Positions 1-64,000 of a DNA stretch of 64,000 nt are shown piece by piece (the first letter of the stretch is position 1; each line of letters begins with the position of its first letter). The notes below the pieces were generated by a model. The model ran no database searches. It was not told the DNA's origin and saw only the letters and a list, made by a program, of their open reading frames with translations. Source of the stretch: an uncultured delta proteobacterium (GTDB taxonomy: Bacteria > Myxococcota_A > Polyangia > Polyangiales > Polyangiaceae); NCBI GenBank assembly GCA_963716725.1, contig CAVQUB010000032.1:32001-96000 (forward strand), written 5' to 3'. The translations under genes were made by a program, and so were the position numbers.

Positions 1-696
1 GCCTACACCTTCGACGGGGTGTCGATCGTGTTCATGATGCTCTTGATGCGAGGAGGCGTGCTGGTCATCGCGCCGCTGACCGATTTTGCGAGTGGCCGCA
101 GGGTGCGCTGGTTCTCCTGGATCGCTCTCGGGCTCTCGATGGCGGCGCTGCTCGTGGCCTTCCTTGGCAAGAGCGAGAGCAGCCTGGCGATGACCTGGGT
201 CGCGGCTGTGGACGTGGTCTTTTACCTGCTCGGCTACTTCGTGAGACTCAGGTTCATGAGCCGACTCGCAAAGAGCGACGACCTCGACCTGACCAAACGC
301 TACTTCGTCGAAGAGCAAATGACGGCCACGCCCCTGGTCGTCGGAACCCTCGCGCTGCTAGCGCTGATCGGCCATGGGCCGGAGATGCTGGAGATCCGTT
401 CGGGCTTCACCCAGCTCTGGTCGAGCGGGCATGCCGCGACCATCATCGGCGTGGGTGTGCTTTCCCAAGGCACCGGCGTCTTCGGCGGACTCATCCTGCT
501 CGATAGGCGCGAGAACAGCTTCTGCGTGCCGGTGAACCGCGCCTCGAGTGTGCTGGCCGGGCTGCTGGCCAGCCTTCTGCTCGCGGTCGTGCTCGGCCTC
601 GAGATGCCCGGTGGCGCCGAGTTGGCCGGGGCCGGCCTGGTGATCTCGGCGATTGTGGCGCTGTCGTTGCCTCCTCTCTTCGCGAAGCGCGCCTGA
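1..696 (+). CDS. Multi-pass membrane protein of unknown function, 5'-truncated by the window edge
   Basis: Frame is open from base 1 (AYTFDGVSIVFMMLLMRGG...) to TGA at 694-696; about 7 hydrophobic segments. Confidence 0.75.
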   Translation, partial: AYTFDGVSIVFMMLLMRGGVLVIAPLTDFASGRRVRWFSWIALGLSMAALLVAFLGKSESSLAMTWVAAVDVVFYLLGYFVRLRFMSRLAKSDDLDLTKRYFVEEQMTATPLVVGTLALLALIGHGPEMLEIRSGFTQLWSSGHAATIIGVGVLSQGTGVFGGLILLDRRENSFCVPVNRASSVLAGLLASLLLAVVLGLEMPGGAELAGAGLVISAIVALSLPPLFAKRA

Positions 697-774
697 GACC
701 CGCGGCCCCAGCGCGGTCGCAACGATCAGCCGGCACCACGCGGCGCGCCACTGCTGCCTCACTTTGAGAGCCCT

Positions 775-961
775 GCTGAAGCAGAGCCGCCTTCCCGCCG
801 CCGAGGAAGAGCGCGGACTCGCGATCGATCTTCCACGAAATGCTGCCAGGACCGTGGATGCCCCCGCGCGGGTCGAGGATCCCGCGTCTCACCTGTTCGA
901 TTTGGCTCTCGAGATCGGCGCGCGTCACGACCTGGAGGACGCCCGGCGGCGGATCGGTCAT
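775..961 (-). pseudogene. N-terminal fragment of a DUF2236 / MpaB-like oxygenase family protein
   Basis: ATG at 961 gives MTDPP...GIHGPGSISWKIDRESALFLGGGKAALLQ, matching the GPxSxxWx..E..xxGGxxALLQ start of the family; similarity stops before the expected LAHP motif. Confidence 0.6.
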
Positions 962-1039
962 TGGAGCTTGCCCGCGCTTTTCAACGCGCCCATGGTCGGC
1001 TAGTTCTTCCACCCCGGCGTTCGGCCGGCAAGGCGAGTC

Positions 1040-1975
1040 ATGGACTATTCGTTCCGTCGCGACGAGACCAGCGCAGACGCGGCCCGCCGCATCGCCAGCG
1101 AACAGCTCGAAGGAGCGCTGAGCGAACTTTGCGCGACGACCGAGGTCGACAAGAGCGTCCACGGCGTGCGCAAACGCCTGAAGAAGCTGCGCGGGCTCTT
1201 GCAGCTCTTGGAGGGCGCGCTGGGCCGGCGGGTCGTCGCGCGCGAGAACCGCTGCTACCGCGATGCGGCTCGCGCTCTCGCGGGCGCGCGCCGTGCGGCG
1301 GCCATCGTGGCCGCCTTCGATGCCTTGATGAAGCGTTGCCCGGACGCGATCCCGGCCGAAGCGCGCGCCGAGTTGCGCGGCGGCCTGATCGCCGAACGCG
1401 ACCGCCTCGTCGCACTGATGCAGGGGGGGAGCCAAGTTCCAGACGTCACCGCTGCGCTCCGCGCTTCCGTCGCTCGGCTCGAATCGTGGCCCCTCGAGGT
1501 CGAGGGCTGGCAGGTGCTCCGGAGCGGCTTCCGCAGGAGCTACGCCCGCGGTCGCCGCGCGCTCAAGGTGGCCATGCGCGAGCCGACCACCGAGAACCTC
1601 CACGAGTGGCGCAAGTTCGCGAAGCACTACTGGTATCATGTGCGGCTGCTGGCACGCCTGTGGCCCGAGGCCATGAAGGTCCACGAGGCCGCGCTCGAGC
1701 GGCTCGGAGACGATCTCGGTGACGAACACGACCTGGACGACCTGCGACTGTCGCTCATCGCGCACATGCCGCCCGAGCAGCTGCGCGAGGCCACCGGTCG
1801 AGTGCTCGCGGCCATCGAGGCGCGGCGCGACGAGCTGCGGGCGAGCGCCTTCGCCCGAGGCAGGTACCTGTACGCGGAGCGTCCGCGAGCGGCGACGGAG
1901 CGCGTCGGGGCGTATCACGCCGCCTGGCTGGCGCGGTCGCCCGGGCCGGGGGACGACGCTGACCGGGACGGCTGA
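1040..1975 (+). CDS. CHAD domain protein (polyphosphate-binding family)
   Basis: VHGVRKRLKKLRGLL, LHEWRKFAKHYWY and LGDDLGDEHDL motifs. Confidence 0.9.
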   Translation: MDYSFRRDETSADAARRIASEQLEGALSELCATTEVDKSVHGVRKRLKKLRGLLQLLEGALGRRVVARENRCYRDAARALAGARRAAAIVAAFDALMKRCPDAIPAEARAELRGGLIAERDRLVALMQGGSQVPDVTAALRASVARLESWPLEVEGWQVLRSGFRRSYARGRRALKVAMREPTTENLHEWRKFAKHYWYHVRLLARLWPEAMKVHEAALERLGDDLGDEHDLDDLRLSLIAHMPPEQLREATGRVLAAIEARRDELRASAFARGRYLYAERPRAATERVGAYHAAWLARSPGPGDDADRDG

Positions 1976-1980
1976 AGATC

Positions 1981-3006
1981 TCAGCCGGGGAGCCGCGCGA
2001 TCACCGCGTCGGTGAAGGCGTCGGTGCCGAGTTGCCCGCCGAGGTCTCGGGTCTTTTGGTTCTCCTCGAGCGCGCGGTCGTAGGCGACCTTGATGCGCGC
2101 GCCCGCAGTGCGACAGGCTTCGTCGTGGCGGGTCTCGGCCAGGTGGTTGAGCATCATCACCGCGCTCATCAGCAGCGCCAGCGGGTTGGCCACGCCCTGG
2201 CCGGCGATGTCCGGCGCGGAGCCGTGCACCGCCTCGAATACGGCGTCGTCTTCGCCGATGTTGGCACCGGGAGAGACCCCGAGGCCTCCGACCAGGCCGG
2301 CGCACAGATCCGAGACGATGTCGCCGTACAGGTTTTCGCACATGATGATGTCGAACTGCTTCGGGTTCTGGACCAAGCGCATGTGGCCCGCGTCGACGAT
2401 CACCTCGGAGTACTCGATGTTCGGGTAGTCGCGCTCGTGGACCTTGCGGGCCTCGTCCAGCAGCATGCCATCCGACATCTTCATGATGTTCGCCTTGTGG
2501 AAGACGGTGATCTTGCGTCGTCGTCGGTGCGTTGCGTAACGGAAGGCCCAGTGCGAGATGCGGTGGCAAGCGCCGCGGGTGGCCACCTTCATGCTCACGA
2601 CCACGCCGTCGGTGATCAAGTTCTCGATTCCGCTGTAGAGCCCCTCGGTGTTCTCTCGAATCACGACCAGATCCACGTCTTCGTAGCGGGTCTTCACCCC
2701 CGGGAGGCTGCGGAAGGGGCGCACGGCGGCGTACAGGTTCAGCGTCTTCCGGAGCGCGACGTTGACCGAGGAAAACCCGCGACCGACCGGCGTGGTGCAG
2801 GGCCCCTTGAGCGCGACGTGGTGCTCGCGGATCGCCGCCACGGTCTCGCTCGGCAGGACGTCGTCGAGCCCGCGCTCCAGGGCCCCTTCGCCGGCGTGCC
2901 GCTCGACGAACCCGATGGGAGCGCCGGCGGCGGCCAGAACCTTGCGGACCGCGGCGCTGACCTCGGGTCCGATACCATCACCTGGAATGAGCACGACGGT
3001 GTGCAT
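1981..3006 (-). CDS. Isocitrate/isopropylmalate dehydrogenase family enzyme (probably NAD-dependent isocitrate dehydrogenase)
   Basis: IPGDGIGPEV, RENTEGLYSG, HKANIMK, NLYGDIVSD, EAVHGSAPDIAG. Confidence 0.9.
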   Translation of the reverse strand: MHTVVLIPGDGIGPEVSAAVRKVLAAAGAPIGFVERHAGEGALERGLDDVLPSETVAAIREHHVALKGPCTTPVGRGFSSVNVALRKTLNLYAAVRPFRSLPGVKTRYEDVDLVVIRENTEGLYSGIENLITDGVVVSMKVATRGACHRISHWAFRYATHRRRRKITVFHKANIMKMSDGMLLDEARKVHERDYPNIEYSEVIVDAGHMRLVQNPKQFDIIMCENLYGDIVSDLCAGLVGGLGVSPGANIGEDDAVFEAVHGSAPDIAGQGVANPLALLMSAVMMLNHLAETRHDEACRTAGARIKVAYDRALEENQKTRDLGGQLGTDAFTDAVIARLPG

Positions 3007-3125
3007 GACTCGGGGTCATACCCCGGGGGGCGCTCGGTCGGAACCCCGTGGCGATCGCCAGGCCTCGCCGCGGCGACCGCCGCGCCGCCGCGCACGCCTG
3101 CCGGACAAACCTCGGGTTCTGGCCC

Positions 3126-3141
3126 TGGCACGAAGGCTGCT
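3126..3141 (+). promoter_or_regulatory. sigma54 -24/-12 promoter for comM-recA-ssb
   Basis: TGGCACGAAGGCTGCT versus consensus TGGCACG-N4-TTGC(A/T); GG-N10-GC spacing; predicted +1 at about 3152, next to the GTG at 3153. Confidence 0.7.
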
Positions 3142-3152
3142 GAAGGGCTGGC

Positions 3153-4736
3153 GTGGCCCGCTCGCACGACTCGACCCTCACGCTCCCCGACCGAACGCTC
3201 GGCGCGGCCACCGCGCACACCAGCGTGCTCGTGGGGCTCGAGGCGAACCCCATCGCGGTCGAGGTCACTTGTTCGCGGGGTCCGGCGTTCTTCCAGCTGG
3301 TCGGGCTGGCCGAGGCCGCGGTGCGAGAAGCGCGCGTCCGCGTCGCCTCGGCGCTGTCGCGGCTCGGAGTCCTACTCGGCGAGTACGCCATCACGGTCAA
3401 CCTCGCGCCGGCCGATCTGAAGAAGCGCGGAGCCGGCCTCGACGTCGCGATCGCGCTGGCCTTGCTCGGCGCGCTCGGTCGGCTGCCCGCGGCTGCCTTC
3501 GACGGCGTGCTCGTGCTCGGGGAGCTCGGGCTCGACGGCAGCTTGCGCCCGGTGAGAGGTGTGCTGCCGCAGCTGATCGGCGCCCGCGCTCGGGGTGTGC
3601 GTCGGGCCATTGTGCCTGCCGCAAACGCCCGCGAAGCAGGGCTGGTGGCCGACGTGCAGGTGTTCATCGCCAGCTCGCTCGAGAGCGTCGTGTCGCACCT
3701 CATCGGCCAGGCCCCACTCGAAGCCGCGCAGCCCACGGCGCTCGTCTCCGCCGCTGAGGTGCCCAGCGACCTCGATCTGCGACACGTGCGCGGACAGTCG
3801 GGCGCGAAGCGTGCCCTCGAGATCGCCGCAGCGGGCGCCCACAACCTGTTGATGATCGGCCCGCCCGGAGGCGGCAAGACCCTGCTTGCGCGCCTGCTCC
3901 CGGGCTTGCTTCCACCCCTGGAGGTCGACGAAGCCATCGAGACGACGGCGATCCACAGCGTCGCCGGCCTGGTGGATCCGGCCGTGGGCGTGGTGCAGTG
4001 CCGGCCCTTCCGTGCGCCACACCACTCGGTGAGCGATGCGGGGCTGGTGGGCGGTGGGGAGCATCCTCGCCCGGGCGAGGTGAGCCTCGCTCACCACGGC
4101 GTGCTGTTCCTCGACGAGCTCGCCGAGTTCCGGCGCAGCGCGCTGGAAGCGCTGCGGCAGCCCCTCGAGGACGGCGTGGTGTGTATTTCGCGCGTCCGAG
4201 CCCGCGCTTGGTTCCCGGCGCGCCCAATGCTCGTCGCCGCCGTGAACCCCTGCCCGTGCGGTTACCGCGGGCACTCTCGCCGCCCCTGCCTCTGCTCGCA
4301 GCAGCAAGCAACGCGCTACCTGGCGCGCCTCTCGGGACCCTTGCTCGATCGCATCGATCTGCACGTCTCGGTGCCGCCGGTCGACCCCATCGCGCTCAGC
4401 TCGCCCACGCTGGCCGAGTCCTCTGCCTCGGTGAGACTCCGCGTGCTGGCGGCCCGGGAACGCGCTCGCCAGCGCGCCCGCACGCTGGGGCTCAGCGCCA
4501 CGGTCAACGCCTCGCTCTCCGACGCGGAGCTCGACCGGGTCGTGGTCCTCGACGCCGAGAGCCGCGCGTTCCTCGAGCACGCCGTGACCACGCTGGGGCT
4601 GAGCGCCCGCGCCTTCACGCGCATCCGCCGGGTGGCGCGCAGCATCGCGGACCTCGAGGGCGACCGCGAGGTGAGGGCCGCCCACGTGGCCGAGGCCATC
4701 CAGGGGCGGCTCGTCGACAAGACCCTGTCGGCCTGA
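3153..4736 (+). CDS. comM: ComM / YifB family Mg-chelatase-like AAA+ ATPase
   Basis: ITVNLAPADLKK, GELGLDG, HNLLMIGPPGGGKT, RPFRAPHHS, GEVSLAHHGVLFLDE, NPCPCG, SGPLLDRID; start codon uncertain. Confidence 0.92.
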   Translation: MARSHDSTLTLPDRTLGAATAHTSVLVGLEANPIAVEVTCSRGPAFFQLVGLAEAAVREARVRVASALSRLGVLLGEYAITVNLAPADLKKRGAGLDVAIALALLGALGRLPAAAFDGVLVLGELGLDGSLRPVRGVLPQLIGARARGVRRAIVPAANAREAGLVADVQVFIASSLESVVSHLIGQAPLEAAQPTALVSAAEVPSDLDLRHVRGQSGAKRALEIAAAGAHNLLMIGPPGGGKTLLARLLPGLLPPLEVDEAIETTAIHSVAGLVDPAVGVVQCRPFRAPHHSVSDAGLVGGGEHPRPGEVSLAHHGVLFLDELAEFRRSALEALRQPLEDGVVCISRVRARAWFPARPMLVAAVNPCPCGYRGHSRRPCLCSQQQATRYLARLSGPLLDRIDLHVSVPPVDPIALSSPTLAESSASVRLRVLAARERARQRARTLGLSATVNASLSDAELDRVVVLDAESRAFLEHAVTTLGLSARAFTRIRRVARSIADLEGDREVRAAHVAEAIQGRLVDKTLSA

Positions 4737-4752
4737 GCGACACGAATAGGAG

Positions 4753-5787
4753 ATGAACATGAACGACAAGAACAAGAACCGAGACCACGTCGTGCGCGAG
4801 GTGGTCGATCAAATCGAGAAGGCTCACGGCAAGGGCGCCATCATGCGCTTGGATAGCGAGGCCGGCACCTGTCCGGTCCCCGTCATTCCCAGCGGCGCGC
4901 TGGCCATCGACCAGGCGCTGGGCGTCGGCGGGTACCCCCGCGGCCGCATCGTCGAGGTCTTCGGACCCGAGTCGAGCGGCAAGACGACGCTCTCGCTGCA
5001 CGCCATCGCCGAGGTGCAGAAGTTGGGCGGCGTGGCGGCCTTCATCGACGCCGAGCACGCCTTCGACATGCGCTACGCCAAGGCCATCGGCATCGACCTC
5101 GGCAAGCTCTTGGTGTCACAGCCCGACTCCGGGGAGCAAGCGCTGGACATCGCGGAGGCCCTCACGCGCTCGGGTGCCGTCGACCTGGTGGTGATCGACT
5201 CGGTGGCGGCCCTGACGCCCCGCGCGGAAATCCAAGGGGATATGGGCGACGCGCACATGGGTCTGCAGGCCCGTCTGATGAGCCAGGCGCTGCGCAAACT
5301 CACGGCCATCACCCACAAATCCGGCACCACTTTGCTCTTCATCAACCAGCTCAGGCAGAAGATCGGCGTCGTCTTTGGCAACCCCGAGACGACGCCGGGC
5401 GGCACGGCCCTGAAATTCTATTCGAGCGTGCGCCTCGACGTGCGCCGCATCGGCAAGGTCGAGGCGGGGGACGCCGTAGTTGGCAACCGCACTCGCGTGC
5501 GCGTGGTCAAGAACAAGGTCGCGCCGCCCTTCGCCGAGGCGGAGTTCGACGTGCGCTGGGGCATCGGCATCGACACGGCGACGGATCTGCTCGACAGCGC
5601 CTTGCGTGTGGGCGCCCTCGAGCGGAATGGCTCGCACATCGTGCTCGACGGCAAGAGCATCGGGCAAGGGCGCGAGAAGGCGCGCGAAGCGTTGCTGGCA
5701 AACCCGGAGCTGCGTGGCGCCCTCGAACTCGCCACGCGCGGGCGCTCGCCGGCGCTGGCAGCGCGCATCCAGAAACGGGCGGCATGA
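4753..5787 (+). CDS. recA: Recombinase RecA
   Basis: [66 protein letters not shown] Shine-Dalgarno upstream. Confidence 0.97.
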
Positions 5788-5835
5788 GCCGACCCGCGGT
5801 CAGAATAGAAGAAAGAAAGCGAAAGGAATGAAGTC

Positions 5836-6252
5836 ATGAGCGATGGAATCAATCAGGTCATTTTGATGGGCAACCTCGGCGCGGAACCCGAGCTGAAGAA
5901 CCTGCCGTCGGGGGCGAACTTGCTGCGCTTCCGGATGGCGACGGACGAGAGCTTCTTGGACAAGAACAAGGAGCGGCAGACCCGCACCGAGTGGCACGAC
6001 GTCGTGCTCTGGGGAAACCGCGCGGAGCCGCTGTCGAGGTTCTTGTCGAAGGGCTCCCGCGTGCTGGTCGAGGGCACGCTCCGAACGTCCAGCTACGAGA
6101 AAGAGGGCGTGAAGCGCAAGCACACGGAGATCACGGCGCGGGACCTGCACCTGATCGGCACGCGACGTCCGTCGAGCGATCCCAGCGAGGGCAGCTGGCT
6201 CGCCGACACCGAGCCGGTGGCTCAGGCGCTCGACAGCGCGGTCGGGTACTGA
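5836..6252 (+). CDS. ssb: Single-stranded DNA-binding protein (short, no acidic C-terminal tip)
   Basis: INQVILMGNLGAEPE, TEWHDVVLWG, LSKGSRVLVEGTLRTSSYE OB-fold motifs. Confidence 0.92.
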   Translation: MSDGINQVILMGNLGAEPELKNLPSGANLLRFRMATDESFLDKNKERQTRTEWHDVVLWGNRAEPLSRFLSKGSRVLVEGTLRTSSYEKEGVKRKHTEITARDLHLIGTRRPSSDPSEGSWLADTEPVAQALDSAVGY

Positions 6253-6388
6253 AGGCACTCGCCGCTGGGCGAGCCCGCGCCTGCCTCGTCCACCCCCTCG
6301 CGTCCGCCCGCGGTCGCTCCGCGCGCGAACGCGAGGGGGAACTTGGCGACGCGCCCGTCTGCCACGATCTCGGCTAGAGTGCCCGGCG

Positions 6389-6862
6389 ATGAGCACCGGC
6401 GAAGGTCCGAAGGCCCAGCAACTCGAGCTCTACGACCAGGGCTTCACGCAGGCCGTACCCCACAACCGGGCGCTCGGGCTCCGCTTCATCGACTTCGCTG
6501 ACGGGGAGGCCACCATGCTCTTGCCCTTCGCCGAGCACTTGGTCGGAAATCCCGAGACCGGCGTCTTGCACGGAGGCGCGATCACTTCGCTGCTCGACGC
6601 GACCTGCGGCGCTGCCGTCTTCATGAAGCTCCAATCGCCGGAGCCGATCGCTACCCTCGACTTGCGCATCGACTACCTGAAGCGCGGCGAGCCCCGCCGA
6701 GACGTGCGCTGCAAGGCCCAGTGTTACAAAGTCACGCGGCACGTCGCCTTCGTGCGAGGCACCGCCTACCACGACGACGAGAGTGATCCCATCGCCGCGG
6801 CTGCGGGCAGCTTCATCATCCAGGGCCGCGGCCCCGCCATTGTCGGCAGGAGCACGCCGTGA
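6389..6862 (+). CDS. PaaI family thioesterase (hotdog fold)
   Basis: GNPETGVLHGGAITSLLD, ATLDLRIDYL. Confidence 0.9.
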   Translation: MSTGEGPKAQQLELYDQGFTQAVPHNRALGLRFIDFADGEATMLLPFAEHLVGNPETGVLHGGAITSLLDATCGAAVFMKLQSPEPIATLDLRIDYLKRGEPRRDVRCKAQCYKVTRHVAFVRGTAYHDDESDPIAAAAGSFIIQGRGPAIVGRSTP

Positions 6863-7338
6863 GCGAGCTCGTGCGACGAATCGCCGAAGCCAAGGCCACG
6901 GGCGACTACCGCGCGCTGCTCGATCTCATTCCTTACGCGAACTGGCTCGGTATCGACGCCGCGCTCATCGACGGTGAGCTGGTGGGCAAGCTGCGCTTCG
7001 CTCCTGAGCTGATCGGTAATCCGGCGTTGCCCGCGCTCCACGGTGGCACCATCGGGGCGCTGATCGAGTCCACCGCCATCTTTCGGCTGTTCTGGGACGC
7101 GGAGACGGTGGTGATCCCCAAGACCATCAACCTCACCGTGGCGTACCTGCGCTCGGGCCGCCCGGTCGACACTTATGCGTTGGCGCGCATGACCAAACAC
7201 GGCCGGCGCGTCGCGAGCGCTTGGGTGGAGGTGTGGCAGGAAGACCGCCAGCGCCTGATCGCGACCGGCACAGTGAACCTGCTGATCGAGCCGCTCCGGA
7301 CGGAAACGCCCGAGGCGTCGCCCCCTGCTGACCGCTGA
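6859..7338 (+). CDS. PaaI family thioesterase (second of a tandem pair)
   Basis: GNPALPALHGGTIGALIE, KTINLTVAYLR; GTGA overlap with the upstream gene. Confidence 0.88.
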   Translation: MSELVRRIAEAKATGDYRALLDLIPYANWLGIDAALIDGELVGKLRFAPELIGNPALPALHGGTIGALIESTAIFRLFWDAETVVIPKTINLTVAYLRSGRPVDTYALARMTKHGRRVASAWVEVWQEDRQRLIATGTVNLLIEPLRTETPEASPPADR

Positions 7339-7347
7339 TCGCCCGAG

Positions 7348-8832
7348 TCAGCACAGCCGACCGCGGGCGCGCGGCAGGAGCCCGTTCACGGTGTCTTGCA
7401 CGACCCGATCCGCGGCCTCTTCACCACTGACAGCGGCGAGTTCGGTACCGACCCCGCGTCCGCCCGCGCCGCAGCCCGCGGCGTACAGACCGCGGACCGG
7501 CGTGTGCACCGGGGGCCGGCGGTTCCCGACCTGGTCCGGCGTTTGACCCGTGGTCACTGCGGCTCCGGATGCCTTCCCGGTCCAGTTTTCCACGGCCTGT
7601 GTGGTGAACGTGTCGACCCACATGAGTTCGTCGTCGAGGCCTGGGATCAGCGCACGCAGAGTACTGAGCAGATTCTCGGTCCAGCGCTTGGGTGCGTCTT
7701 CGAGCGCGATGCCCGTCGTCGGAGCGACGGCGCAAGCCGTGATGAGCTGGGCTGATCCAGGCGCGAGCGTGGGATCGAAGTTGGTCGGCACAGGCGCATA
7801 GATGGGCGTGATCGGCGCCAGGCGACCCTGGCGCACGTGCTCGTACATCGCGTCCAGATCGTGGAGTCCGACGTCCGACAGCGAAAGGCCCGGGGCGTGG
7901 GCGCCCACCAGCGCGCCCGCTTTCACCAGCGGGCGACGCAGCGCGACCTTGGCCTGGACCGCCACCATCGAGCCGCTGAGCCCGCGCACGCGCTCGACGT
8001 AGTCTGGTGGAAACGCGCCAGCGCCCACCAGTCCGACCAGATCCGCCAGACTACTCGTCGAGATCACGGCCGGGGCCTCGTAGCTGCTGCCGTCGCTGCA
8101 CACCACCGAGTGCACTGAGCCGAGGCGAACCTCGATGCCGGTCACGCGCTTTCGTGTCAGCACTTCGGCGCCGTGGGCGCGGGCGGCAGTCAAGAACGAC
8201 GAGGGCACCGCAAACGCGCCCCCCTTCGGATACGACAGGCCGTGCTCACGCACCATGCGCTTGAAGCACCAGATGCCTTCGCCCGCGCTCACCTGGTCCA
8301 GCGGCAAGATGAAATAAAGGCCGAGCAAGAAGCCGAAGAGCCCGACCAGGCGCGGGTTCTCGGTGTAGCGCGTGACGAAGTCCCACATCGTCACCCGGTC
8401 CACCTCGGGCAAGCGCGCCTCGTCGAAGCGGGTGATGTCGTGCAGGAAGCGCGCAGCGTCGCGCACGTCCCGCGGCGACAGCTCCAGCTGCCGGATGGTG
8501 GACGCTACGAAGGCGGGCAGTCGCCACTTGTCGCGGGGCACGTCGATGGCGCCACCGAAGCCGACGACCCGGGCGAGATCGCGGGTCTGCACGAACTCGA
8601 TGGTCGGGCCGCCCACGCGTCGCGCCAAACGCGCCAGAGGTCCGCGGGCGCCGCGCGAGAACATGTGCGTGCCGATGTCGACGCGGAATCCGCGCTTTTC
8701 GTAGTAGGAGCACACTCCGCCGGTGCGGTTGTTCTTCTCGAGCAAGAGCGTGCGGAACCCCTCCCGCGCGAGAACGGCGGCCGCAACGCTGCCGCCAATC
8801 CCGGACCCGACCACGATGGCGTCGTAGCTCAC
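7348..8832 (-). CDS. Phytoene desaturase family FAD-dependent oxidoreductase
   Basis: YDAIVVGSGIGG Rossmann motif, EKNNRTGG, YPKGG, TPVRGLYAAG; start trimmed to the GTG at 8832. Confidence 0.85.
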   Translation of the reverse strand: MSYDAIVVGSGIGGSVAAAVLAREGFRTLLLEKNNRTGGVCSYYEKRGFRVDIGTHMFSRGARGPLARLARRVGGPTIEFVQTRDLARVVGFGGAIDVPRDKWRLPAFVASTIRQLELSPRDVRDAARFLHDITRFDEARLPEVDRVTMWDFVTRYTENPRLVGLFGFLLGLYFILPLDQVSAGEGIWCFKRMVREHGLSYPKGGAFAVPSSFLTAARAHGAEVLTRKRVTGIEVRLGSVHSVVCSDGSSYEAPAVISTSSLADLVGLVGAGAFPPDYVERVRGLSGSMVAVQAKVALRRPLVKAGALVGAHAPGLSLSDVGLHDLDAMYEHVRQGRLAPITPIYAPVPTNFDPTLAPGSAQLITACAVAPTTGIALEDAPKRWTENLLSTLRALIPGLDDELMWVDTFTTQAVENWTGKASGAAVTTGQTPDQVGNRRPPVHTPVRGLYAAGCGAGGRGVGTELAAVSGEEAADRVVQDTVNGLLPRARGRLC

Positions 8833-9160
8833 CTTCAGGCGAGCGTGCGCCGCTCGAAGCGCGGGAGCAAGCGATCGAGCTGGAGCGAGCTGCTCCTGAT
8901 GTCGGTGCGCACCGGATGCTGCCGCACGTGCGCCGGTGGTGTGCACCGCGAACCCGCGCCGCGAGCTTCGACCCGATCCGGCGCCAGCAGTCCTCCGCGG
9001 CGACCGCGGGCACCGCCCGGGTGCCCACATTCTCGCCGGCCCGCTGAAAATCCGGTGAAATCGTCTGGGACCCCTTGCCGAGCCGAGCCCCAAACGCTAA
9101 CCCCGTGGCGTTCCGGCTGGATTTGCACTCCGGCGGAGCACTCCCGTCTCGCAGCCAACC

Positions 9161-10402
9161 ATGAGCGGCATTGCCCAAAAGCTTCTCCGCGCGCTCTTGC
9201 CTATCTTGGTGCTCGGCGTCGGGGTCGCCGTGCTCGCGGCGTTCATCGCGACACGACCGAAGCCCATCAAGAAACCCCGGGACGAGCGCGGCGCGCTGGT
9301 GGAGGTGGTGAGCGTGCAGCCGGTGCGGCAGCGGCTCCGTGTTTCCGAGTTCGGAAGTGTGATTCCAGCGGAGCAGGTGGTCGTGCAGCCGGAGGTTTCT
9401 GGTCGCGTCGTCTGGCAGCACGACGAGCTGGTGCCCGGCGGTAGGTTCAAGAAGGGCGAGACGCTGCTCCGCCTCGACGGCCGGGACTACCGCCTCGCGG
9501 AGCGGCAGGCTGGGGCGACCGTCGATCGCGCGGAGCTCGAGCTCAAAGTCGAAAAGGCGCGGGGCGAAGTGGCCAAGGCCGAGTGGGATGTGATCGATCG
9601 GGGCAAGCGTGCCAGCGACGAGGGACGCGCGCTGGGGCTGCGCGAGCCGCAGCTGCAGGCTGCCCGAGCCGGGCTCGACGCGGCGAGGGGCACACGTGCA
9701 CAAGCCAAGCTCGCGAGCTCCAAGACCGTGCTCCGGGCCCCCTTCAACGGATTCGTCAAGATTGAAGCCGTGGACGTGGGCCAGCTCGTGACGCCGCAGA
9801 TGCCGTTGGCGACGCTGGTCGGAAGCGATCGCTTCTGGGTGCAGGTCTCCGTTCCGGTGGATCGACTCACTGCGGTCGACGTTCCGGGCATGAACGCCGA
9901 CGAAGGCAAGGGCGCCGTCGCGGTCATCGCCCAAGACGTCGGCGGACAACGCATTGAGCGAACGGGACGAGTCCTGCGGCTCTTGGGTGATCTGGATCCG
10001 GTGGGCCGCATGGCGCGCCTGCTCGTGGAGATCGACGACCCGCTGGGCCTTGCGGCGCCGCCGAAGCCTGGCTCCAAGCAGACCCCCGCACGACCCGGGT
10101 TGCCGCTGCTCCTGGGCGCCTTCGTCGAAGTCGCCATCGAGGCCCGGGAGCTGGGTGAGGTCATCGAGCTCCCGAGGTTGGCGCTCCGCGACGGAAGCGG
10201 CGTCTACGTCTACGGGCCCGACAGCCGCCTCGTCGTCCGCGACGTCAAGATCGCGTGGCGCACCGAGAAGACCGTCCTGATCCGCGAGGGCGTGACGGCC
10301 GGCGAAGAGGTGATCGTCAGCCGCCTGCCGAGCGCGGTTCCAGGCATGCTGCTGCGCAAGCCGGCGGCGCCCGACAAGCCCGCTCAGCTGGGACAGCGAT
10401 GA
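9161..10402 (+). CDS. RND efflux periplasmic adaptor (membrane fusion protein)
   Basis: N-terminal anchor, PEVSGRV, LRAPFNG, coiled hairpin; directly upstream of an RND permease. Confidence 0.9.
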   Translation: MSGIAQKLLRALLPILVLGVGVAVLAAFIATRPKPIKKPRDERGALVEVVSVQPVRQRLRVSEFGSVIPAEQVVVQPEVSGRVVWQHDELVPGGRFKKGETLLRLDGRDYRLAERQAGATVDRAELELKVEKARGEVAKAEWDVIDRGKRASDEGRALGLREPQLQAARAGLDAARGTRAQAKLASSKTVLRAPFNGFVKIEAVDVGQLVTPQMPLATLVGSDRFWVQVSVPVDRLTAVDVPGMNADEGKGAVAVIAQDVGGQRIERTGRVLRLLGDLDPVGRMARLLVEIDDPLGLAAPPKPGSKQTPARPGLPLLLGAFVEVAIEARELGEVIELPRLALRDGSGVYVYGPDSRLVVRDVKIAWRTEKTVLIREGVTAGEEVIVSRLPSAVPGMLLRKPAAPDKPAQLGQR

Positions 10403-13400
10403 GCGCTGGGCACGAGCCGCCCGTCGAGCCGGGACCGTCGTCGTACGGACCGGAGTCGGCGCGGCGACGCGATGCGATCGCGACCAAGAAGGATGGACCC
10501 CTCGCCTGGATGGCGAAGAACCCGGTGGCGTCCAACCTGCTGATGCTGCTCTTGATCGTCGGCGGTCTGCTGACGGTGCCGCGGGTCAGACAAGAGGTCT
10601 TTCCGGAGTTCGAGCTCGATCTCGTGTTGATCAACGTGCCCTATCCGGGGGCGAGCCCGGCCGAAGTGGAGCAGGGCGTGATCCTCGCCGTCGAGGAAGC
10701 GGTTCGTGGAGTCGACGGCGTCAAGGAAGTGCGCTCGACCGCCTCGGAGAGCGCCGGCACGGTCGTGATCGAGCTCTTGCTGGGGGCCAGCCCGGATCGA
10801 GCGCTGGCCGACGTGAAGAGCGCCGTCGATCGCATCACGAGCTTTCCGAAGGACGCCGAACGACCGGTGGTGAGCCTCGCGCAGTCGCGCCGACAGGTCA
10901 TCTCCGTGATGGTCAGCGGCGACGTGAGCGAGAAAGCCCTGCGCGACGTGGCAGAGCGCGTCCGGGACGATCTGCTCGATTCGCGCGCCGTGACCATCGT
11001 GCAGCTGGCTGGCGTGCGGCCGCTCGAGGTCAGCGTCGAGGTCCCGCGCGCCGAGTTGCGCCGCTACGGGCTCACCATCGATCAAGTGGCGCAGCGAGTC
11101 TCGGCGGCTTCAGTGGAGGTGCCGGGTGGCGGCGTGAAGACTCCGGGCGGAGAGATCCTGCTGCGGACCGCCGAGCGCCGCGATCGTGCCCAGGAGTTCG
11201 CGGACGTCGTCGTGTTGTCCCGACCCGACGGCAGCGAGGTGCGAATCGGCGACCTCGCACGGGTCGAAGACGGCTTTCGCGAGACCGACCAGGAGGCCTT
11301 CTTCAACGGCAAGCGCGCGGCCATGGTCAACGTGTACCGGGTCGGCGACGAGAAGCCGCTGGAGATCTCCGCGCTCGTCAAGCGCTACGTCGAAGATCAC
11401 CGGAGCGCGCTCCCTCCGGGCGTGGACTTGTCCATCTGGTCGGACAGCTCCGAGATCTATGCCGACCGCGTGGACCTACTCAGGCGGAACGCGAACTTCG
11501 GGTTGATCCTGGTGTTCGTGGCCTTGGCGTTGTTCTTGGAATTGCGCCTGGCGATCTGGGTCACCATGGGCATCCCGATTTCGGTAATCGGCTCGATGCT
11601 GCTGATGCCGGCGTGGGACGCGTCGATCAACATGATCTCGCTGTTTGCGTTCATCGTCACCCTCGGCATCGTCGTGGACGACGCCATCGTGGTGGGCGAG
11701 GCCATCCACACCAAGCGACAGCAGGGAATGAGCCCCTCTGAGGCCGCCATCGCAGGCGTGCGCGAGGTGGCGATGCCGGTGGTGTCCGCGGTGCTAACCA
11801 CGATCTTTGCCTTCGCCCCCATGCTCTTCGTGCCGGGACCCGCCGGGAAGTTCTTCCGGCTGATCCCCATCGTGGTCATCGCGGTGCTGCTGATCTCTCT
11901 CGTCGAGTCGCTGCTGGTCCTGCCCGCCCACCTCGCTCACCGTGGCTTCGGCATCTTGGTGGTGACCGCTGCCATCGCCGCGGCGCTGATCCTCGGCATG
12001 CCCCACGGGCTGAGCTGGGCCATCGTGGTGGGCCTGGCCAGTCTCGCCATCGGCGGCGTCGTGCTCTTGGCCGCCCAGCGCCTGGCCTCTGGTCGAGCCT
12101 TTCGTTTTATCGAGCACCAGCAGCAGCGCTTCAGTCGCCTGGTCGAGTGGATGATCGGTCACACCTACGTGCCGGTGGTCCGCCGAGCACTTCAGCGTCG
12201 CTACCTCACCGCCTGCATCGGCGCCGCCATCCTTCTGGGGTCCATCGGGCTGGTGGCCGGTGGTCGCCTCAATTTCACCTTCATGCCCAAGGTCGACAGC
12301 GATGTGGTCGTGGCGGGTCTCGAGATGCCATTCGGGACTTCGGTGTCGGACACGCGGGGGGTGGGCAAGCGCATCTTGACCGCGGCCGAGCAGGTCATGG
12401 CTGAGTTGGGAGGAGGCGCGGTGGTATCCCGGGGTATTTTCTCGCAGGTCGGCGACTCGGGATCCATGGCCGGTGGGCCGAGCGCCGCGGTGAAGGCTGC
12501 GGGCGGCAGTCACTTGGCGGAGGTTGCGGTCTTCCTCGTTCCGCTGGGCGAGAGGAAGTTCTCGTCCACGGAGTTTGCGCGGCGCTGGCGCGAGAAGATC
12601 GGCGACGTCGCGGGGGCGCGCACTCTCAAATTCGGCTTCAGCACCGGACCGAGTGCGGGCGCCGCGGTGGACGTGGCCTTGGCCCACCGCGACATTCGCG
12701 TGCTCGAAGCGGCATCCGCGCAGCTCTCGGGAAAGCTCGCCGAGTACTCGGGCGTCTACGACATCGACAACGGGTTCGCGTCCGGAAAAGAACAGCTCGA
12801 TCTGCGACTCAAGCCCAGCGCTCGGGTGCTGGGCCTCACTGAAGCCGAGCTCGCGCGGCAAACTCGGGCGGCCTTCTACGGCAGCGAGGCGGTCCGTCAA
12901 CAGCGCGGCCGCGACGAGCTGAGGGTGTACGTACGTCTGCCCAAGAGCGAACGCTCCAGCGAGCACGACATCGAGCGCCTGATGATCCGCACGCCGCAGG
13001 GCGGAGAGATCCCGTTGACCGAGGCGGCCGAGATCGTCCGCGGACGTGCTTATACCACCGTCACACGGCAAGACGGGAGACGGGTGGTGCGAGTGACCGC
13101 CGAGGTCGACGACGCCGTGACCAACGCCAACAAGGTGGTCGGCGACATCCGCAAAGACGTGCTGCCTGGACTCCTCGCCGAATACGATGGCCTGACCTAC
13201 TCCCTCGAAGGCGAGCAGAAGGCGCAGGGCGAGACCATGGGCGCCCTGGGCAGAGGCTTTGGCTTCGCGCTCCTCGGGATCTTCGGGCTCTTGGCCATCA
13301 CCTTCCGCAGCTACATCCAACCGATCATCATCATGGGTGTCATTCCATTCGGCTTGGTCGGCGCCATGTGGGGTCACGTGGTGCTCGGCTACGACCTCTC

Positions 13401-13797
13401 ACTCATGAGCATGATGGGCGTCGTCGCGCTCTCGGGCGTGGTTGTGAACGATTCGCTGGTGATGATCGACGCGGTGAACACCTTCCGCAAAGAAGGCATG
13501 TCGCGGCGCGAGGCCTTGGTCGCGGCGGGGGCTCGCCGTTTTCGCCCCATCATCCTGACGTCGCTCACCACCTTCTTCGGCCTGATGCCCATGATCCTCG
13601 AGACCAGCATGCAGGCCCGCTTCCTGATCCCGATGGCCATCAGCCTGGGCATCGGCGTCATGTTTGCGACCTTCGTGACTTTGTTGATGGTGCCTGCGGC
13701 CTACGCCATCGTCGACGACGCCACGGCCGCCTGGGCACGCGTCAAGGCGTTCTTCGGGGGCGATCCCAGCGATGAGGCGCCGGTCGCGGGGGAGTGA
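10399..13797 (+). CDS. RND efflux permease (AcrB/AcrD/AcrF family)
   Basis: YPGASPAEVE, GIVVDDAIVVGE, GVVVNDS, RFRPIILTSLTT; ATG at 10399 overlaps the adaptor stop (ATGA). Confidence 0.93.
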   Translation: MSAGHEPPVEPGPSSYGPESARRRDAIATKKDGPLAWMAKNPVASNLLMLLLIVGGLLTVPRVRQEVFPEFELDLVLINVPYPGASPAEVEQGVILAVEEAVRGVDGVKEVRSTASESAGTVVIELLLGASPDRALADVKSAVDRITSFPKDAERPVVSLAQSRRQVISVMVSGDVSEKALRDVAERVRDDLLDSRAVTIVQLAGVRPLEVSVEVPRAELRRYGLTIDQVAQRVSAASVEVPGGGVKTPGGEILLRTAERRDRAQEFADVVVLSRPDGSEVRIGDLARVEDGFRETDQEAFFNGKRAAMVNVYRVGDEKPLEISALVKRYVEDHRSALPPGVDLSIWSDSSEIYADRVDLLRRNANFGLILVFVALALFLELRLAIWVTMGIPISVIGSMLLMPAWDASINMISLFAFIVTLGIVVDDAIVVGEAIHTKRQQGMSPSEAAIAGVREVAMPVVSAVLTTIFAFAPMLFVPGPAGKFFRLIPIVVIAVLLISLVESLLVLPAHLAHRGFGILVVTAAIAAALILGMPHGLSWAIVVGLASLAIGGVVLLAAQRLASGRAFRFIEHQQQRFSRLVEWMIGHTYVPVVRRALQRRYLTACIGAAILLGSIGLVAGGRLNFTFMPKVDSDVVVAGLEMPFGTSVSDTRGVGKRILTAAEQVMAELGGGAVVSRGIFSQVGDSGSMAGGPSAAVKAAGGSHLAEVAVFLVPLGERKFSSTEFARRWREKIGDVAGARTLKFGFSTGPSAGAAVDVALAHRDIRVLEAASAQLSGKLAEYSGVYDIDNGFASGKEQLDLRLKPSARVLGLTEAELARQTRAAFYGSEAVRQQRGRDELRVYVRLPKSERSSEHDIERLMIRTPQGGEIPLTEAAEIVRGRAYTTVTRQDGRRVVRVTAEVDDAVTNANKVVGDIRKDVLPGLLAEYDGLTYSLEGEQKAQGETMGALGRGFGFALLGIFGLLAITFRSYIQPIIIMGVIPFGLVGAMWGHVVLGYDLSLMSMMGVVALSGVVVNDSLVMIDAVNTFRKEGMSRREALVAAGARRFRPIILTSLTTFFGLMPMILETSMQARFLIPMAISLGIGVMFATFVTLLMVPAAYAIVDDATAAWARVKAFFGGDPSDEAPVAGE

Positions 13798-13806
13798 GCT
13801 GGCTGG

Positions 13807-14568
13807 CTACCGGCAGACCGCCGCGAGGTCGATCTCGTAGTGCCCCGCGAAGTCGACGCAGTCGCCGGCGCTCACCCGCGCATCGAGTCGGATCTTGCCG
13901 TCCGCGGCCTGTTCGACGTGCAGCAGGCAGGACCCGCACCAGAGCCAGGGGCAGTCGCCGGGCGCACATTCGTGCATCATCGTCGCGACCGTGCACTCGG
14001 CTTCGTCGAGGCGGCTCACTACGCCGCTCGCATCGAAGGAGGCGCACACGGTCGCTCGTGCCGACGGCAGGTGCGCTTCGAGCAGCAGACCGCGTCCGGT
14101 CGTGGAGGAAGGCGCCGGCGTCGGGCCCTGGCACTGAGCGGATGCTTCACTGAGGCGGTACGTTCCCCCGAACATGTTGCACTCGCTCGAGCGAGGCCGG
14201 CCCTCGAGCATCCACGGCCCGCTCGCTGGCGTGTCCAGTCGCATCAGACAGCCGCCGCAGTTGCTCCAGGCGCCGCAGTCCTCATGGCAGAACGCGCCCG
14301 CTTCGACCTCTGAACAACGGGTGTCGTCGATGGCCGCGACCCGGCCGTCGCGGATCGAGACGCAGGTTTGGTCTCGCGCGGAGGTCGAGAACGCCGAGGT
14401 GAGGGTCCCGATCATGGCGAAGTTTTCGCGCGCCGGCGGGCCGTGCTGTGGCCCCGCAGGGGAGTGTTCGGGTCTTCGCGGCGAGTCTGACTCGTGCGGC
14501 TCGGGAGCTCCGCTGCACCCCGCGACCGCGATGAGAATGCCCAGCGCCACTCGTCGATGCCCAACCAT
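13807..14568 (-). CDS. Cys-rich putative lipoprotein with two internal repeat domains
   Basis: Lipobox-like IAVAGC; two similar segments C..C..C..C..CGxCL..C..F.G.Y. Confidence 0.65.
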   Translation of the reverse strand: MVGHRRVALGILIAVAGCSGAPEPHESDSPRRPEHSPAGPQHGPPARENFAMIGTLTSAFSTSARDQTCVSIRDGRVAAIDDTRCSEVEAGAFCHEDCGAWSNCGGCLMRLDTPASGPWMLEGRPRSSECNMFGGTYRLSEASAQCQGPTPAPSSTTGRGLLLEAHLPSARATVCASFDASGVVSRLDEAECTVATMMHECAPGDCPWLWCGSCLLHVEQAADGKIRLDARVSAGDCVDFAGHYEIDLAAVCR

Positions 14569-14700
14569 AGCCTCCACCCCTTTCCATCGTCTCTCGACGA
14601 GGACCCTCTGGTGGACTCCTAGCGGACGGCGTCGGCGCGGTCGATGGTCATTTCTTCTGGAAAATGGTGCCTATGAGCCTCGGCTCGCACGCCGGCGCGA

Positions 14701-15651
14701 TCAGAACCGCCCGTACACGCCGACCTGTCTTGGTCCGACGTAGGGCGTCACACGGCGAGCGCCCGCCTTGCTTTCGACCTCGCTCTTGCCGCCGGTGAGC
14801 AGCAGCACCGCGCCCGCGCCAATGCCGACGGCGCCGACGATGAAGCCAACGGTCGCGATGCCGGCCTGCGTCTTGCCCTTGTCGTACAGGTCCTGCTGGT
14901 CATCGCCGCAGACGCCGTTCTTGCACTTCGAGTCGAGCTCGCTCTTCGTCGACTTGGCCTGCAGCCCCATGAACGTGCCGACTCCGACACCCACCACGCC
15001 GACGCCGAGCGCCACGTAGGCGAGGGTCTTGCTGCCACCGCTCTTTTTGGGCGAGTCCCCGGGTGCACCTTCGGAGTCCGCGGGCGCCGACGTCGGCAGC
15101 TCGGTCATCAGGACCGAGAGGTTCTTCCTGTCTTTCTCCGCCAGCTCGATGGTCTCAGTGTACGGCTTCATGCCTTCCGCTTCGGCGCGCACCTCGTGCT
15201 TGCCCGGGTTCGCGGGGACCGCTCCGCCGAGCGCGTCCTTGGACAACTCCTGGCCGTTGAGCTTCACGGTGCCGTCGAACCCCTGGGGCAGATCGAAGGT
15301 GATGGTTGGAGTTCGCTTCTCGAGACTAGCGAGTTGTTTCTTGGCCTTCGCGCGCTGGACGCCGCCGAGCTTCTTGACGGCGAGAGCCACCTTCAAGTGC
15401 TCCGAGGCCTCGACGAAGTGGCCCAGCTTCTCCTCGATGGCCGCCAGTCGGAGTCGCGTTCCCGGTTTGTCTTCGAGCTCGAGCGCCTTCTCGTAGGCGC
15501 TCTTGGCTTCGTCGAGGTTGCCCTGCTTCTCCGCCTTCTGGCCCTCCTTTTCGGCTTGCTTCGCAGTCGGAGCGCCCTTGGCGAGGGCGGCCCCGGGCAA
15601 GGTCACGATTGCGGAGGCCAACACACATGACAGGAGCAGCGGGCGCAGCAT
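14701..15651 (-). CDS. Secreted TPR + PEGA-like domain protein with a C-terminal membrane region
   Basis: Signal peptide (ALA-KG), TPR-like AKSAYEKALEL/EASEHLKVAL, PANPGKHEVRAEAEG, Gly-rich TM helices, C-terminal GVYGRF. Confidence 0.75.
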   Translation of the reverse strand: MLRPLLLSCVLASAIVTLPGAALAKGAPTAKQAEKEGQKAEKQGNLDEAKSAYEKALELEDKPGTRLRLAAIEEKLGHFVEASEHLKVALAVKKLGGVQRAKAKKQLASLEKRTPTITFDLPQGFDGTVKLNGQELSKDALGGAVPANPGKHEVRAEAEGMKPYTETIELAEKDRKNLSVLMTELPTSAPADSEGAPGDSPKKSGGSKTLAYVALGVGVVGVGVGTFMGLQAKSTKSELDSKCKNGVCGDDQQDLYDKGKTQAGIATVGFIVGAVGIGAGAVLLLTGGKSEVESKAGARRVTPYVGPRQVGVYGRF

Positions 15652-15881
15652 TGCCCGAGTTTCGCCGAATTCGCGCCCGCGGGGAACGGTCCTTGTCGTG
15701 TGTTCAGCCTGGGCAGACGTTCGCGCCGACGGATGCGCAGTGATTTTCTGTTCACTCCCGGGATCGGCTCTGGTACGGAGGATGCGCCGCTTCTCCGGGA
15801 AGCGAGGAGGAACACGCTGTGAGATCGAAGAAGCGCGGCTCTCGAGCTGCCGGCGCTGTGCGCACGCGCAGGCTGAACGCA

Positions 15882-18377
15882 ATGTCGGTGGCAGGCAAGA
15901 AGCCCGTTGCGAAGCGGAAGCCCGTCGCAACGAAGAAGCCCGTGGCGAAGCGCAAGCCCGTCGCAACGAAGAGGCCCGTCGCGAAGCGGAAGCCCGTTGC
16001 AACGAAGAAGCCCGTCGCGAAGCGGAAGCCCGTCGCGAAGCGGAAGCCCGTCGCAACGAAGAGGCCCGTCGCGAAGCGGAAGCCCGTTGCAACGAAGAAG
16101 CCCGTCGCGAAGCGGAAGCCCGTTGCAACGAAGAAGCCCGTTGCAACGAAGAAGCCCGTCGCGAAGCGGAAGCCGGTTGCAACGAAGAAGCCCGTTGCGA
16201 AGCGGAAGCCCGTCGCAACGAAGAAGCCCGTTGCGAAGCGGAAGCCCGTCGCAACGAAGAAGCCCGTTGCAACGAAGAAGCCCGTCGCGAAGCGGAAGCC
16301 CGTCGCGAAGCGGAAGCCGGTTGCAACGAAGAAGCCCGTCGCGACGAAGAAGCCCGTTGCGACGAAGAAGCCCCTCGCGGGCCCTCCGGCTCGACCCGAG
16401 GCCGCGCCAGCTGTCGGCTATCCCGAGTCCGCCGCGAGCCAGGTACTCCAAGCCGCGGACTCGCACTCCGCAGCGCCGCTCGTGGGAGGAGGCGGCAAGC
16501 TCGCCGTGCGAGTGGGTCGGCTGCCGCCCCGCGGCGAGGCTGTCGGCGCGACCCCCCGGAACAGCGCGCGGCCGGCGATGGCCGCGCCCGCGAGCCGAGC
16601 GCCCGCGAGCCAAGCGCCCGCGAGCCAAGCGCCCGCGAGCCAAGCGCCCGCGAGCCAAGCGCCCGCGGTTACGCCGCCGCCGCCGCGTCCCGCGTTCGAC
16701 GACGCCTCCTGGCAGCGCGTCGAAGACGTCGCGCGCGAGCTCGACCTTTCAGAGCTCAGCGGCGATCAGCGCAAGGCCATTCGCGCCGCGCTCGAAGGCC
16801 GCGACGCGGTGGTCTCGATGCCATCGGGGCTCCCGCGTGCGGCGTGCTTCGTGATCCCGTCGCGGCTCCTCATGCAGCCGGTGCTGGTCGTGGGACCGCG
16901 CCCGGCGATCCTGCGAGAGTTGCACGACCGATTGAGCCAGCGCCGAGTTCCGGCCATTCGCTACGACTCGAGCCTCACTGATAGCGCGAATCGCCAGGCT
17001 CTGGACCGCATCGCTGCGGGTGGCCCCCTGGTGGTCTTGACGACCGCCACCGCGCTCATCCAAGACGAGGCACTCCGCGCGCTCTCGCGCTCCGGAGTTG
17101 CGTTGATCGCTGTCGACGACGCGCAGGTTGCGACCGCGGCCACGGACGAGTTCAACCCCGCGACCACCGACCTGAGCCGGGTGTTCGACCGCCTCGGTCG
17201 GCCCCCGGTCATGGCCTTGATGGGGGCTGCGGCGCCGGCGGCGCGGCACGAAGTCGTCGACGCGCTCGCGCTCCGGTCTCCCGTCCACGTCGAGGCGCCG
17301 CTGCTACGCAAGAACGTCGTGCTCGACGTGCTCGACCTGCGCGGGGAGGCTCGGCAGAGGGCGTTGGTGCAGTTGGTGATGTCCCTGCGCAGACCCGGGG
17401 TGATCTTTGCGCCGACGGCCCGGGAAGTGGACTCGATCTACGGATCCCTCACGGCTTTGCGCTTGCCGGTGCACCGCTACCACCCGCACATGCCGCCGGG
17501 CGACCGCGTCGGAGAGCAGCTCAACTTCGTGCTGCCCGGACGCCGCTCGATCATGGTGGCGACCAGCGCATTCGGTACGGCGTCTGGGCTGGTCGGAGTC
17601 GGGGAGGCAGCGCTTCTCGACAAGGCGCCACAAGATTTCGGCTTGTGCTTCGAGAAGCGAGATCTGCGATTTGTGCTGCATTGGTCCGCGCCGGCATCTC
17701 TCGAGCAGTACCTGCGCGAGATCAGCTTGGCAGGGCGCGACGGCGAAGAGAGCACCTGCGTGCTCTTCCACGATGGCAGCGATCGCGCGCGACACGAGGC
17801 GCTCCTGGCCCAGTCGCGGATCCCGTCGCGGCACCTGACCCACCTGGCCAAGGCGCTCGAGGTGGCGGCCATCGATGGGCGTCCGCGCACGCTCGAGTCG
17901 CTGGCCTTGTCGAGCGGGCTCAGTCGCAAGTTGACCGAGATCCTAGCGGCAGTCCTGGACGATGCCCGCCTGGTGAACGTGGATCAGGGGTGGCTGCGCG
18001 TCGTGGTCCCGGCGCCGGCGCTCGCGGCGGGGGCGCAGCGACTGGCGTCGCGCCTAGACCGGCTCCGCAGTCAGGACGGAAAGCGTCTCACGGCGATCAG
18101 CAACTACGTCGACACCGTGGGTTGCCGGGTCGCCGCACTGTCTCGCTATTTCGGCGACCTCGGTGCACCGGCCTGCGGACGCTGTGGGGGCTGCAAGGGC
18201 AGCTTGGTTCCCGGATTCGACGGCGATGCGGCCCTCGAAGGTGGGCACACGCGGCGGACGGCTGCGGAGGCTTTCAGTCTCGGCGGCGCCGAAGCGTTCG
18301 GCATGGGCGTTGCCGAGCCGTGCCAAGGGGCTCGCCCACTCACCGTGAAGATCGCCGACTTCCGGCGCGGACGCTGA
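15882..18377 (+). CDS. RecQ-like helicase homolog with degenerate ATPase motifs and an N-terminal histone-like basic repeat
   Basis: RecQ layout kept (GRDAVV.MP, VATSAFG, RFVLHW.APASLEQY..E...AGRDG, Zn site CR..LSRYFG...CGRCGGC), but motif I = MPSGLPRA and motif II = DDAQ. Confidence 0.85.
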   Translation: MSVAGKKPVAKRKPVATKKPVAKRKPVATKRPVAKRKPVATKKPVAKRKPVAKRKPVATKRPVAKRKPVATKKPVAKRKPVATKKPVATKKPVAKRKPVATKKPVAKRKPVATKKPVAKRKPVATKKPVATKKPVAKRKPVAKRKPVATKKPVATKKPVATKKPLAGPPARPEAAPAVGYPESAASQVLQAADSHSAAPLVGGGGKLAVRVGRLPPRGEAVGATPRNSARPAMAAPASRAPASQAPASQAPASQAPASQAPAVTPPPPRPAFDDASWQRVEDVARELDLSELSGDQRKAIRAALEGRDAVVSMPSGLPRAACFVIPSRLLMQPVLVVGPRPAILRELHDRLSQRRVPAIRYDSSLTDSANRQALDRIAAGGPLVVLTTATALIQDEALRALSRSGVALIAVDDAQVATAATDEFNPATTDLSRVFDRLGRPPVMALMGAAAPAARHEVVDALALRSPVHVEAPLLRKNVVLDVLDLRGEARQRALVQLVMSLRRPGVIFAPTAREVDSIYGSLTALRLPVHRYHPHMPPGDRVGEQLNFVLPGRRSIMVATSAFGTASGLVGVGEAALLDKAPQDFGLCFEKRDLRFVLHWSAPASLEQYLREISLAGRDGEESTCVLFHDGSDRARHEALLAQSRIPSRHLTHLAKALEVAAIDGRPRTLESLALSSGLSRKLTEILAAVLDDARLVNVDQGWLRVVVPAPALAAGAQRLASRLDRLRSQDGKRLTAISNYVDTVGCRVAALSRYFGDLGAPACGRCGGCKGSLVPGFDGDAALEGGHTRRTAAEAFSLGGAEAFGMGVAEPCQGARPLTVKIADFRRGR
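15894..16379 (+). repeat. 18-bp coding tandem repeat, 27 units, encoding (K/T)(R/K)KPVA
   Basis: Units such as AAGCGGAAGCCCGTCGCA / ACGAAGAAGCCCGTCGCG, counted from the translation (486 bp). Confidence 0.95.
16584..16667 (+). repeat. 15-bp coding tandem repeat (APASQ x5.6)
   Basis: GCGCCCGCGAGCCAA repeated. Confidence 0.9.
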
Positions 18378-18383
18378 CTCCTC

Positions 18384-19232
18384 TCAGGGTTCGCCGTCGA
18401 TCAGCGAGCCGTAGCCTTCGCGGAACGTTGGGTACGCCAGGGCGTAGCCCGTGCGACGGAGTCGGCTGTTCGAACACCGCTTGTGTCCGCCTCCGCGACG
18501 AGGGCTCTCTCCGGATCCCTCCACCGCGCGAGGGAGCGCTGCGCCGAGGCGCTCTGCAATCCAGACCATCACGTCGCGACGCGGCGCCGGCTCGTCGTCG
18601 ACGCCAAGGTAGATCGACTCCGGCGCTGAGACTCCAATCAGGTGAGCCAGCGCTCCCGCGCAGTCGTCCCGATGAAAGCGGTTGACGTAGCGCACGTCGC
18701 CTTCGTTCCAGGTCGCCTGCCCGCTCCGCGCTCCGGCCACCAGGCTCGCGCGACCCGGGCCGTAGATCCCGCCCAATCGCAGAATCACTCCGTCCGGGCG
18801 GCGCGCGAGCAACAGCGCCTCGGCCTCGAGCAGGGTGGCTCCGGAAAAGTGGCTGGCCGTTGCCGGTGAGGTCTCATCGACCCACGAGCCGTCGGTCTGG
18901 GCGTAGACAGCGGTGCTCGACGTGAAGAGCACGCGATCCGCTCGATCGCCGAGCGCGTCCAGCACGCTCGTCAGCGCATCGATGTAGGTTCGGCGATACG
19001 CTTCGGGGCGGCTCTCGCCCGGGCCAGCGCAGAAGATCAGCGCATCGAACTTTCCGCCCAGTGCTCGCAGCGCCGAGCGGTCGAGGAGATCCGCCGCGAT
19101 GCCTCTGACGCCGCGCGGCAGCCCGCCGGGGGAGCGGCGCACTGCCGAGACTTCGACCCCACGCCCGGCACAAAGCTCGCCGAGCCGCGCGCCGACGTAT
19201 CCGGCGCCCGCGATCAGGATCCGCTGGGCCAG
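18384..19232 (-). CDS. NAD-dependent epimerase/dehydratase (atypical SDR, YeeZ-like), probable CTG start
   Basis: RILIAGAGYVG Rossmann motif lies in frame upstream of the listed ORF start; FTSSTAVY, LRLGGIYGPGR, YPTFREG. Confidence 0.85.
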   Translation of the reverse strand: MAQRILIAGAGYVGARLGELCAGRGVEVSAVRRSPGGLPRGVRGIAADLLDRSALRALGGKFDALIFCAGPGESRPEAYRRTYIDALTSVLDALGDRADRVLFTSSTAVYAQTDGSWVDETSPATASHFSGATLLEAEALLLARRPDGVILRLGGIYGPGRASLVAGARSGQATWNEGDVRYVNRFHRDDCAGALAHLIGVSAPESIYLGVDDEPAPRRDVMVWIAERLGAALPRAVEGSGESPRRGGGHKRCSNSRLRRTGYALAYPTFREGYGSLIDGEP

Positions 19233-19295
19233 GGTGTCCGTCCTTTCGATACCTGTCCGCCGCCGCGTGCGGTGTATGCTCCGCAGTGCTCGAGC

Positions 19296-20099
19296 ATGCG
19301 CCTGCCCGTCTCACCCGAAGTCCAAGCACGCCTCGCCCGGCTCGAGTTGCCGTTCAACGCTGACGGCCTGGATCCGTATGGCATCGATCGTCGGCGCCTC
19401 GGCTTCATGTTCACGACCTTTGGGCTGTTCTACCAGCGATACTTCCGCTGTAGGGCCTTCGGTGTCCAGAACATCCCGAAGCAAGGCCGGGCCATGCTGG
19501 TCGGCAACCACTCCGGGGGCGTCGCCTTCGACGCCATGATGGTGATCGCGTCGTGCTTCTTCGAGCTCGAGCCGCCGCGCCTGGCCCAGGGCATGGTGGA
19601 GAAGTTCATCAATCGGCTGCCCTTCGCCTCGGAGTGGTCGAGCAAGACCGGTCAGTTCACTGGATTGCCCGAGCACGCCCTGCGCCTGTTGAATGAGGAC
19701 CGGCTGCTCATGGTCTTCCCCGAGGGCGCGCGCGGCACCGCCAAGCTGTTCGTCGAACGCTACAACCTGGTGCGTTTCGGGACGGGCTTCATGCGACTCG
19801 CGCTCGCCACCAAGACGCCCATCGTGCCCTTCGGATTTCTCGGGGGAGGCGAGGCGCTGCCGACAGTCGCGAATCTCGAGAAGATCGGGCGCCTGTTCGG
19901 GGCGCCGTACGTGCCCGTCACGCCCTATCTGCTGCCGATCCCGCTGCCCGTGCGGATGGAGGTCCACTACGGCCAGCCGATCATGCCGAGCGGTACCGGC
20001 GACGAGGACGACCAGGTGATCCTCGAGCAGGTGAACGCGGTAAAGGCCAGCATCCGCCACCTCATCGAACGCGGCCGGAAGAGCTACGAGGCAACATGA
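19296..20099 (+). CDS. Lysophospholipid/glycerol acyltransferase (PlsC family)
   Basis: NHSGGVAFD (HX5D-type motif), VFPEG, PIVP. Confidence 0.9.
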   Translation: MRLPVSPEVQARLARLELPFNADGLDPYGIDRRRLGFMFTTFGLFYQRYFRCRAFGVQNIPKQGRAMLVGNHSGGVAFDAMMVIASCFFELEPPRLAQGMVEKFINRLPFASEWSSKTGQFTGLPEHALRLLNEDRLLMVFPEGARGTAKLFVERYNLVRFGTGFMRLALATKTPIVPFGFLGGGEALPTVANLEKIGRLFGAPYVPVTPYLLPIPLPVRMEVHYGQPIMPSGTGDEDDQVILEQVNAVKASIRHLIERGRKSYEAT

Positions 20100-21016
20100 A
20101 AGTCCTGGTCACTGGCATTTCAGGCAGGATTGGCCAGCTCGTCTGCCACGCACTTCTGAAGGGTGGCCACCAGGTGGCCGGCATCGACCGTCGGCCTTGG
20201 CGAGGCTGTCCCGAAGGCGTCGTCGTTCACGAAAGTGACATCCGCAAGCGGGGCGCCGAAGACGCATTCCGCAGTGAGCGCCCTGACGCGCTGATTCACC
20301 TGGCTACGGTCACTCACCTGACAGCGCAGAGCGAGGACCGCTACCGCATCAACCTGGGCGGAACCAAGTCGGTCTTCGATTCTTGCGAGCGCTACGGGGT
20401 GAAGCAGGCGATCTTCGTCGGTCGACACACCTACTACGGAGCCGCGGCAGATTCTCCGCTCTACCACACCGAAGACGAGCCCCCGCTCGGGCTCGAGACC
20501 TTCCCGGAGCTCGCTGATCTCGTGGCCGCCGATCTATACGCGGGCACCACCCTGTGGCGCTTTCCGGAGATCGACACCGCCGTACTGCGGATCGTCTACA
20601 CCTTGGGTGCATCGCGTTCGGGGACTCTGGCGTCGTTCCTGAGAGGCCCCCGGGTCCCCGTCATCCTGGGCTACGATCCGCTTTTCCATTTCATGCACGA
20701 AGAAGACGTCGCGAATGCCATCGCGCTGGCCCTCGACAAGAAGCTTCGGGGAGTGTTCAACGTGGCGGGACCGCAGCCGCTGCCGCTCTCGGTGATCATC
20801 AGCCAGGCGGGAAAGCAGCCGCTCTTGGTCCCCGAACCGCTGTTTCGCGTGCTGCTGGGTCGTTTCGGGCTGCCGCGCTTACCCCGCGGCGCGCTCAATC
20901 ACATCAAATATGCAGTGGTGATCGATGACGCGTCATTTCGTGAAAAGACGGGATTTCGACACCAGCACGACGAGCACGCCACCCTGCAGGCCTTTCGCCG
21001 CGCGGTCGGGCAGTAG
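20096..21016 (+). CDS. NAD-dependent epimerase/dehydratase family protein
   Basis: VLVTGISGRIG, GYDPLFHFMHEEDVA, GVFNVAG. Confidence 0.88.
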   Translation: MKVLVTGISGRIGQLVCHALLKGGHQVAGIDRRPWRGCPEGVVVHESDIRKRGAEDAFRSERPDALIHLATVTHLTAQSEDRYRINLGGTKSVFDSCERYGVKQAIFVGRHTYYGAAADSPLYHTEDEPPLGLETFPELADLVAADLYAGTTLWRFPEIDTAVLRIVYTLGASRSGTLASFLRGPRVPVILGYDPLFHFMHEEDVANAIALALDKKLRGVFNVAGPQPLPLSVIISQAGKQPLLVPEPLFRVLLGRFGLPRLPRGALNHIKYAVVIDDASFREKTGFRHQHDEHATLQAFRRAVGQ

Positions 21017-21019
21017 CCC

Positions 21020-21493
21020 TCAGGGGTGCAAGGTGCGCCGCAGGCCCAGCACCTCGCGGATCTTCCAGATCAGATCGCCTTCGGCCTTGGTGATGCGAGC
21101 GCCGCCGGGAAACGGGCCAGCCGATGCGGCGGCGACGTGGTTGGCGAATTTGACCAAGAGCTCCGAGTAAGCGACAGCGTCGGCCTCCCCGACTCGCGTC
21201 AGCAGTACCGCGTAGAGTTCTCGCAGGTGTGCGTCCAGCTCGGCCTCTGAGATACTGCTGGCACCGTGGGCCTGGGCGGGCGTCGGGCGCGCCGCGGTCG
21301 CAAACGCTGCATGTATCCATGAGCCGCTCGGTGACTGCGCGGCGCAGCGATCGAGCCATTTGCCGAAGGCGACCTCCTCTTCGTCGAAGGAATCGACCGC
21401 CACGTCCACGCTGAGCATGACCAGGTAGACCTCCAGCGGGATATCCGTCACGAGGTCCCACTCGTCCTCGGTGAAGCCGAAGTGCTCACTCAC
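21020..21493 (-). CDS. Hypothetical helical protein, possibly TerB-like
   Basis: FTEDEW start, C-terminal VAAASAG.FPGGARITKAE...IREVLG; coding-like codon usage. Confidence 0.6.
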   Translation of the reverse strand: MSEHFGFTEDEWDLVTDIPLEVYLVMLSVDVAVDSFDEEEVAFGKWLDRCAAQSPSGSWIHAAFATAARPTPAQAHGASSISEAELDAHLRELYAVLLTRVGEADAVAYSELLVKFANHVAAASAGPFPGGARITKAEGDLIWKIREVLGLRRTLHP

Positions 21494-21551
21494 TCAGAAA
21501 TTCTCGACGATGGCGGGGGAGTCGTCGAGCGCGAACTTTGCGCCGCCCCGG

Positions 21552-23060
21552 TCAAGCCGCCAAGCGCTGCACTTCGATGCGTTCTGCCACTCGCGTGGCC
21601 AAGGCCATGATGGTGATTTGTGGGTTCACGCCGATGGCGGTGGGGAAGAGGCTCGCGTCCGCGACGTACAGCCCAGGCAGATCCCAAAGCTGCCCCGAGA
21701 GGTCGACCACCGAGCGGTCGGGGCGAGCGCCCATGCGAGCGGTGCCCATCAAATGCGGAGTGAAGAGTTCGAGGGTGCTGGGGTCTCGCTGGTGCTCGTC
21801 GATCTTCCGGAGATCATCCGCGCTCTGGGCCAGGTGCTGGTTGAAGAAGGGCAACAGGACCTTCTCTGCTCCCATCGCGAAGTGCATTTCGGCCAGCAGC
21901 TTCACCCCCCGCAAGAAGCGACGATGGTCCAGCGCAGTGATCGAGTAGCGCGGGATCGGCGGCCCAAAGAGGCCGCGCGACACGCTTCCGGACGACGAGT
22001 CTTCGACGAGCACGCCCGACACGACCATCTGGTTGTAGCGCTGCATCAGCTCCCAAGCCTGGTCTCCGTGGACCGGCAGGTAGGCGCCGAGCACGCTGGG
22101 GGTCACGAAGTTCTCGGCCATCAGGATGCCGTCTTCGTGAAAGTGGCGAATCTGGGAGCTTTGACTGACCCCGCGCCAGCCTTGGATGTCGTGAGGGTAG
22201 ATCGCGACGACCTTGGCGTTGGGGTGGCAGTGGAAGTTCTTCCCAAGCTGGCGGCTTGGGCGACCGAGCTTGTGTCCGAGCAACAAGTACGGCGTCTGAA
22301 TCGCCCCGCAGGACACTACCACCGCGCGAGCGCGCACACGCACCTCAGCGCCTGCACGCCGGGTGCGAGGGCAGACGGCCCGGGCGATGACGCCGACCGC
22401 GCGGCCCGCTTCAATCCAGAGGCGCTCGACCTTGAGCTCCGTGAGGCAGCGCGCTCCGGCGGCGAGCGCCCGTGGCATGTAAGTGACGAGCGTGGACTGC
22501 TTCGCGCCAGTAGGGCAGCCGAACCCGCAGTTGTTGGCGCCGACGCAGGCCTGTTGATTGCGCTGGTTGACCGTGTATGACCAACCCATCTTCCTCGCGC
22601 CATCCGTCATCACGCGGTTGTCGTCGCCGATGCTCTCGGGAAGTTGAGGACCGACCGACACCTGCTTCTCGACGCGCTCGAAGAGCGGCTCGAGAGCACG
22701 CGCGCTGAGATCGGGGCTGATTTTGGCCCACTGGTCGAGAACACGTTCTGGTGGTCGGTAGGCCATTCCGCCGTTGATCGTGGTGCTGCCGCCGACGCAA
22801 CGCCCCTCGACGTAGGGGATCGGCGGATTGCCGAGGATGACCGTGGCAGCCGCGTCGCGATAGAGGCGCGGGATGCTCTCGCTGCTGTAGGGGTTGAAAG
22901 CGTCGGTGCTGACCCAGCTGCCTTCTTCTACGAACAAGACGTCGCGACCGCTCTCGGCCAGCTCGGTCCCTACCACCGCCCCGCCGGCGCCGGTGCCGAC
23001 CACGACCACGTCGGCGGAGAAACTCCGCTCTCGCTCGTAGTCCGAATGGGAGAGGATCAT
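21552..23060 (-). CDS. GMC family oxidoreductase
   Basis: DVVVVGTGAGG, GRCVGGSTTINGG, HLMGTARMG, DASLFPTAIGVNPQITIMALA. Confidence 0.92.
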   Translation of the reverse strand: MILSHSDYERERSFSADVVVVGTGAGGAVVGTELAESGRDVLFVEEGSWVSTDAFNPYSSESIPRLYRDAAATVILGNPPIPYVEGRCVGGSTTINGGMAYRPPERVLDQWAKISPDLSARALEPLFERVEKQVSVGPQLPESIGDDNRVMTDGARKMGWSYTVNQRNQQACVGANNCGFGCPTGAKQSTLVTYMPRALAAGARCLTELKVERLWIEAGRAVGVIARAVCPRTRRAGAEVRVRARAVVVSCGAIQTPYLLLGHKLGRPSRQLGKNFHCHPNAKVVAIYPHDIQGWRGVSQSSQIRHFHEDGILMAENFVTPSVLGAYLPVHGDQAWELMQRYNQMVVSGVLVEDSSSGSVSRGLFGPPIPRYSITALDHRRFLRGVKLLAEMHFAMGAEKVLLPFFNQHLAQSADDLRKIDEHQRDPSTLELFTPHLMGTARMGARPDRSVVDLSGQLWDLPGLYVADASLFPTAIGVNPQITIMALATRVAERIEVQRLAA

Positions 23061-23635
23061 CGTACACCTCCGACGCGCACTGGTGGCGCAGCGACCAACT
23101 GCTTGCGGCGCTCGACGCGCTCTCGCAAGAACGGCAACGGCGCGTAGCCCAAGGCTTCGTGCACCTCGTCTTGATCGAAGTAGGCGCTGAGCACGAGCCC
23201 GCGCACGGCGACGACCACCGTCCGCAAGAGCGCGAAGCGTCCGGATACCATCTCGGACAAGAGGCGCGAGGCGCGCGCCCGCCCTAGCGCGTGCAATCGC
23301 TTCACGCTCACGAACAGAAAGCGAGGCGCCCAGTCCAGCAGCCACAGGCAGAGCCGGAAGCCCCAAGCGGCGAGGGGGTGCATGTAGCGCATGTGTCGTC
23401 GGACGTGGAACTCGACGCGAGCGAACAGCTCGGGCGAGCTGGGCGCGGGAGCCGAGGGGCATAGCGTGACGATCAACGCGCGCAGCGCGCGCAGCGTAGC
23501 TGGACCGAGGGCGCTCGGGTCGGCGATCCGCCAGCCGTCGTCCGGGTGGCGTGAGAGCGGCGCGCTAGCAGTTTGCAGCGGGAGGCGCTTCTTGCGCACC
23601 TGGCTGGTCTCGAACGCTCCGCTCTCGTCGGTCAT
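23057..23635 (-). CDS. Small partner protein of the GMC oxidoreductase (gluconate-2-DH subunit 3-like)
   Basis: C-terminal LVLSAYF..EV.EALGY; translationally coupled to the GMC gene. Confidence 0.6.
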   Translation of the reverse strand: MTDESGAFETSQVRKKRLPLQTASAPLSRHPDDGWRIADPSALGPATLRALRALIVTLCPSAPAPSSPELFARVEFHVRRHMRYMHPLAAWGFRLCLWLLDWAPRFLFVSVKRLHALGRARASRLLSEMVSGRFALLRTVVVAVRGLVLSAYFDQDEVHEALGYAPLPFLRERVERRKQLVAAPPVRVGGVR

Positions 23636-24408
23636 GGGCTCCTCTTTCGCTTGCGTGGTTCCGGCCCGTCCGCTGTGCTCACTCGGTCGCCGAGCGCGCC
23701 TTGCATGGCCTTGGTGAAATTCTGATCCACCCTTCGGTAGTAGGCGCGGGTGACCTCGATGGCGCGCTCTTCGCTACCGGCATCGAGAGCGGCGATGAAG
23801 TCCCGCAGGTGTTGCGGAAAGCTCGGCTCGAGCACCCAAAGCGCCGGGTAGCGGTCGATGATGTTGCGATACGCATCGAGGAACGGGTTCGCCACCCAGC
23901 GGACCGCGGTCGAGTGCCCGGCGTCGATCAGAGCCTCGAGCCAACGCTGAAAGCCGTGGGCGATGACGACTTGATCGCCACGCTCGAAGGCCGGGATCAA
24001 GAGCTCGGTGATGTCTCGGAGCCGCTCGATGTCGCTGTTGTTGGCGCGGCGCACGGCAAGACGAGCTGCGAACTCGAGCACCAGCAAGCGCGCGGGCAGG
24101 ATGTCTTCGAGGATGTGGAAGAGCTCCGCGGGATCTGGCGCCGACTCGAGGAATGCCGGCAGTAGCTCCATCGTCCCGGTGCGCCGAAAATCGGCGACCG
24201 TCACGCCCTGCCCGTGCCTCACCGTGACGAGTCGCGCTTGCTCCAGGCGACGCACCGCCTCGCGCAGCGTGTTGCGGTTGGTGTTGTATTTCGACGCGAG
24301 CTCTCGCTCACCGGGTAAGCGTTCTCCAGCGGACAGCTCCCCGCTCAAGATCTGACGGCGCAGATCTGCGTAGACGGTGCTCTCGATCTTGGAAGCGGGT
24401 TCGGCCAT
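23632..24408 (-). CDS. GntR/FadR family transcriptional regulator
   Basis: GERLPGERELA...RNTLREAVRRLE...VRHGQG winged HTH plus FCD-like C-terminus. Confidence 0.92.
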   Translation of the reverse strand: MAEPASKIESTVYADLRRQILSGELSAGERLPGERELASKYNTNRNTLREAVRRLEQARLVTVRHGQGVTVADFRRTGTMELLPAFLESAPDPAELFHILEDILPARLLVLEFAARLAVRRANNSDIERLRDITELLIPAFERGDQVVIAHGFQRWLEALIDAGHSTAVRWVANPFLDAYRNIIDRYPALWVLEPSFPQHLRDFIAALDAGSEERAIEVTRAYYRRVDQNFTKAMQGALGDRVSTADGPEPRKRKRSP

Positions 24409-24440
24409 GGCGGTGCCTTCAGGTTGGGGACCCAAGGGCG

Positions 24441-24481
24441 ACTGGTTGAACCAATGATAGCTGGTTCAACCAGTTAGTCAA
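24441..24481 (-). promoter_or_regulatory. sigma70-type promoter (TTGACT-N16-TATCAT) with two FadR-type operators (TGGT-N3-ACCA) flanking the -10
   Basis: ACTGGTTGAACCA (24441-24453) and TGGTTCAACCAGT (24462-24474) form a perfect 13-bp inverted repeat upstream of the GntR gene. Confidence 0.75.
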
Positions 24482-24784
24482 GGCCGCCTCTGGGTCGTGG
24501 TTGAACCCCTTTCCCTCGGCCCGGGGGGCGCTGCCAAGCACCGAGGCAAAACCGCGAAAATCGGGCAGTTTTGCGCGGGGGTGCTGGCGGATTTACAGGA
24601 AGGCGGGAAGGGGATTCTTGGGCGCGCGGCGCAGGCTCACAGATGGTGAGCAGGTCGGTGTCGGTCCCCGATCACCGGTGCGGACCAGCGCTCGAACCTT
24701 CTCGCCTTCCTGTTTCATTCCGCCCTGTCGGTCAGCTGCGCACTGCGGCCCGGGGCCTGCGATGCAAGCGGGGATGGGCGGTAC

Positions 24785-25786
24785 TCAGCGGGCGCTATTC
24801 GACCAGGTCTGCAGGATCTGAATGTAGTTGGCGCGTTCGTAGGCGCGCGGATCGGGGCAGCGCAGCAGGCTCATGCTGCCGTGCATCTGCGCGACCGACT
24901 CGTATTCGTGCGTTTCGAGCCAGCCCTCGAGGCCGGCCAGCATGGTTGCGAAATGCCCGGGCCCGTGGCGGAGAACGGCGCTCACGATCTGGACGGCGTT
25001 GGCGCCGGCCATGATGGCTTTGACCGCGTCGGTGGGCTCGTGCACGCCGCCGGTGACCGCGAGGGATTTGGCGAAGCGTCCGTGCAAGATGGCGAGCCAG
25101 CGCAAGCGCAAGAGCAGCTCGCTCGAGCTCGAGAGTTGGAGCTGATGGCGGATCTCGAGCTCCTCGACGTCGATGTCCGGCTGGTAGAAGCGGTTGAACA
25201 CCACGAGTCCCGCCACACCAGCGTCGGTGAGGCGCTTGGCGAAATGCGACAGCGCAGTGTGAAAGGGCGAGAGCTTGACTGCCAGTGGAACTTGGATGCT
25301 TTGCTGGATGTCCGCCACCATCGACGAAATGCGGGCCTCGATATCCTCGGCGCTCTCTTCGACGTCGGCGGCGAGCTGGTACACGTTGAGTTCGAGGGCG
25401 TCCGCGCCCGCGTCCTGCATCAGCTTCGCGTAGCGCAGCCAGCCGCGCGGCGTCACGCCGTTCAGCGAGCCGATGACGGGGACATCGAGTTCGCGTTTCA
25501 TCCGCGCGAGGGCCTCCAGATACTCCGCGGGGCCGAGCGCGTAGCCGACGGGCGGCACAAGCCAGCCGTCGGCCTCGGCGAATTCGCCGCGGCCCGGGCC
25601 TGCGTGCCGATCGTGGGCGAGCTCTTCAGCAGCGAGTTGCTCTTCGAAGAGCGAATGCATCACCACGGCCGCTGCGCCGGCGTCCACCGCGCGCCGGACC
25701 GCGTCGAGGTCGTGAGCCAGCGGGGAGGCACCCAGCACCAGAGGGTTCTTCAGCGTCAGACCCAGGTAGCGAGTCGAAAGATCCAT
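24785..25786 (-). CDS. Dihydroorotate dehydrogenase-like FMN protein (nifJ-associated type)
   Basis: MDLSTRYLGLTLKNP, SLFEEQ, ADALELN, VKLSP, FNRFYQPDID, YERANY. Confidence 0.88.
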   Translation of the reverse strand: MDLSTRYLGLTLKNPLVLGASPLAHDLDAVRRAVDAGAAAVVMHSLFEEQLAAEELAHDRHAGPGRGEFAEADGWLVPPVGYALGPAEYLEALARMKRELDVPVIGSLNGVTPRGWLRYAKLMQDAGADALELNVYQLAADVEESAEDIEARISSMVADIQQSIQVPLAVKLSPFHTALSHFAKRLTDAGVAGLVVFNRFYQPDIDVEELEIRHQLQLSSSSELLLRLRWLAILHGRFAKSLAVTGGVHEPTDAVKAIMAGANAVQIVSAVLRHGPGHFATMLAGLEGWLETHEYESVAQMHGSMSLLRCPDPRAYERANYIQILQTWSNSAR

Positions 25787-25787
25787 G

Positions 25788-28700
25788 TCATTTCTCCGTG
25801 GGCAGCGAGAAGCGCGCGAGCTCACCGTACAGCACCAGGCGTCGCTTGGCGTCCTGCTCCGCCTCCTTCATCAGCTTGGCGAAGCGTGTCGGGTTGGCGC
25901 GCTCCACCATGCTGTAGCGCGCCTCGTTTCGGGCGTACTCGAGCAGGTTGCCCTTGGGGGGCCCCGAGTCCAGCTGCAATGGCGGGTCGCCTCGATCCGT
26001 GCGCTGGGGATCGTAGCGGAAGAGGTTCCACACCCCGGACTCGACCGCGAGCTTCTGCTGCCGTGGGCCGTGGACCAAATCGTAGCCGTGAGCGATGCAG
26101 TGGCTGTAGGCGATGATGATCGAAGGCCCGTCGTGGGCCTCGGCCTCGACGAAGGCGCGCACTGTCTGGGCGTCCTTGGCCCCGTAGGCGACGCGTGCCA
26201 CGTAGACGTGACCGTAGCTCATGGCGATCAGGCCAAGGTCCTTCTTTGCGATGGACTTGCCGCTGGACGCGAACTTGGCCGACGCGCCCCGCGGCGTCGC
26301 CTTGGACTGTTGGCCACCGGTGTTGGAATAGACCTCGGTGTCGAGCACGAGCACGTTGACGTTCTTGTCCGACGCCAGGACGTGGTCGAGACCGCCAAAT
26401 CCAATGTCGTAGGCCCAACCGTCGCCGCCGACGATCCAGACGCTCTTTTCGACGAGGTAGTCGGCGACCTGATTCAGCTGCCGTGCGTCGAGGGAGCTTT
26501 GCGAGGCCAGCTTGCCACGCAGCGCTTGGACTCGGTCCCGTTGGGCGATGATCCCAGCTTCGTCGGCCTGCCGCGCGTCGAGGATGCCTTGGGCGAGCTC
26601 ACCGCCGATGACGCTCTCGAGAGAGCGAACGAGGTGCTGGGCGCGTTCCCGGAGATAATCGACCGAGAGGCGCATTCCGAAGCCGAACTCCGCGTTGTCT
26701 TCGAAGAGGGAGTTCGACCAGGCCGGTCCGCGCCCGTCTCGATTGGTGGTGTATGGGGTGGTCGGCAAGTTGCCGCCGTAGATAGACGAGCAACCCGTGG
26801 CGTTGGCGATCAGGAGCCGGTCACCAAAGAGCTGGGTAAGTAGTTTGACGTAGGGCGTTTCGCCGCAGCCCGAGCAGGCGCCCGAGTACTCGAACAAGGG
26901 CTCGAGCAGCTGGCTCTCTTTCACGTCGAGCTTGACGCTCTGTCGCTGCACTTCGGGCAGCTTCAGGAAGAAGTCATAGTTTTCGCGCTCGACGGCCCGC
27001 AGCGGCGCCTGGGGCGCCATGTCGATGGCCTTGTGGCGTGGGTTCGACTTGTCTTTGGCGGGACAGACCGCCACACACACACCGCAGCCCGTGCAGTCCT
27101 CGGGCGCGACCTGGAGCGTGTAGCTCTTGCCCGCGAACTCGCCGCTCTTCCACTGGGTGCTCTTGAACGTCGATGGCGCGTGGGTCGAACTCTCCGCGTC
27201 ATACACTTTGGCGCGAATTGCGGCGTGCGGGCAGACCATCGCGCACTTGTTGCACTGAATGCAGAGGGGCGCGTCCCACACCGGGATCTCTTGGGCGAGG
27301 TTGCGCTTTTCAAAACGCGCGGTGCCCACCGGCCAGGTGCCGTCGACCGGAAACGCGCTGACCGGCAGCAGATCGCCCTTGCCAGCGAGGATCATGGCCG
27401 AGACCCGCTGGACGAAGTCGGGAGCTTCGACCGGGACTGGTGGCGTTCGGCGTTGGCCCTTCGCTTCGCCGGATGGCGGCGAGAAGCGCGCGAGCCGGTC
27501 GAGCGCGGCGCGGGCCGCGGCCACGTTCCGGTGGACGAGCTCGTCGCCCCGCGAGCCGTAGCTCTTCTTGATGGAATCTTCGATCTGACGAAGGGCTTCG
27601 TCCCGGGGCAGCGCGCCGGAAAGCACGAAGAAGCAGGTCTGCATCACGGTGTTGATGCGGCCGCCGAGCCCGTGCTCGCGCGCGAGCTCGTGCGCGTCGA
27701 TGACGTGACACTCCAGCTTCTTGTCCAAGATGGTCGTTTGCACTTCGCGAGGCAGCGCGTCCCAGAGCTCCGAGCCGCTGTGCGGGGCGTTGAGCAAGAA
27801 GATCGACCCCTCGCGCGCAGTGGCCAAGACGTCGTAGCGGTCGAGCAGGTCGAACTGATGGCAGGCGACGAGTTCGGCTTCGTCGATCAGGTAGGGAGCA
27901 CGGATGTGCTGCGGACCGAAGCGCAGGTGCGAAACGGTCACGGCGCCCGACTTCTTCGAGTCGTAGACGAAATAGCCTTGGGCGTGGCCTGAGGTTTCTT
28001 CGCCGATGATCTTGATGGAGCTCTTGTTGGCGCCGACGGTGCCGTCGGAGCCGAGGCCCCAGAACACCGCGCTGTAGGTCTCGCCTTGGGGGACGTGGAA
28101 GCTCGGATCGACCTCGAGCGAAAGATTCGACACGTCGTCGACGATGCCGACCGTGAACACCGGCTTGGCCGAGGGCCTTCCGAGCTCGTCGAAGACGGCC
28201 TTTGCCATGGCTGGCGTGAACTCTTTGGACGAGAGCCCGTAGCGCCCCGCGACGACGCGCGGCTTGGGTGATCTCGTCGCGTCGTTGGCCAGGGTTGCCA
28301 CGACGTCCAAGTAGAGCGGCTCGCCGGGGGCACCCGGCTCCTTGGTTCGGTCGAGTACCGCGATGCTTCGAACCGACTCGGGCAGCGCACTCAGGAGGTG
28401 GGTCGGGGAAAAAGGCCGATAGAGCCGGACCTTGAGCACGCCGACGCGCTCACCGCCCGCCACCATGGTTTCGACCGTCGAGTGCACCGTCTCGGCGCCG
28501 GAGCCCATGATCACGATCACGCGGTCGGCGTCAGGGTGCCCGACGTAGTCGAACAACCGGTAGCGCCTGCCGGTCTCTCGCTCGAACTCGGACATCGCCG
28601 TTTCGACGATTCCCGGGCACGCCGTGTAGAAGCCGTTGATGGCCTCGCGCGCTTGGAAGAACGTGTCGGGATTCTGCGCCGTGCCGCGCAGCACGGGCCG

Positions 28701-29336
28701 GTCTGGGGTGAGCGCTCGGGCGCGGTGTGCGCTGATGGCATCTTCGGGGATCAACCTACGGAGCGAGGCGTCGTCGATGCTCTCGATCTTCGCGATCTCG
28801 TGGGAGACGCGAAAGCCGTCGAAGAAATGCAAGAAGGGCACCCGAGCGCGGAGCGTCGCGACGTGGGCGATCGCCGCAAGGTCTTGCGCCTCTTGCACTG
28901 AACCCGAGCACAGGAGCGCGAAGCCTGTCCCCCGACACGCCATCACATCCGAGTGATCACCGAAAATGCTGAGAGCGTGGGTCGCGATGGTGCGCGCTGC
29001 GACGTGCAGCACGCAGGGCGTGAGCTCGCCCGCGATCTTGAACATGTTGGGGATCATGAGCAAGAGCCCCTGCGACGCGGTGAAGGTGGTGGCGAGGGTG
29101 CCCGCTTGAAGCGCACCGTGGACGGTTCCTGCAGCGCCTCCCTCGGACTGCATCTCCATCACGCTCGGGACGGCGTCCCAGAGGTTTCGATCGCCCTGGG
29201 CGGCCCACGCGTCGGCGTGCTCCCCCATGGCGGAGGCCGGGGTGATCGGGTAGATGGCGATCACTTCGCTGGCGCGGTAGGCGACGGACGCGACGGCTTC
29301 GTTGCCATCGACTGCAATGTGCCGAGCTGAGCTCAT
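25788..29336 (-). CDS. nifJ: Pyruvate:ferredoxin (flavodoxin) oxidoreductase
   Basis: AIYPITP, MQSEGGAAG, GLGSDGTVGANK, two CxxCxxCxxxCP motifs, NATGCSSIY, GGDGWAYDIG, YSNTGGQ. Confidence 0.97.
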   Translation of the reverse strand: MSSARHIAVDGNEAVASVAYRASEVIAIYPITPASAMGEHADAWAAQGDRNLWDAVPSVMEMQSEGGAAGTVHGALQAGTLATTFTASQGLLLMIPNMFKIAGELTPCVLHVAARTIATHALSIFGDHSDVMACRGTGFALLCSGSVQEAQDLAAIAHVATLRARVPFLHFFDGFRVSHEIAKIESIDDASLRRLIPEDAISAHRARALTPDRPVLRGTAQNPDTFFQAREAINGFYTACPGIVETAMSEFERETGRRYRLFDYVGHPDADRVIVIMGSGAETVHSTVETMVAGGERVGVLKVRLYRPFSPTHLLSALPESVRSIAVLDRTKEPGAPGEPLYLDVVATLANDATRSPKPRVVAGRYGLSSKEFTPAMAKAVFDELGRPSAKPVFTVGIVDDVSNLSLEVDPSFHVPQGETYSAVFWGLGSDGTVGANKSSIKIIGEETSGHAQGYFVYDSKKSGAVTVSHLRFGPQHIRAPYLIDEAELVACHQFDLLDRYDVLATAREGSIFLLNAPHSGSELWDALPREVQTTILDKKLECHVIDAHELAREHGLGGRINTVMQTCFFVLSGALPRDEALRQIEDSIKKSYGSRGDELVHRNVAAARAALDRLARFSPPSGEAKGQRRTPPVPVEAPDFVQRVSAMILAGKGDLLPVSAFPVDGTWPVGTARFEKRNLAQEIPVWDAPLCIQCNKCAMVCPHAAIRAKVYDAESSTHAPSTFKSTQWKSGEFAGKSYTLQVAPEDCTGCGVCVAVCPAKDKSNPRHKAIDMAPQAPLRAVERENYDFFLKLPEVQRQSVKLDVKESQLLEPLFEYSGACSGCGETPYVKLLTQLFGDRLLIANATGCSSIYGGNLPTTPYTTNRDGRGPAWSNSLFEDNAEFGFGMRLSVDYLRERAQHLVRSLESVIGGELAQGILDARQADEAGIIAQRDRVQALRGKLASQSSLDARQLNQVADYLVEKSVWIVGGDGWAYDIGFGGLDHVLASDKNVNVLVLDTEVYSNTGGQQSKATPRGASAKFASSGKSIAKKDLGLIAMSYGHVYVARVAYGAKDAQTVRAFVEAEAHDGPSIIIAYSHCIAHGYDLVHGPRQQKLAVESGVWNLFRYDPQRTDRGDPPLQLDSGPPKGNLLEYARNEARYSMVERANPTRFAKLMKEAEQDAKRRLVLYGELARFSLPTEK

Positions 29337-29845
29337 CTTGGCTCCAAGGTTCGTTTGGGGGCCGGTACGGCCGGATTCACTTGGCTACTCCGCCGCGGAG
29401 TCGGCGCGGCGGATACGTCGTGCGATCGCACAGTTAGTACGGGGCAGGGGGCCATGTCGAGCACGCGGCGCGTGACGCTACCGAAGCTCTCGGGATCGCC
29501 TCCCGACGCCGCCACGCCCATCACCATCAGATCGAAGTGTTCACTGGCGGCCAAGGTCACCAGAACCTCGTGGGGTACGCCGACCTCGACTCGGATGTGC
29601 ACGGCGTCTCCGCCGACCATGCGGCGCAGCGCGTGCATGGCATTTTCCCGCGCAAGCTGGCTGAGGGCCGTCGGGCTTTCCGCGTGTGCCTGCGTCGTCA
29701 GCGGCACGCCCTGCGGGGGCGGCCACACATAGACGACGTCGAGGCTGGCGCGCGTCCGCGTGGCCATTGCCAGGCCGACGCGGAATGCCTCGCTTGCGTC
29801 GCCCGAGAAGTCCGTGGCGACCAGGATACGTCGAAGCGAGTTCAT
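29333..29845 (-). CDS. Universal stress protein
   Basis: RRILVATDFS, DLMVMG, GSVTRRV...APCPVLTV. Confidence 0.9.
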   Translation of the reverse strand: MNSLRRILVATDFSGDASEAFRVGLAMATRTRASLDVVYVWPPPQGVPLTTQAHAESPTALSQLARENAMHALRRMVGGDAVHIRVEVGVPHEVLVTLAASEHFDLMVMGVAASGGDPESFGSVTRRVLDMAPCPVLTVRSHDVSAAPTPRRSSQVNPAVPAPKRTLEPR

Positions 29846-31122
29846 CAGAGCGCCGAACGCATGAGTTCGTCCCTCGAGGTGCCGTACTCGTGCAACTTGT
29901 ACTGGATTTTGCGGACGCTGATCCCGAGCACCCGCGCCGCCCGTGACGTGCTGCCACCGTTGGCTGCAAGCGTCTGCAAGATGGCGTAGCGCTCGATGTC
30001 GGAGAGGCGAGCGCCGGGGATCACCGGCCGCGGTGGAGCGACGCCGGCGGGCAGCGTCAAGTGCTCTGTGCGGATGAGCCCCGATTTGCAGCGCGCCCGC
30101 GCCGCATCCAGTACCTGCCTGAGCTCGGGGATGTTGTTTGGCCAGTCGTAGCGGCGCAGGCGGTTGACCGCTTCGGCGCTCAGACCCGGGCCGCCCGATC
30201 CCATCAGCGAGCGCGCCAGAGGGATCAGATCTTCACGCCGTTCACGCAGCGTGGGCACCCGGACATCGACGACGCAGAGCAGGTGAGCGAGATCGTCGCG
30301 GCAGCGACCGCTCGACGCCAGCACGCTTGGCGGCAACGAGCCCGACGACACCACGCGAACCTGGCGCGCGGAGCTTCGGCTCGAAGGCAGCGCGTCGAGA
30401 AGCGCCCCCTGGGTGCCGGGTGGGAGCTCGCCGAGGTCCTCGACGTAGAGGGTTCCGCCCATGGCGCGAGCCACGGCGTCTTGGACCTCGTCCCGAGAGT
30501 GCCCCAAGGTTTGCTCGGCGACCTGGCGGCAACCGAAATGGACGAACGGCCCGCTGGCGTGAACAGAAAGAGCGTGAATCGTTCGGGCCAGGCGCGTGCG
30601 CCCCGTGCCCGCCTCGCCGTACAGGTAGACGTTTGCATGGGTCGGAGCGACGCGCGCCAGTTGACGCACGCACTCACGCATCTCCTGCGACTCAGCCACG
30701 ACGCCGGGCAGTTCCGTCTCCGCGGGTTTGGCTGGCAGCTCCGGCCCGCGTTCCGCGCTCTCGAGGGCCTGCGATACGACTGCGAAGAGGCGCGTGGAGT
30801 CCAGGGGCTTGACCACGAAATCGAGGGCGCCCTCTCGCATCGCGCCAAGCGCGGCGTCCACGCTGCTGAAGCCGGTCATCACCACGACCGGTGCGCCGAT
30901 ATCGGAGCGCCGCAGTCGACGGATCAGCTCCACGCCGTCCATCGAAGGCATGCAGAGATCAGTCAGAATCAGATCGGGCCGGCTCTCTTCGGCCCGGCTC
31001 AGGGCTTTGAAACCATCGCTGGCCGTATCCACGACGTAGCCGGCCTCACGGAGCAGCTCGGCCAGCGCCATCCGCGCTGCGCCCTCGTCATCGACCACCA
31101 AGATGTGCGCTGGATTTCCCAT
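29845..31122 (-). CDS. NtrC-like response regulator (REC - degenerate AAA+ - Fis HTH) lacking GAFTGA
   Basis: Intact REC (VVDD, TDLCMP, TG, KP); Walker A GEAGTGRT, Walker B LYVED, no GAFTGA, RDDLAHLL; HTH ARVLGISVRKIQYKL. Confidence 0.85.
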   Translation of the reverse strand: MGNPAHILVVDDEGAARMALAELLREAGYVVDTASDGFKALSRAEESRPDLILTDLCMPSMDGVELIRRLRRSDIGAPVVVMTGFSSVDAALGAMREGALDFVVKPLDSTRLFAVVSQALESAERGPELPAKPAETELPGVVAESQEMRECVRQLARVAPTHANVYLYGEAGTGRTRLARTIHALSVHASGPFVHFGCRQVAEQTLGHSRDEVQDAVARAMGGTLYVEDLGELPPGTQGALLDALPSSRSSARQVRVVSSGSLPPSVLASSGRCRDDLAHLLCVVDVRVPTLRERREDLIPLARSLMGSGGPGLSAEAVNRLRRYDWPNNIPELRQVLDAARARCKSGLIRTEHLTLPAGVAPPRPVIPGARLSDIERYAILQTLAANGGSTSRAARVLGISVRKIQYKLHEYGTSRDELMRSAL

Positions 31123-31148
31123 GAGCGTCCCTTTCCAGGGCCGACAGA

Positions 31149-31164
31149 TGCATCCACCGTGCCC
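31149..31164 (-). promoter_or_regulatory. sigma54 promoter for the regulator-USP-nifJ-DHOD operon
   Basis: Minus strand GGGCACGGTGGATGCA (GG-N10-GC); paired upstream sites at 31206-31220 and 31236-31250. Confidence 0.6.
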
Positions 31165-31259
31165 CAGCTACTCACGCCAAAGTTTGGTCAATTCCGGCTT
31201 CCATCACGCGCCGTCTGCGGCGGCGCGCATCCGCGACGAAACTTTTGCGCACGCGGCGT

Positions 31260-32726
31260 TCACTCGCGGACTTGGGGTGGGAATCGGATCGTGAACTGGG
31301 TGCGCCCCGGACGGGAGTCGAAGTGGATGGTCCCGCCGTGCTCGCGGACGATGCGGTGCACGATGGCCAGCCCCAGTCCCGTGCCCGCCTCCTTGGTCGT
31401 GTAGAAAGCGTCGAAGATCGGGGCGTTTTCGTCGAGGCCCGGTCCCGTGTCTGCGACGATCGCTTCCACGCCCCCCTCGGCGTCCGAGCGCACCGCGAGA
31501 TCGAGCACGCCGCCGCTGGCTTGCATGGCCTCGATTGCGTTGCGCATCAGGTTGAGCATGATCTGTCGGAGCCTCGGGGGGTCGCCGTCGATACAGGAGT
31601 CTTGCTCCAGCCGAAGGTCGATGGTGACTCGCGCGGCCTCGGCCTCGGGGCGAAGCTGTGCGATCACGGAGGCGACGAGCTCCGACAGATCCACGGACTC
31701 GAGCACGAGGGGGTTCGGGCGCGCAAACGCCAAGAAGTCGGAGACCAAGCGATCGAGCCTCCGGATCTCGTCGTGGACGATTTCGACCACGGGAACGAGC
31801 AGCTCGGGGGTGTTTTGTCCGCGCTCGACCCGACGTCGCAGCACTTGCAGCTGGAGCGTGGCCGAGTTCAGGGGGTTGCGCACTTCATGGGCGAGGCCTG
31901 CGGCCAGCGTGCCCACCGCGGCCAGGCGCTCGTCCATCAAGGTCCGGCGCTGTGCTGCGCGTTCCGACGTCACGTCGATGCCCACGGCCAACGTGGATGG
32001 TGCGACGTGGGCCAGCTGCCATCGGATCCATCGATGGCCGCCCGACTTCAACGCGAGCCGCCGCTCGCCGCCCTCGCCTACGAGATCGCGCCCCGGTTGC
32101 CCGAGCATCTCTTCCCGCGACAAGCCCGTGACCTCTTCGAGCCTGCGGTTCCAGACCTGGATCTCGCCCTCGGCGCCCAGGGCCATCACCAGCGCTGGGA
32201 CGGCCTCCACGAGCTCGCGGTGGCGGGATTCGGATTCTTCCAGCGTGGCCGCGCGTTCGGCGCCGCGCACGCTCTTCGACAGTTGGTCGTGGTAGGCGTC
32301 GAGCAGGACGGCGAGCTCGAGATCCACGAGCGCGCGAATCGCGGACTCTCCGGCTGTGAACCTGCCTGGCTCGCGGAGCCACACCCGGCGAACCAGCTGG
32401 ATCAGGCCGGCGCGAAGTCGAGTGGTCGCGACCAACAACGAACAAGCGGGAAGCCCCAAGCGCACGTACATACTGCCGACGCGCTCGAGGCCTTCGATCC
32501 AAGCGTGGTCGTGTGGGCCCGAGAGCGACGTCGCGAGCTGAGCTTCCAGCGCGAGCTCGACGCGATTGGGGTCGACCACCGCGTTTCGCACGATTGTTTC
32601 GTGGAATTCTTCCGCGAGGCGGCGAAGCTCCGGAGTGGCGAGGGGCGCGAGCTCCGCCAAGGTGCCCTCGGCGGCGGCATCGAAGCCGACGCAGCGTCGA
32701 ATCCGCTCGAAGTCAGCTGGTTCCAT
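31260..32726 (-). CDS. Globin-coupled sensor histidine kinase (sensor globin - PAS - HisKA - HATPase)
   Basis: N-terminus resembles AfGcHK-type globin (F..I.R.VGF...E..L..L, LAEEF, SGP.D, VRLGL, LDLELAV); H-box LAHEVRNPL, N-box NLMRNA, DTGPG, FYTTK, GTGLGL. Confidence 0.85.
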   Translation of the reverse strand: MEPADFERIRRCVGFDAAAEGTLAELAPLATPELRRLAEEFHETIVRNAVVDPNRVELALEAQLATSLSGPHDHAWIEGLERVGSMYVRLGLPACSLLVATTRLRAGLIQLVRRVWLREPGRFTAGESAIRALVDLELAVLLDAYHDQLSKSVRGAERAATLEESESRHRELVEAVPALVMALGAEGEIQVWNRRLEEVTGLSREEMLGQPGRDLVGEGGERRLALKSGGHRWIRWQLAHVAPSTLAVGIDVTSERAAQRRTLMDERLAAVGTLAAGLAHEVRNPLNSATLQLQVLRRRVERGQNTPELLVPVVEIVHDEIRRLDRLVSDFLAFARPNPLVLESVDLSELVASVIAQLRPEAEAARVTIDLRLEQDSCIDGDPPRLRQIMLNLMRNAIEAMQASGGVLDLAVRSDAEGGVEAIVADTGPGLDENAPIFDAFYTTKEAGTGLGLAIVHRIVREHGGTIHFDSRPGRTQFTIRFPPQVRE

Positions 32727-32769
32727 CTACGGTCTCGGCAACCCGCGGGCTCTGCTCGCGCGGGTCGCG

Positions 32770-33234
32770 TCAGGCCTCGGTCTCGGCGGTGCGCACCGTG
32801 AGTACCGGACACGACGCGCGTCGCACGACCTTCTCGGCAACGCTGCCCAGGAGCAAGTGCGCAAACCCGCTGCGTCCGTGCGTTCCCATCGCGATCAGGT
32901 CGTAGCCATCGCTATCGGCGAGGGTCACGATGGTATGCGATGGGTCTCCTTGCTCGACGCGCGTGTTTGCGATCTCGATGCCGTCCTCGCGCGCCTGAGC
33001 AACGAACTCTCGCATCGCTGCCTGGGCCTGATCGCTAGCGAGCTGTGCGAGTGTCTGCGTCGTGCCCGCCGCCCCGACCATCGCTTCCGGCGCGATGAAG
33101 GCCGGTGCCTCCCACACGTAGAGCAGGTCGATGGTGGCGTTGAAGCTCTTGGCCAACATGGCCGCGTGCTCGAGGGCTGATCGCGAGCAGGCCGAGTAGT
33201 CGACGGGAACCAGGATGCGGCGCAGGTTGTTCAT
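32770..33234 (-). CDS. Universal stress protein
   Basis: [39 protein letters not shown]. Confidence 0.95.
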
Positions 33235-33740
33235 TTGGGATCTCCTTTGAGCGAGGCGTGTTCGTCTGAGCCGTCGCGCTCACCAGGCTCGGTCATCGGT
33301 ATCACCAGCACGGGGCAGGGTGCGAGCCTGACCACGCGTTCCGCCACGCTCCCCAGCACGACGCGTCGCGCCCCGGTGCGGCCGTGGGTCCCAAGCACCA
33401 GCAGATCGACGCCGGAAACCTTCGCTCGCTGCAGGATTACGCCGGAGGCGTCGCCGACCTCGTAGCTCACCGTGACCATCGCGCGGTCCTCGGCCGAGAG
33501 AGGCGCCAGGAACCGCTCGACCTGGGCCTTGGCTTGATCCTCGGCCAGCTCCCAGAGGGGCCGCGGGCCGACCGCAGCCCAGACCAGGATGCTCGGCTGG
33601 ACGTAGGCGGGCACGCTGTGGACGTGCAGCACCTCGAGCGTCGCCGCGAACCGACGCGCCAGGGACAGCGCCGTGAGCAAGGCCGCCCGCGAAGGATCCG
33701 ATGTGTCGATGGGGCAGAGGATGCGACGATAGCCGGTCAC
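33231..33740 (-). CDS. Universal stress protein
   Basis: [43 protein letters not shown] start at 33740. Confidence 0.93.
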
Positions 33741-34330
33741 GGGGATCTCTCTCGAGCAAGTCTCATGCCGCTCAGGGGCGGTGGTCGGGGACGGCGTAGC
33801 CCTCGGATTCGAGCCAGCCACCGCAACACGTCGAGGGAGCTCAAGATCCCCACCACCTTGCCCGCCTCCGAGACGACAGGAACGCGGTGGACGCCTTCGA
33901 GGGCCATCAGGGCCGAAGCGCGCGCGATGGAGGCGCTAGAAGGCATGGTGAACGCGAGGGGAGTCATCACGTCACGCACGGTCGCGTCCCTGAATTGCTC
34001 GACGTGCATTCCCCGGTCGAGCCGGGCCTGGATCCCGCCGCTGCTCACGGCCGGGCTGCTCCGCTCCAGCGTGTCTCCGCGATCGGCGAAGTCTCGGAGC
34101 AGATCGGTCTTGGACACGACGCCAAGGGCGCGACCCGAGGCGTCCACCACTGGCGCTCCGCTGATCCCACGTTCTAGAAACAAAGCTAGCAGCGCCTCGA
34201 TGCTCAGGTCCGGCGACACCGAGACGACGTGGTGAGTCATCACCTCGGAGACGGGGGTGGTATCGGCTGGACCGGCCTCCTGACCTGCCGGGCGCTGAGC
34301 GGCGCCGACGGATTCCAATTTGGAACTCAT
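33737..34330 (-). CDS. CBS domain protein
   Basis: VSEVMT, ISGAPVVD..G..LGVVSKTD, VRDVMTP, VHRVPVV...GKVVGILSSLD; GAGG Shine-Dalgarno before ATG 34330. Confidence 0.9.
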   Translation of the reverse strand: MSSKLESVGAAQRPAGQEAGPADTTPVSEVMTHHVVSVSPDLSIEALLALFLERGISGAPVVDASGRALGVVSKTDLLRDFADRGDTLERSSPAVSSGGIQARLDRGMHVEQFRDATVRDVMTPLAFTMPSSASIARASALMALEGVHRVPVVSEAGKVVGILSSLDVLRWLARIRGLRRPRPPPLSGMRLARERSP

Positions 34331-34344
34331 GATGTCATCCTCTC

Positions 34345-34388
34345 GCGCACTGCCTGCGCCGCCAGAGCAACCAGCGCACCCATTGCGC
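34345..34388. promoter_or_regulatory. Paired palindromic putative activator sites GCGCA-N5-TGCGC
   Basis: GCGCACTGCCTGCGC (34345-34359) and GCGCACCCATTGCGC (34374-34388), 29 bp apart. Confidence 0.6.
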
Positions 34389-34423
34389 AGGTCTGCTTCG
34401 ACGCCGTCGGCGAAGGCCCGAAT

Positions 34424-34439
34424 TGCAAGTGTCGAACCA
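34424..34439 (-). promoter_or_regulatory. sigma54 promoter for CBS-USP-USP-kinase genes
   Basis: Minus strand TGGTTCGACACTTGCA (GG-N10-GC, TTGCA). Confidence 0.6.
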
Positions 34440-34455
34440 GGGCATGTACGTTGCA
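34440..34455 (+). promoter_or_regulatory. sigma54 promoter for the CBS gene at 34501
   Basis: GGGCATGTACGTTGCA (GG-N10-GC, TTGCA). Confidence 0.65.
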
Positions 34456-34500
34456 TCGTATCAGCGCTAGAACCGCGCACGGAAGAGAGGATTTCGAGCA

Positions 34501-34917
34501 ATGGTCGTCCAAGAAGTCATGACCGAGGATCCGATCACCGCACAGTCCAGCACCGCCATCGGGACAGTGTTGAACACTCTCTTCGAGAGCGACGTCAGGC
34601 ACCTGCCCATCGTCGACGGCGATCAGCTCGTTGGTATCGTGAGTGATCGCGACCTGCGCGCATTCCTTGCCCCGTCAATGCTCGAGTTCGAAAAGCCCGA
34701 GGACGTGCGCAAGCGCCTGGCTCAGCCGGTGTCCACCGTGATGAACGCGGACGTGGTGAGCGTCACTCCCGAGACGGACTTGTCCGAGGTCATCGAGATG
34801 ATGATCGATCAGAAAGTCGGCGCCGTACCCGTCGTGCAGCCGGGAACCGACGAGCTGGTGGGCATCGTCAGCTACATCGACGTACTTCGGGCGGCCCAAG
34901 ACCTCTTCGAAGAGTGA
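34501..34917 (+). CDS. CBS domain protein
   Basis: VQEVMT, VRHLPIVDGDQLVGIVSDRD, VGAVPVV...LVGIVSYID. Confidence 0.93.
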   Translation: MVVQEVMTEDPITAQSSTAIGTVLNTLFESDVRHLPIVDGDQLVGIVSDRDLRAFLAPSMLEFEKPEDVRKRLAQPVSTVMNADVVSVTPETDLSEVIEMMIDQKVGAVPVVQPGTDELVGIVSYIDVLRAAQDLFEE

Positions 34918-34939
34918 TCCGGGCGTGCGGTCGCGCCGC

Positions 34940-35893
34940 TCACGCGGCCGGCCACGCGATGCGATGCTGCGGCTCGTAGCCCAGTTGGTCGCGAGCGCGG
35001 CGACCGTCGAGCACGGCGCTGAAATGGAAGCGCCGATGGTTGAGATCGTAGCGGAAGTCCATTCCGAGCGCGTTTGCGCGCAGGGCGTAGAGCGGTGCCA
35101 GTAACGGTCCCGGCACCGGGACCTCGAGCCGACCCCAGAGTCGGATCGCGGACGAGAGCGGTAGGACGTCGGCGCCAGGGACGTTGAACACGCCGTTGGT
35201 CCGGCCGCTCGCGGCGAGCACGAGCGCCCGGGTGGCGTCCTCGAGCGAGAGCAGGTTCAGCATGGGGTCGAAGCCGAGGGGCCGAAAGCACACTCTCGAG
35301 GAGAGGTAGTCGTGAAGCTGGCTGCCGACGTTCGCGGCCAGGATTTCCGCGCAGCGGAGCACCACCACTTCCAGTCGCGACATGCCCATGCGTGTGCACA
35401 CCGTCAGGTCTGCCTCCACGCGATCTCTCACTTTCTGCGGCGCGCTCGGGGAGAGATCGAGCGGGTCGTCTTCGACGAGCAGCGTGGAACGGCGCGGGTC
35501 CAGGCGGTAGACGGCGCCGGCGCTTCTAAACACGAAACGCCGGATGCTGGGGTGGCGCTCGGCCAAAGCCAGGAGCTGGCGGGTACACTCGACGTTCAAA
35601 GCGTGAACGCGGGCGCCCTCGGCGCGAGCGCGTCGGTGCAGCGCGTTGTGAATGATCACCTCGATCCCGAGCTCCCGCGCGTCCGCGAAGAGGAGGTCGT
35701 GAAGCTCCCTCGAGCGCGTCAGATCCACCTGTCGATAGCGGTAGCGCGCCGAGGCCTGGCCCCCCAGCGGCATCGGATCGGGCTCGGCGCCGACGGCGAG
35801 CACCAGCTCGGTAGCCGGGTCGGCCAGCAGCGCGCCGATCAGCTGACCGCCGAGGGGCGTCGTCGCGCCCGTGACCAACACCCTCATCGTCAC
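34940..35893 (-). CDS. NAD-dependent epimerase/dehydratase family protein
   Basis: VLVTGATTPLG, GFDPMLNLLSLED, GVFNVPG; paralog of 20096-21016. Confidence 0.85.
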   Translation of the reverse strand: MTMRVLVTGATTPLGGQLIGALLADPATELVLAVGAEPDPMPLGGQASARYRYRQVDLTRSRELHDLLFADARELGIEVIIHNALHRRARAEGARVHALNVECTRQLLALAERHPSIRRFVFRSAGAVYRLDPRRSTLLVEDDPLDLSPSAPQKVRDRVEADLTVCTRMGMSRLEVVVLRCAEILAANVGSQLHDYLSSRVCFRPLGFDPMLNLLSLEDATRALVLAASGRTNGVFNVPGADVLPLSSAIRLWGRLEVPVPGPLLAPLYALRANALGMDFRYDLNHRRFHFSAVLDGRRARDQLGYEPQHRIAWPAA

Positions 35894-36726
35894 CAGAGTC
35901 CCTCCCTCTGGGCGAGTCCACGGGAGATGAGCGTCTGGACGGACTCCTTGACCACGCGCGCTGCGTCCCGCACCGCGGTCGGATCGTCGGCATCGCCGAA
36001 ACGCTCCGACAGTAACAGTGGCTCGCCGTAGTGCAGGTGGAGACGCACGGGCAGGGGCAGCGGGGTGGCGGGAATGGGCAAGAACGGTGCGCCGAAGGCG
36101 TGAAACGAGTCGATGCGTCCGATCCCGGGCCAGGCTTCCTCGGCGCCCACCACGGCCACCGGGATCACCGGCACGCGATGACGGAGCGCGAGCTCGGCGT
36201 GGCCGACTCGCCAGTCCTGGAGCTCGTAGCGCTTGCGAAACCCCTTGCCGATGCCGGGCACGCCCTCGGGGAACACCAGCACGAGTTCACCGGTCTCGAG
36301 CAAATGGCGGAAGTTCCCAGCGCTCCCGGCCACGACGCCCAGCCGGCTGAAGGTCGTGCCCACCCAGGGCAGGAGCGGGATGAAGATGTCGCCGATGACG
36401 CGGGCGACTCGCGGCGGCGATGTGCGGCGGGCCACGTCTGCCACGATCATGGCGCCGTCGATCGGCAAGAGGCCGCCGTGGTTGGCCGCCAGGATCGCGG
36501 CACCGGTCTTCGGCAGGTGCTCGGCGCCGTAGCTGACCACTCGGAAGTAGCGTTCGTAAGCGAAGCGCAGGACCCCGAGCGCGGTGGAGAAAGCCGTGGG
36601 ATCGAAGCCCAGGACGTCGAACCCGTGGCCCGCGTCGTTGAAGGCGAGCCGTCGCAGAGCGTCGCGCTGTCCCTGGTCGAGCAAGGCGCGAGAGAGCGAT
36701 TGGTGGATACGGCGGCGGAGAGACAT
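35890..36726 (-). CDS. Lysophospholipid/glycerol acyltransferase (PlsC family)
   Basis: NHGGLLPID, VFPEG, PVIPVAVVG; start trimmed to ATG 36726. Confidence 0.9.
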   Translation of the reverse strand: MSLRRRIHQSLSRALLDQGQRDALRRLAFNDAGHGFDVLGFDPTAFSTALGVLRFAYERYFRVVSYGAEHLPKTGAAILAANHGGLLPIDGAMIVADVARRTSPPRVARVIGDIFIPLLPWVGTTFSRLGVVAGSAGNFRHLLETGELVLVFPEGVPGIGKGFRKRYELQDWRVGHAELALRHRVPVIPVAVVGAEEAWPGIGRIDSFHAFGAPFLPIPATPLPLPVRLHLHYGEPLLLSERFGDADDPTAVRDAARVVKESVQTLISRGLAQREGLW

Positions 36727-36731
36727 GGAAG

Positions 36732-37565
36732 CTAGAACCGCGGCCCTGCCGGGCTGGTCAGCAGCAAGCTGCAAGGTGCCGAGCGGAGCAGGCGCTCGGC
36801 GGTCCCACCGAGGAACACCCTTCGGAGGCCGGCAAGTCCGGTGCGACCGAGGATCAGCAGATCTGTCCCCTCTTTCGCCGCCAGCTGTCGAAGGGCTTCG
36901 TCCGCTCGGCCCGACGCGCTGCGGAGCGAGCCGAGCAGGTTCGAGCAACAGGTGCTTTCCACGAACTCGTTGACCTGCTCCAGGCGCGCGTCGAGGTCTG
37001 CCCGCTCGTCGGGGCGGGCCGTGAGCATGGGGTCTTCGACGACGTGCACCACCGTGGGGGTCGCAGCAAACCGCTCGCAGAAGTCCGACGCGAAGACCAA
37101 CGCCTCACGCGATGCGGCGGATCGATCGACCGCTACCATCACGCGGGCCAGGCCGGGCTCGCGCCTTGGACGGCTAATCCAGACCGGCTGCCGGGCAAAG
37201 CGTCCGACGGTTGCGGCCGTGGCGCCGGTGCCGGCGTCGCCGCTGGCGCGGTCTCCGGCCCCAATCACGATCAGGCTCGAGTCGAGGGCCTCTGCGGTGT
37301 GGATCAGGGCTTCGGCAGCGCTGCCCTGGGTCACCCGTTCTTCGCCCACGCTCGCTCCCGCGGCGAGTAGCGCCTCGCGCCAAACCGCGAGTTCGCGCCG
37401 TGAGCGAGCATCGTCATCGGAGCTCGTCCTCGGATAGGGCGGGTGCACATGCACGACGTCCACCGGCACCGAATACGCTCGCGACAGCATTGCCGAGTCG
37501 AAGCGAGCCAACTCGGCGGCCTTGCCGAAATCGGTGGCGAGGAGGATTCGAAGCAGTCCGGCCAT
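36732..37565 (-). CDS. Universal stress protein (two tandem USP domains)
   Basis: RILLATDFG, LIVIGA; VMVAVD.S, DLLILGRTG...LGGTAERLLRSAPCSLL. Confidence 0.88.
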   Translation of the reverse strand: MAGLLRILLATDFGKAAELARFDSAMLSRAYSVPVDVVHVHPPYPRTSSDDDARSRRELAVWREALLAAGASVGEERVTQGSAAEALIHTAEALDSSLIVIGAGDRASGDAGTGATAATVGRFARQPVWISRPRREPGLARVMVAVDRSAASREALVFASDFCERFAATPTVVHVVEDPMLTARPDERADLDARLEQVNEFVESTCCSNLLGSLRSASGRADEALRQLAAKEGTDLLILGRTGLAGLRRVFLGGTAERLLRSAPCSLLLTSPAGPRF

Positions 37566-37579
37566 GGACAATCGACCTT

Positions 37580-37595
37580 AGCAAGGCATACGCCA
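37580..37595 (-). promoter_or_regulatory. sigma54 promoter for USP-acyltransferase-epimerase genes
   Basis: Minus strand TGGCGTATGCCTTGCT; paired sites at 37637-37651 and 37668-37682. Confidence 0.7.
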
Positions 37596-37712
37596 CTCGG
37601 ACTCGAGGGGAATCGCCTTCGAAGCGGCGTTGGTCCCCGCATCGGTTTCCGGCTGGGCGCTCGTCTCCCGCAAAGATTACCGCCCCTTGCCCCCGATGAG
37701 CGCGCCGGGCGA

Positions 37713-37728
37713 TGGCAAGCGTCTCGCA
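37713..37728 (+). promoter_or_regulatory. Possible sigma54 promoter for the His-rich lipoprotein
   Basis: TGGCAAGCGTCTCGCA (GG-N10-GC). Confidence 0.5.
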
Positions 37729-37767
37729 ACACTGTATCGTGTCGGTCCTACGTTGCGGAGGCACACT

Positions 37768-38109
37768 ATGTCGAGTTGGATGCGGGGTTCTGTGGTCGCG
37801 GTCGCGGTCGTGGTTGGCGTTGCCGCGCTGGCGGTGGGCTGTGACAAGGGTGAGGGCGCCGCCGGAACCAAATGCGGAAACGGCGCTCAGGCGGAGCTCA
37901 CGGGCAACCACGGCCATGCCGTCGAGATCAGCGCCGATCAGATCAAGCGTGGCATGGGTGGCGGGCTGGGCGTGAAGGGTGGGGACCACGAGCACGCGAT
38001 CATGCTCAAAGACGAGGACATGAAGAAGCTGCAGGCGGGAGAGAAGGTGTCGACGCGCACCAGCAGCGTGAACGGTCACATGCACGAGGTGACCATCAGC
38101 TGCAAATAG
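37768..38109 (+). CDS. Small lipoprotein with three HxH motifs (putative metal-binding protein)
   Basis: Lipobox LAVGC; NHGH, DHEH, GHMH; Cys near the N- and C-termini; GGAGG Shine-Dalgarno. Confidence 0.8.
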   Translation: MSSWMRGSVVAVAVVVGVAALAVGCDKGEGAAGTKCGNGAQAELTGNHGHAVEISADQIKRGMGGGLGVKGGDHEHAIMLKDEDMKKLQAGEKVSTRTSSVNGHMHEVTISCK

Positions 38110-38116
38110 CCCCGGG

Positions 38117-39175
38117 TCAGCAGATCCGTGGCAGCTGTTCGCCGCTCTGAAGCCTCAGCGGGCGCATCGCGCCGAGGGGGCCCCGGGCGGACACCGAGCC
38201 GCGCGTGCCGCGCATCTTCGTCACGGTGCCGATGCGGACCGCCGCGGACGAGACGGAGTGCGCGCGCAGTGCGGCCAGGCATGCCGCCTCGTCGGCCGCC
38301 GGGACGATGGCCACCATTCGGCCCTCGTTCGCGACGTAGAGCGGATCGAGCCCGAATAGCTCGCACGCCCCCCGGACGGCGTCGTGCACCGGCACCAGGC
38401 CCTCGTCGATCTCCATGTCCACGCTCGAGTCCAAGCAGAGCTCCGCCAAAGCCGAGGCCAAGCCCCCGCGGGTCAGATCGCGCAGGCAGTGCAGGTCGAC
38501 TTTGGCCTCCAGGAGCGCGCGCACGGGATCGACGAGGGGAGCGCAATCGCTCTGGAGGGTGCTCCCGAGCTCGAGTCCGGCGCGCACGCCCATGACCGCG
38601 ATTCCATGGCGGCCGACGTCACCGCTCGCGATCACGGCGTCCCCAGCCTGAATGCGCCCGGGCCGCACGTCCACGGTGTCGCGGACCCAGCCGACGCCCG
38701 CGGTGTTGATGTAGACTCCGTGCCCTCGACCGCGGTCGACCACCTTCGTGTCTCCAGTGACGATGGCGACGCGGCATTCCGCAGCAGCGTCGGCCATCGA
38801 CTGCACGACCCGCCGCAGGCTGTCGAGGGGGAAGCCCTCCTCGAGCACGAATCCCGCGCTCAGATACGCGGGTTCGGCCCCCGCCATGCAGAGGTCGTTC
38901 ACGGTGCCGCACACCGCGAGCGTGCCGATGTCCCCTCCGGGAAAGAAGATGGGGTCCACGACGTAGCTGTCGGTGGTCATGGCGAGTCGGGCGGCGCCCA
39001 CCGGGAGCACGGCGGAATCGTGGCGCGCCACCGGCGCGGAGGAGTCGAAGGCGGGACCGAAGACCTGCTCGATCAGGTCGCGCATCAGCCGGCCACCACC
39101 ACCATGTGCGAGCTGCACGGTGTCGTGACGGAGCGGGGAGGCCGGACAGCTCGGCGAGAAGGGTTCGCGGCTCAT
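38117..39175 (-). CDS. hypE: Hydrogenase maturation protein HypE
   Basis: [44 protein letters not shown]-terminal GEQLPRIC. Confidence 0.96.
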
Positions 39176-40263
39176 GTCGCCGGCCGCCGATACGCGTAGT
39201 ACGCAGCACACGCGCCCTCGCTCGAGACCATGGTCGCACCCAGGGGGTGCTCGGGAGTGCAGCGCGTGCCGAACGCGGGGCAGTCGGTGGGCTTCTCCAC
39301 CCCGCGCAGAATCCGCCCGCTCCGGCACTCCGCCGGCTCTTCTGCTCGCACGCTGCCCACGTCGAAGCGGCGCTCCGCATCCAAGGCCAGGTATTCCGCG
39401 CGGAGGCCCAGCCCGCTCGCAGGGATTTCGCCGATGCCGCGCCACTTTCGCGGGACCACCTCGAACACGGAGTCGACCATCCGACGCGCATCGGCGTTGC
39501 CGTGCTCGGCGACCGAGCGCGCATACTGATTTTCGACCTCGTGGCGCCCGCTCTCGAGTTGCTCGACGCACATCAAGATGCCCTGGAGTAAATCGAGGGG
39601 TTCGAAACCCGTGGCGACGATGGGAACGCGGAAACGCTCGGCGATGGGCCGGTACTCGTCGAGGCCCATCACCGTGCACACGTGTCCGGCGGCGATGAAC
39701 GCATCGACCGTTGCCTCGGCGTCCGACAGGATGGCCAAGAGCGCGGGAGGCACCAGCACGTGGGACACCAGGAGCGAAAAGTTCGCCAGCCCTTCGCGCT
39801 TGGCGAGATGGGCGCACATGGCGATGGCCGGCGCGGTGGTCTCGAAGCCAACGGCGAAAAACACGACCTCTCGCTGGGGGTTTTCCCGGGCGACGCCCAA
39901 GGCGTCGAGGGGGGAGTAGACCACTCGGACGTCGGCTCCGCGGCTCTTGGCCCCGAACAAGTCGGAGGTCGAGCCGGGGACCCGGAGCATGTCGCCGAAG
40001 GAGCACAGGATCACGCCGGGCTTTTCGGCGATGGCGATCGCGCGCTCGATCATCTCCAGCGGCGTGACGCAGACCGGGCACCCGGGCCCGTGGATCAGTG
40101 TCACGCGATCCGGGAGCAGCTGATCGATGCCGAAGCGCACGATGGAGTGCGTCTGGCCTCCGCAGACTTCCATGATGCGCCAGGGGCGGGTCACCGTCGT
40201 TGCGATGGTTTCGGCGCAGCGTTGCGCCAGGGCGGGGTCTCGGAACTCGTCGATGAGCTTCAT
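39172..40263 (-). CDS. hypD: Hydrogenase maturation protein HypD
   Basis: [38 protein letters not shown]. Confidence 0.96.
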
Positions 40264-40499
40264 GGATCGAGCTCCGCGAGGTTGCCCAGAGCCGCGAGGT
40301 GCTCGAGCGTTCGGCGGGCTTCTTCTTGGTTGACGACGCTGATGGCGAAGCCGACGTGAACGATGACGTAGTCGCCGACCTTCACCTCTGGCACGTAGGC
40401 CAGGCAGACCTCCTTCTCGATCCCGCCGAAGGCCACGCGTCCGGACGCAAGCGTGCCGGGGACGACGCTCAGGACCTTTCCCGGGATGCCAAGGCACAT
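40260..40499 (-). CDS. hypC: Hydrogenase maturation chaperone HypC
   Basis: [19 protein letters not shown]. Confidence 0.95.
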
Positions 40500-40566
40500 A
40501 CGCTCCGGATAGCAGAGCTCCGGAGAAATGACACGGGCTCGGGCCCGAGCGCCGAGAGCCTTGGCC

Positions 40567-41895
40567 TCAGGACGGGCCCTGACCCTTGCACAGCGCCAAG
40601 ATTTGAAGGTCGGCGTTCGGACTGCCTTGCACCGCAGTGCAGGTGTTCGCACAGAGCTTGATCTTGGTGCCTTCGATGTAGAAGGCGTCCTGGGTGCAGG
40701 CGGCGGCGTTCGCGACCTGGGTGATCTTGGTCGGACTGCCGCCTTGCGGAGTGAACTCGATGCTGATGGTCGCGGGATCGATCTCTTTGCCCTGGGGTGG
40801 TTCGGGCAGGTCGAAATCGCAGGCGATCGACGCGCTCTTGATCACGCCCTTGGCGATCTCCTGGAACACCACGTCGAACCCCTGGCCCTCGCACACCGGG
40901 AATTTGATGCCGCCCGTCATGTTGCTGAGCCACTGGTAGCCGGTGCCGGGGCCGGGCGCGGTGCTGCACTTGCTGGTGGAGACCGGGTCGGTGGCCGCCC
41001 AGGATTTGTTCGGGCTGCCCGGGTTCGCCCCGACGCCGACGATGCTGTACCAGGTGTAGTTGCGATTGGTGGAGTCGCCGAATTGCGCTGGGTCTCGGGC
41101 CAGGAGGTCGGCGTCGAACTTCTCGGCCGCGGTCTTGCCGGCGGCGACCTGATCGCTGTCGTTGTAGCTCCACTGGCCCCGGGTGCAGCTGATCCCGTCG
41201 TCCGTGATCTCGACGAAGGCCTTGAAGGCTTCCGGACGGAGCCACTCGCGCCAACCGGTCTTTGCCAAGTTGTAGCGGTCGGGTTTGTCGTACCAGTCGA
41301 TCATCTTGCACCACGAGTCGTGGCTCTCCACGTCGTTGTTGTCGTAGTGGTAGAAGATTGGCGGGTTGTTCACCGGCGGCTGGTTTGCCGCCACCGGGCA
41401 CTTGGTGCCACCCAGCGGTGCGCCGATGCAGATCGACTCGTCGGGATTGGCGGGGCCTTGTTCGGCGATGAACACGACGCGGTAGTCCACGCCCGACGCC
41501 TTGATGATCTGGGCAAAGTTCGTGTTGATGTTCTTCTCGATGGCGATGATCTCGTCCGTCATGCTGCACGAGTTGTCGAGGATGAAGACCACGTCGACGG
41601 GCTTCTTCTCGAGCTTGGCAGAGTACTTCTGTAGGTCGCAGGCCGCGTCTGGGTCGATGCCGGTATCTGCTGGCCCGGAGTCGATGACGATACCCGCGCC
41701 GCTGCCACCGTTGCCGCTGGCTGAGCTGCCGCCCGAACCTCCGCTGCCACCTCCCGCAGCGGTGCCGCCACCGAAGGAGTTGTCGGCGGTGCCACTGTCG
41801 GTGCCGCTGCAGGCCGCGGCGAAGGCCGAGCCGATCAACACGCCGGCGGCCGTGGTTCCAAGTGTGCGAAGAGTCAGCAGCGACCGTGAGCTCAT
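40567..41895 (-). CDS. vWA-domain Cys-rich lipoprotein (myxobacterial type)
   Basis: Lipobox FAAAC, Gly/Ser linker, MIDAS-like DVVFILDNSCSM, ITDD, C-terminal Cys-rich domain. Confidence 0.8.
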   Translation of the reverse strand: MSSRSLLTLRTLGTTAAGVLIGSAFAAACSGTDSGTADNSFGGGTAAGGGSGGSGGSSASGNGGSGAGIVIDSGPADTGIDPDAACDLQKYSAKLEKKPVDVVFILDNSCSMTDEIIAIEKNINTNFAQIIKASGVDYRVVFIAEQGPANPDESICIGAPLGGTKCPVAANQPPVNNPPIFYHYDNNDVESHDSWCKMIDWYDKPDRYNLAKTGWREWLRPEAFKAFVEITDDGISCTRGQWSYNDSDQVAAGKTAAEKFDADLLARDPAQFGDSTNRNYTWYSIVGVGANPGSPNKSWAATDPVSTSKCSTAPGPGTGYQWLSNMTGGIKFPVCEGQGFDVVFQEIAKGVIKSASIACDFDLPEPPQGKEIDPATISIEFTPQGGSPTKITQVANAAACTQDAFYIEGTKIKLCANTCTAVQGSPNADLQILALCKGQGPS

Positions 41896-42001
41896 GCTCG
41901 CCTCCGGGTTTGTGGGCGGGTCGGCCCAAGCCAACCGCCAGTGTAGCGGAATACTGGGGCAGGGCAGCCCTGGCCGCGCCAAAATTGCGCTATCTCGGCG
42001 C

Positions 42002-42037
42002 CTGGGCGTCGCTGGGCGTCGCTGGGCGTCGCTGGGC
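42002..42037. repeat. 10-bp intergenic tandem repeat CTGGGCGTCG x3.6
   Basis: cctgggcgtc gctgggcgtc gctgggcgtc gctgggc. Confidence 0.85.
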
Positions 42038-42119
42038 CCGCGCTTTGTCGCTTCGCGGACTCGGGACTTGACCGTAGCTCCCGGCGACTGTTTCCTCCCG
42101 CGCCAGAGAGACCTTCACC

Positions 42120-42737
42120 ATGGCTTTGACGCGAGACGGTGTCTTCTGGTCGGCCTTCTCCGCAATGACGGAGAAGACAGTCCGTGCAACTGATTGCTTG
42201 CGCGAGATGCTCGAGCAGCCTGGGCGAGCGGGCGAGCTCTCGAAGCGCATCAAGGACATCGAGCACGAGGGTGACAAGATCACTCACGAGGTCGTGCAGG
42301 CGCTCCATCAGACCTGGATCACGCCGCTCGACCGCGAAGAAATTCACAACCTGATCACGAGCCTCGATTCAGTGCTCGATTTCGTCGACGCGGCCAGCGA
42401 CAAGATCGCGCTCTACGAGGTAGAGAGCGTGCGGTCCGAGGCGCTCGAACTGGTCGAGACCTTGAAGCTATCGGTGGTGGACGTCGAGAAGGCGGTCGCG
42501 GGGTTGCAGAAGATCAAGGATCCGGCCCCGCTGCTCGCGCTCTGTCGCGCCATCAACAAGCACGAGCACGACGCGGACGTGATCTTCCGGCGTGGCTTGG
42601 CTCGACTGTTCAAAGAGCGCACGGATCCCCTCGAGCTGATGAAGTGGCGTGACATCCTGGAGTCGATGGAGACCGCCACGGACCGTGCCGAAGACGTCGC
42701 CAACATCATCGAGGGCATCATTTTGGAGCATGCCTGA
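42120..42737 (+). CDS. DUF47 / PhoU-like phosphate transport regulator
   Basis: IEHEGDKITHE, TWITPLDREEI, EHDAD, ETATDRAEDVANIIE. Confidence 0.92.
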   Translation: MALTRDGVFWSAFSAMTEKTVRATDCLREMLEQPGRAGELSKRIKDIEHEGDKITHEVVQALHQTWITPLDREEIHNLITSLDSVLDFVDAASDKIALYEVESVRSEALELVETLKLSVVDVEKAVAGLQKIKDPAPLLALCRAINKHEHDADVIFRRGLARLFKERTDPLELMKWRDILESMETATDRAEDVANIIEGIILEHA

Positions 42738-43750
42738 TGACTCCGCTGCAGATCGTGATCGGGCTGGTCGCGATCGCGTTGGTCTTCGATTTCATCAATG
42801 GGTTTCACGACGCGGCGAACTCCATTGCTACCGTGGTGAGCACGCGGGTGCTGTCGCCCCGCGCCGCCGTGGTCTGGGCGGCGTTCTTCAACTTCGTGGC
42901 GTTTCTCGTGTACCCGACCCACGTGTCCTCGTCGATCGCCAAGGGCGTCGCGCTCTCGAGCGTCACCTACAACGTGATCTTCGCCACGCTCATCGGCGCC
43001 ATCGTCTGGAACCTGCTGACCTGGTGGTGGGGCCTACCGAGCTCGTCGTCGCACGCATTGATGGGTGCCTTCGCCGGCGGCGCCCTGGCCAATACGCCGA
43101 GCTTGTCGGTTCTCGACATGAAGGTCTTCGGCAAGACCATCGCGTTCATCGTCATCGCTCCGCTCTTGGGTAGCCTGATCGGCTTCGCGCTGATGAAGCT
43201 GGTCAAGGCGCTGTTCGGGCACTGGAGGCCGGGCAAGATCGACAAATACTTCAGGCGGGGGCAGCTCTTCTCCGCGGCGCTCTACTCCCTGGGGCACGGA
43301 GGCAACGACGCCCAGAAGACCATGGGCATCATCACGCTCTTGCTCATCACCGCGGGGTTGCAGGAGAAAGCCAAGACGGTCGAGCCACAGCTCTGGGTCG
43401 TGCTGCTCTGCCATGCGGCCATGGGCTTCGGTACGCTCATGGGCGGCTGGCGCATCGTCAAGACGATGGGCATGAAGATCACCAAGCTGCGCCCGGTCGG
43501 CGGATTCTGCGCGGAGACCAGCGGCGCCATTACGCTCGCCCTGGCGACCTTCATGGGCATCCCTGTGTCCACCACCCACACCATCACCGGATCCATCGTC
43601 GGGGTCGGCACCGCGGAGCGGCGCCTCAACGCGGTCCGCTGGGGCGTCGCTGGCAGAATCGTCTGGGCGTGGGTGTTCACGATCCCGGCTTCGGCGATCA
43701 TCGCCGTCCTCACCTACCTGGTGATCGTGGCGATTTCAGGCCGGCCCTGA
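42737..43750 (+). CDS. Inorganic phosphate transporter (PiT family)
   Basis: NGFHDAANSIAT, GLPSSSSHAL, HGGNDAQK, GIPVSTTH. Confidence 0.95.
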   Translation: MTPLQIVIGLVAIALVFDFINGFHDAANSIATVVSTRVLSPRAAVVWAAFFNFVAFLVYPTHVSSSIAKGVALSSVTYNVIFATLIGAIVWNLLTWWWGLPSSSSHALMGAFAGGALANTPSLSVLDMKVFGKTIAFIVIAPLLGSLIGFALMKLVKALFGHWRPGKIDKYFRRGQLFSAALYSLGHGGNDAQKTMGIITLLLITAGLQEKAKTVEPQLWVVLLCHAAMGFGTLMGGWRIVKTMGMKITKLRPVGGFCAETSGAITLALATFMGIPVSTTHTITGSIVGVGTAERRLNAVRWGVAGRIVWAWVFTIPASAIIAVLTYLVIVAISGRP

Positions 43751-43753
43751 CGG

Positions 43754-46015
43754 TCATCCGTCGCGCCGCGGGGCTCGGGCCCCGGAGCGAGACACCGCCG
43801 CTACGAAGGCCTGCCCCACGGAAATTCCTCCGTCGTTCACCGGGACCCGTTCCGGTGACAGGACGCGGAACCCGCGCGCCTCGAGCAGCTGCCTCGAGCC
43901 GTTCAAGAGCAGCGCGTTCTGGAAGCAGCCGCCACTGAGCACGACATGCTCCTTGCCTGCTCGCTCGGCGATGGTCCCGGTGGTTGCGATCAGAGCCGCG
44001 TGAAAGCGCGCGGCAGCGATCTCGGGATCGGCCTCCCCGAGCGCCGCGCGCAGCGCCGGTTCCCAGTCCACCATGGCGGGTGCACCGTCGACGAGCAGCA
44101 TCGGGTACGCCTCCTGGGCGCCAGCCCGCTCGGCGGCCAGCTCCAGCTCAATCGCGGCCTGGCCTTCGAAGGCCGAGCGCTCCGCGAAGCCAAGCAGCGC
44201 GGACAGCGCATCGAAGAGCCGTCCCATGCTGGTGGTGAGCCGAGCGTGTGCGCCCGTCTCGAGCATGCCCAGCAGCACCCCCGCATGCGCGGGAGGGTAC
44301 CAGCGACTCGCCCACTCGCGCGCCAACGCGGGATCGATCGCGTGCAGCACCCCGAGGGCGGCGCGTCGCGGATCGCGAGCCGCCGCGTCGCCGCCGGGCA
44401 GACGAAATGGGCGCAAGTGCGCGATGCGATCAGCGCCCGCGCCGTCGACGATCAGCGCCTCGCCGCCCCAGATCGTGCCGTCCGGTCCCAGGCCGGTGCC
44501 GTCCCAAGCAAGTCCGAGCACCGACTGCTGAACCTCGTGCTCTGCCAGCGCCGCAGCGACGTGCGCGTGATGGTGTTGGACCCGCATGAGGGGGACCCCA
44601 AGGCGTCCTGCGATGCGCTCCGCGAGCTGGGTCGATGCGTAGTCTGGATGCAGATCGCAGGCCACGAGGTCCGGGGATGCGTCGAAGAAGCGACACAGGT
44701 CGTCGACTGCGCGCTCCTGCCCGGCGATGGCCGCGACGGTCTCGAGATCGCCGAGGTGATGGCTCGGAATCAGCTGCCCGCGGTGGAGCAGGGTGACGGT
44801 GTTCTTCATCTGTGCGCCGACGGCCAGTACAGTCCGGTTCGAGTCGAGCCTGGCCACCGGTCGGGGAGAGAAACCCCGCGCGCGCCGGAGGAGGCAGAGG
44901 CCGGTCGGGCCGACGCGGGCCACCGAATCGTCGATCGGGCGTACGATCTCGCGGTTGTGGACCAACAGCTCGTCGGCGATCTCGCCGAGAGCGGAGAGCG
45001 CCTCGGTAACGCCGGTGCACATGGGTTCTTCGGAGCGGTTGCCGCTCGTACACACCAGCGGTCGGCCCACCGCTTTGGCCAGTACCAGATGCAGTGGGCT
45101 GTAAGGCAAGAGCGCGCCGATGCGCGGGTTCCGGGGCGCCACGGCGGGCGCGATGTTCGACTCGGGGCGCTGGCGGACGAGCAGAATCGGGGCCTCCGGG
45201 CCACTGAGCGCCCGCTCTTCGGCCTCGCTGAGCAACACGTGTGAGCGCGCCTGAGCGGGCGACTCGAACAACACCGCGAGCGGTTTCTCTTCGCGGTGCT
45301 TTCGCTCTCTCAGGCGGCGCACCGCGTGCTGGTCCGTCGCGTCCGTCAGAAGTTGGAATCCGCCGACGGCGCGCAGCGCCAAGATGCCCCCTTGTCGGAG
45401 TAGGGCCGCCGCGCCCTGGAGGGCGTCTTCACGCGTGGCCAGCCGCCGCCCGCTCGGATCGAGCAGCGCGAGCGAGGGCCCGCAGGCCGGGCACGCGATG
45501 GGTTCGGCGTGGAAGCGCCGGTCATCCACCGAGCCGTATTCGAGGGCGCAGTCGGCGCACAGTTCGAACTGCTTCATGCTGGTGCGCGCCCGGTCGTAGG
45601 GCAGCGCCTCGACGATGCTGAAGCGCGGGCCGCAGCGCGTGCAGTTCGTGAACGGGTAGCGAAAGCGTCGCGCCTTCGGGTCTTCAATCTCCGCAGCGCA
45701 GTCCTCGCACAGCGCGAGGTCTGGCGGCAACGTCGCCTCGACCCGGGCAGCGTCGTCGCTGACCGCGATTTCGAAGCCCGACTCGGAGGCGTCCGGAAGC
45801 TCCTCTCGATCCACCTGCTGGACGTCGATTGGGGGTGGAAGCTGCGACAGCGCTTGGACCAACTCGAGCGCGCGGTCGCCTTGAGCCTCGATGCGCACCG
45901 AGCCGCGGCCGTTCCGCACGAAGCCGGTCAGACCCAGCAGACGAGCGAGCCGGCACACGCTGGGTCGAAAACCGACTCCCTGCACCACCCCCCGCACCGT
46001 CAGGCCGATCCGCAC
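43754..46015 (-). CDS. hypF: Carbamoyltransferase HypF
   Basis: VRGVVQGVGFRP, C..C Zn fingers (FTNCTRCGPR, HAEPIACPACGP), QHHHAH, DGTGLG, SGGCFQN, NDGGISVGQ; start approximate. Confidence 0.95.
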   Translation of the reverse strand: MRIGLTVRGVVQGVGFRPSVCRLARLLGLTGFVRNGRGSVRIEAQGDRALELVQALSQLPPPIDVQQVDREELPDASESGFEIAVSDDAARVEATLPPDLALCEDCAAEIEDPKARRFRYPFTNCTRCGPRFSIVEALPYDRARTSMKQFELCADCALEYGSVDDRRFHAEPIACPACGPSLALLDPSGRRLATREDALQGAAALLRQGGILALRAVGGFQLLTDATDQHAVRRLRERKHREEKPLAVLFESPAQARSHVLLSEAEERALSGPEAPILLVRQRPESNIAPAVAPRNPRIGALLPYSPLHLVLAKAVGRPLVCTSGNRSEEPMCTGVTEALSALGEIADELLVHNREIVRPIDDSVARVGPTGLCLLRRARGFSPRPVARLDSNRTVLAVGAQMKNTVTLLHRGQLIPSHHLGDLETVAAIAGQERAVDDLCRFFDASPDLVACDLHPDYASTQLAERIAGRLGVPLMRVQHHHAHVAAALAEHEVQQSVLGLAWDGTGLGPDGTIWGGEALIVDGAGADRIAHLRPFRLPGGDAAARDPRRAALGVLHAIDPALAREWASRWYPPAHAGVLLGMLETGAHARLTTSMGRLFDALSALLGFAERSAFEGQAAIELELAAERAGAQEAYPMLLVDGAPAMVDWEPALRAALGEADPEIAAARFHAALIATTGTIAERAGKEHVVLSGGCFQNALLLNGSRQLLEARGFRVLSPERVPVNDGGISVGQAFVAAVSRSGARAPRRDG

Positions 46016-46034
46016 GGCTGCCAGCTTCTCACAT

Positions 46035-46376
46035 TCACTCGACGTCGATGCTGTCGATCCTGAGGCCGACCGCTCCGAGCAGGTCCGCGTCCGTTCCGCC
46101 ACAGGTCGGGCAGAGGGTGATGTGGTGGTCTGGATCGTAGCTGGTGCCGCACGACCGGCACTTCGCCTTCACGTGGGTCAGCTTCAGATCCAGAGCTGCG
46201 GCTTCGGCCAGGGTGCCGACGGCGTGCGCGGTGAAGTGAAACTGGATGGCGTCGCCGTGCAGGTGCTCGGTCTCCGACAGCTCGCCACTCACACGGCGCA
46301 CCCGCTCGACGCCGTTCGTTCGTGCCAGATCGAGCACTGCGGTGAGGACAGAACGAGCGAGGGCGGATTCGTGCAT
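46035..46376 (-). CDS. hypA: Hydrogenase nickel metallochaperone HypA
   Basis: MHE N-terminus, CRSC and CPTC. Confidence 0.93.
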   Translation of the reverse strand: MHESALARSVLTAVLDLARTNGVERVRRVSGELSETEHLHGDAIQFHFTAHAVGTLAEAAALDLKLTHVKAKCRSCGTSYDPDHHITLCPTCGGTDADLLGAVGLRIDSIDVE

Positions 46377-46378
46377 GG

Positions 46379-46828
46379 TCAACTCCGGGTGAGATCGCGC
46401 ACCTTGGTGGCTGCGAGGGCAACGGCTGCGCGCACCGGCCCCGAGAGTTCGGTCGAGTACCCGCTCGGGCGATCGATGGCGATGGCGACGATCACGATGG
46501 GTGGAAGCACTCCGCCCGCCAGCACCTTCGCGAGCTCGAGGGCTTGTCCGACGCCAACGCCGTGGGTGGAGACCGGTGCCAGGGCGCTGTCGGCCAGCGC
46601 GGCGGCGTCGAGCGTTCGTACCGTACCCGGGGGTCCCGCGGCCACTGCAGCGTCGACGACCACGACGCGCTCCGCACCTTGAACGAGCTCGACCAACTGC
46701 GCCGCGTCAGCCACCCGGCACAGCTCGACCCCAGCGGGCGGATCTTGCTCGAGAGCATCGAGCACGCACAGACCGACGCCGTCGTCGCCCGCGACACGCT
46801 GCCCCAGCCCGATCACCCTCACCACCAC
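46379..46828 (-). CDS. Hydrogenase maturation protease
   Basis: VIGLG...GDDGVG, VVVDA, STHG. Confidence 0.9.
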   Translation of the reverse strand: MVVRVIGLGQRVAGDDGVGLCVLDALEQDPPAGVELCRVADAAQLVELVQGAERVVVVDAAVAAGPPGTVRTLDAAALADSALAPVSTHGVGVGQALELAKVLAGGVLPPIVIVAIAIDRPSGYSTELSGPVRAAVALAATKVRDLTRS

Positions 46829-48127
46829 TCAGTCCTCCTGCTCCAGGTTCAGACGCAGGAAGTGGGTGGAACACGAGATGCACGGGTCGTAGTTGCGGAC
46901 GGTCTGCTCGGCCAGGCGGGTCGCGGCGTCGTGCGGCATGTCGGCCAGGCGCTTGGCGATCGTGAACAGGTCGTCCTCGATGGCCTTCTGATTCTGGGAG
47001 GTCGGAGGAATGATCTTCGCCTCCTCGATCAGGCCGTCGGCGCTGACGCGGTAGCGGTGATAGAGCGTGCCGCGCGGCGCCTCCGTGGCGGCCATGCCGA
47101 CTCCGGCACGGTTGGGCACGGGGACCCTCGAGACAAGAGGCGGCCGGTACGCCTCGATGATGGCGATAGCTTCGTCAAAGGCCTGAATGGTTTCTACCCC
47201 GCGTACCAGCAAGGTCTTGAAGGGATTTGCCACGGGAGGAACCAGACCGATGGACTCGGCGGCTCGCCGCGCGAAGGGCCGGAGCTCGTCGAAACACAGG
47301 TTGAAGCGCGCCAGCGGGCCCACCACGTAGGCGCCATGACCCAGGTGCACCGAGTGCAGCGCCGTCGAGCGCGCTACGTGCTGCTCCTCGAAGTGTTTCT
47401 CGTAGTCGTGCACGTCGATGTCGAGGCCACGATTCGAAACTAGGCGGCCCTCGCAGAAGGGATACTCTTCGGGGTGCCTCGTGCTGACCAGCTCCACCGG
47501 CCGTTCGAAGTCGGGGAAGGGCAGGCCGGCCAGCGTGGGCATCGCGTCGGCCAGCGCTTGCCTGGACCACGACAGCTCTGGCAAGAGTCCACGTAGCTCC
47601 GCCGCCGTCGGCGCGCGGTAGAAGCCGCCGACGCAGACGTTGATGGGATGGATCTCCCGCCCACCGAGCAGGTTCACGATGGCGTTGCCGGCCTTCTTCA
47701 TCCGTAGCGACGCCTTGACCAGGTCGCCGTGATCCTTTGCCATGTGGATCGCGTCCGGGTAGCCGAGGAAGTCCGGCGCGTGCAGCATGAACATGTGCAG
47801 CACGTGGCTCTCGATCCACTCGCCGCAGTAGAGCAGCCGCCGCAGCGTGCGAAGCTCGGGGGGGAGTGTCAGACCCACTGCGTCCTCGATGGCGTGGCAG
47901 GCGCTCATCTGGTAGGCGACCGGGCAGATGCCGCAGATGCGAGCCGTGATGTCTGGGGTCTCGAGCTGCGAGCGACCGATCAAGAAACCCTCGAAGAAGC
48001 GCGGCGGCTCGAAGATCCTCAGCTCGACGCTCTTTGGTTCTTTGCCCTTGAAGCGAATGGTGAGCGCGCCCTCGCCCTCGACGCGCGCCAAGTAGTCGAC
48101 CTTGATGGTGCGGGCGTTCTTGGTCAC
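46829..48127 (-). CDS. [NiFe]-hydrogenase large (alpha) subunit, group 3b-type
   Basis: [40 protein letters not shown] followed by a cleavable tail. Confidence 0.95.
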
Positions 48128-48918
48128 GCTACGGGCTCCTTCTTCGGGGTCAGGCTCTGGTGCTCCGCTGCGAAGGCGGGCGCCGCCGCGTTGAAAGTGG
48201 CGTACAGACGCTGAATCTCCGCCGGGGTCCCGAGTTGGAGCAGCGCGGGGCGCAGGCCAGTTGGGTTGGCGCTCTTCGAGGGGCCGAAGCAGCCAAAGCA
48301 GCCTCGGGTGTAGGTGGGACAGAGCGCGTTGCAGCCGCTGTGGGTCACAGGTCCCAGACACGGCGTGCCGTGCGCGACCATCACGCAGACCGTCCCGCGG
48401 CGCTTGCAGTCGAGGCACACGGAATGATTCCCGATGCGTGGTGGTCGCTGGTTGAGGAAGGCGTTCAGTACCTCGAGCAGTTGCTCCTTGCTCACCGGGC
48501 AGCCTCGGAGCTCGAAGTCGACCGGCACGTGGTCGGCGACCGCGGTGGAGAGTGCCAGCGTCTTGATGTACTCGGGCCGCGCGTACACGACTCGGGTGAA
48601 TTCCGCGACGTCGGCGAAGTTCCGGAGCGCCTGGATCCCCCCGGCGGTGGCGCAGGCGCCGATGGTCACCAGCCGCTTGCTGACCCTTCGGATCTCGCGC
48701 AGTCGCTCCGCGTCGTGCTCGGTGGTGATCGAGCCTTCTACCAGCGTCAAGTCGTAGGGGCCCTTGACGATCCGACTGCTCGCTTCGAGGAAGTGCGCGA
48801 TGTCCACCGCGCCGGCGACCGCCAGGAGTTCGTCTTCGCAATCGAGCAGACTGAGCTGGCAGCCATCGCAGCTGGCCAGCTTGAACACCGCGAGCTTGGG
48901 CTTCTTGACAGACTTCAT
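48124..48918 (-). CDS. [NiFe]-hydrogenase small (delta) subunit
   Basis: [32 protein letters not shown]....CFGCFGP. Confidence 0.93.
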
Positions 48919-48921
48919 CGC

Positions 48922-49746
48922 TCAGAGCTCCCGCACGTTCATCAATGGTGCGACCTGGTGCAGCGGGTAAACCGGCCCGTCTTTGCATACGAAGGTGGGG
49001 CCGAGCTGGCAGTGACCGCAGGAGCCCACGCCACACTTCATGTTGCGCTCCATTGACAGGTAGATGCGCGAGGACGGAACGCCGAGACCTTCGAGCTCGC
49101 GGGATGCAAAGCGCATCATGACCTCCGGCCCGCACAGCATCGCCACCGTGTTTTCAGCCGCGAGGGAGAATCGGCCGAGCAGCTTGGTCACCACTCCACT
49201 GTGCCCGCGCCACCTGGGGTCGCCGCGGTCCACGGTCACCTCGAGGTCGATGTCGATCCGACCACGCCACTTCGCGATCTCTTTCCCGAAGAGCAAATCG
49301 TCGGGCGTGCGGGCGCCATAGGCGATACAGACCTTCCCGAAGACTTGGCGACGCGACAGGATGCTGTAGATGACCGGCCGCAGCGGGGCCAGTCCGATGC
49401 CGCCGGCGACCAAGATCACATCTCGGCCTTGTGCTTCGTCCACCGGCCAAGGAGTCCCGAAGGGGCCGCGCACACCGAGGCTGTCGCCCCGGCGGAGCTT
49501 CTCCAAGGCTCGAGTGGTGGGTCCCACGGCCCGCACCGTGTGGGTGAGCACCGCGGGCCTGAGGGGGTCGCCGCTGATCGAAATCGGCACCTCGCCCAAT
49601 CCAAACGCGTAGAGCATGTTGAACTGCCCCGGCGCAAAGCGAAAACCACCGCGGGGCCTTGCGTCCAGATCGAAGGTGAAGGTGTCTTTGGTGTCGTGCC
49701 GCATCCGCAGCACTTCCATCGGCTCGAGTTTCAGGGCGTCGCTCAT
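48922..49746 (-). CDS. Hydrogenase FAD/NAD(P)-binding (gamma) subunit
   Basis: [56 protein letters not shown]. Confidence 0.93.
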
Positions 49747-50213
49747 CCGAGCTCCGACTTGTACACGTCGAGTTGTTGGAGACGCGCTTGCGTCAGACGG
49801 TCGGAAGCACAGGCCAAGAGCTTGAGCGTGAATGCATAGCCAAAGCTGGGATCGGCCTGCACTTTGCCGCGGATACAGTTCGCGTCGAAGCTGAAGACGA
49901 GCGTCGGCTCGAGGGCGCGGGCGTCCAATTGCCAACGGAAGGGTGGCAGGAGCACTGACCAACCAACGATGTCTCCGGAACTGGCGGTGTCGACCTGCAG
50001 CGACCCTCGGCCGGGCACGTGAGTCTCGATGGCCACGGAACCGCTGCGCACCAGGAACATCGCGTCGGCTAGCGAGCCCTCACGCACCAGGTAGTCGTCG
50101 GCCTCGTAGCGCGCGTTCTTGGCACAGCCGGCCAGGAACTCGACCTGGGCTTGAGTGAGCTCCTTGCAGAAGGGGTGCTCCGCTAGTGAACGGGCGAGCG
50201 ATTCGGGTTTCAT
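49743..50213 (-). CDS. Stand-alone cyclic nucleotide-binding (CAP_ED) domain protein
   Basis: [33 protein letters not shown]; no HTH; coupled to both neighbours. Confidence 0.85.
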
Positions 50214-51331
50214 GATGCCTTCTCCGGTCTTCGAAGGGAGGCGATGTGCGCGGCCTCTTCGGTGATGTCGATGCCCGTCGGGCACCAGGTAATGCAGCGG
50301 CCGCAACCGACGCAGCCCGATGAGCCGAACTGCTGGTGCCAGGTCGAGAGTTTGTGGGTGATCCACTGCCGGTAGCGAGCGCGCGTGCTGGGACGTACGG
50401 GTCCCCCGTGGATGTAAGAGAAGTCCGAGGTGAAGCAGGAGTCCCAGCGACGCCGGCGTTCGGCGCCCGTACCATCGAGCTCAGTGAAGTCTTCGATGGT
50501 ATTGCAGAAGCACGTGGGGCAAACCTGCGTGCAGTTGGTGCAGGCGAGGCAGCGTTGCGCGACGTCGGCGTAGCGCGGATGGTCGAGATCCCGAGCCAGC
50601 TTCTCCGGGAGCCCGACGCTCTCGAGCCGGCGAGTGATGCGCTCGGCCGCGACGATGGGAACCTTGGCCGCATGGACGCGATCGATCACGTTGGCGGCCG
50701 TGAGCCCGAGCTCCCTCACCAAGGTCACCCCGATCGCGCTGCCGGTCTCCACGATGAAGCGGTGCTCGCCGGTCGTCAGCTCGGTCAGCGCGAGATCCCA
50801 CGGGCCGTCGGCCCGGGGACCCGTGCCCATGGATGTGCAGAAGCAGCTCGCCGATGGGGAGCCGCAGTGTACTGCGACCACTATCACGTCGGAGCGCCGC
50901 GCCGCGTAGCGTTCATCGCGGAAGCGGTCGCCCTCGAAGACTCGATCCTGGATCCGGAGCGCCGCAAGATCGCAACCGCGGGCTCCGAGCAGCGCCAGCT
51001 TTCTGGGCGCGAGGGGCTCCGGGGTGAAGCGCAGCGACTTGCCCTCGCGGTGTACGCGATAGAGGCGCTCCTCGGGCACGTGGAACTGACGCTTGAACGA
51101 GGTCGGACCCACCGCGAACCCGAACAATGCCCGGTCGTCTCGCTCCACGATGCGATAGCGCCCGGGAGCTTGCTCGTCCGTGAGGCCGACGGGAAGGTCG
51201 GTGTCGCTCTCCACGGAGTCGTAGGTGATCGCACCCTCGCGCAGTGTCGGCCCGATCACGTCGTAGCCCCGAGCGCGCAAGGCGCTCATCAGCTCACCGA
51301 TTCGAGAACGTGGGAGCAGCCAGGCGTCCAT
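50210..51331 (-). CDS. Hydrogenase 4Fe-4S dicluster (beta) subunit
   Basis: [44 protein letters not shown]. Confidence 0.93.
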
Positions 51332-51372
51332 GGTCAATCCTGCGCGGGGTGAACGAACATGCGCGCGACCGT

Positions 51373-51388
51373 TGCAGGGCGCGTGCCA
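51373..51388 (-). promoter_or_regulatory. sigma54 promoter of the hydrogenase operon
   Basis: Minus strand TGGCACGCGCCCTGCA; upstream perfect GCGCAAGGTATGCGC (51451-51465) and a half-matching site at 51421-51435. Confidence 0.7.
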
Positions 51389-51473
51389 CCGCCAGGGAGT
51401 CGAGTTTCCCGCGGCGCGGGGTCGAGAGCTTGCGTCGGAGCGGTCCCAGCGCGCAAGGTATGCGCGACTTGTC

Positions 51474-52676
51474 ATGGCTGACGCGTACGAGCGCCTTCGC
51501 GATGCCGTCCGAGGCGAGAGATTGCCGCTCGCGCTCCTCGATTTCGACGCGGTCTCGAGGAATGCGGAGACTCTGCTGGCGCCGGCCCGCGCCCGTCGAA
51601 AGACCATTCGACTAGCGACCAAGTCATTGCGCAGCCCGGAGCTCATTCGCCGGGTGATGGCGCTGGACCCAGGGGTCTTTCGCGGACTCATGGCCTACGC
51701 GCCGGCCGAGGTCAGCGCGCTCCTCGACGATGGCTTCGACGATGTCCTGCTCGCCTATCCAACCTGTCAGGTCCCGCTGCTGAGGGAGTTGTCGCGGCGC
51801 GCCGCCGCGGGGCGCAACGTCATGGTGATGGTGGATGATCTCCAACACATCCTGGCGCTCGACGAGGCCTGTCGCGCGGGAGGCGGCGTCATCGGCGTGG
51901 TCGTCGACGTCGACATGTCGCTGCGGCTCCTGCACGGCAGGGTTCACTTGGGTGTGCGTCGGTCGCCGGTCCGCGACGCGGATCGCGCGCTCGCGCTCGC
52001 GGAGGCCGTGCTCGGCCGCCGCAGTCTCCGCCTCGCGGGGTTCATGGGCTACGAGGCCCAGGTCGCCGGGCTCACCGACGCGGGCGGCTCGAGGGTGGAC
52101 AACGCGCTCAAGTCCACGGTGCGTGCGCTCTCACGGCGCCACGCCGCGGCGCTCCGCGGGGAAATCAGCGCGCGCGCGCGGTCGCGGGGTATCGAAGTTG
52201 CGGTCTTCAATGGCGGTGGCTCCGGTAGCATCGACAGCTCGTCCAGTGACGACGCGCTCAGCGAGGTGACCGTCGGCTCCGGGTTGCTCGACGGCCACCT
52301 CTTCGACCACTACTCGAACGTGAGCTTCGAGCCCGCCCTCTACTTTGCCCTCGAAGTAGCGCGCCGACCCGAGATTGGAATCGTCACCTGCGCCGGCGGA
52401 GGTTACATCGCGTCCGGTCCCGCGGGACGCGATCGCCTGCCACTGCCATGGCTTCCGCGAGGTCTGTCGCTGCTGCCCTACGAAGGGGCCGGGGAGGTTC
52501 AGACGCCGCTCGCGCAGCGGCCCGGGGTCCGGCTCAGGGTCGGTGATCCCGTCTTCTTCCGCCACGCGAAGGCGGGCGAGCTCGCCGAGCGGTTTTCCGA
52601 GTACCTGCTGCTCGAAGGAGATGGCGTCTCGGCACGGCTGCCGACCTATCGCGGCCTCGGGCGCTGTTACCCCTGA
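51474..52676 (+). CDS. Fold-type III PLP enzyme (alanine racemase-like amino acid deaminase/aldolase)
   Basis: IRLATKSLR (PLP Lys), DVLLAYP, GVRRSP, GFMGYEAQVAG, NGGGSGS, EGAGEVQTP, FRHAKAGELAE. Confidence 0.88.
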   Translation: MADAYERLRDAVRGERLPLALLDFDAVSRNAETLLAPARARRKTIRLATKSLRSPELIRRVMALDPGVFRGLMAYAPAEVSALLDDGFDDVLLAYPTCQVPLLRELSRRAAAGRNVMVMVDDLQHILALDEACRAGGGVIGVVVDVDMSLRLLHGRVHLGVRRSPVRDADRALALAEAVLGRRSLRLAGFMGYEAQVAGLTDAGGSRVDNALKSTVRALSRRHAAALRGEISARARSRGIEVAVFNGGGSGSIDSSSSDDALSEVTVGSGLLDGHLFDHYSNVSFEPALYFALEVARRPEIGIVTCAGGGYIASGPAGRDRLPLPWLPRGLSLLPYEGAGEVQTPLAQRPGVRLRVGDPVFFRHAKAGELAERFSEYLLLEGDGVSARLPTYRGLGRCYP

Positions 52677-52703
52677 GTCAGGGGGCAGCTCCGACGCCCG
52701 GCC

Positions 52704-53527
52704 ATGCTGTCCGCGGGCTCGTGTACCCTCGGCTCGGTGAGTGTCTTCGCGTCGCTGTCCCTTGAACCCTGGGTCGTGGCCACGCCGGGCCTCCGCCCGC
52801 GTCTGGCGGAGCGTGTCCTCGGCTTCGAACGGGACTCTTTGCGCTGGTACGATCCGACGCGGTGTTCCAGTGAACGATTCCTGGACCAGCTCGAACGCAT
52901 CGACGAACTCACCTTCGGTCCCCTCGGTCTCCGGATGCCCCGCTGGGCCTTCTACGACTGCGCAGAGTTGCCGGGCGCATTGTTTGGCTTCGGCGCTTCG
53001 AGGGCGCATCTCCCGGAAAGCGTGCGGGCTCGGCTGCCGGACGCGGGGCCGTTCATGCCGATCAGTATGTGCATGGCGACGCCCATGGTGCGCCCCGACG
53101 AGTGGCTCACCTTCTCGATTTCGTCGTTGCTCGACTTGGAGCCCGGACCTGACGCCGTCAGTCTCGGCGTCGAGACGCTGGCGCTCACGCTGGCAGCGCT
53201 GCGCCCGCGACGCGTGCACGGCACGATGCAGTGGCGCTCGCCCAGCCTGGCAGTGCACGCTCGCTTCGCACCGCTCGAGGTGCGCGCAGCGTGGGTTCCC
53301 GCGCACACCCACGCGGCGACCTGCGTCTTTGCTTTCGACGTCGATGAGGGCCTCATCGAGCGCGCTCTGTCGCGACCGGACCTCACCACCGGCCGGGGCA
53401 CGATCGTCGATCCCGAAGACGCGGCCGGACTCGAGGAGCTCCAGCGGCGGATCGAGGCGGGCGGATCGCTGAGGCTGCTCGGCGCGACACCTTCGTCACT
53501 GGCCTGCGTTGCGTGGGGGATCCATGA
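52704..53527 (+). CDS. Hypothetical protein, paralog 1 (expected stop at 53525-53527 is out of frame by 1 nt)
   Basis: Shares TFGP.G..MPRW.F.D.AELPG, QW.S..L..H.R..PL, AW.PAH and LQ.RIE.G with the next gene; as written it reads on to 54188; start may be the GTG at 52737. Confidence 0.7.
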
Positions 53528-54390
53528 CGACCCTCGCACTGGCCAACTCCGCGCTCTCTGCTCGCCTCCGGCCCTTCGTGGTGGCCCTCGAAGAACACCG
53601 CGCCGAGTTCGACTGCGGCGCGTTCGGCTGGGTCATTGGCCGGGAAGACCGCTTGGATCCGCTGCGGCTCGCCTCAGTCCGCTTTCTCGAAATCCTCCGG
53701 CGGCTGGACGCGGCCACCTTCGGTCCCGAAGGCATGCCCATGCCGCGCTGGGTCTTCTTCGACGGGGCGGAGTTGCCCGGCGGCATCGTCGGCTTCGGGG
53801 CCGACGCGGGAACGCTGTCCCTTCACACTCGGCAGCTGCTCGAGGTCGAGGCGAGCTACCAAGGGCTGGTGCCCCTCTCGATGTTCATTGCGATCCCCAC
53901 CCACGAGCCCGGAACCTGGATGGCGCACAACCTCGCCAGCATGGCGCCGCAGGTTCCGGACGAAGCGCTGCAGGGGTTGGGCGGATTGACCAAGGCCTAT
54001 GGACTTCGGGTCTACCGTGTGCGGCGTCAGATCGGCGCGACCCAGTGGAACTCGAGCGCGCTGTCGATCCACACCCGGCTGGGCCCTCTCGATCTCGCGA
54101 GCGCCTGGACACCTGCGCACAGCGAGCCGTGGACCCTGACCTACGGTGTGGACGTGACCGAAAGCGCCCTGCTCAATCTTGCGCGTGACGCTGCGGGAGC
54201 CGTGGAGACACCGTCCGTGGATCTCTGGATCGACTCCGACGACCACGCGGCGATGCGCGATCTCCAAGCACGCATCGAGTCGGGGGAACGCTTCCGAATC
54301 GTGGGCAAACCCCAGCGCGTCGCACAGAAGCGACTGCGCGTGCCCGTGGGCATCGTGCCGCCGGTCGGGTCTCCGGCCGGCGCCAGATGA
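53524..54390 (+). CDS. Hypothetical protein, paralog 2
   Basis: TFGPEGMPMPRWVFFDGAELPGG, GATQWNSSALSIHTRLGPL, AWTPAH; high-GC codon pattern. Confidence 0.8.
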   Translation: MTTLALANSALSARLRPFVVALEEHRAEFDCGAFGWVIGREDRLDPLRLASVRFLEILRRLDAATFGPEGMPMPRWVFFDGAELPGGIVGFGADAGTLSLHTRQLLEVEASYQGLVPLSMFIAIPTHEPGTWMAHNLASMAPQVPDEALQGLGGLTKAYGLRVYRVRRQIGATQWNSSALSIHTRLGPLDLASAWTPAHSEPWTLTYGVDVTESALLNLARDAAGAVETPSVDLWIDSDDHAAMRDLQARIESGERFRIVGKPQRVAQKRLRVPVGIVPPVGSPAGAR

Positions 54391-54488
54391 GGCCCGGCCA
54401 GGTCTGGGCGGCCGCATCGGTTGCCGCCGGGGCCGTCGCGCCTGCACTCTTTGCGGGCGCCCCGGGCAGTGGACGCGCGTTTTTCTCC

Positions 54489-54504
54489 TGGAACGAAGCT
54501 TGCT
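54489..54504 (+). promoter_or_regulatory. sigma54 promoter for the small coiled-coil and CBS fusion genes
   Basis: TGGAACGAAGCTTGCT; paired GCA-N5-TGC sites at 54412-54426 and 54442-54456. Confidence 0.7.
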
Positions 54505-54520
54505 CCGACCCCCGTCTGCC

Positions 54521-54775
54521 ATGACCACCACCCAAAACCTCAAGAGCACGTTGGAAAAAGAGCTCGGCGACCTCGCGCAGCTTCGAGACGAAATCCGAGT
54601 CAAGGTTCATTTGGCGGGCCTCGACGCCAAGAGCGCGTGGAAGGAGCTGGAGCCGCGCTTGGACGAGCTCGAGCGAGATTTCCGAGTTGAGAGCGCCGGC
54701 GTCAAGGACGCGAGCCTGCTGCTCGCGCGGGATCTGAAGTCCGCGTTCGAGCAATTCCGCTCGCGTCTGGTCTGA
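54521..54775 (+). CDS. Small coiled-coil hypothetical protein (84 aa)
   Basis: MTTTQNLKSTLEKELGDLAQLRDEIRVKVHLAGLDAKSAWKELE...; amphipathic helices. Confidence 0.8.
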   Translation: MTTTQNLKSTLEKELGDLAQLRDEIRVKVHLAGLDAKSAWKELEPRLDELERDFRVESAGVKDASLLLARDLKSAFEQFRSRLV

Positions 54776-54793
54776 ATCCGCGGGCGGTCGCCA

Positions 54794-55531
54794 ATGCCAC
54801 GCACAGTCAAGGAGATCATGAACGGCGAGCTGTTCAGCTTGCGTACCCACGACGCCGCCGCGCAAGCGCTTGGATACATCGTGGGGCTCGGGATCACCGC
54901 GGCCCCCGTGCTCGACCAAGACAAGAAACCGGTGGGGATGGCGTCGTTTCGAGATCTGCTGAGGTTGCCGACCCCGGCGACGGTGGCGGAGTGCATGACC
55001 TCCCCCGCGCTGACGCTGCGATCCGACGCGCCAGTGGAAGAAGCCGCGCGGCTCTTGACCGAGCGTGGCGTTCACCGGGTCGTCGTCGTCGACTCCGACG
55101 GACGCGCCGTCGGCATCGCCTCGGCCCTCGACGTGATTCGCGGGCTCTTGGGTTTGCCAGCGCTGCACCCGTCGGCGTTCCCGCATTGGGACTCGACGCG
55201 AGGCGTTTCGTGGTGTGACGACACCTTGCTCGAAGTCGATCGGTTGGACGCCGCGCCGGACGCTCCCGGAGCGTTTGCGCTGATCCGCGGGGGGAAGGGG
55301 ATTGAAGAGCGCGTGGTGTGGGCAGAAGCGGCCCACAACGTTCGCACCCGACTCTACGACCTCTTGGCGAGACCGCAGAGCGAGCAGCCGATGCTCGCGC
55401 GGCTGCTCGAGAGTCACTCGGATTTGCGGTTTAGAGCTGCTGCGATAGCGAGGGCCGACCGGCGAGAGTCCGTCTCGGAGTCCTTGATGGGAGAAGCGCG
55501 TTCGGCGCTAGCACCTACGAGGGCAGAGTGA
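54794..55531 (+). CDS. CBS-pair protein with a C-terminal degenerate GIY-YIG-like domain
   Basis: VKEIMN, ITAAPVLD...VGM, VHRVVVVD.DGRAVGIASALD; then APDAPGAFAL...VVWAEAAHNVRTRL. Confidence 0.8.
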   Translation: MPRTVKEIMNGELFSLRTHDAAAQALGYIVGLGITAAPVLDQDKKPVGMASFRDLLRLPTPATVAECMTSPALTLRSDAPVEEAARLLTERGVHRVVVVDSDGRAVGIASALDVIRGLLGLPALHPSAFPHWDSTRGVSWCDDTLLEVDRLDAAPDAPGAFALIRGGKGIEERVVWAEAAHNVRTRLYDLLARPQSEQPMLARLLESHSDLRFRAAAIARADRRESVSESLMGEARSALAPTRAE

Positions 55532-55561
55532 GAGCGGGTCGAGCGTGCTGGCGCCCGACTC

Positions 55562-56314
55562 TCACTCGAATCCGTTCAGGTGGACCAAGTACCACTCGCC
55601 GCGCCACGAGATCAGGCTGGTGACCTCGAGGGTGGCCGGCTTGCCTTCCGAAGTCTCGTAGCGCAGGCGATTCCGCGTGACGCGGAAGTAGCCGAGCTTG
55701 TTGCCTTCGCTCCGCGGTTTCATCCACTTCATGCGGTCTTTTGCTAGCTCGAAGCCGACGAAGCGGGCCTGCCCGGCCTTGGGTCCGAGCCGCTTGTTGT
55801 AGTCGCGGATGTCGCGGCGGAAGTTCGCCAGCAGGCGCCGCTCCCAGTCGCGCTTGGGATCCTTCACGTCTTTGACTTTTTCGTAGGCAACGATCGGAAA
55901 GAAGAAGGGCTCGGCGATGGTCGGGTCGTTCTCTTGAATGGCTCGGAAGAGCGCCCGCACCCCGGCACTGAACCAGGCCGAGGTCGAAGTCGGTTCGTCC
56001 TCGGTCTGGGGCAAGGCGCTCCCGTCGGGTGCGAGGAGTGTGGGTGGCACGAGGGCGCGGTCGCCCGTCGCCGCGTCGCTCGCCGCGATGCGCGCGTCGC
56101 CTGCGTCGCCTGCGTCGCCTACAGCTGGACTGGCCCCGCTGTCCCGCACGCGCACCGGCTCACCGGGGGCTCGCTTTGGTTGCGAGAGGCGTCGCTCGTG
56201 CGGCGCGGCGCCGTTGGTCGACGTGGTGCCCGACGAGGTCGGGCGGCGCGGTGGATCCGCGTGATCACAAGCGAGGAGGCAGAAGGCTGCAGCCAGGGCG
56301 ATGCGAGTGGACAT
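55562..56314 (-). CDS. Putative lipoprotein of unknown function
   Basis: Lipobox CLLAC, low-complexity linker, globular C-terminus ending LISWRGEWYLVHL. Confidence 0.75.
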   Translation of the reverse strand: MSTRIALAAAFCLLACDHADPPRRPTSSGTTSTNGAAPHERRLSQPKRAPGEPVRVRDSGASPAVGDAGDAGDARIAASDAATGDRALVPPTLLAPDGSALPQTEDEPTSTSAWFSAGVRALFRAIQENDPTIAEPFFFPIVAYEKVKDVKDPKRDWERRLLANFRRDIRDYNKRLGPKAGQARFVGFELAKDRMKWMKPRSEGNKLGYFRVTRNRLRYETSEGKPATLEVTSLISWRGEWYLVHLNGFE

Positions 56315-56347
56315 CTGCCGGCAGACTAGCCTCGGTCGCGGCAGAAT

Positions 56348-57859
56348 TCACCGGGCGTCGCGGCCGAGGGCGTGGTCGAGCTTCACGCGCGCGATCCTGA
56401 TACCCACTCGGGCATTGATCACCTCGAGCCTCGAGCGCGACAAGTCGGCCTCCGCGTCGGTGAGCTCGACGCTGCTGGCGCGGCCGAGGCGGTACTGCTC
56501 GGCGCGGGCCCGGTAGGCCTCTTCTGCGGCGGCGGCGCCGCGTTGAGCGGTCCCGAGGCCCACCTGAGCCTCGCGCAGCGACTGGGATGCGTCGAAGATC
56601 TCGTTTCGGAGTGCGTCTCGGAGCTGATCGCGTTGCGCGTCGAGCTTCGCCCGTTGCGCCTCCAGGCCCGCCGCTGTGGCGCCTGCCGTGAGGAAGTCGT
56701 TGGGTGTCCAGGTCAGCTGAACCCCGACATCCCAAGTCGCCTTCCACTCGCTGGACTGCGGGACATAGCGTTGATTCGGGTTCGCATAGTAAGCGTTGCC
56801 AAAGGCATCGAGGCGGGGGAGCCCGACGCTCTTCACTGCTCGCCTCTGCTCGGCCAGGGAGAGGCCCGCCTTCTCGAGCGCGCGGAGCTCGAGCCGTTGC
56901 CGGAGAGACTCGGCGTAGAGCGACGCAAAGTCGAGCTTCTCGCTCTGCCTCGGCGATGATCCCATCAGGTCTTCGCCGATCTCGTAGCGAGCCGTGGCTG
57001 GATCTGCGAGCAGCGTGCGCAGCCGGTCTTCGGCGAGTGCGGTCAGGTTCGAAGTGCGCTCGACCAAGAGCTCAGCACCAGCGACCGCCGACTCCGCGCG
57101 CAGCACGTCGGCCTTCGCGGCGCGGTCGACCTCGAACAGGATCTTCGCAGCTTGATGATGGGACTTGGATTGGCTCAAGCTCTGCTTGGCCACCTCGTGG
57201 GAGAGCTTGGCTCGCGCCCAGCCGTAGTAGACCAGCTTGGCGTCGGTCGCCGCGTTCAGGCGCGCGGCGCGGTGCGTGAGCTCGGACGCGCCCTTGCCCA
57301 GGTTGGCAGCGGCTTGCGACTGGCTGATACGCAGGAAGTAGTCACTGACCGGCAGCAGCAGCGCGGCCTGGAGCGCGTACTGGTCTTGAATCACCGGAAA
57401 TGCCAGGGCGGACGAGGGAATGGCTATCAGCGGAGCACCCGGCGGCATGGCACCCGCCGGCGCCGGCGTTCCCACCAGCCTCACGTCGCCCGGGCCGAAG
57501 CCGCCGGAGTCGACCGGTGACAGGTGCGTGTAGCGGGCGGTCAACGTCAGCTTGGGGAACCACCCGGCGAAGGCTTTGTCGACTTCGGCGCTGGCAGCCG
57601 CGATCTCCGCCTGCTTCGCGCGCACGTCTTTGCTGTTCTTGACCGCCCGACGACCCACATCTTCGGAGGTCAGGCCACCGGGTCGCCCGCTGAGAGCGCG
57701 CAGCCGGACCGCGAGATCGTCGGCGGCCGGCGGCGGCACCTTCTCTTCGAGCGTCGGCGCCTTCTCCGGGGGCGCGGGCGGGGGATCTTGAGCGAGGGCC
57801 AGGCCGGTGGAGAGGCCGGACGTGGCGAGGATCATCAACGACAGGGAGTGTTTCATCAT
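56348..57859 (-). CDS. TolC family outer membrane efflux protein
   Basis: Signal peptide ALA-QD, FPKLTL, LPRLDAFG, W.VGVQLTW, YRLGRAS.VELTDAE. Confidence 0.88.
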   Translation of the reverse strand: MMKHSLSLMILATSGLSTGLALAQDPPPAPPEKAPTLEEKVPPPAADDLAVRLRALSGRPGGLTSEDVGRRAVKNSKDVRAKQAEIAAASAEVDKAFAGWFPKLTLTARYTHLSPVDSGGFGPGDVRLVGTPAPAGAMPPGAPLIAIPSSALAFPVIQDQYALQAALLLPVSDYFLRISQSQAAANLGKGASELTHRAARLNAATDAKLVYYGWARAKLSHEVAKQSLSQSKSHHQAAKILFEVDRAAKADVLRAESAVAGAELLVERTSNLTALAEDRLRTLLADPATARYEIGEDLMGSSPRQSEKLDFASLYAESLRQRLELRALEKAGLSLAEQRRAVKSVGLPRLDAFGNAYYANPNQRYVPQSSEWKATWDVGVQLTWTPNDFLTAGATAAGLEAQRAKLDAQRDQLRDALRNEIFDASQSLREAQVGLGTAQRGAAAAEEAYRARAEQYRLGRASSVELTDAEADLSRSRLEVINARVGIRIARVKLDHALGRDAR

Positions 57860-58482
57860 GACTTGTCCAGATTCAGGGTGGGGCGACCGATGCCGCGCAG
57901 CAGGACATCGACGAGTTGTTGTGCAAATGCCGGGCCTTCCGGCAGGCCCAGGAAGGCCATGTTTTCGGCGGCGATGCGCCGGATCATCTGCGGTGCGATC
58001 CCGAGCGCAAAGGTCGACATGACCATCACCGCCGGGTGAAATCTGGCGTCGAGCTGCCCGGATCCAAGGCCCTCGGCTACGGCCTCGAGCATCAGCCCGA
58101 GGTGACCGCGCTTGAAGCGTTCGATCAACCGTTCGAGGCGCGCAGACGAGGTGATGGACTCTCGAACGACCAGGCGCAAGACGTCGACCTCGTCGGCTTC
58201 GAACGCCGCGATCCGCGCGTAGAGCGCCGAGACGCGCGCCTCGAACGACTCTTCGCCCGCGATGGCTTCCTCGACCTGAGCGAGCACCTTGGCGTAGATC
58301 TCCTCGACCACCGCCAGGAACAGGTCGTCCTTGGTCGGGAAGTAGTAGTAGATCATGCCGATGTTCGTGCCGGCCTCGCGGGCGATCTTGCGCAGCGACG
58401 CGCCATCGACGCCGTCTTCGAGGAAGCGCCGGCGCGCGGCATGGATGATGCGGGGTTCGATGTCGCTCTTGGGTCGAGCCAT
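57856..58482 (-). CDS. TetR/AcrR family regulator
   Basis: MARP...IIHAARRRFLEDGVDGASLRKIAREAGTNIGMIYYYFPTKDDL. Confidence 0.92.
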   Translation of the reverse strand: MARPKSDIEPRIIHAARRRFLEDGVDGASLRKIAREAGTNIGMIYYYFPTKDDLFLAVVEEIYAKVLAQVEEAIAGEESFEARVSALYARIAAFEADEVDVLRLVVRESITSSARLERLIERFKRGHLGLMLEAVAEGLGSGQLDARFHPAVMVMSTFALGIAPQMIRRIAAENMAFLGLPEGPAFAQQLVDVLLRGIGRPTLNLDKS

Positions 58483-58484
58483 GG

Positions 58485-59615
58485 TTAGGCGAGCTTCTTG
58501 CTGAAACGCAGCGGAGGCGACGGTCACCAGGACCGCCAGGATGATGGCCATGGCGCCGAGATCCGCGGTGAGATCCCCGAACTTGGCGCCGCGCAGCGTG
58601 ATGCCGCGAACGATGCGCAGAAAGTGCGTCAGCGGCAGCGCCTGCGACAGCCACTGCGCGGGCACGGGCATGGCCTCGAAGGGGAACATGAAGCCCGAGA
58701 GCAGGATGTTCGGCAGCATGAAGAAGAACGACATCTGCATGGCCTGTTGTTGCGTCTTCGCCAGGGTCGAGAAGAACAGGCCGAGCGCGAGGTTGGCGGC
58801 GATGAACACGAATGCCAGCGCGTAGAGCATCGCCAGGGAGCCGACCAGGGGCACGTCGAAGACGACGCGACCAGCCAGCAAGATCAGCGTCATCTGCACG
58901 TAGCCGATGACGATGTACGGAACGATCTTGCCCACCACCAGCTCGATGTTCCTCACCGGCGACACGATCAGCTGCTCGAGCGTGCCGCGCTCGCGCTCGC
59001 GCGCGATGGCCATGGCCGTGAGCATCACCATGGTCATGGTCAGGATCACGCCGACCAGACCCGGCACGATGTAGATCGCCGTGCGCAGGTCGGGGTTGTA
59101 CCAGGTGTTCGGCTCGAGCTGGATGGGCGGCGAGCGGCGCGCCGGCGCCCTGCCCAGCGAGGCGCCGCACCATCAGCTGACTCGAGCGCGCGGCCACCAG
59201 CGACGCGGCGGTGTTCGTCGCGCTGGCGACGGTCTGCGGATCCGAGCCGTCGACGATGAGCTGCACCTGGGTCGGTTGGCCGCGGGTGAGATCGCTGGAG
59301 AATCGAGCCGGGATCACCAGCCCGACGCGGGCGCGGCCGGCGCGCAGCGCGTGCTCGATCTCGTCGTAGTCATTGGCTTCGCCCGACCAGATCGTAGAAG
59401 CCGGTGGACCGCAGGCTCTGAGCCAAATCCCGCGACGCAGCGCTACGATCTTGGTCGTAGACGACGGTCGGGATGTGGCGAACGTCGGTGTTGATGGCGT
59501 AGCCGAAGAGCAACAGCTGCATCACCGGCAGGATCAACATCATCGCCATCGTCAGGCGGTCCCGTCGGAGCTGCAGCAGCTCTTTTCGCGCGATCACCCA
59601 GGGGCGCAGATTCAT
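58485..59615 (-). pseudogene. ABC-2 type permease (YbhS/YbhR-like) broken by three +1 frameshifts (may be assembly errors)
   Basis: KELLQLRRD...FGYAINTDV, IVDGSDP, YNPDL, ARERERGTLEQL, LSGFMFP, LPLTHF occur in successive frames; shifts at about 59383, 59130-59160 and 58513. Confidence 0.8.
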
Positions 59616-60574
59616 GCCGCGCTCCGCGCATCGTGCTGTCGAGCTTCTGCGCGCACCATGCTGACGAAGGCGTCCTCCACCGAGACTCGCGCGAGGCGGG
59701 CCTTGGCGATGGGGAGTCGGGCGGCACCCAGGATCTCTTCGGCCAGCGCGATGGGATCCGTGCCGTTCTTGGTCGAGAGCCGCAAGAGGTGGCCGTAGTG
59801 GGCCACTTCGTCCACGGCAGGGTGCGCGCGCAGGGCGGACGCCGCGGCGCGGGTATTTTCCTGAATCTCGAGCTCGGCCACGCGTAGGTGCCGGCGCTCG
59901 ACCACTTCCTCGGGGGTGCCGGTGTCGAGCAGCTGTCCACTGAAGATGAACGCGAGGCGGTGACAGCGCTCGGCCTCGTCCATGTAGTGAGTCGTCAGGA
60001 GCACGGTGGTGCCCTCGTGGGAGATGCGGTGGATCTGCTCCCAGAACTCCCGCCGGCTGACCGGATCGACTCCCGCCGTCGGCTCGTCCAAGAACAGGAG
60101 CGGGGGCTGGTGGATGGTGGCGCTGGCGAGGGCCACGCGTTGCTTCCAACCGCCGGACAGCGTGCCCGAGAGTTGCTTGCGGCGTGCGGTGAGGCCGGTG
60201 GACTCGAGCACCTCACGGATGCGCTCTTTGCGTCGTTTGAGCGAGACCCCGTAGATGCCTGCGTAGAAGGTGAGGTTCTCTTCGACGCTCAGGTCTTCGT
60301 AGAGGCTGAAGCGCTGGGTCATGTACCCGATCCGCTCCTTGATGCGCTCTGCGTCCTTGCGGATGTCCAGGCCCACGACGCTGCCGTCGCCGCCCGTCGG
60401 GTTGAGGATGCCGCAGAGCATGCGGATGGTCGTGCTCTTGCCCGCGCCATTGGGTCCGAGCACCCCGAAGATCTCGCCACGCGCGACCTCGAGGTTTAGG
60501 TCTTTCACCGCGACGAGGGAGCCGAAGTGGCGCGAGAGGTTCCGCGTGCGGATGATGGGTTCGTCGGAATTCAT
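59612..60574 (-). CDS. ABC transporter ATP-binding protein
   Basis: GPNGAGKST, LSGGWKQR, FLDEPT, TTHYMDEAE. Confidence 0.95.
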   Translation of the reverse strand: MNSDEPIIRTRNLSRHFGSLVAVKDLNLEVARGEIFGVLGPNGAGKSTTIRMLCGILNPTGGDGSVVGLDIRKDAERIKERIGYMTQRFSLYEDLSVEENLTFYAGIYGVSLKRRKERIREVLESTGLTARRKQLSGTLSGGWKQRVALASATIHQPPLLFLDEPTAGVDPVSRREFWEQIHRISHEGTTVLLTTHYMDEAERCHRLAFIFSGQLLDTGTPEEVVERRHLRVAELEIQENTRAAASALRAHPAVDEVAHYGHLLRLSTKNGTDPIALAEEILGAARLPIAKARLARVSVEDAFVSMVRAEARQHDARSAA

Positions 60575-60588
60575 GGGCGTCCGCTCTC

Positions 60589-61548
60589 TCAGCGCTCGAT
60601 CTTGGCGAAGGCCGGCACGCCCGCGTGCAGACGGCGCTCCGGATCCTCGATCCGGAGCCTCACGCGGATGACCAGGTTCGGGCGCTCGCGTTCGCTGAAC
60701 AGGTAGCGGGGAGTGAACTCGGTCGTCCGGGAGATGTGCTCCACTTTGGCTGCAAACGAGGCCGAGCTGGCGTCGACGCGGACGGAAGCCAGGGAGCCGA
60801 TCTTGATGCCGTCGAGCTTGCCGATCGGGACGAAGACCTCGGCGATGGGGTGGCTCGTATCACCGACCGTGATCACCGGTGCACCGGGAGCGACGACTTC
60901 GCCCGGATCGACGTGAACGTCGAGCACCACGCCGTCTTTCGGGGCCTTGAGCAGGTAGCGGTCGACCCGCCCGTCCTGCACGCTCAGGGTCTTGTCCGCC
61001 GCCTCGGCGCGCGACGAAGCGCCGGCGATCTCCTGGGAACGCGCTCCGCGTTTCAGGCCCTTGAGCTGCTGCTCGAGCCCTTGGCGATCGGCGACGGTTG
61101 CGTCGAGCTTGGTCTCGAGCTCATCGACCATCGCGCGGGAGCTCACCCCGCGCTTTTCGAGCTCGCGCTCACGGGCGAGGTTCTTGGCGAGGAGCGCCTC
61201 GGTGGCGCGCACGGCGCGGATGCGAGCTTCGACCACCCGAAGCTCCTCCGGTCGAGCGCCGGCCTTGAGCAGCGCGACCTGCGCCTTGGCGGCGTCGACC
61301 TCGGCCGAGCGTGCTTCGCGGGCTGTCTTCTCCAGCGTGGAGTCGAGGGTCGCGAGGGTCCCGGCCCCCTTCACGATGTCGCCCCGGGCAACGTCCACAC
61401 GCTCCACCCGGCCCCCGACCTCGAAGCCGAGCACGCGCTCATCGAGCTCGACCACCCCTTGGTACGCCTCCTCCGGCTCCGCCGTTGCCGAGGCGCAGCC
61501 CGCGGCAAGGAGCGAAACGGCGGCGGCCCCCGCCCAGTTATTTATCAT
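60589..61548 (-). CDS. HlyD family secretion / membrane fusion lipoprotein
   Basis: Lipobox LAAGC, GFEVGGRV, LKAPKDGVV, EFTP, LHAGVP. Confidence 0.9.
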   Translation of the reverse strand: MINNWAGAAAVSLLAAGCASATAEPEEAYQGVVELDERVLGFEVGGRVERVDVARGDIVKGAGTLATLDSTLEKTAREARSAEVDAAKAQVALLKAGARPEELRVVEARIRAVRATEALLAKNLARERELEKRGVSSRAMVDELETKLDATVADRQGLEQQLKGLKRGARSQEIAGASSRAEAADKTLSVQDGRVDRYLLKAPKDGVVLDVHVDPGEVVAPGAPVITVGDTSHPIAEVFVPIGKLDGIKIGSLASVRVDASSASFAAKVEHISRTTEFTPRYLFSERERPNLVIRVRLRIEDPERRLHAGVPAFAKIER

Positions 61549-61583
61549 GCGACTGATAATAGTTTGGGGCATCGGATTGGCAA
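61542..61583 (-). promoter_or_regulatory. sigma70-type promoter TTGCCA-N16-TATTAT with overlapping palindrome TTATCA-N6-TGATAA
   Basis: -35 at 61583-61578, -10 at 61561-61556, palindrome 61542-61559; ATG 7 nt after the -10. Confidence 0.55.
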
Positions 61584-61629
61584 GGGGTTTCCTCTGGCGC
61601 CGGTGCCAGCAGCGCGGCGCTTGGGAGGC

Positions 61630-62277
61630 TCAGCGCTGGTGTTTTCTCGCGAGGAGCGCGCCGAACCCGGCCAGCAGCGCATCGAGGCCGAGCTCGAACT
61701 CCCGCTCGAGATCGTGGCCCGGCAGGAGCGCGGCAGCCTCCCGAACGCGCGGAAATTGCTCCGGGTTCAGCTGGCCGTAGGCGGGTCGGGAGGTTTCGCC
61801 CGGCGCGTTGGACGCGTAGCAGGCGAGGGTGTGGCCGACGACGTACGCGGCTGCGACCTGAAGCGCGCTCAGGGCTTGGCGGGTCGAGAAGCCCGCGCCG
61901 CGGAGTGAATCGAGCACGTGCTCGACGTGTGCGATCGAGGCCGGCGTCACCGCGGGCCGGGTCGCGAAGATCGGGAGCGCGTTGGGGTGGGCTCGAAGCA
62001 CGCATCGAAGCGCCCGAGCCCGGTCTCGGAGCGCGGCCTCCCAGGTCGCGGACCGCTTCGGAGCGGGCAACTCGGCCAGCACGGTTTCGAAGATGCCGTC
62101 GAGGATTGCGGCCTTGTTTGCCACGTGATTGTAGAGCGACATCGCCTCGACGCCCAGGGCTTCGCCGACGCGCCGCATCGAGATGGCGTCCAATCCTTCG
62201 CTGTCGACGATCGCCAGGGCGCTCCGCAAGATCCGCTCCCGGGACAACGCCTGGCGCTTCTTTGGGGACTTCTTCAC
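61630..62277 (-). CDS. TetR family regulator (TetR_C type)
   Basis: LSRERILRSAL.IVD.EGLDAISMRRVGEALGVEAMSLYNHVANK; FELGLDALL. Confidence 0.93.
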   Translation of the reverse strand: MKKSPKKRQALSRERILRSALAIVDSEGLDAISMRRVGEALGVEAMSLYNHVANKAAILDGIFETVLAELPAPKRSATWEAALRDRARALRCVLRAHPNALPIFATRPAVTPASIAHVEHVLDSLRGAGFSTRQALSALQVAAAYVVGHTLACYASNAPGETSRPAYGQLNPEQFPRVREAAALLPGHDLEREFELGLDALLAGFGALLARKHQR

Positions 62278-62286
62278 CGCGGGACC

Positions 62287-62321
62287 TTGACGGGCTTACG
62301 ACATAAACTTACACTGTAAGT
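62287..62321 (+). promoter_or_regulatory. sigma70-type promoter TTGACG-N17-TACACT with TetR-type operator ACTTACA-C-TGTAAGT
   Basis: -35 at 62287-62292, -10 at 62310-62315, perfect 7-bp inverted repeat at 62307-62321 in the 48-bp gap between divergent genes. Confidence 0.75.
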
Positions 62322-62325
62322 CAAG

Positions 62326-63198
62326 ATGTGGATCCGAGAACGTGAAGCAACCAGCGAGCTTCGGCATTTGCACCAGGGGCCGGCGCCCGACGCCGGTCGA
62401 CTGCGCGCTTGGGTCGAGCGCTTGGCCGTCCCGCGCCACGTCTTCGCCAACGCCCGCAGCAACCGCTGGGTTCGCGACGAGCTCGCGGCCGAGTTCGAGC
62501 GAAGCGGCCTGTGCGTGCGGCTGCAAGGCCGCTACCAGAACGTGGTGGCATTGCCGATGCGCCGCGCCGGCGAGCCGGTCACCTTGGTTGCGGCCCACTA
62601 CGACAGCGTGCCCGACTGCCCGGGTGCTGACGACAACGCGAGCGGGCTGGCAGTAATGCTCGAGTGCGCCCGCGTGCTGCGCGAGGCAGCCGCTCAGCCC
62701 ATTGGATTTGTCGCATTCAACGCCGAAGAGGACGGTCTGCTCGGCAGTCGGGAGTTTCTGAACGACGGTCTGGCGGAGCTGGGCGTGGAGGTGCGCCTGG
62801 CGCACGTGCTCGAGATGGTCGGATTTCGGTGTTCGACAGCCCAGCAACAGCTCCCGATCCCGTGGGCTCCGGCGAGCCTGAGGGTCCCCGACTTCATCGG
62901 CATGGTCAGTAACGGAGCCTCGAACGCCACCGTCGACCGCGCGGTGCGCTCGAGGGCCGGCCGCGGCCTGCGCCTGGTGGCGGCCAAGACCTGGGGGCCG
63001 CTCCACCGGGTCTTCCCAGATCTGACCCGCAGCGATCACTTCCCCTTCTGGAACGCTGGGCTTTCCGCCGTGCTCTGGACGGACACCGGGAATTTCCGGA
63101 ACCCGAACTATCACCGAGCGACCGACACGCCCGACACGCTCGACTACGGGTTCATGCGAGAGGTCGCGGAGCTCATTTGTGCGCTTGCGAGCGAATGA
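62326..63198 (+). CDS. M28 family metallopeptidase
   Basis: AHYDS, PGADDNASG, FNAEEDGL.GS, LEMVG, RSDHFPFW, NPNYH..TDT. Confidence 0.92.
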   Translation: MWIREREATSELRHLHQGPAPDAGRLRAWVERLAVPRHVFANARSNRWVRDELAAEFERSGLCVRLQGRYQNVVALPMRRAGEPVTLVAAHYDSVPDCPGADDNASGLAVMLECARVLREAAAQPIGFVAFNAEEDGLLGSREFLNDGLAELGVEVRLAHVLEMVGFRCSTAQQQLPIPWAPASLRVPDFIGMVSNGASNATVDRAVRSRAGRGLRLVAAKTWGPLHRVFPDLTRSDHFPFWNAGLSAVLWTDTGNFRNPNYHRATDTPDTLDYGFMREVAELICALASE

Positions 63199-63261
63199 CT
63201 CCCGCCGCGAGGCCGTGACGACTCGTGCTAGGATGGGCGCCGTGACCGACGACAGCGCCGA

Positions 63262-64000
63262 ATGAGCCACGACCACCTCGACCGTCGAAGCGTGATCGCC
63301 GCTGCGCTGGCAGCTGCCTGTTCGCCGCGAACGCCACGGGTGCGAGAAGCCGAACCGCCGGCGGAAGTAGACCTCTTCGCCCGGGTGGAGGCCGACCTCG
63401 GCGGACGCCTCGGCGTGTTTGCGTTGGACACCGGCAGTGGCCGACAGCTCGCGCGACGAGCCGACGAGCGATTTGCCATGTGCTCGACCTTCAAGTGGGC
63501 ATTGGCGGCGGCCGTGTTGGCGCGGGTCGACGAGGGCGAGCTGGCGCTCGATCGTCAGCTTGCCTTCGGCGAGGCCGATCTCTTGGAGTATGCGCCGATG
63601 ACGCGCGCGGCCGTGGCTCGCGGCCAGATGAGCGTCGAGGAGCTCGCAGCTGCGGCCGTGACCGTGAGCGACAACACCGCGGCCAATCTCCTGCTCCCGC
63701 TGGTGGGAGGCCCGCAGGGGCTGACGGCGTTCTTTCGGCAGCTCGGCGACCGCGTGACTCGGTTGGATCGCAACGAGCCGACCCTGAACACCAATCTCCC
63801 CCGCGACGCGCGCGACACCACGTCGCCCCGAGCGATGGTGAGCTCGCTGCGCGCAGTGATCAGTGGCGCGGGGCTGAAGCCTGCAAATCGCGAGCGCTTG
63901 CTTGGCTGGTTGCTGAGTTCCACCACAGGTCGCAACCGACTGCGCGCCGGACTGCCCCCGAGCTGGATCGCGGCTGACAAGACGGGGACCTGCAGCCGCG
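63262..64000 (+). CDS. bla: Class A serine beta-lactamase (Tat/lipoprotein-type leader), 3'-truncated by the window edge
   Basis: Own translation from ATG 63262: DRRSVI, LAAAC, GGRLGV, RFAMCSTFK, SDN, RLDRNEPTLN, DTTSP, DKTG. Confidence 0.92.
   Translation, partial: MSHDHLDRRSVIAAALAAACSPRTPRVREAEPPAEVDLFARVEADLGGRLGVFALDTGSGRQLARRADERFAMCSTFKWALAAAVLARVDEGELALDRQLAFGEADLLEYAPMTRAAVARGQMSVEELAAAAVTVSDNTAANLLLPLVGGPQGLTAFFRQLGDRVTRLDRNEPTLNTNLPRDARDTTSPRAMVSSLRAVISGAGLKPANRERLLGWLLSSTTGRNRLRAGLPPSWIAADKTGTCSR

Follow-up and report, generated by a model that had tools for sequence, protein, structure and literature searches.

We identified a soluble histidine kinase in which the N-terminal sensor globin carries a tyrosine (Tyr87) at the position of the proximal histidine (F8). 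We put the probability at about one half that this domain is an O2-blind, probably heme-free sensor globin that has been kept as a folded N-terminal module, and the kinase probably no longer senses oxygen through heme. The substitutions, their variation among orthologs, four independent losses with the residues lost alongside, the fold, the intact kinase motifs and the gene context are observed directly, whereas that heme is absent, which way phosphate is transferred and what the regulon comprises are what we infer. The proximal histidine has been lost at least four times in globin-coupled kinases, each time together with the distal and the dimer-interface Tyr, and the pattern of residues lost with it represents a natural experiment on the residues of the heme-to-kinase signalling path. 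The protein is also a tractable one for the question whether a sensor globin can function with a tyrosinate-ligated heme, or with none; if the domain is simply heme-free, it is an ordinary case of a degenerate input domain.

A globin-PAS-histidine kinase with tyrosine at F8

The kinase gene is located in the stretch of 64 kb of DNA that was analysed (the window; Table 1). The predicted protein consists of a sensor globin, a short PAS domain, a HisKA/DHp domain and a HATPase_c domain, in this order (Pfam), and its full-length AF2 model has a mean pLDDT of 91.5. The initial annotation took the N-terminal part for a sensor globin to be aligned to the Protoglobin HMM, and residues 4-149 indeed match this profile (PF11563) with 37.8 bits, above the cut-off of 25 (E 2.4e-09). 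Protoglobin is the only globin family matched in Pfam at E ≤ 1. The ten Pfam matches at this threshold include neither the RsbR N-terminal family nor STAS, the output domains being PAS and kinase.

Table 1. Coordinates of the kinase gene, its domains and pocket residues, and the neighbouring genes in the window
Feature	Position	Strand	Remarks or basis
Whole kinase gene	31260..32726	-	488 aa, ATG start; soluble histidine kinase
Sensor-globin (Protoglobin-family) domain, residues 1-159	32250..32726	-	PF11563, AF2, Foldseek
Cys12, facing AfGcHK Tyr15 (globin-dimer residue)	32691..32693	-	Alignment
His42, B10 (distal Tyr) position	32601..32603	-	Codon CAC; aligned to AfGcHK
Shortened B-to-E connection, residues 47-53	32568..32588	-	Gaps against AfGcHK and nearest relatives
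Gln63, E helix	32538..32540	-	Trp in 268/271 relatives
Tyr87, F8 (proximal His) position	32466..32468	-	Codon TAC; aligned to AfGcHK
Ala94-Cys95-Ser96, helix G start, in place of family Gln-x-Tyr	32439..32447	-	Column counts
Compact PAS domain separating globin and kinase, residues 168-252	31971..32225	-	Pfam and model
DHp/HisKA helices, residues 253-335	31722..31970	-	Pfam, alignment, model
Phospho-acceptor His280	31887..31889	-	Codon within DHp/HisKA helices
Catalytic ATP-binding domain; N, G1, F and G2 boxes present	31263..31706	-	HATPase_c
Adjacent response regulator: REC, degenerate sigma54-type AAA+, Fis-type HTH	29845..31122	-	Pfam
Surrounding same-strand gene run	24785..37571	-	Pfam, ORF coordinates

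The AF2 model of the globin domain (pLDDT 92.5) contains six helices (residues 3-13, 17-46, 53-69, 74-89, 94-115 and 120-158). AfGcHK, HemAT and GsGCS are the top Foldseek matches, the best one being the AfGcHK globin (5ohf/5ohe; TM 0.81-0.87, rmsd 1.7 A). The modelled domain has a 3-on-3 globin fold with an extra N-terminal Z helix and without a D helix, the features by which the sensor-globin fold is described in PMC8076648. Model confidence is weakest at the B-E connection (pLDDT 75-80 in the globin model and 64-79 in the full-length model). The H helix of the globin continues into the PAS domain, whose last strand is followed immediately by the DHp helix.

The PAS domain between globin and kinase had been overlooked in the initial annotation. 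Residues 170-216 match the Pfam PAS family (E 1.8e-06, 28.3 bits against a cut-off of 22.6), and in the AF2 model this region forms five strands (within residues 179-251) and three helices of 4-7 residues. Globin and kinase are joined only by a short linker in proteins of the AfGcHK/NmpU type; here a PAS domain of about 85 residues intervenes, and the architecture therefore differs from that of AfGcHK. The kinase half is intact (HisKA, E 1e-13; HATPase_c, E 2.9e-23), and the earlier statement that the H, N, G1, F and G2 boxes are preserved is borne out by the Pfam matches and by an alignment of 60 kinases, where conservation is 90% or higher in the columns concerned (H280, N392, N396, D426, G428, G430, F438, G448, G450 and G452). 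No NCBIfam family was matched at its cut-off, the best match being to AtoS (204.7 bits against 646) in the kinase core only, and Rfam gave no match across the whole window.

Translation of the minus strand confirmed the two pocket residues reported before: His42 (CAC) lies within LAEEFHETI and Tyr87 (TAC) within ERVGSMYVRLGL. A phmmer search against PDB chains returned three distinct sequences at E ≤ 10. In the alignment with the AfGcHK globin (5ohe_A, E 6.6e-14), H42 faces the Tyr in LAEEFYDRI and Y87 faces the His in RIGRVHVRIGLP, in agreement with the original assignment of these residues to B10 and F8. The two residues also face Tyr and His in the globin-coupled sensor of G. sulfurreducens (2w31_A, E 2.7e-05), and Y87 faces His in the non-significant alignment with 4uii_A (E 0.28). 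The F8 residue of this kinase is thus opposite His in all three PDB alignments, and the distal Tyr of B10 is replaced by His42. Of the 271 relatives stored, 265 have His at F8 and 258 have Tyr at B10, and His occurs at B10 in none of them. Heme-contacting residues were assigned by alignment rather than from coordinates. The F-helix/FG motif around Tyr87 (G84, V88, R89, G91, L92 and P93) and R55 are still conserved. The segment between the two positions is shortened, as had been noted: the span from H42 to Y87 is nine residues shorter than in AfGcHK, in gaps of five and four, and an identical nine-column gap is present in comparison with the nearest PAS-containing relatives.

Orthologs, independent F8 losses and accompanying changes

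The only two orthologs found, P0001 (98% identical) and P0002 (85%), form a clade of three sequences with the query. Tyr87 is common to all three, and since these are independent sequences of identical length, a pseudogene or a sequencing error was rejected as an explanation for Tyr87. Position 42, the sole column of 488 with three states among the clade members, is His in the query, Tyr in P0001 and Cys in P0002. His42 therefore reads as a derived single-base change confined to this allele, and it may be a sequencing error, being one base in one sequence. Of the two substitutions, only the F8 Tyr is conserved in the orthologs. The coordinated swap that the initial annotation had read into the two substitutions is not supported, given that His42 is allele-specific and that a second lineage (P0062/P0152) likewise combines F8 Tyr with Thr or Cys at B10; the apparent swap appears to be a coincidence of one strain. 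The globin domain aligns to that of P0002 without indels and with 81% identity (84-99% in the other domains); it is still constrained and therefore does something. Cys12 and Cys95 are invariant across the three members. A search of genome contigs for orthologs matched 213 stretches, two of which passed tblastn, and both of these were unrelated kinases (matching residues 274-483).

The closest relatives (P0088, P0010, P0075, P0007, P0031 and P0022) are 42-48% identical, have the same globin-PAS-kinase layout and all retain the F8 His and an E-helix Trp; the PAS domain is thus common to relatives that keep the F8 His. Five of these (P0010, P0007, P0031, P0075 and P0088), the closest full-length relatives, represent an uncharacterised globin-PAS-histidine-kinase subfamily with the same domain order and an identity of about 50-54% in the kinase region. 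In contrast to the query, all have the F8 His and the E-helix Trp and none has the nine-residue deletion; B10 is Tyr in four of the five full-length members and Gln in P0010.

A residue other than His at F8 was found in six of the 271 relatives. On a tree of 60 rows, from which the trait columns had been left out, the F8 state changes four times; the branches with good support require no fewer than four changes. P0062 and P0152 make up an independent lineage: both have Tyr at F8, B10 is Thr in one protein and Cys in the second, and the relative nearest to them (56% identity) is canonical. F8 is Phe in P0092 and Gln in P0145, each a lineage of its own, and the full-length kinase regions of both align across the query kinase, so globin kinases do occur without the heme-ligand residue. 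Tyr was the outcome of two of the four independent losses. All non-His lineages are on long branches (stem 1.57 for the present clade, 1.37 for P0092 and 1.20 for P0145; the end branches have a median of 0.45). The acceleration of globin relative to kinase is mild (distance ratio 1.39, compared to 1.22 in canonical pairs) and the rate comparison is not taken as strong evidence. Globin-coupled sensors are usually recognised by their proximal His, and lineages without it therefore tend to drop out of surveys. Full-text literature searches yielded no natural globin-coupled sensor with F8 Tyr or without the His.

To define which residues are lost together with F8, an unbiased scan of 159 columns against the 265 canonical sequences was performed. 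The columns most often lost are the B10 Tyr (tail probability 1e-4) and the position of AfGcHK Tyr15 (3e-4), a residue which stabilises the active globin dimer of AfGcHK according to PMC8076648. This position is Tyr in 230 and Cys in five of the 271 relatives, and the Tyr is absent from all four non-His lineages (C, L, C and S); the query has Cys12 there. E-helix position 63 is Gln in the query, Arg in both orthologs and Trp in nearly all relatives (Table 1); the loss of this Trp is restricted to this clade. At the start of helix G, 89% of the canonical sequences have Q and 75% have Y, compared to Ala/Pro-Cys-Ser in the clade; Cys in the column of position 95 occurs in three of the 271 relatives. 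Of 47 family-conserved columns, the clade members keep 31-32, against 37.3 ± 4.5 in canonical members. Their substitutions go toward smaller or polar residues (W to Q/R, Y to S, M to T, Y to C), and the polar Gln/Arg63, Ser96, Asp52 and Glu57 stand in place of hydrophobic or basic residues.

Readings of the altered heme pocket

The presence of F8 Tyr in all three clade members makes a non-canonical or pseudo-globin sensor, as offered in the initial annotation, a fair reading; a heme-less pseudo-globin fits best, with a Tyr-ligated heme as the alternative. In the favoured scenario, the kinase would descend from the globin-PAS-histidine-kinase subfamily whose other members retain the proximal His, and a single C to T change would have turned the F8 His into Tyr in a small myxobacterial clade. 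The remaining oxygen-signalling apparatus would then have decayed or been remodelled through drift of B10, replacement of the dimer Tyr by Cys and of the E-helix Trp by Gln/Arg, loss of Gln-x-Tyr and the nine-residue B-E deletion, as a result of which the kinase would no longer be gated by O2 binding. The globin domain would be maintained as a well-folded helical module joined to the PAS domain and then to the DHp, with the kinase at a set level or answering another input, and phosphorylating the degenerate NtrC-type regulator encoded next to it, which is part of an island of hypoxia and fermentation genes. B10 is variable in two independent F8-Tyr lineages and thus looks like a site freed from constraint rather than a newly acquired ligand.

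The known systems that resemble this kinase most are the heme-based globin-coupled O2-sensor histidine kinases AfGcHK (Anaeromyxobacter sp. Fw109-5) and NmpU (Myxococcus xanthus). They share with it the sensor-globin fold, an N-terminal globin on a soluble HisKA/HATPase kinase, the myxobacterial origin, and an intact phospho-acceptor His and ATP-binding boxes; AfGcHK is both the best sequence match in the PDB and the best structural match. The differences are Tyr at F8 instead of His99/His96, His at B10 instead of Tyr45, Cys instead of the dimer Tyr15 of AfGcHK, the B-E connection that is nine residues shorter than in AfGcHK, and the inserted PAS domain. In NmpU, the change of the proximal His (H96A) is described to abolish heme binding, and the heme-free protein autophosphorylates poorly (PMC11841059); the present kinase, if heme-free, would therefore have to be retuned. 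A precedent for loss of the heme ligand inside a sensor-globin family is RsbR: as described in PMC4976288 and PMC8717448, the RsbR-type non-heme globins of the Bacillus stressosome exist alongside heme-binding relatives and have lost the heme/O2 residues while the fold is kept as an input module. The present protein differs from RsbR in having no match to that sequence family and a histidine kinase instead of a STAS domain as output, and the position equivalent to F8 is given as Arg, not Tyr, in RsbR (PMC8717448).

Several points speak against a heme-free domain. The two lineages with more than one member keep the F8 Tyr although their B10 residue varies, a hint of stronger constraint on Tyr87 than on B10, and the F-helix/FG motif and R55 are retained. 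The replacements are smaller or polar, whereas an emptied heme cavity would be filled by bulky side chains. The globin domain is still under constraint, its acceleration is mild, and the clade comprises three sequences. It is possible, if doubtful, that Tyr87 ligates a ferric heme as tyrosinate, giving the five-coordinate state known from haemoglobin M or catalase. A heme of this kind would resist reduction and would not bind O2, leaving the kinase locked in one state or reporting heme availability or an anionic or ferric ligand, and the residue at B10, which varies between His, Tyr and Cys, would tune or supply a sixth ligand. Exactly this substitution, at the same site of the fold, occurs in haemoglobins M Iwate and Hyde Park, which are rare disease alleles of the human O2 carrier; as these retain ferric heme according to PMC4109735, His to Tyr at F8 does not by itself expel heme. 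In the present case, unlike haemoglobin M, the F8 Tyr is fixed in a bacterial sensor lineage with wider remodelling of the pocket. Ferric AfGcHK is reported as a fully active kinase in PMC8697598, the gene lies in a redox/hypoxia island, and the conserved F-helix/FG motif and R55 also fit a bound heme. Tyr occupies F8 in all three clade members and in both members of the independent lineage, two of the four losses are to Tyr, and the Phe of a third lineage is reachable via Tyr by one further base change. However, CAC to TAC is the commonest kind of single-base change and the recurrence of Tyr may therefore be mutational, and orthologs that are 81-85% identical are expected to retain any one residue. 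Furthermore, all four lineages have lost the dimer-interface Tyr by which AfGcHK transmits its heme state to the kinase, and Trp63, Gln94 and Tyr96 are gone with nine residues deleted beside the distal pocket. We would only tentatively propose a natural sensor globin with an F8-tyrosinate ferric heme, a bacterial haemoglobin M that arose at least twice in globin-coupled kinases and turned an O2 sensor into a sensor of heme availability, redox poise or a ligand of ferric heme. If true, the fast-changing distal residue (His/Tyr/Cys) would set the sixth ligand and hence the set-point of the kinase, inside an island of hypoxia and hydrogenase genes.

It is unlikely that the pocket or the dimer interface now serves to detect another signal. 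The cavity might hold a small non-heme ligand, like the fatty acid in RsbR-type globins, or Cys12, at the dimer position of AfGcHK Tyr15, and Cys95 might form a thiol redox switch. Neither residue varies within the clade, and Cys is seldom present at these two columns in the family (5/271 and 3/271), although this conservation rests on three sequences. The domain has a confident fold and no indels, polar residues (Gln/Arg63, Ser96, Asp52 and Glu57) are newly in place, non-heme globins that bind other ligands are described in PMC8717448, and the modelled PAS domain is too compact for an obvious alternative cofactor site, but none of the searches pointed to a ligand. It is very unlikely that the protein acts as a regulatory partner in heterodimers with a canonical globin kinase that binds heme and has its gene in another part of the genome. 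Histidine kinases and sensor globins are dimers (as stated in PMC8076648) and myxobacteria have canonical globin kinases such as NmpU (PMC11841059); yet a six-frame HMM scan of the 64-kb window (588 open frames) found this globin gene only, the kinase gene is adjoined by its own response regulator, the dimer-interface Tyr is changed and nothing positive supports such a partnership. The least probable reading, which we consider extremely unlikely, is the proposal in the initial annotation that the distal His42 is the axial ligand and heme is bound from the opposite face. His42 and Tyr87 do occupy the two axial positions in this allele, but ligation by His42 is contradicted by its absence from both orthologs (Tyr and Cys) and from all 271 relatives.

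Adjacent response regulator and gene neighbourhood

The response regulator encoded next to the kinase is presumed to be its phosphorylation partner. An NtrC-family regulator is also part of the AfGcHK/NmpU pathways, as described in PMC11841059; here, in contrast, the regulator is directly adjacent and its AAA+ domain is degenerate. Aligned to LuxO (5ep0), its Walker A motif reads GEAGTGRT (Lys to Arg), Walker B has ED instead of DE and a seven-residue gap coincides with GAFTGA, so that the hallmarks of bacterial enhancer-binding proteins (the GAFTGA sigma54-contact loop and the Walker A Lys) are lacking. The match to Sigma54_activat is weak (62.6 bits). Matches to the sigma54 -24/-12 consensus with at most two mismatches were about as frequent as expected (29 against 22.9 ± 5.0), giving no signal, and a sigma70/terminator scan of 24.5-35.5 kb found no promoters and one terminator-like site, both below expectation.

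The first part of the surrounding gene run encodes DHODH-like, PFOR, USP, the response regulator, the kinase, USP, USP and CBS proteins, followed, beyond a CBS gene on the plus strand, by epimerase-like, acyltransferase and tandem USP genes. The kinase is set within a USP/CBS/PFOR/[NiFe]-hydrogenase island, which raises the question how low-oxygen metabolism is controlled if the sensor no longer binds O2. The DosS/DosT-DosR hypoxia regulon of mycobacteria is likewise governed by a two-component system among universal-stress-protein and anaerobic-metabolism genes; DosS and DosT sense through heme in GAF domains, DosR is of the LuxR type, and the sensor domains of the two systems are not homologous.

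Domain organization and heme pocket of the kinase

The kinase gene starts with ATG and encodes a protein in which Pfam recognizes Protoglobin, PAS, HisKA and HATPase_c domains (see table); an NCBIfam search identified no family at cut-off. The presence of both HisKA and HATPase_c bears out the intact kinase described in the initial annotation. The similarity to AfGcHK, the canonical heme-based globin-coupled histidine kinase of Anaeromyxobacter, holds for the globin and kinase parts, but the PAS domain between them had been overlooked, and the architecture is therefore unlike that of AfGcHK. The globin fold is alike, and the window kinase differs by this PAS domain and by a shorter segment between the distal Tyr position (B10) and the proximal heme-ligand His position (F8).

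A phmmer search against PDB chains returned the AfGcHK globin domain (5ohe_A, E 6.6e-14) as top match. In this alignment His42, at B10 in LAEEFHETI, faces Tyr45, and Tyr87, at F8 in ERVGSMYVRLGL, faces His99, with gaps of 5 and 4 residues between them that account for the shortened segment noticed before. Both correspondences, Tyr and His, recur in the G. sulfurreducens sensor globin (2w31), and in a weak match (E 0.28) to the A. vinelandii sensor globin (4uii) a His faces Tyr87. Codons and PDB-chain alignments thus agree on the reported His at B10 and Tyr at F8.

The globin domain (residues 1-159) was modeled by AlphaFold2 from an alignment of 96 sequences as six helices with a mean pLDDT of 92.5; a dip to 75-80 is confined to residues 41-60, the shortened B-E connection. 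Foldseek comparison of this model with the PDB gave AfGcHK globin chains as best matches (TM 0.81-0.87, rmsd 1.7 Å), followed by HemAT and GsGCS. In the full-length model (pLDDT 91.5, alignment of 60 sequences), the globin H helix (120-175) continues into a compact PAS domain, in which five strands are accompanied by only three helices, each 4-7 residues long, and the last strand passes directly to the DHp helix (253-301). Judged by this predicted secondary structure, the PAS domain looks too small to accommodate a cofactor.

Features of the kinase and of its surroundings in the window
Feature	Position (nt)	Strand	Residues	Remarks
Kinase ORF	31260-32726	-		488 aa
Protoglobin			4-149	Pfam, 37.8 bits, cut-off 25
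PAS			170-216	Pfam
HisKA			272-337	Pfam
HATPase_c			381-484	Pfam
His42 codon	32603-32601	-	42	CAC
Tyr87 codon	32468-32466	-	87	TAC
Response regulator	29845-31122	-		REC, weak sigma54-type AAA+, Fis HTH
Low-oxygen/fermentation island	24785-51691	mostly -		PFOR, USP, CBS, Hyp, hydrogenase genes
NiFe large-subunit ORF	46829-49135	-	379-464	768 aa; only Pfam match
NiFe small-subunit ORF	48124-48918	-		
Putative repeat-protein ORF	15819-18377	+		852 aa
ABC-2/TetR ORF	57856-59067	-	2-191; 207-253	403 aa; membrane transporter; N-terminal HTH

Loss of the F8 histidine among globin-coupled kinases

Only two close homologs, P0001 and P0002 (each 488 aa), emerged when 5.8 billion protein clusters were searched by word index. 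HMMER, run exhaustively on 1.84 billion cluster representatives, yielded 334 relatives at E ≤ 1e-3, just one with more than 40% identity. The window's clade comprises these three sequences only. All have Tyr at F8; at B10, P0001 (98% overall identity to the window kinase) has Tyr and P0002 (85%) has Cys, making position 42 unique among the 488 aligned columns in that all three differ there. With Tyr/Tyr and Cys/Tyr in the orthologs and His42 in the window allele only, the proposed B10/F8 swap is not conserved, and ligation of heme by a His on the opposite face is likewise contradicted by the orthologs. No His at B10 was found in the 271 stored relatives. The window and P0001 differ at six positions of the globin domain; P0002 sides with P0001 at 21, 63, and 94 and with the window at 4 and 54. 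Columns 42, 63, and 94 are conserved in the family. Since P0002 agrees with P0001 (63, 94) or with neither (42), His42, Gln63, and Ala94 are recent changes of the window lineage.

Alignment of all 271 stored relatives to the query profile showed His at F8 in 265 and Tyr at B10 in 258. The other six have Tyr (P0001, P0002, P0062, and P0152), Phe (P0092), or Gln (P0145) at F8. P0062 and P0152 (83% identical) carry Thr and Cys at B10, respectively, so that by sequence a second, unrelated kinase lineage repeats the pattern of the window's clade, F8 Tyr fixed and B10 drifting. The next relative of P0062 (P0153, 56% identity) is canonical, and a search for P0062 relatives gave Tyr/His in 119 among the 120 matches listed. 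Among globin-coupled kinases, P0062/P0152 make up an independent lineage, and the closest relative with a name comes from a Planctomycetota MAG; P0092 (B10 Ser) and P0145 (B10 Arg) are two more ligand-less globin kinases. The nearest His-containing relative, P0010, has Gln instead of Tyr at B10, hence distal-pocket variation pre-exists within the PAS-containing subfamily.

The nearest outside relatives of each non-His lineage are canonical. A maximum-likelihood tree was built from 60 globin domains (7 non-His, 20 nearest neighbours, and 33 canonical sequences picked at random among those filling over 140 of the 159 columns), leaving out columns 12, 42, and 87. The F8 state changes four times on this tree, and at least four changes are forced by well-supported branches. 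Non-His branches are long (window-clade stem 1.57, P0092 1.37, P0145 1.20, P0062/P0152 stem 0.67; median end branch 0.45), and the PAS-containing sisters of the window are fairly long too (0.5-2.2).

To rank residues lost together with F8 His, 159 columns were scanned for consensus residues missing in the four lineages compared to the 265 canonical sequences. B10 Tyr (probability 1e-4) and column 12 (3e-4) ranked first and second, both values being close to the Bonferroni limit for 159 columns. At column 12, where 87% of canonical sequences carry Tyr, the four non-His lineages carry Cys, Leu, Cys, and Ser; the column aligns with AfGcHK Tyr15 (phmmer), to which a review ascribes stabilisation of the active-state globin dimer (PMC8076648). 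Full-text literature searches found no description of this recurrent co-loss pattern, nor one of a lineage with F8 Tyr among globin-coupled histidine kinases.

Probable state of the globin domain

In AfGcHK, His99 is the axial ligand and Tyr45 recognizes O2, and the kinase is reported to be on when six-coordinate and off as five-coordinate Fe(II) (PMC8697598). For M. xanthus NmpU, another canonical kinase, the H96A variant is described as having lost heme and most autophosphorylation (PMC11841059). Sensor globins on record as non-heme include RsbR, phycobiliproteins, and photoglobin (PMC8717448; PMC4976288), so that a sensor globin losing its heme ligands has precedent. Additional pocket changes mark the window's clade: Trp63, retained in 268 of 271 relatives, is Gln or Arg, Gln94 is Ala or Pro, Tyr96 is Ser, and Met101 is Thr. 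Because the loss of F8 His is fixed, B10 drifts, the dimer-interface Tyr is repeatedly lost as well, and these pocket changes are clade-specific, the data point to a dismantled heme-based O2 signalling path and not to re-arranged ligation. The globin domain itself is maintained, with only mild acceleration and no decay, because the three orthologs differ by no indels, identity between the window and P0002 is 80.5% in the globin (PAS 84.9%, HisKA 98.7%, HATPase 83.8%), and the globin/kinase distance ratio is 1.39 for the window's clade against canonical sisters versus 1.22 among sisters. Of 47 family-conserved columns the window's clade retains 31-32, versus 37.3 ± 4.5 in canonical members.

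The most likely state, with a probability of roughly 0.5, is that the globin carries no heme, is blind to O2 and is retained as a module for structure and transmission. The main rival, a ferric heme ligated by the tyrosinate of Tyr87, is unlikely; it draws on haemoglobins M Iwate and Hyde Park, described as holding ferric heme with F8 Tyr (PMC4109735), on the retention of F8 Tyr in both multi-member lineages, and on the intact F-helix/FG motif. Re-purposing of the pocket, or a Cys12/Cys95 thiol switch, would account for the continued conservation of the globin domain and for the new residues being small and polar, and is rated quite improbable.

Gene neighbourhood

RecA encoded in the window shares 87% identity with a "Myxococcales bacterium" MAG protein and 79-80% with MAG proteins of "Polyangiaceae bacterium", which, together with a G+C content of 67.5%, assigns the window to an uncultured myxobacterium. 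The window encodes no second globin, and no Rfam family reached gathering score over positions 1-64000. Around the kinase, Pfam-assigned genes on one strand form a run: a CBS pair, two USP genes, kinase, response regulator, USP, pyruvate:ferredoxin oxidoreductase (1182 aa), and a DHODH-like gene, with a further CBS pair and tandem USP nearby. The adjoining regulator is of NtrC type. Aligned to LuxO (5ep0), its Walker A Lys is replaced by Arg, its Walker B DE by ED, and 7 residues are missing at the sigma54-contact loop GAFTGA; it probably acts as a DNA-binding regulator that lacks ATPase activity and does not depend on sigma54. Sigma54-type promoter motifs were not enriched in a motif scan.

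HypE-like, HypD, HypF, and HycI genes and subunits of a soluble [NiFe]-hydrogenase lie at 38-52 kb; the domain set suggests a group-3-type enzyme. This region belongs to a large island with two CBS-pair genes, four USP genes that together contain at least five USP domains, four types of soluble, group-3-like hydrogenase subunits, and a cNMP-binding protein. The Pfam match of the large-subunit ORF covers just the N-terminal part of the profile, and the ORF overlaps the small-subunit ORF in a different frame; its start is probably over-extended. The sole Pfam match of the 852-aa ORF on the plus strand is a short eukaryote-derived 'Cementoin' repeat (E 7.5e-20), and its product is probably a low-complexity repeat protein. 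The ABC-2/TetR ORF may be an unusual fusion, or else ORF calling has merged two genes.
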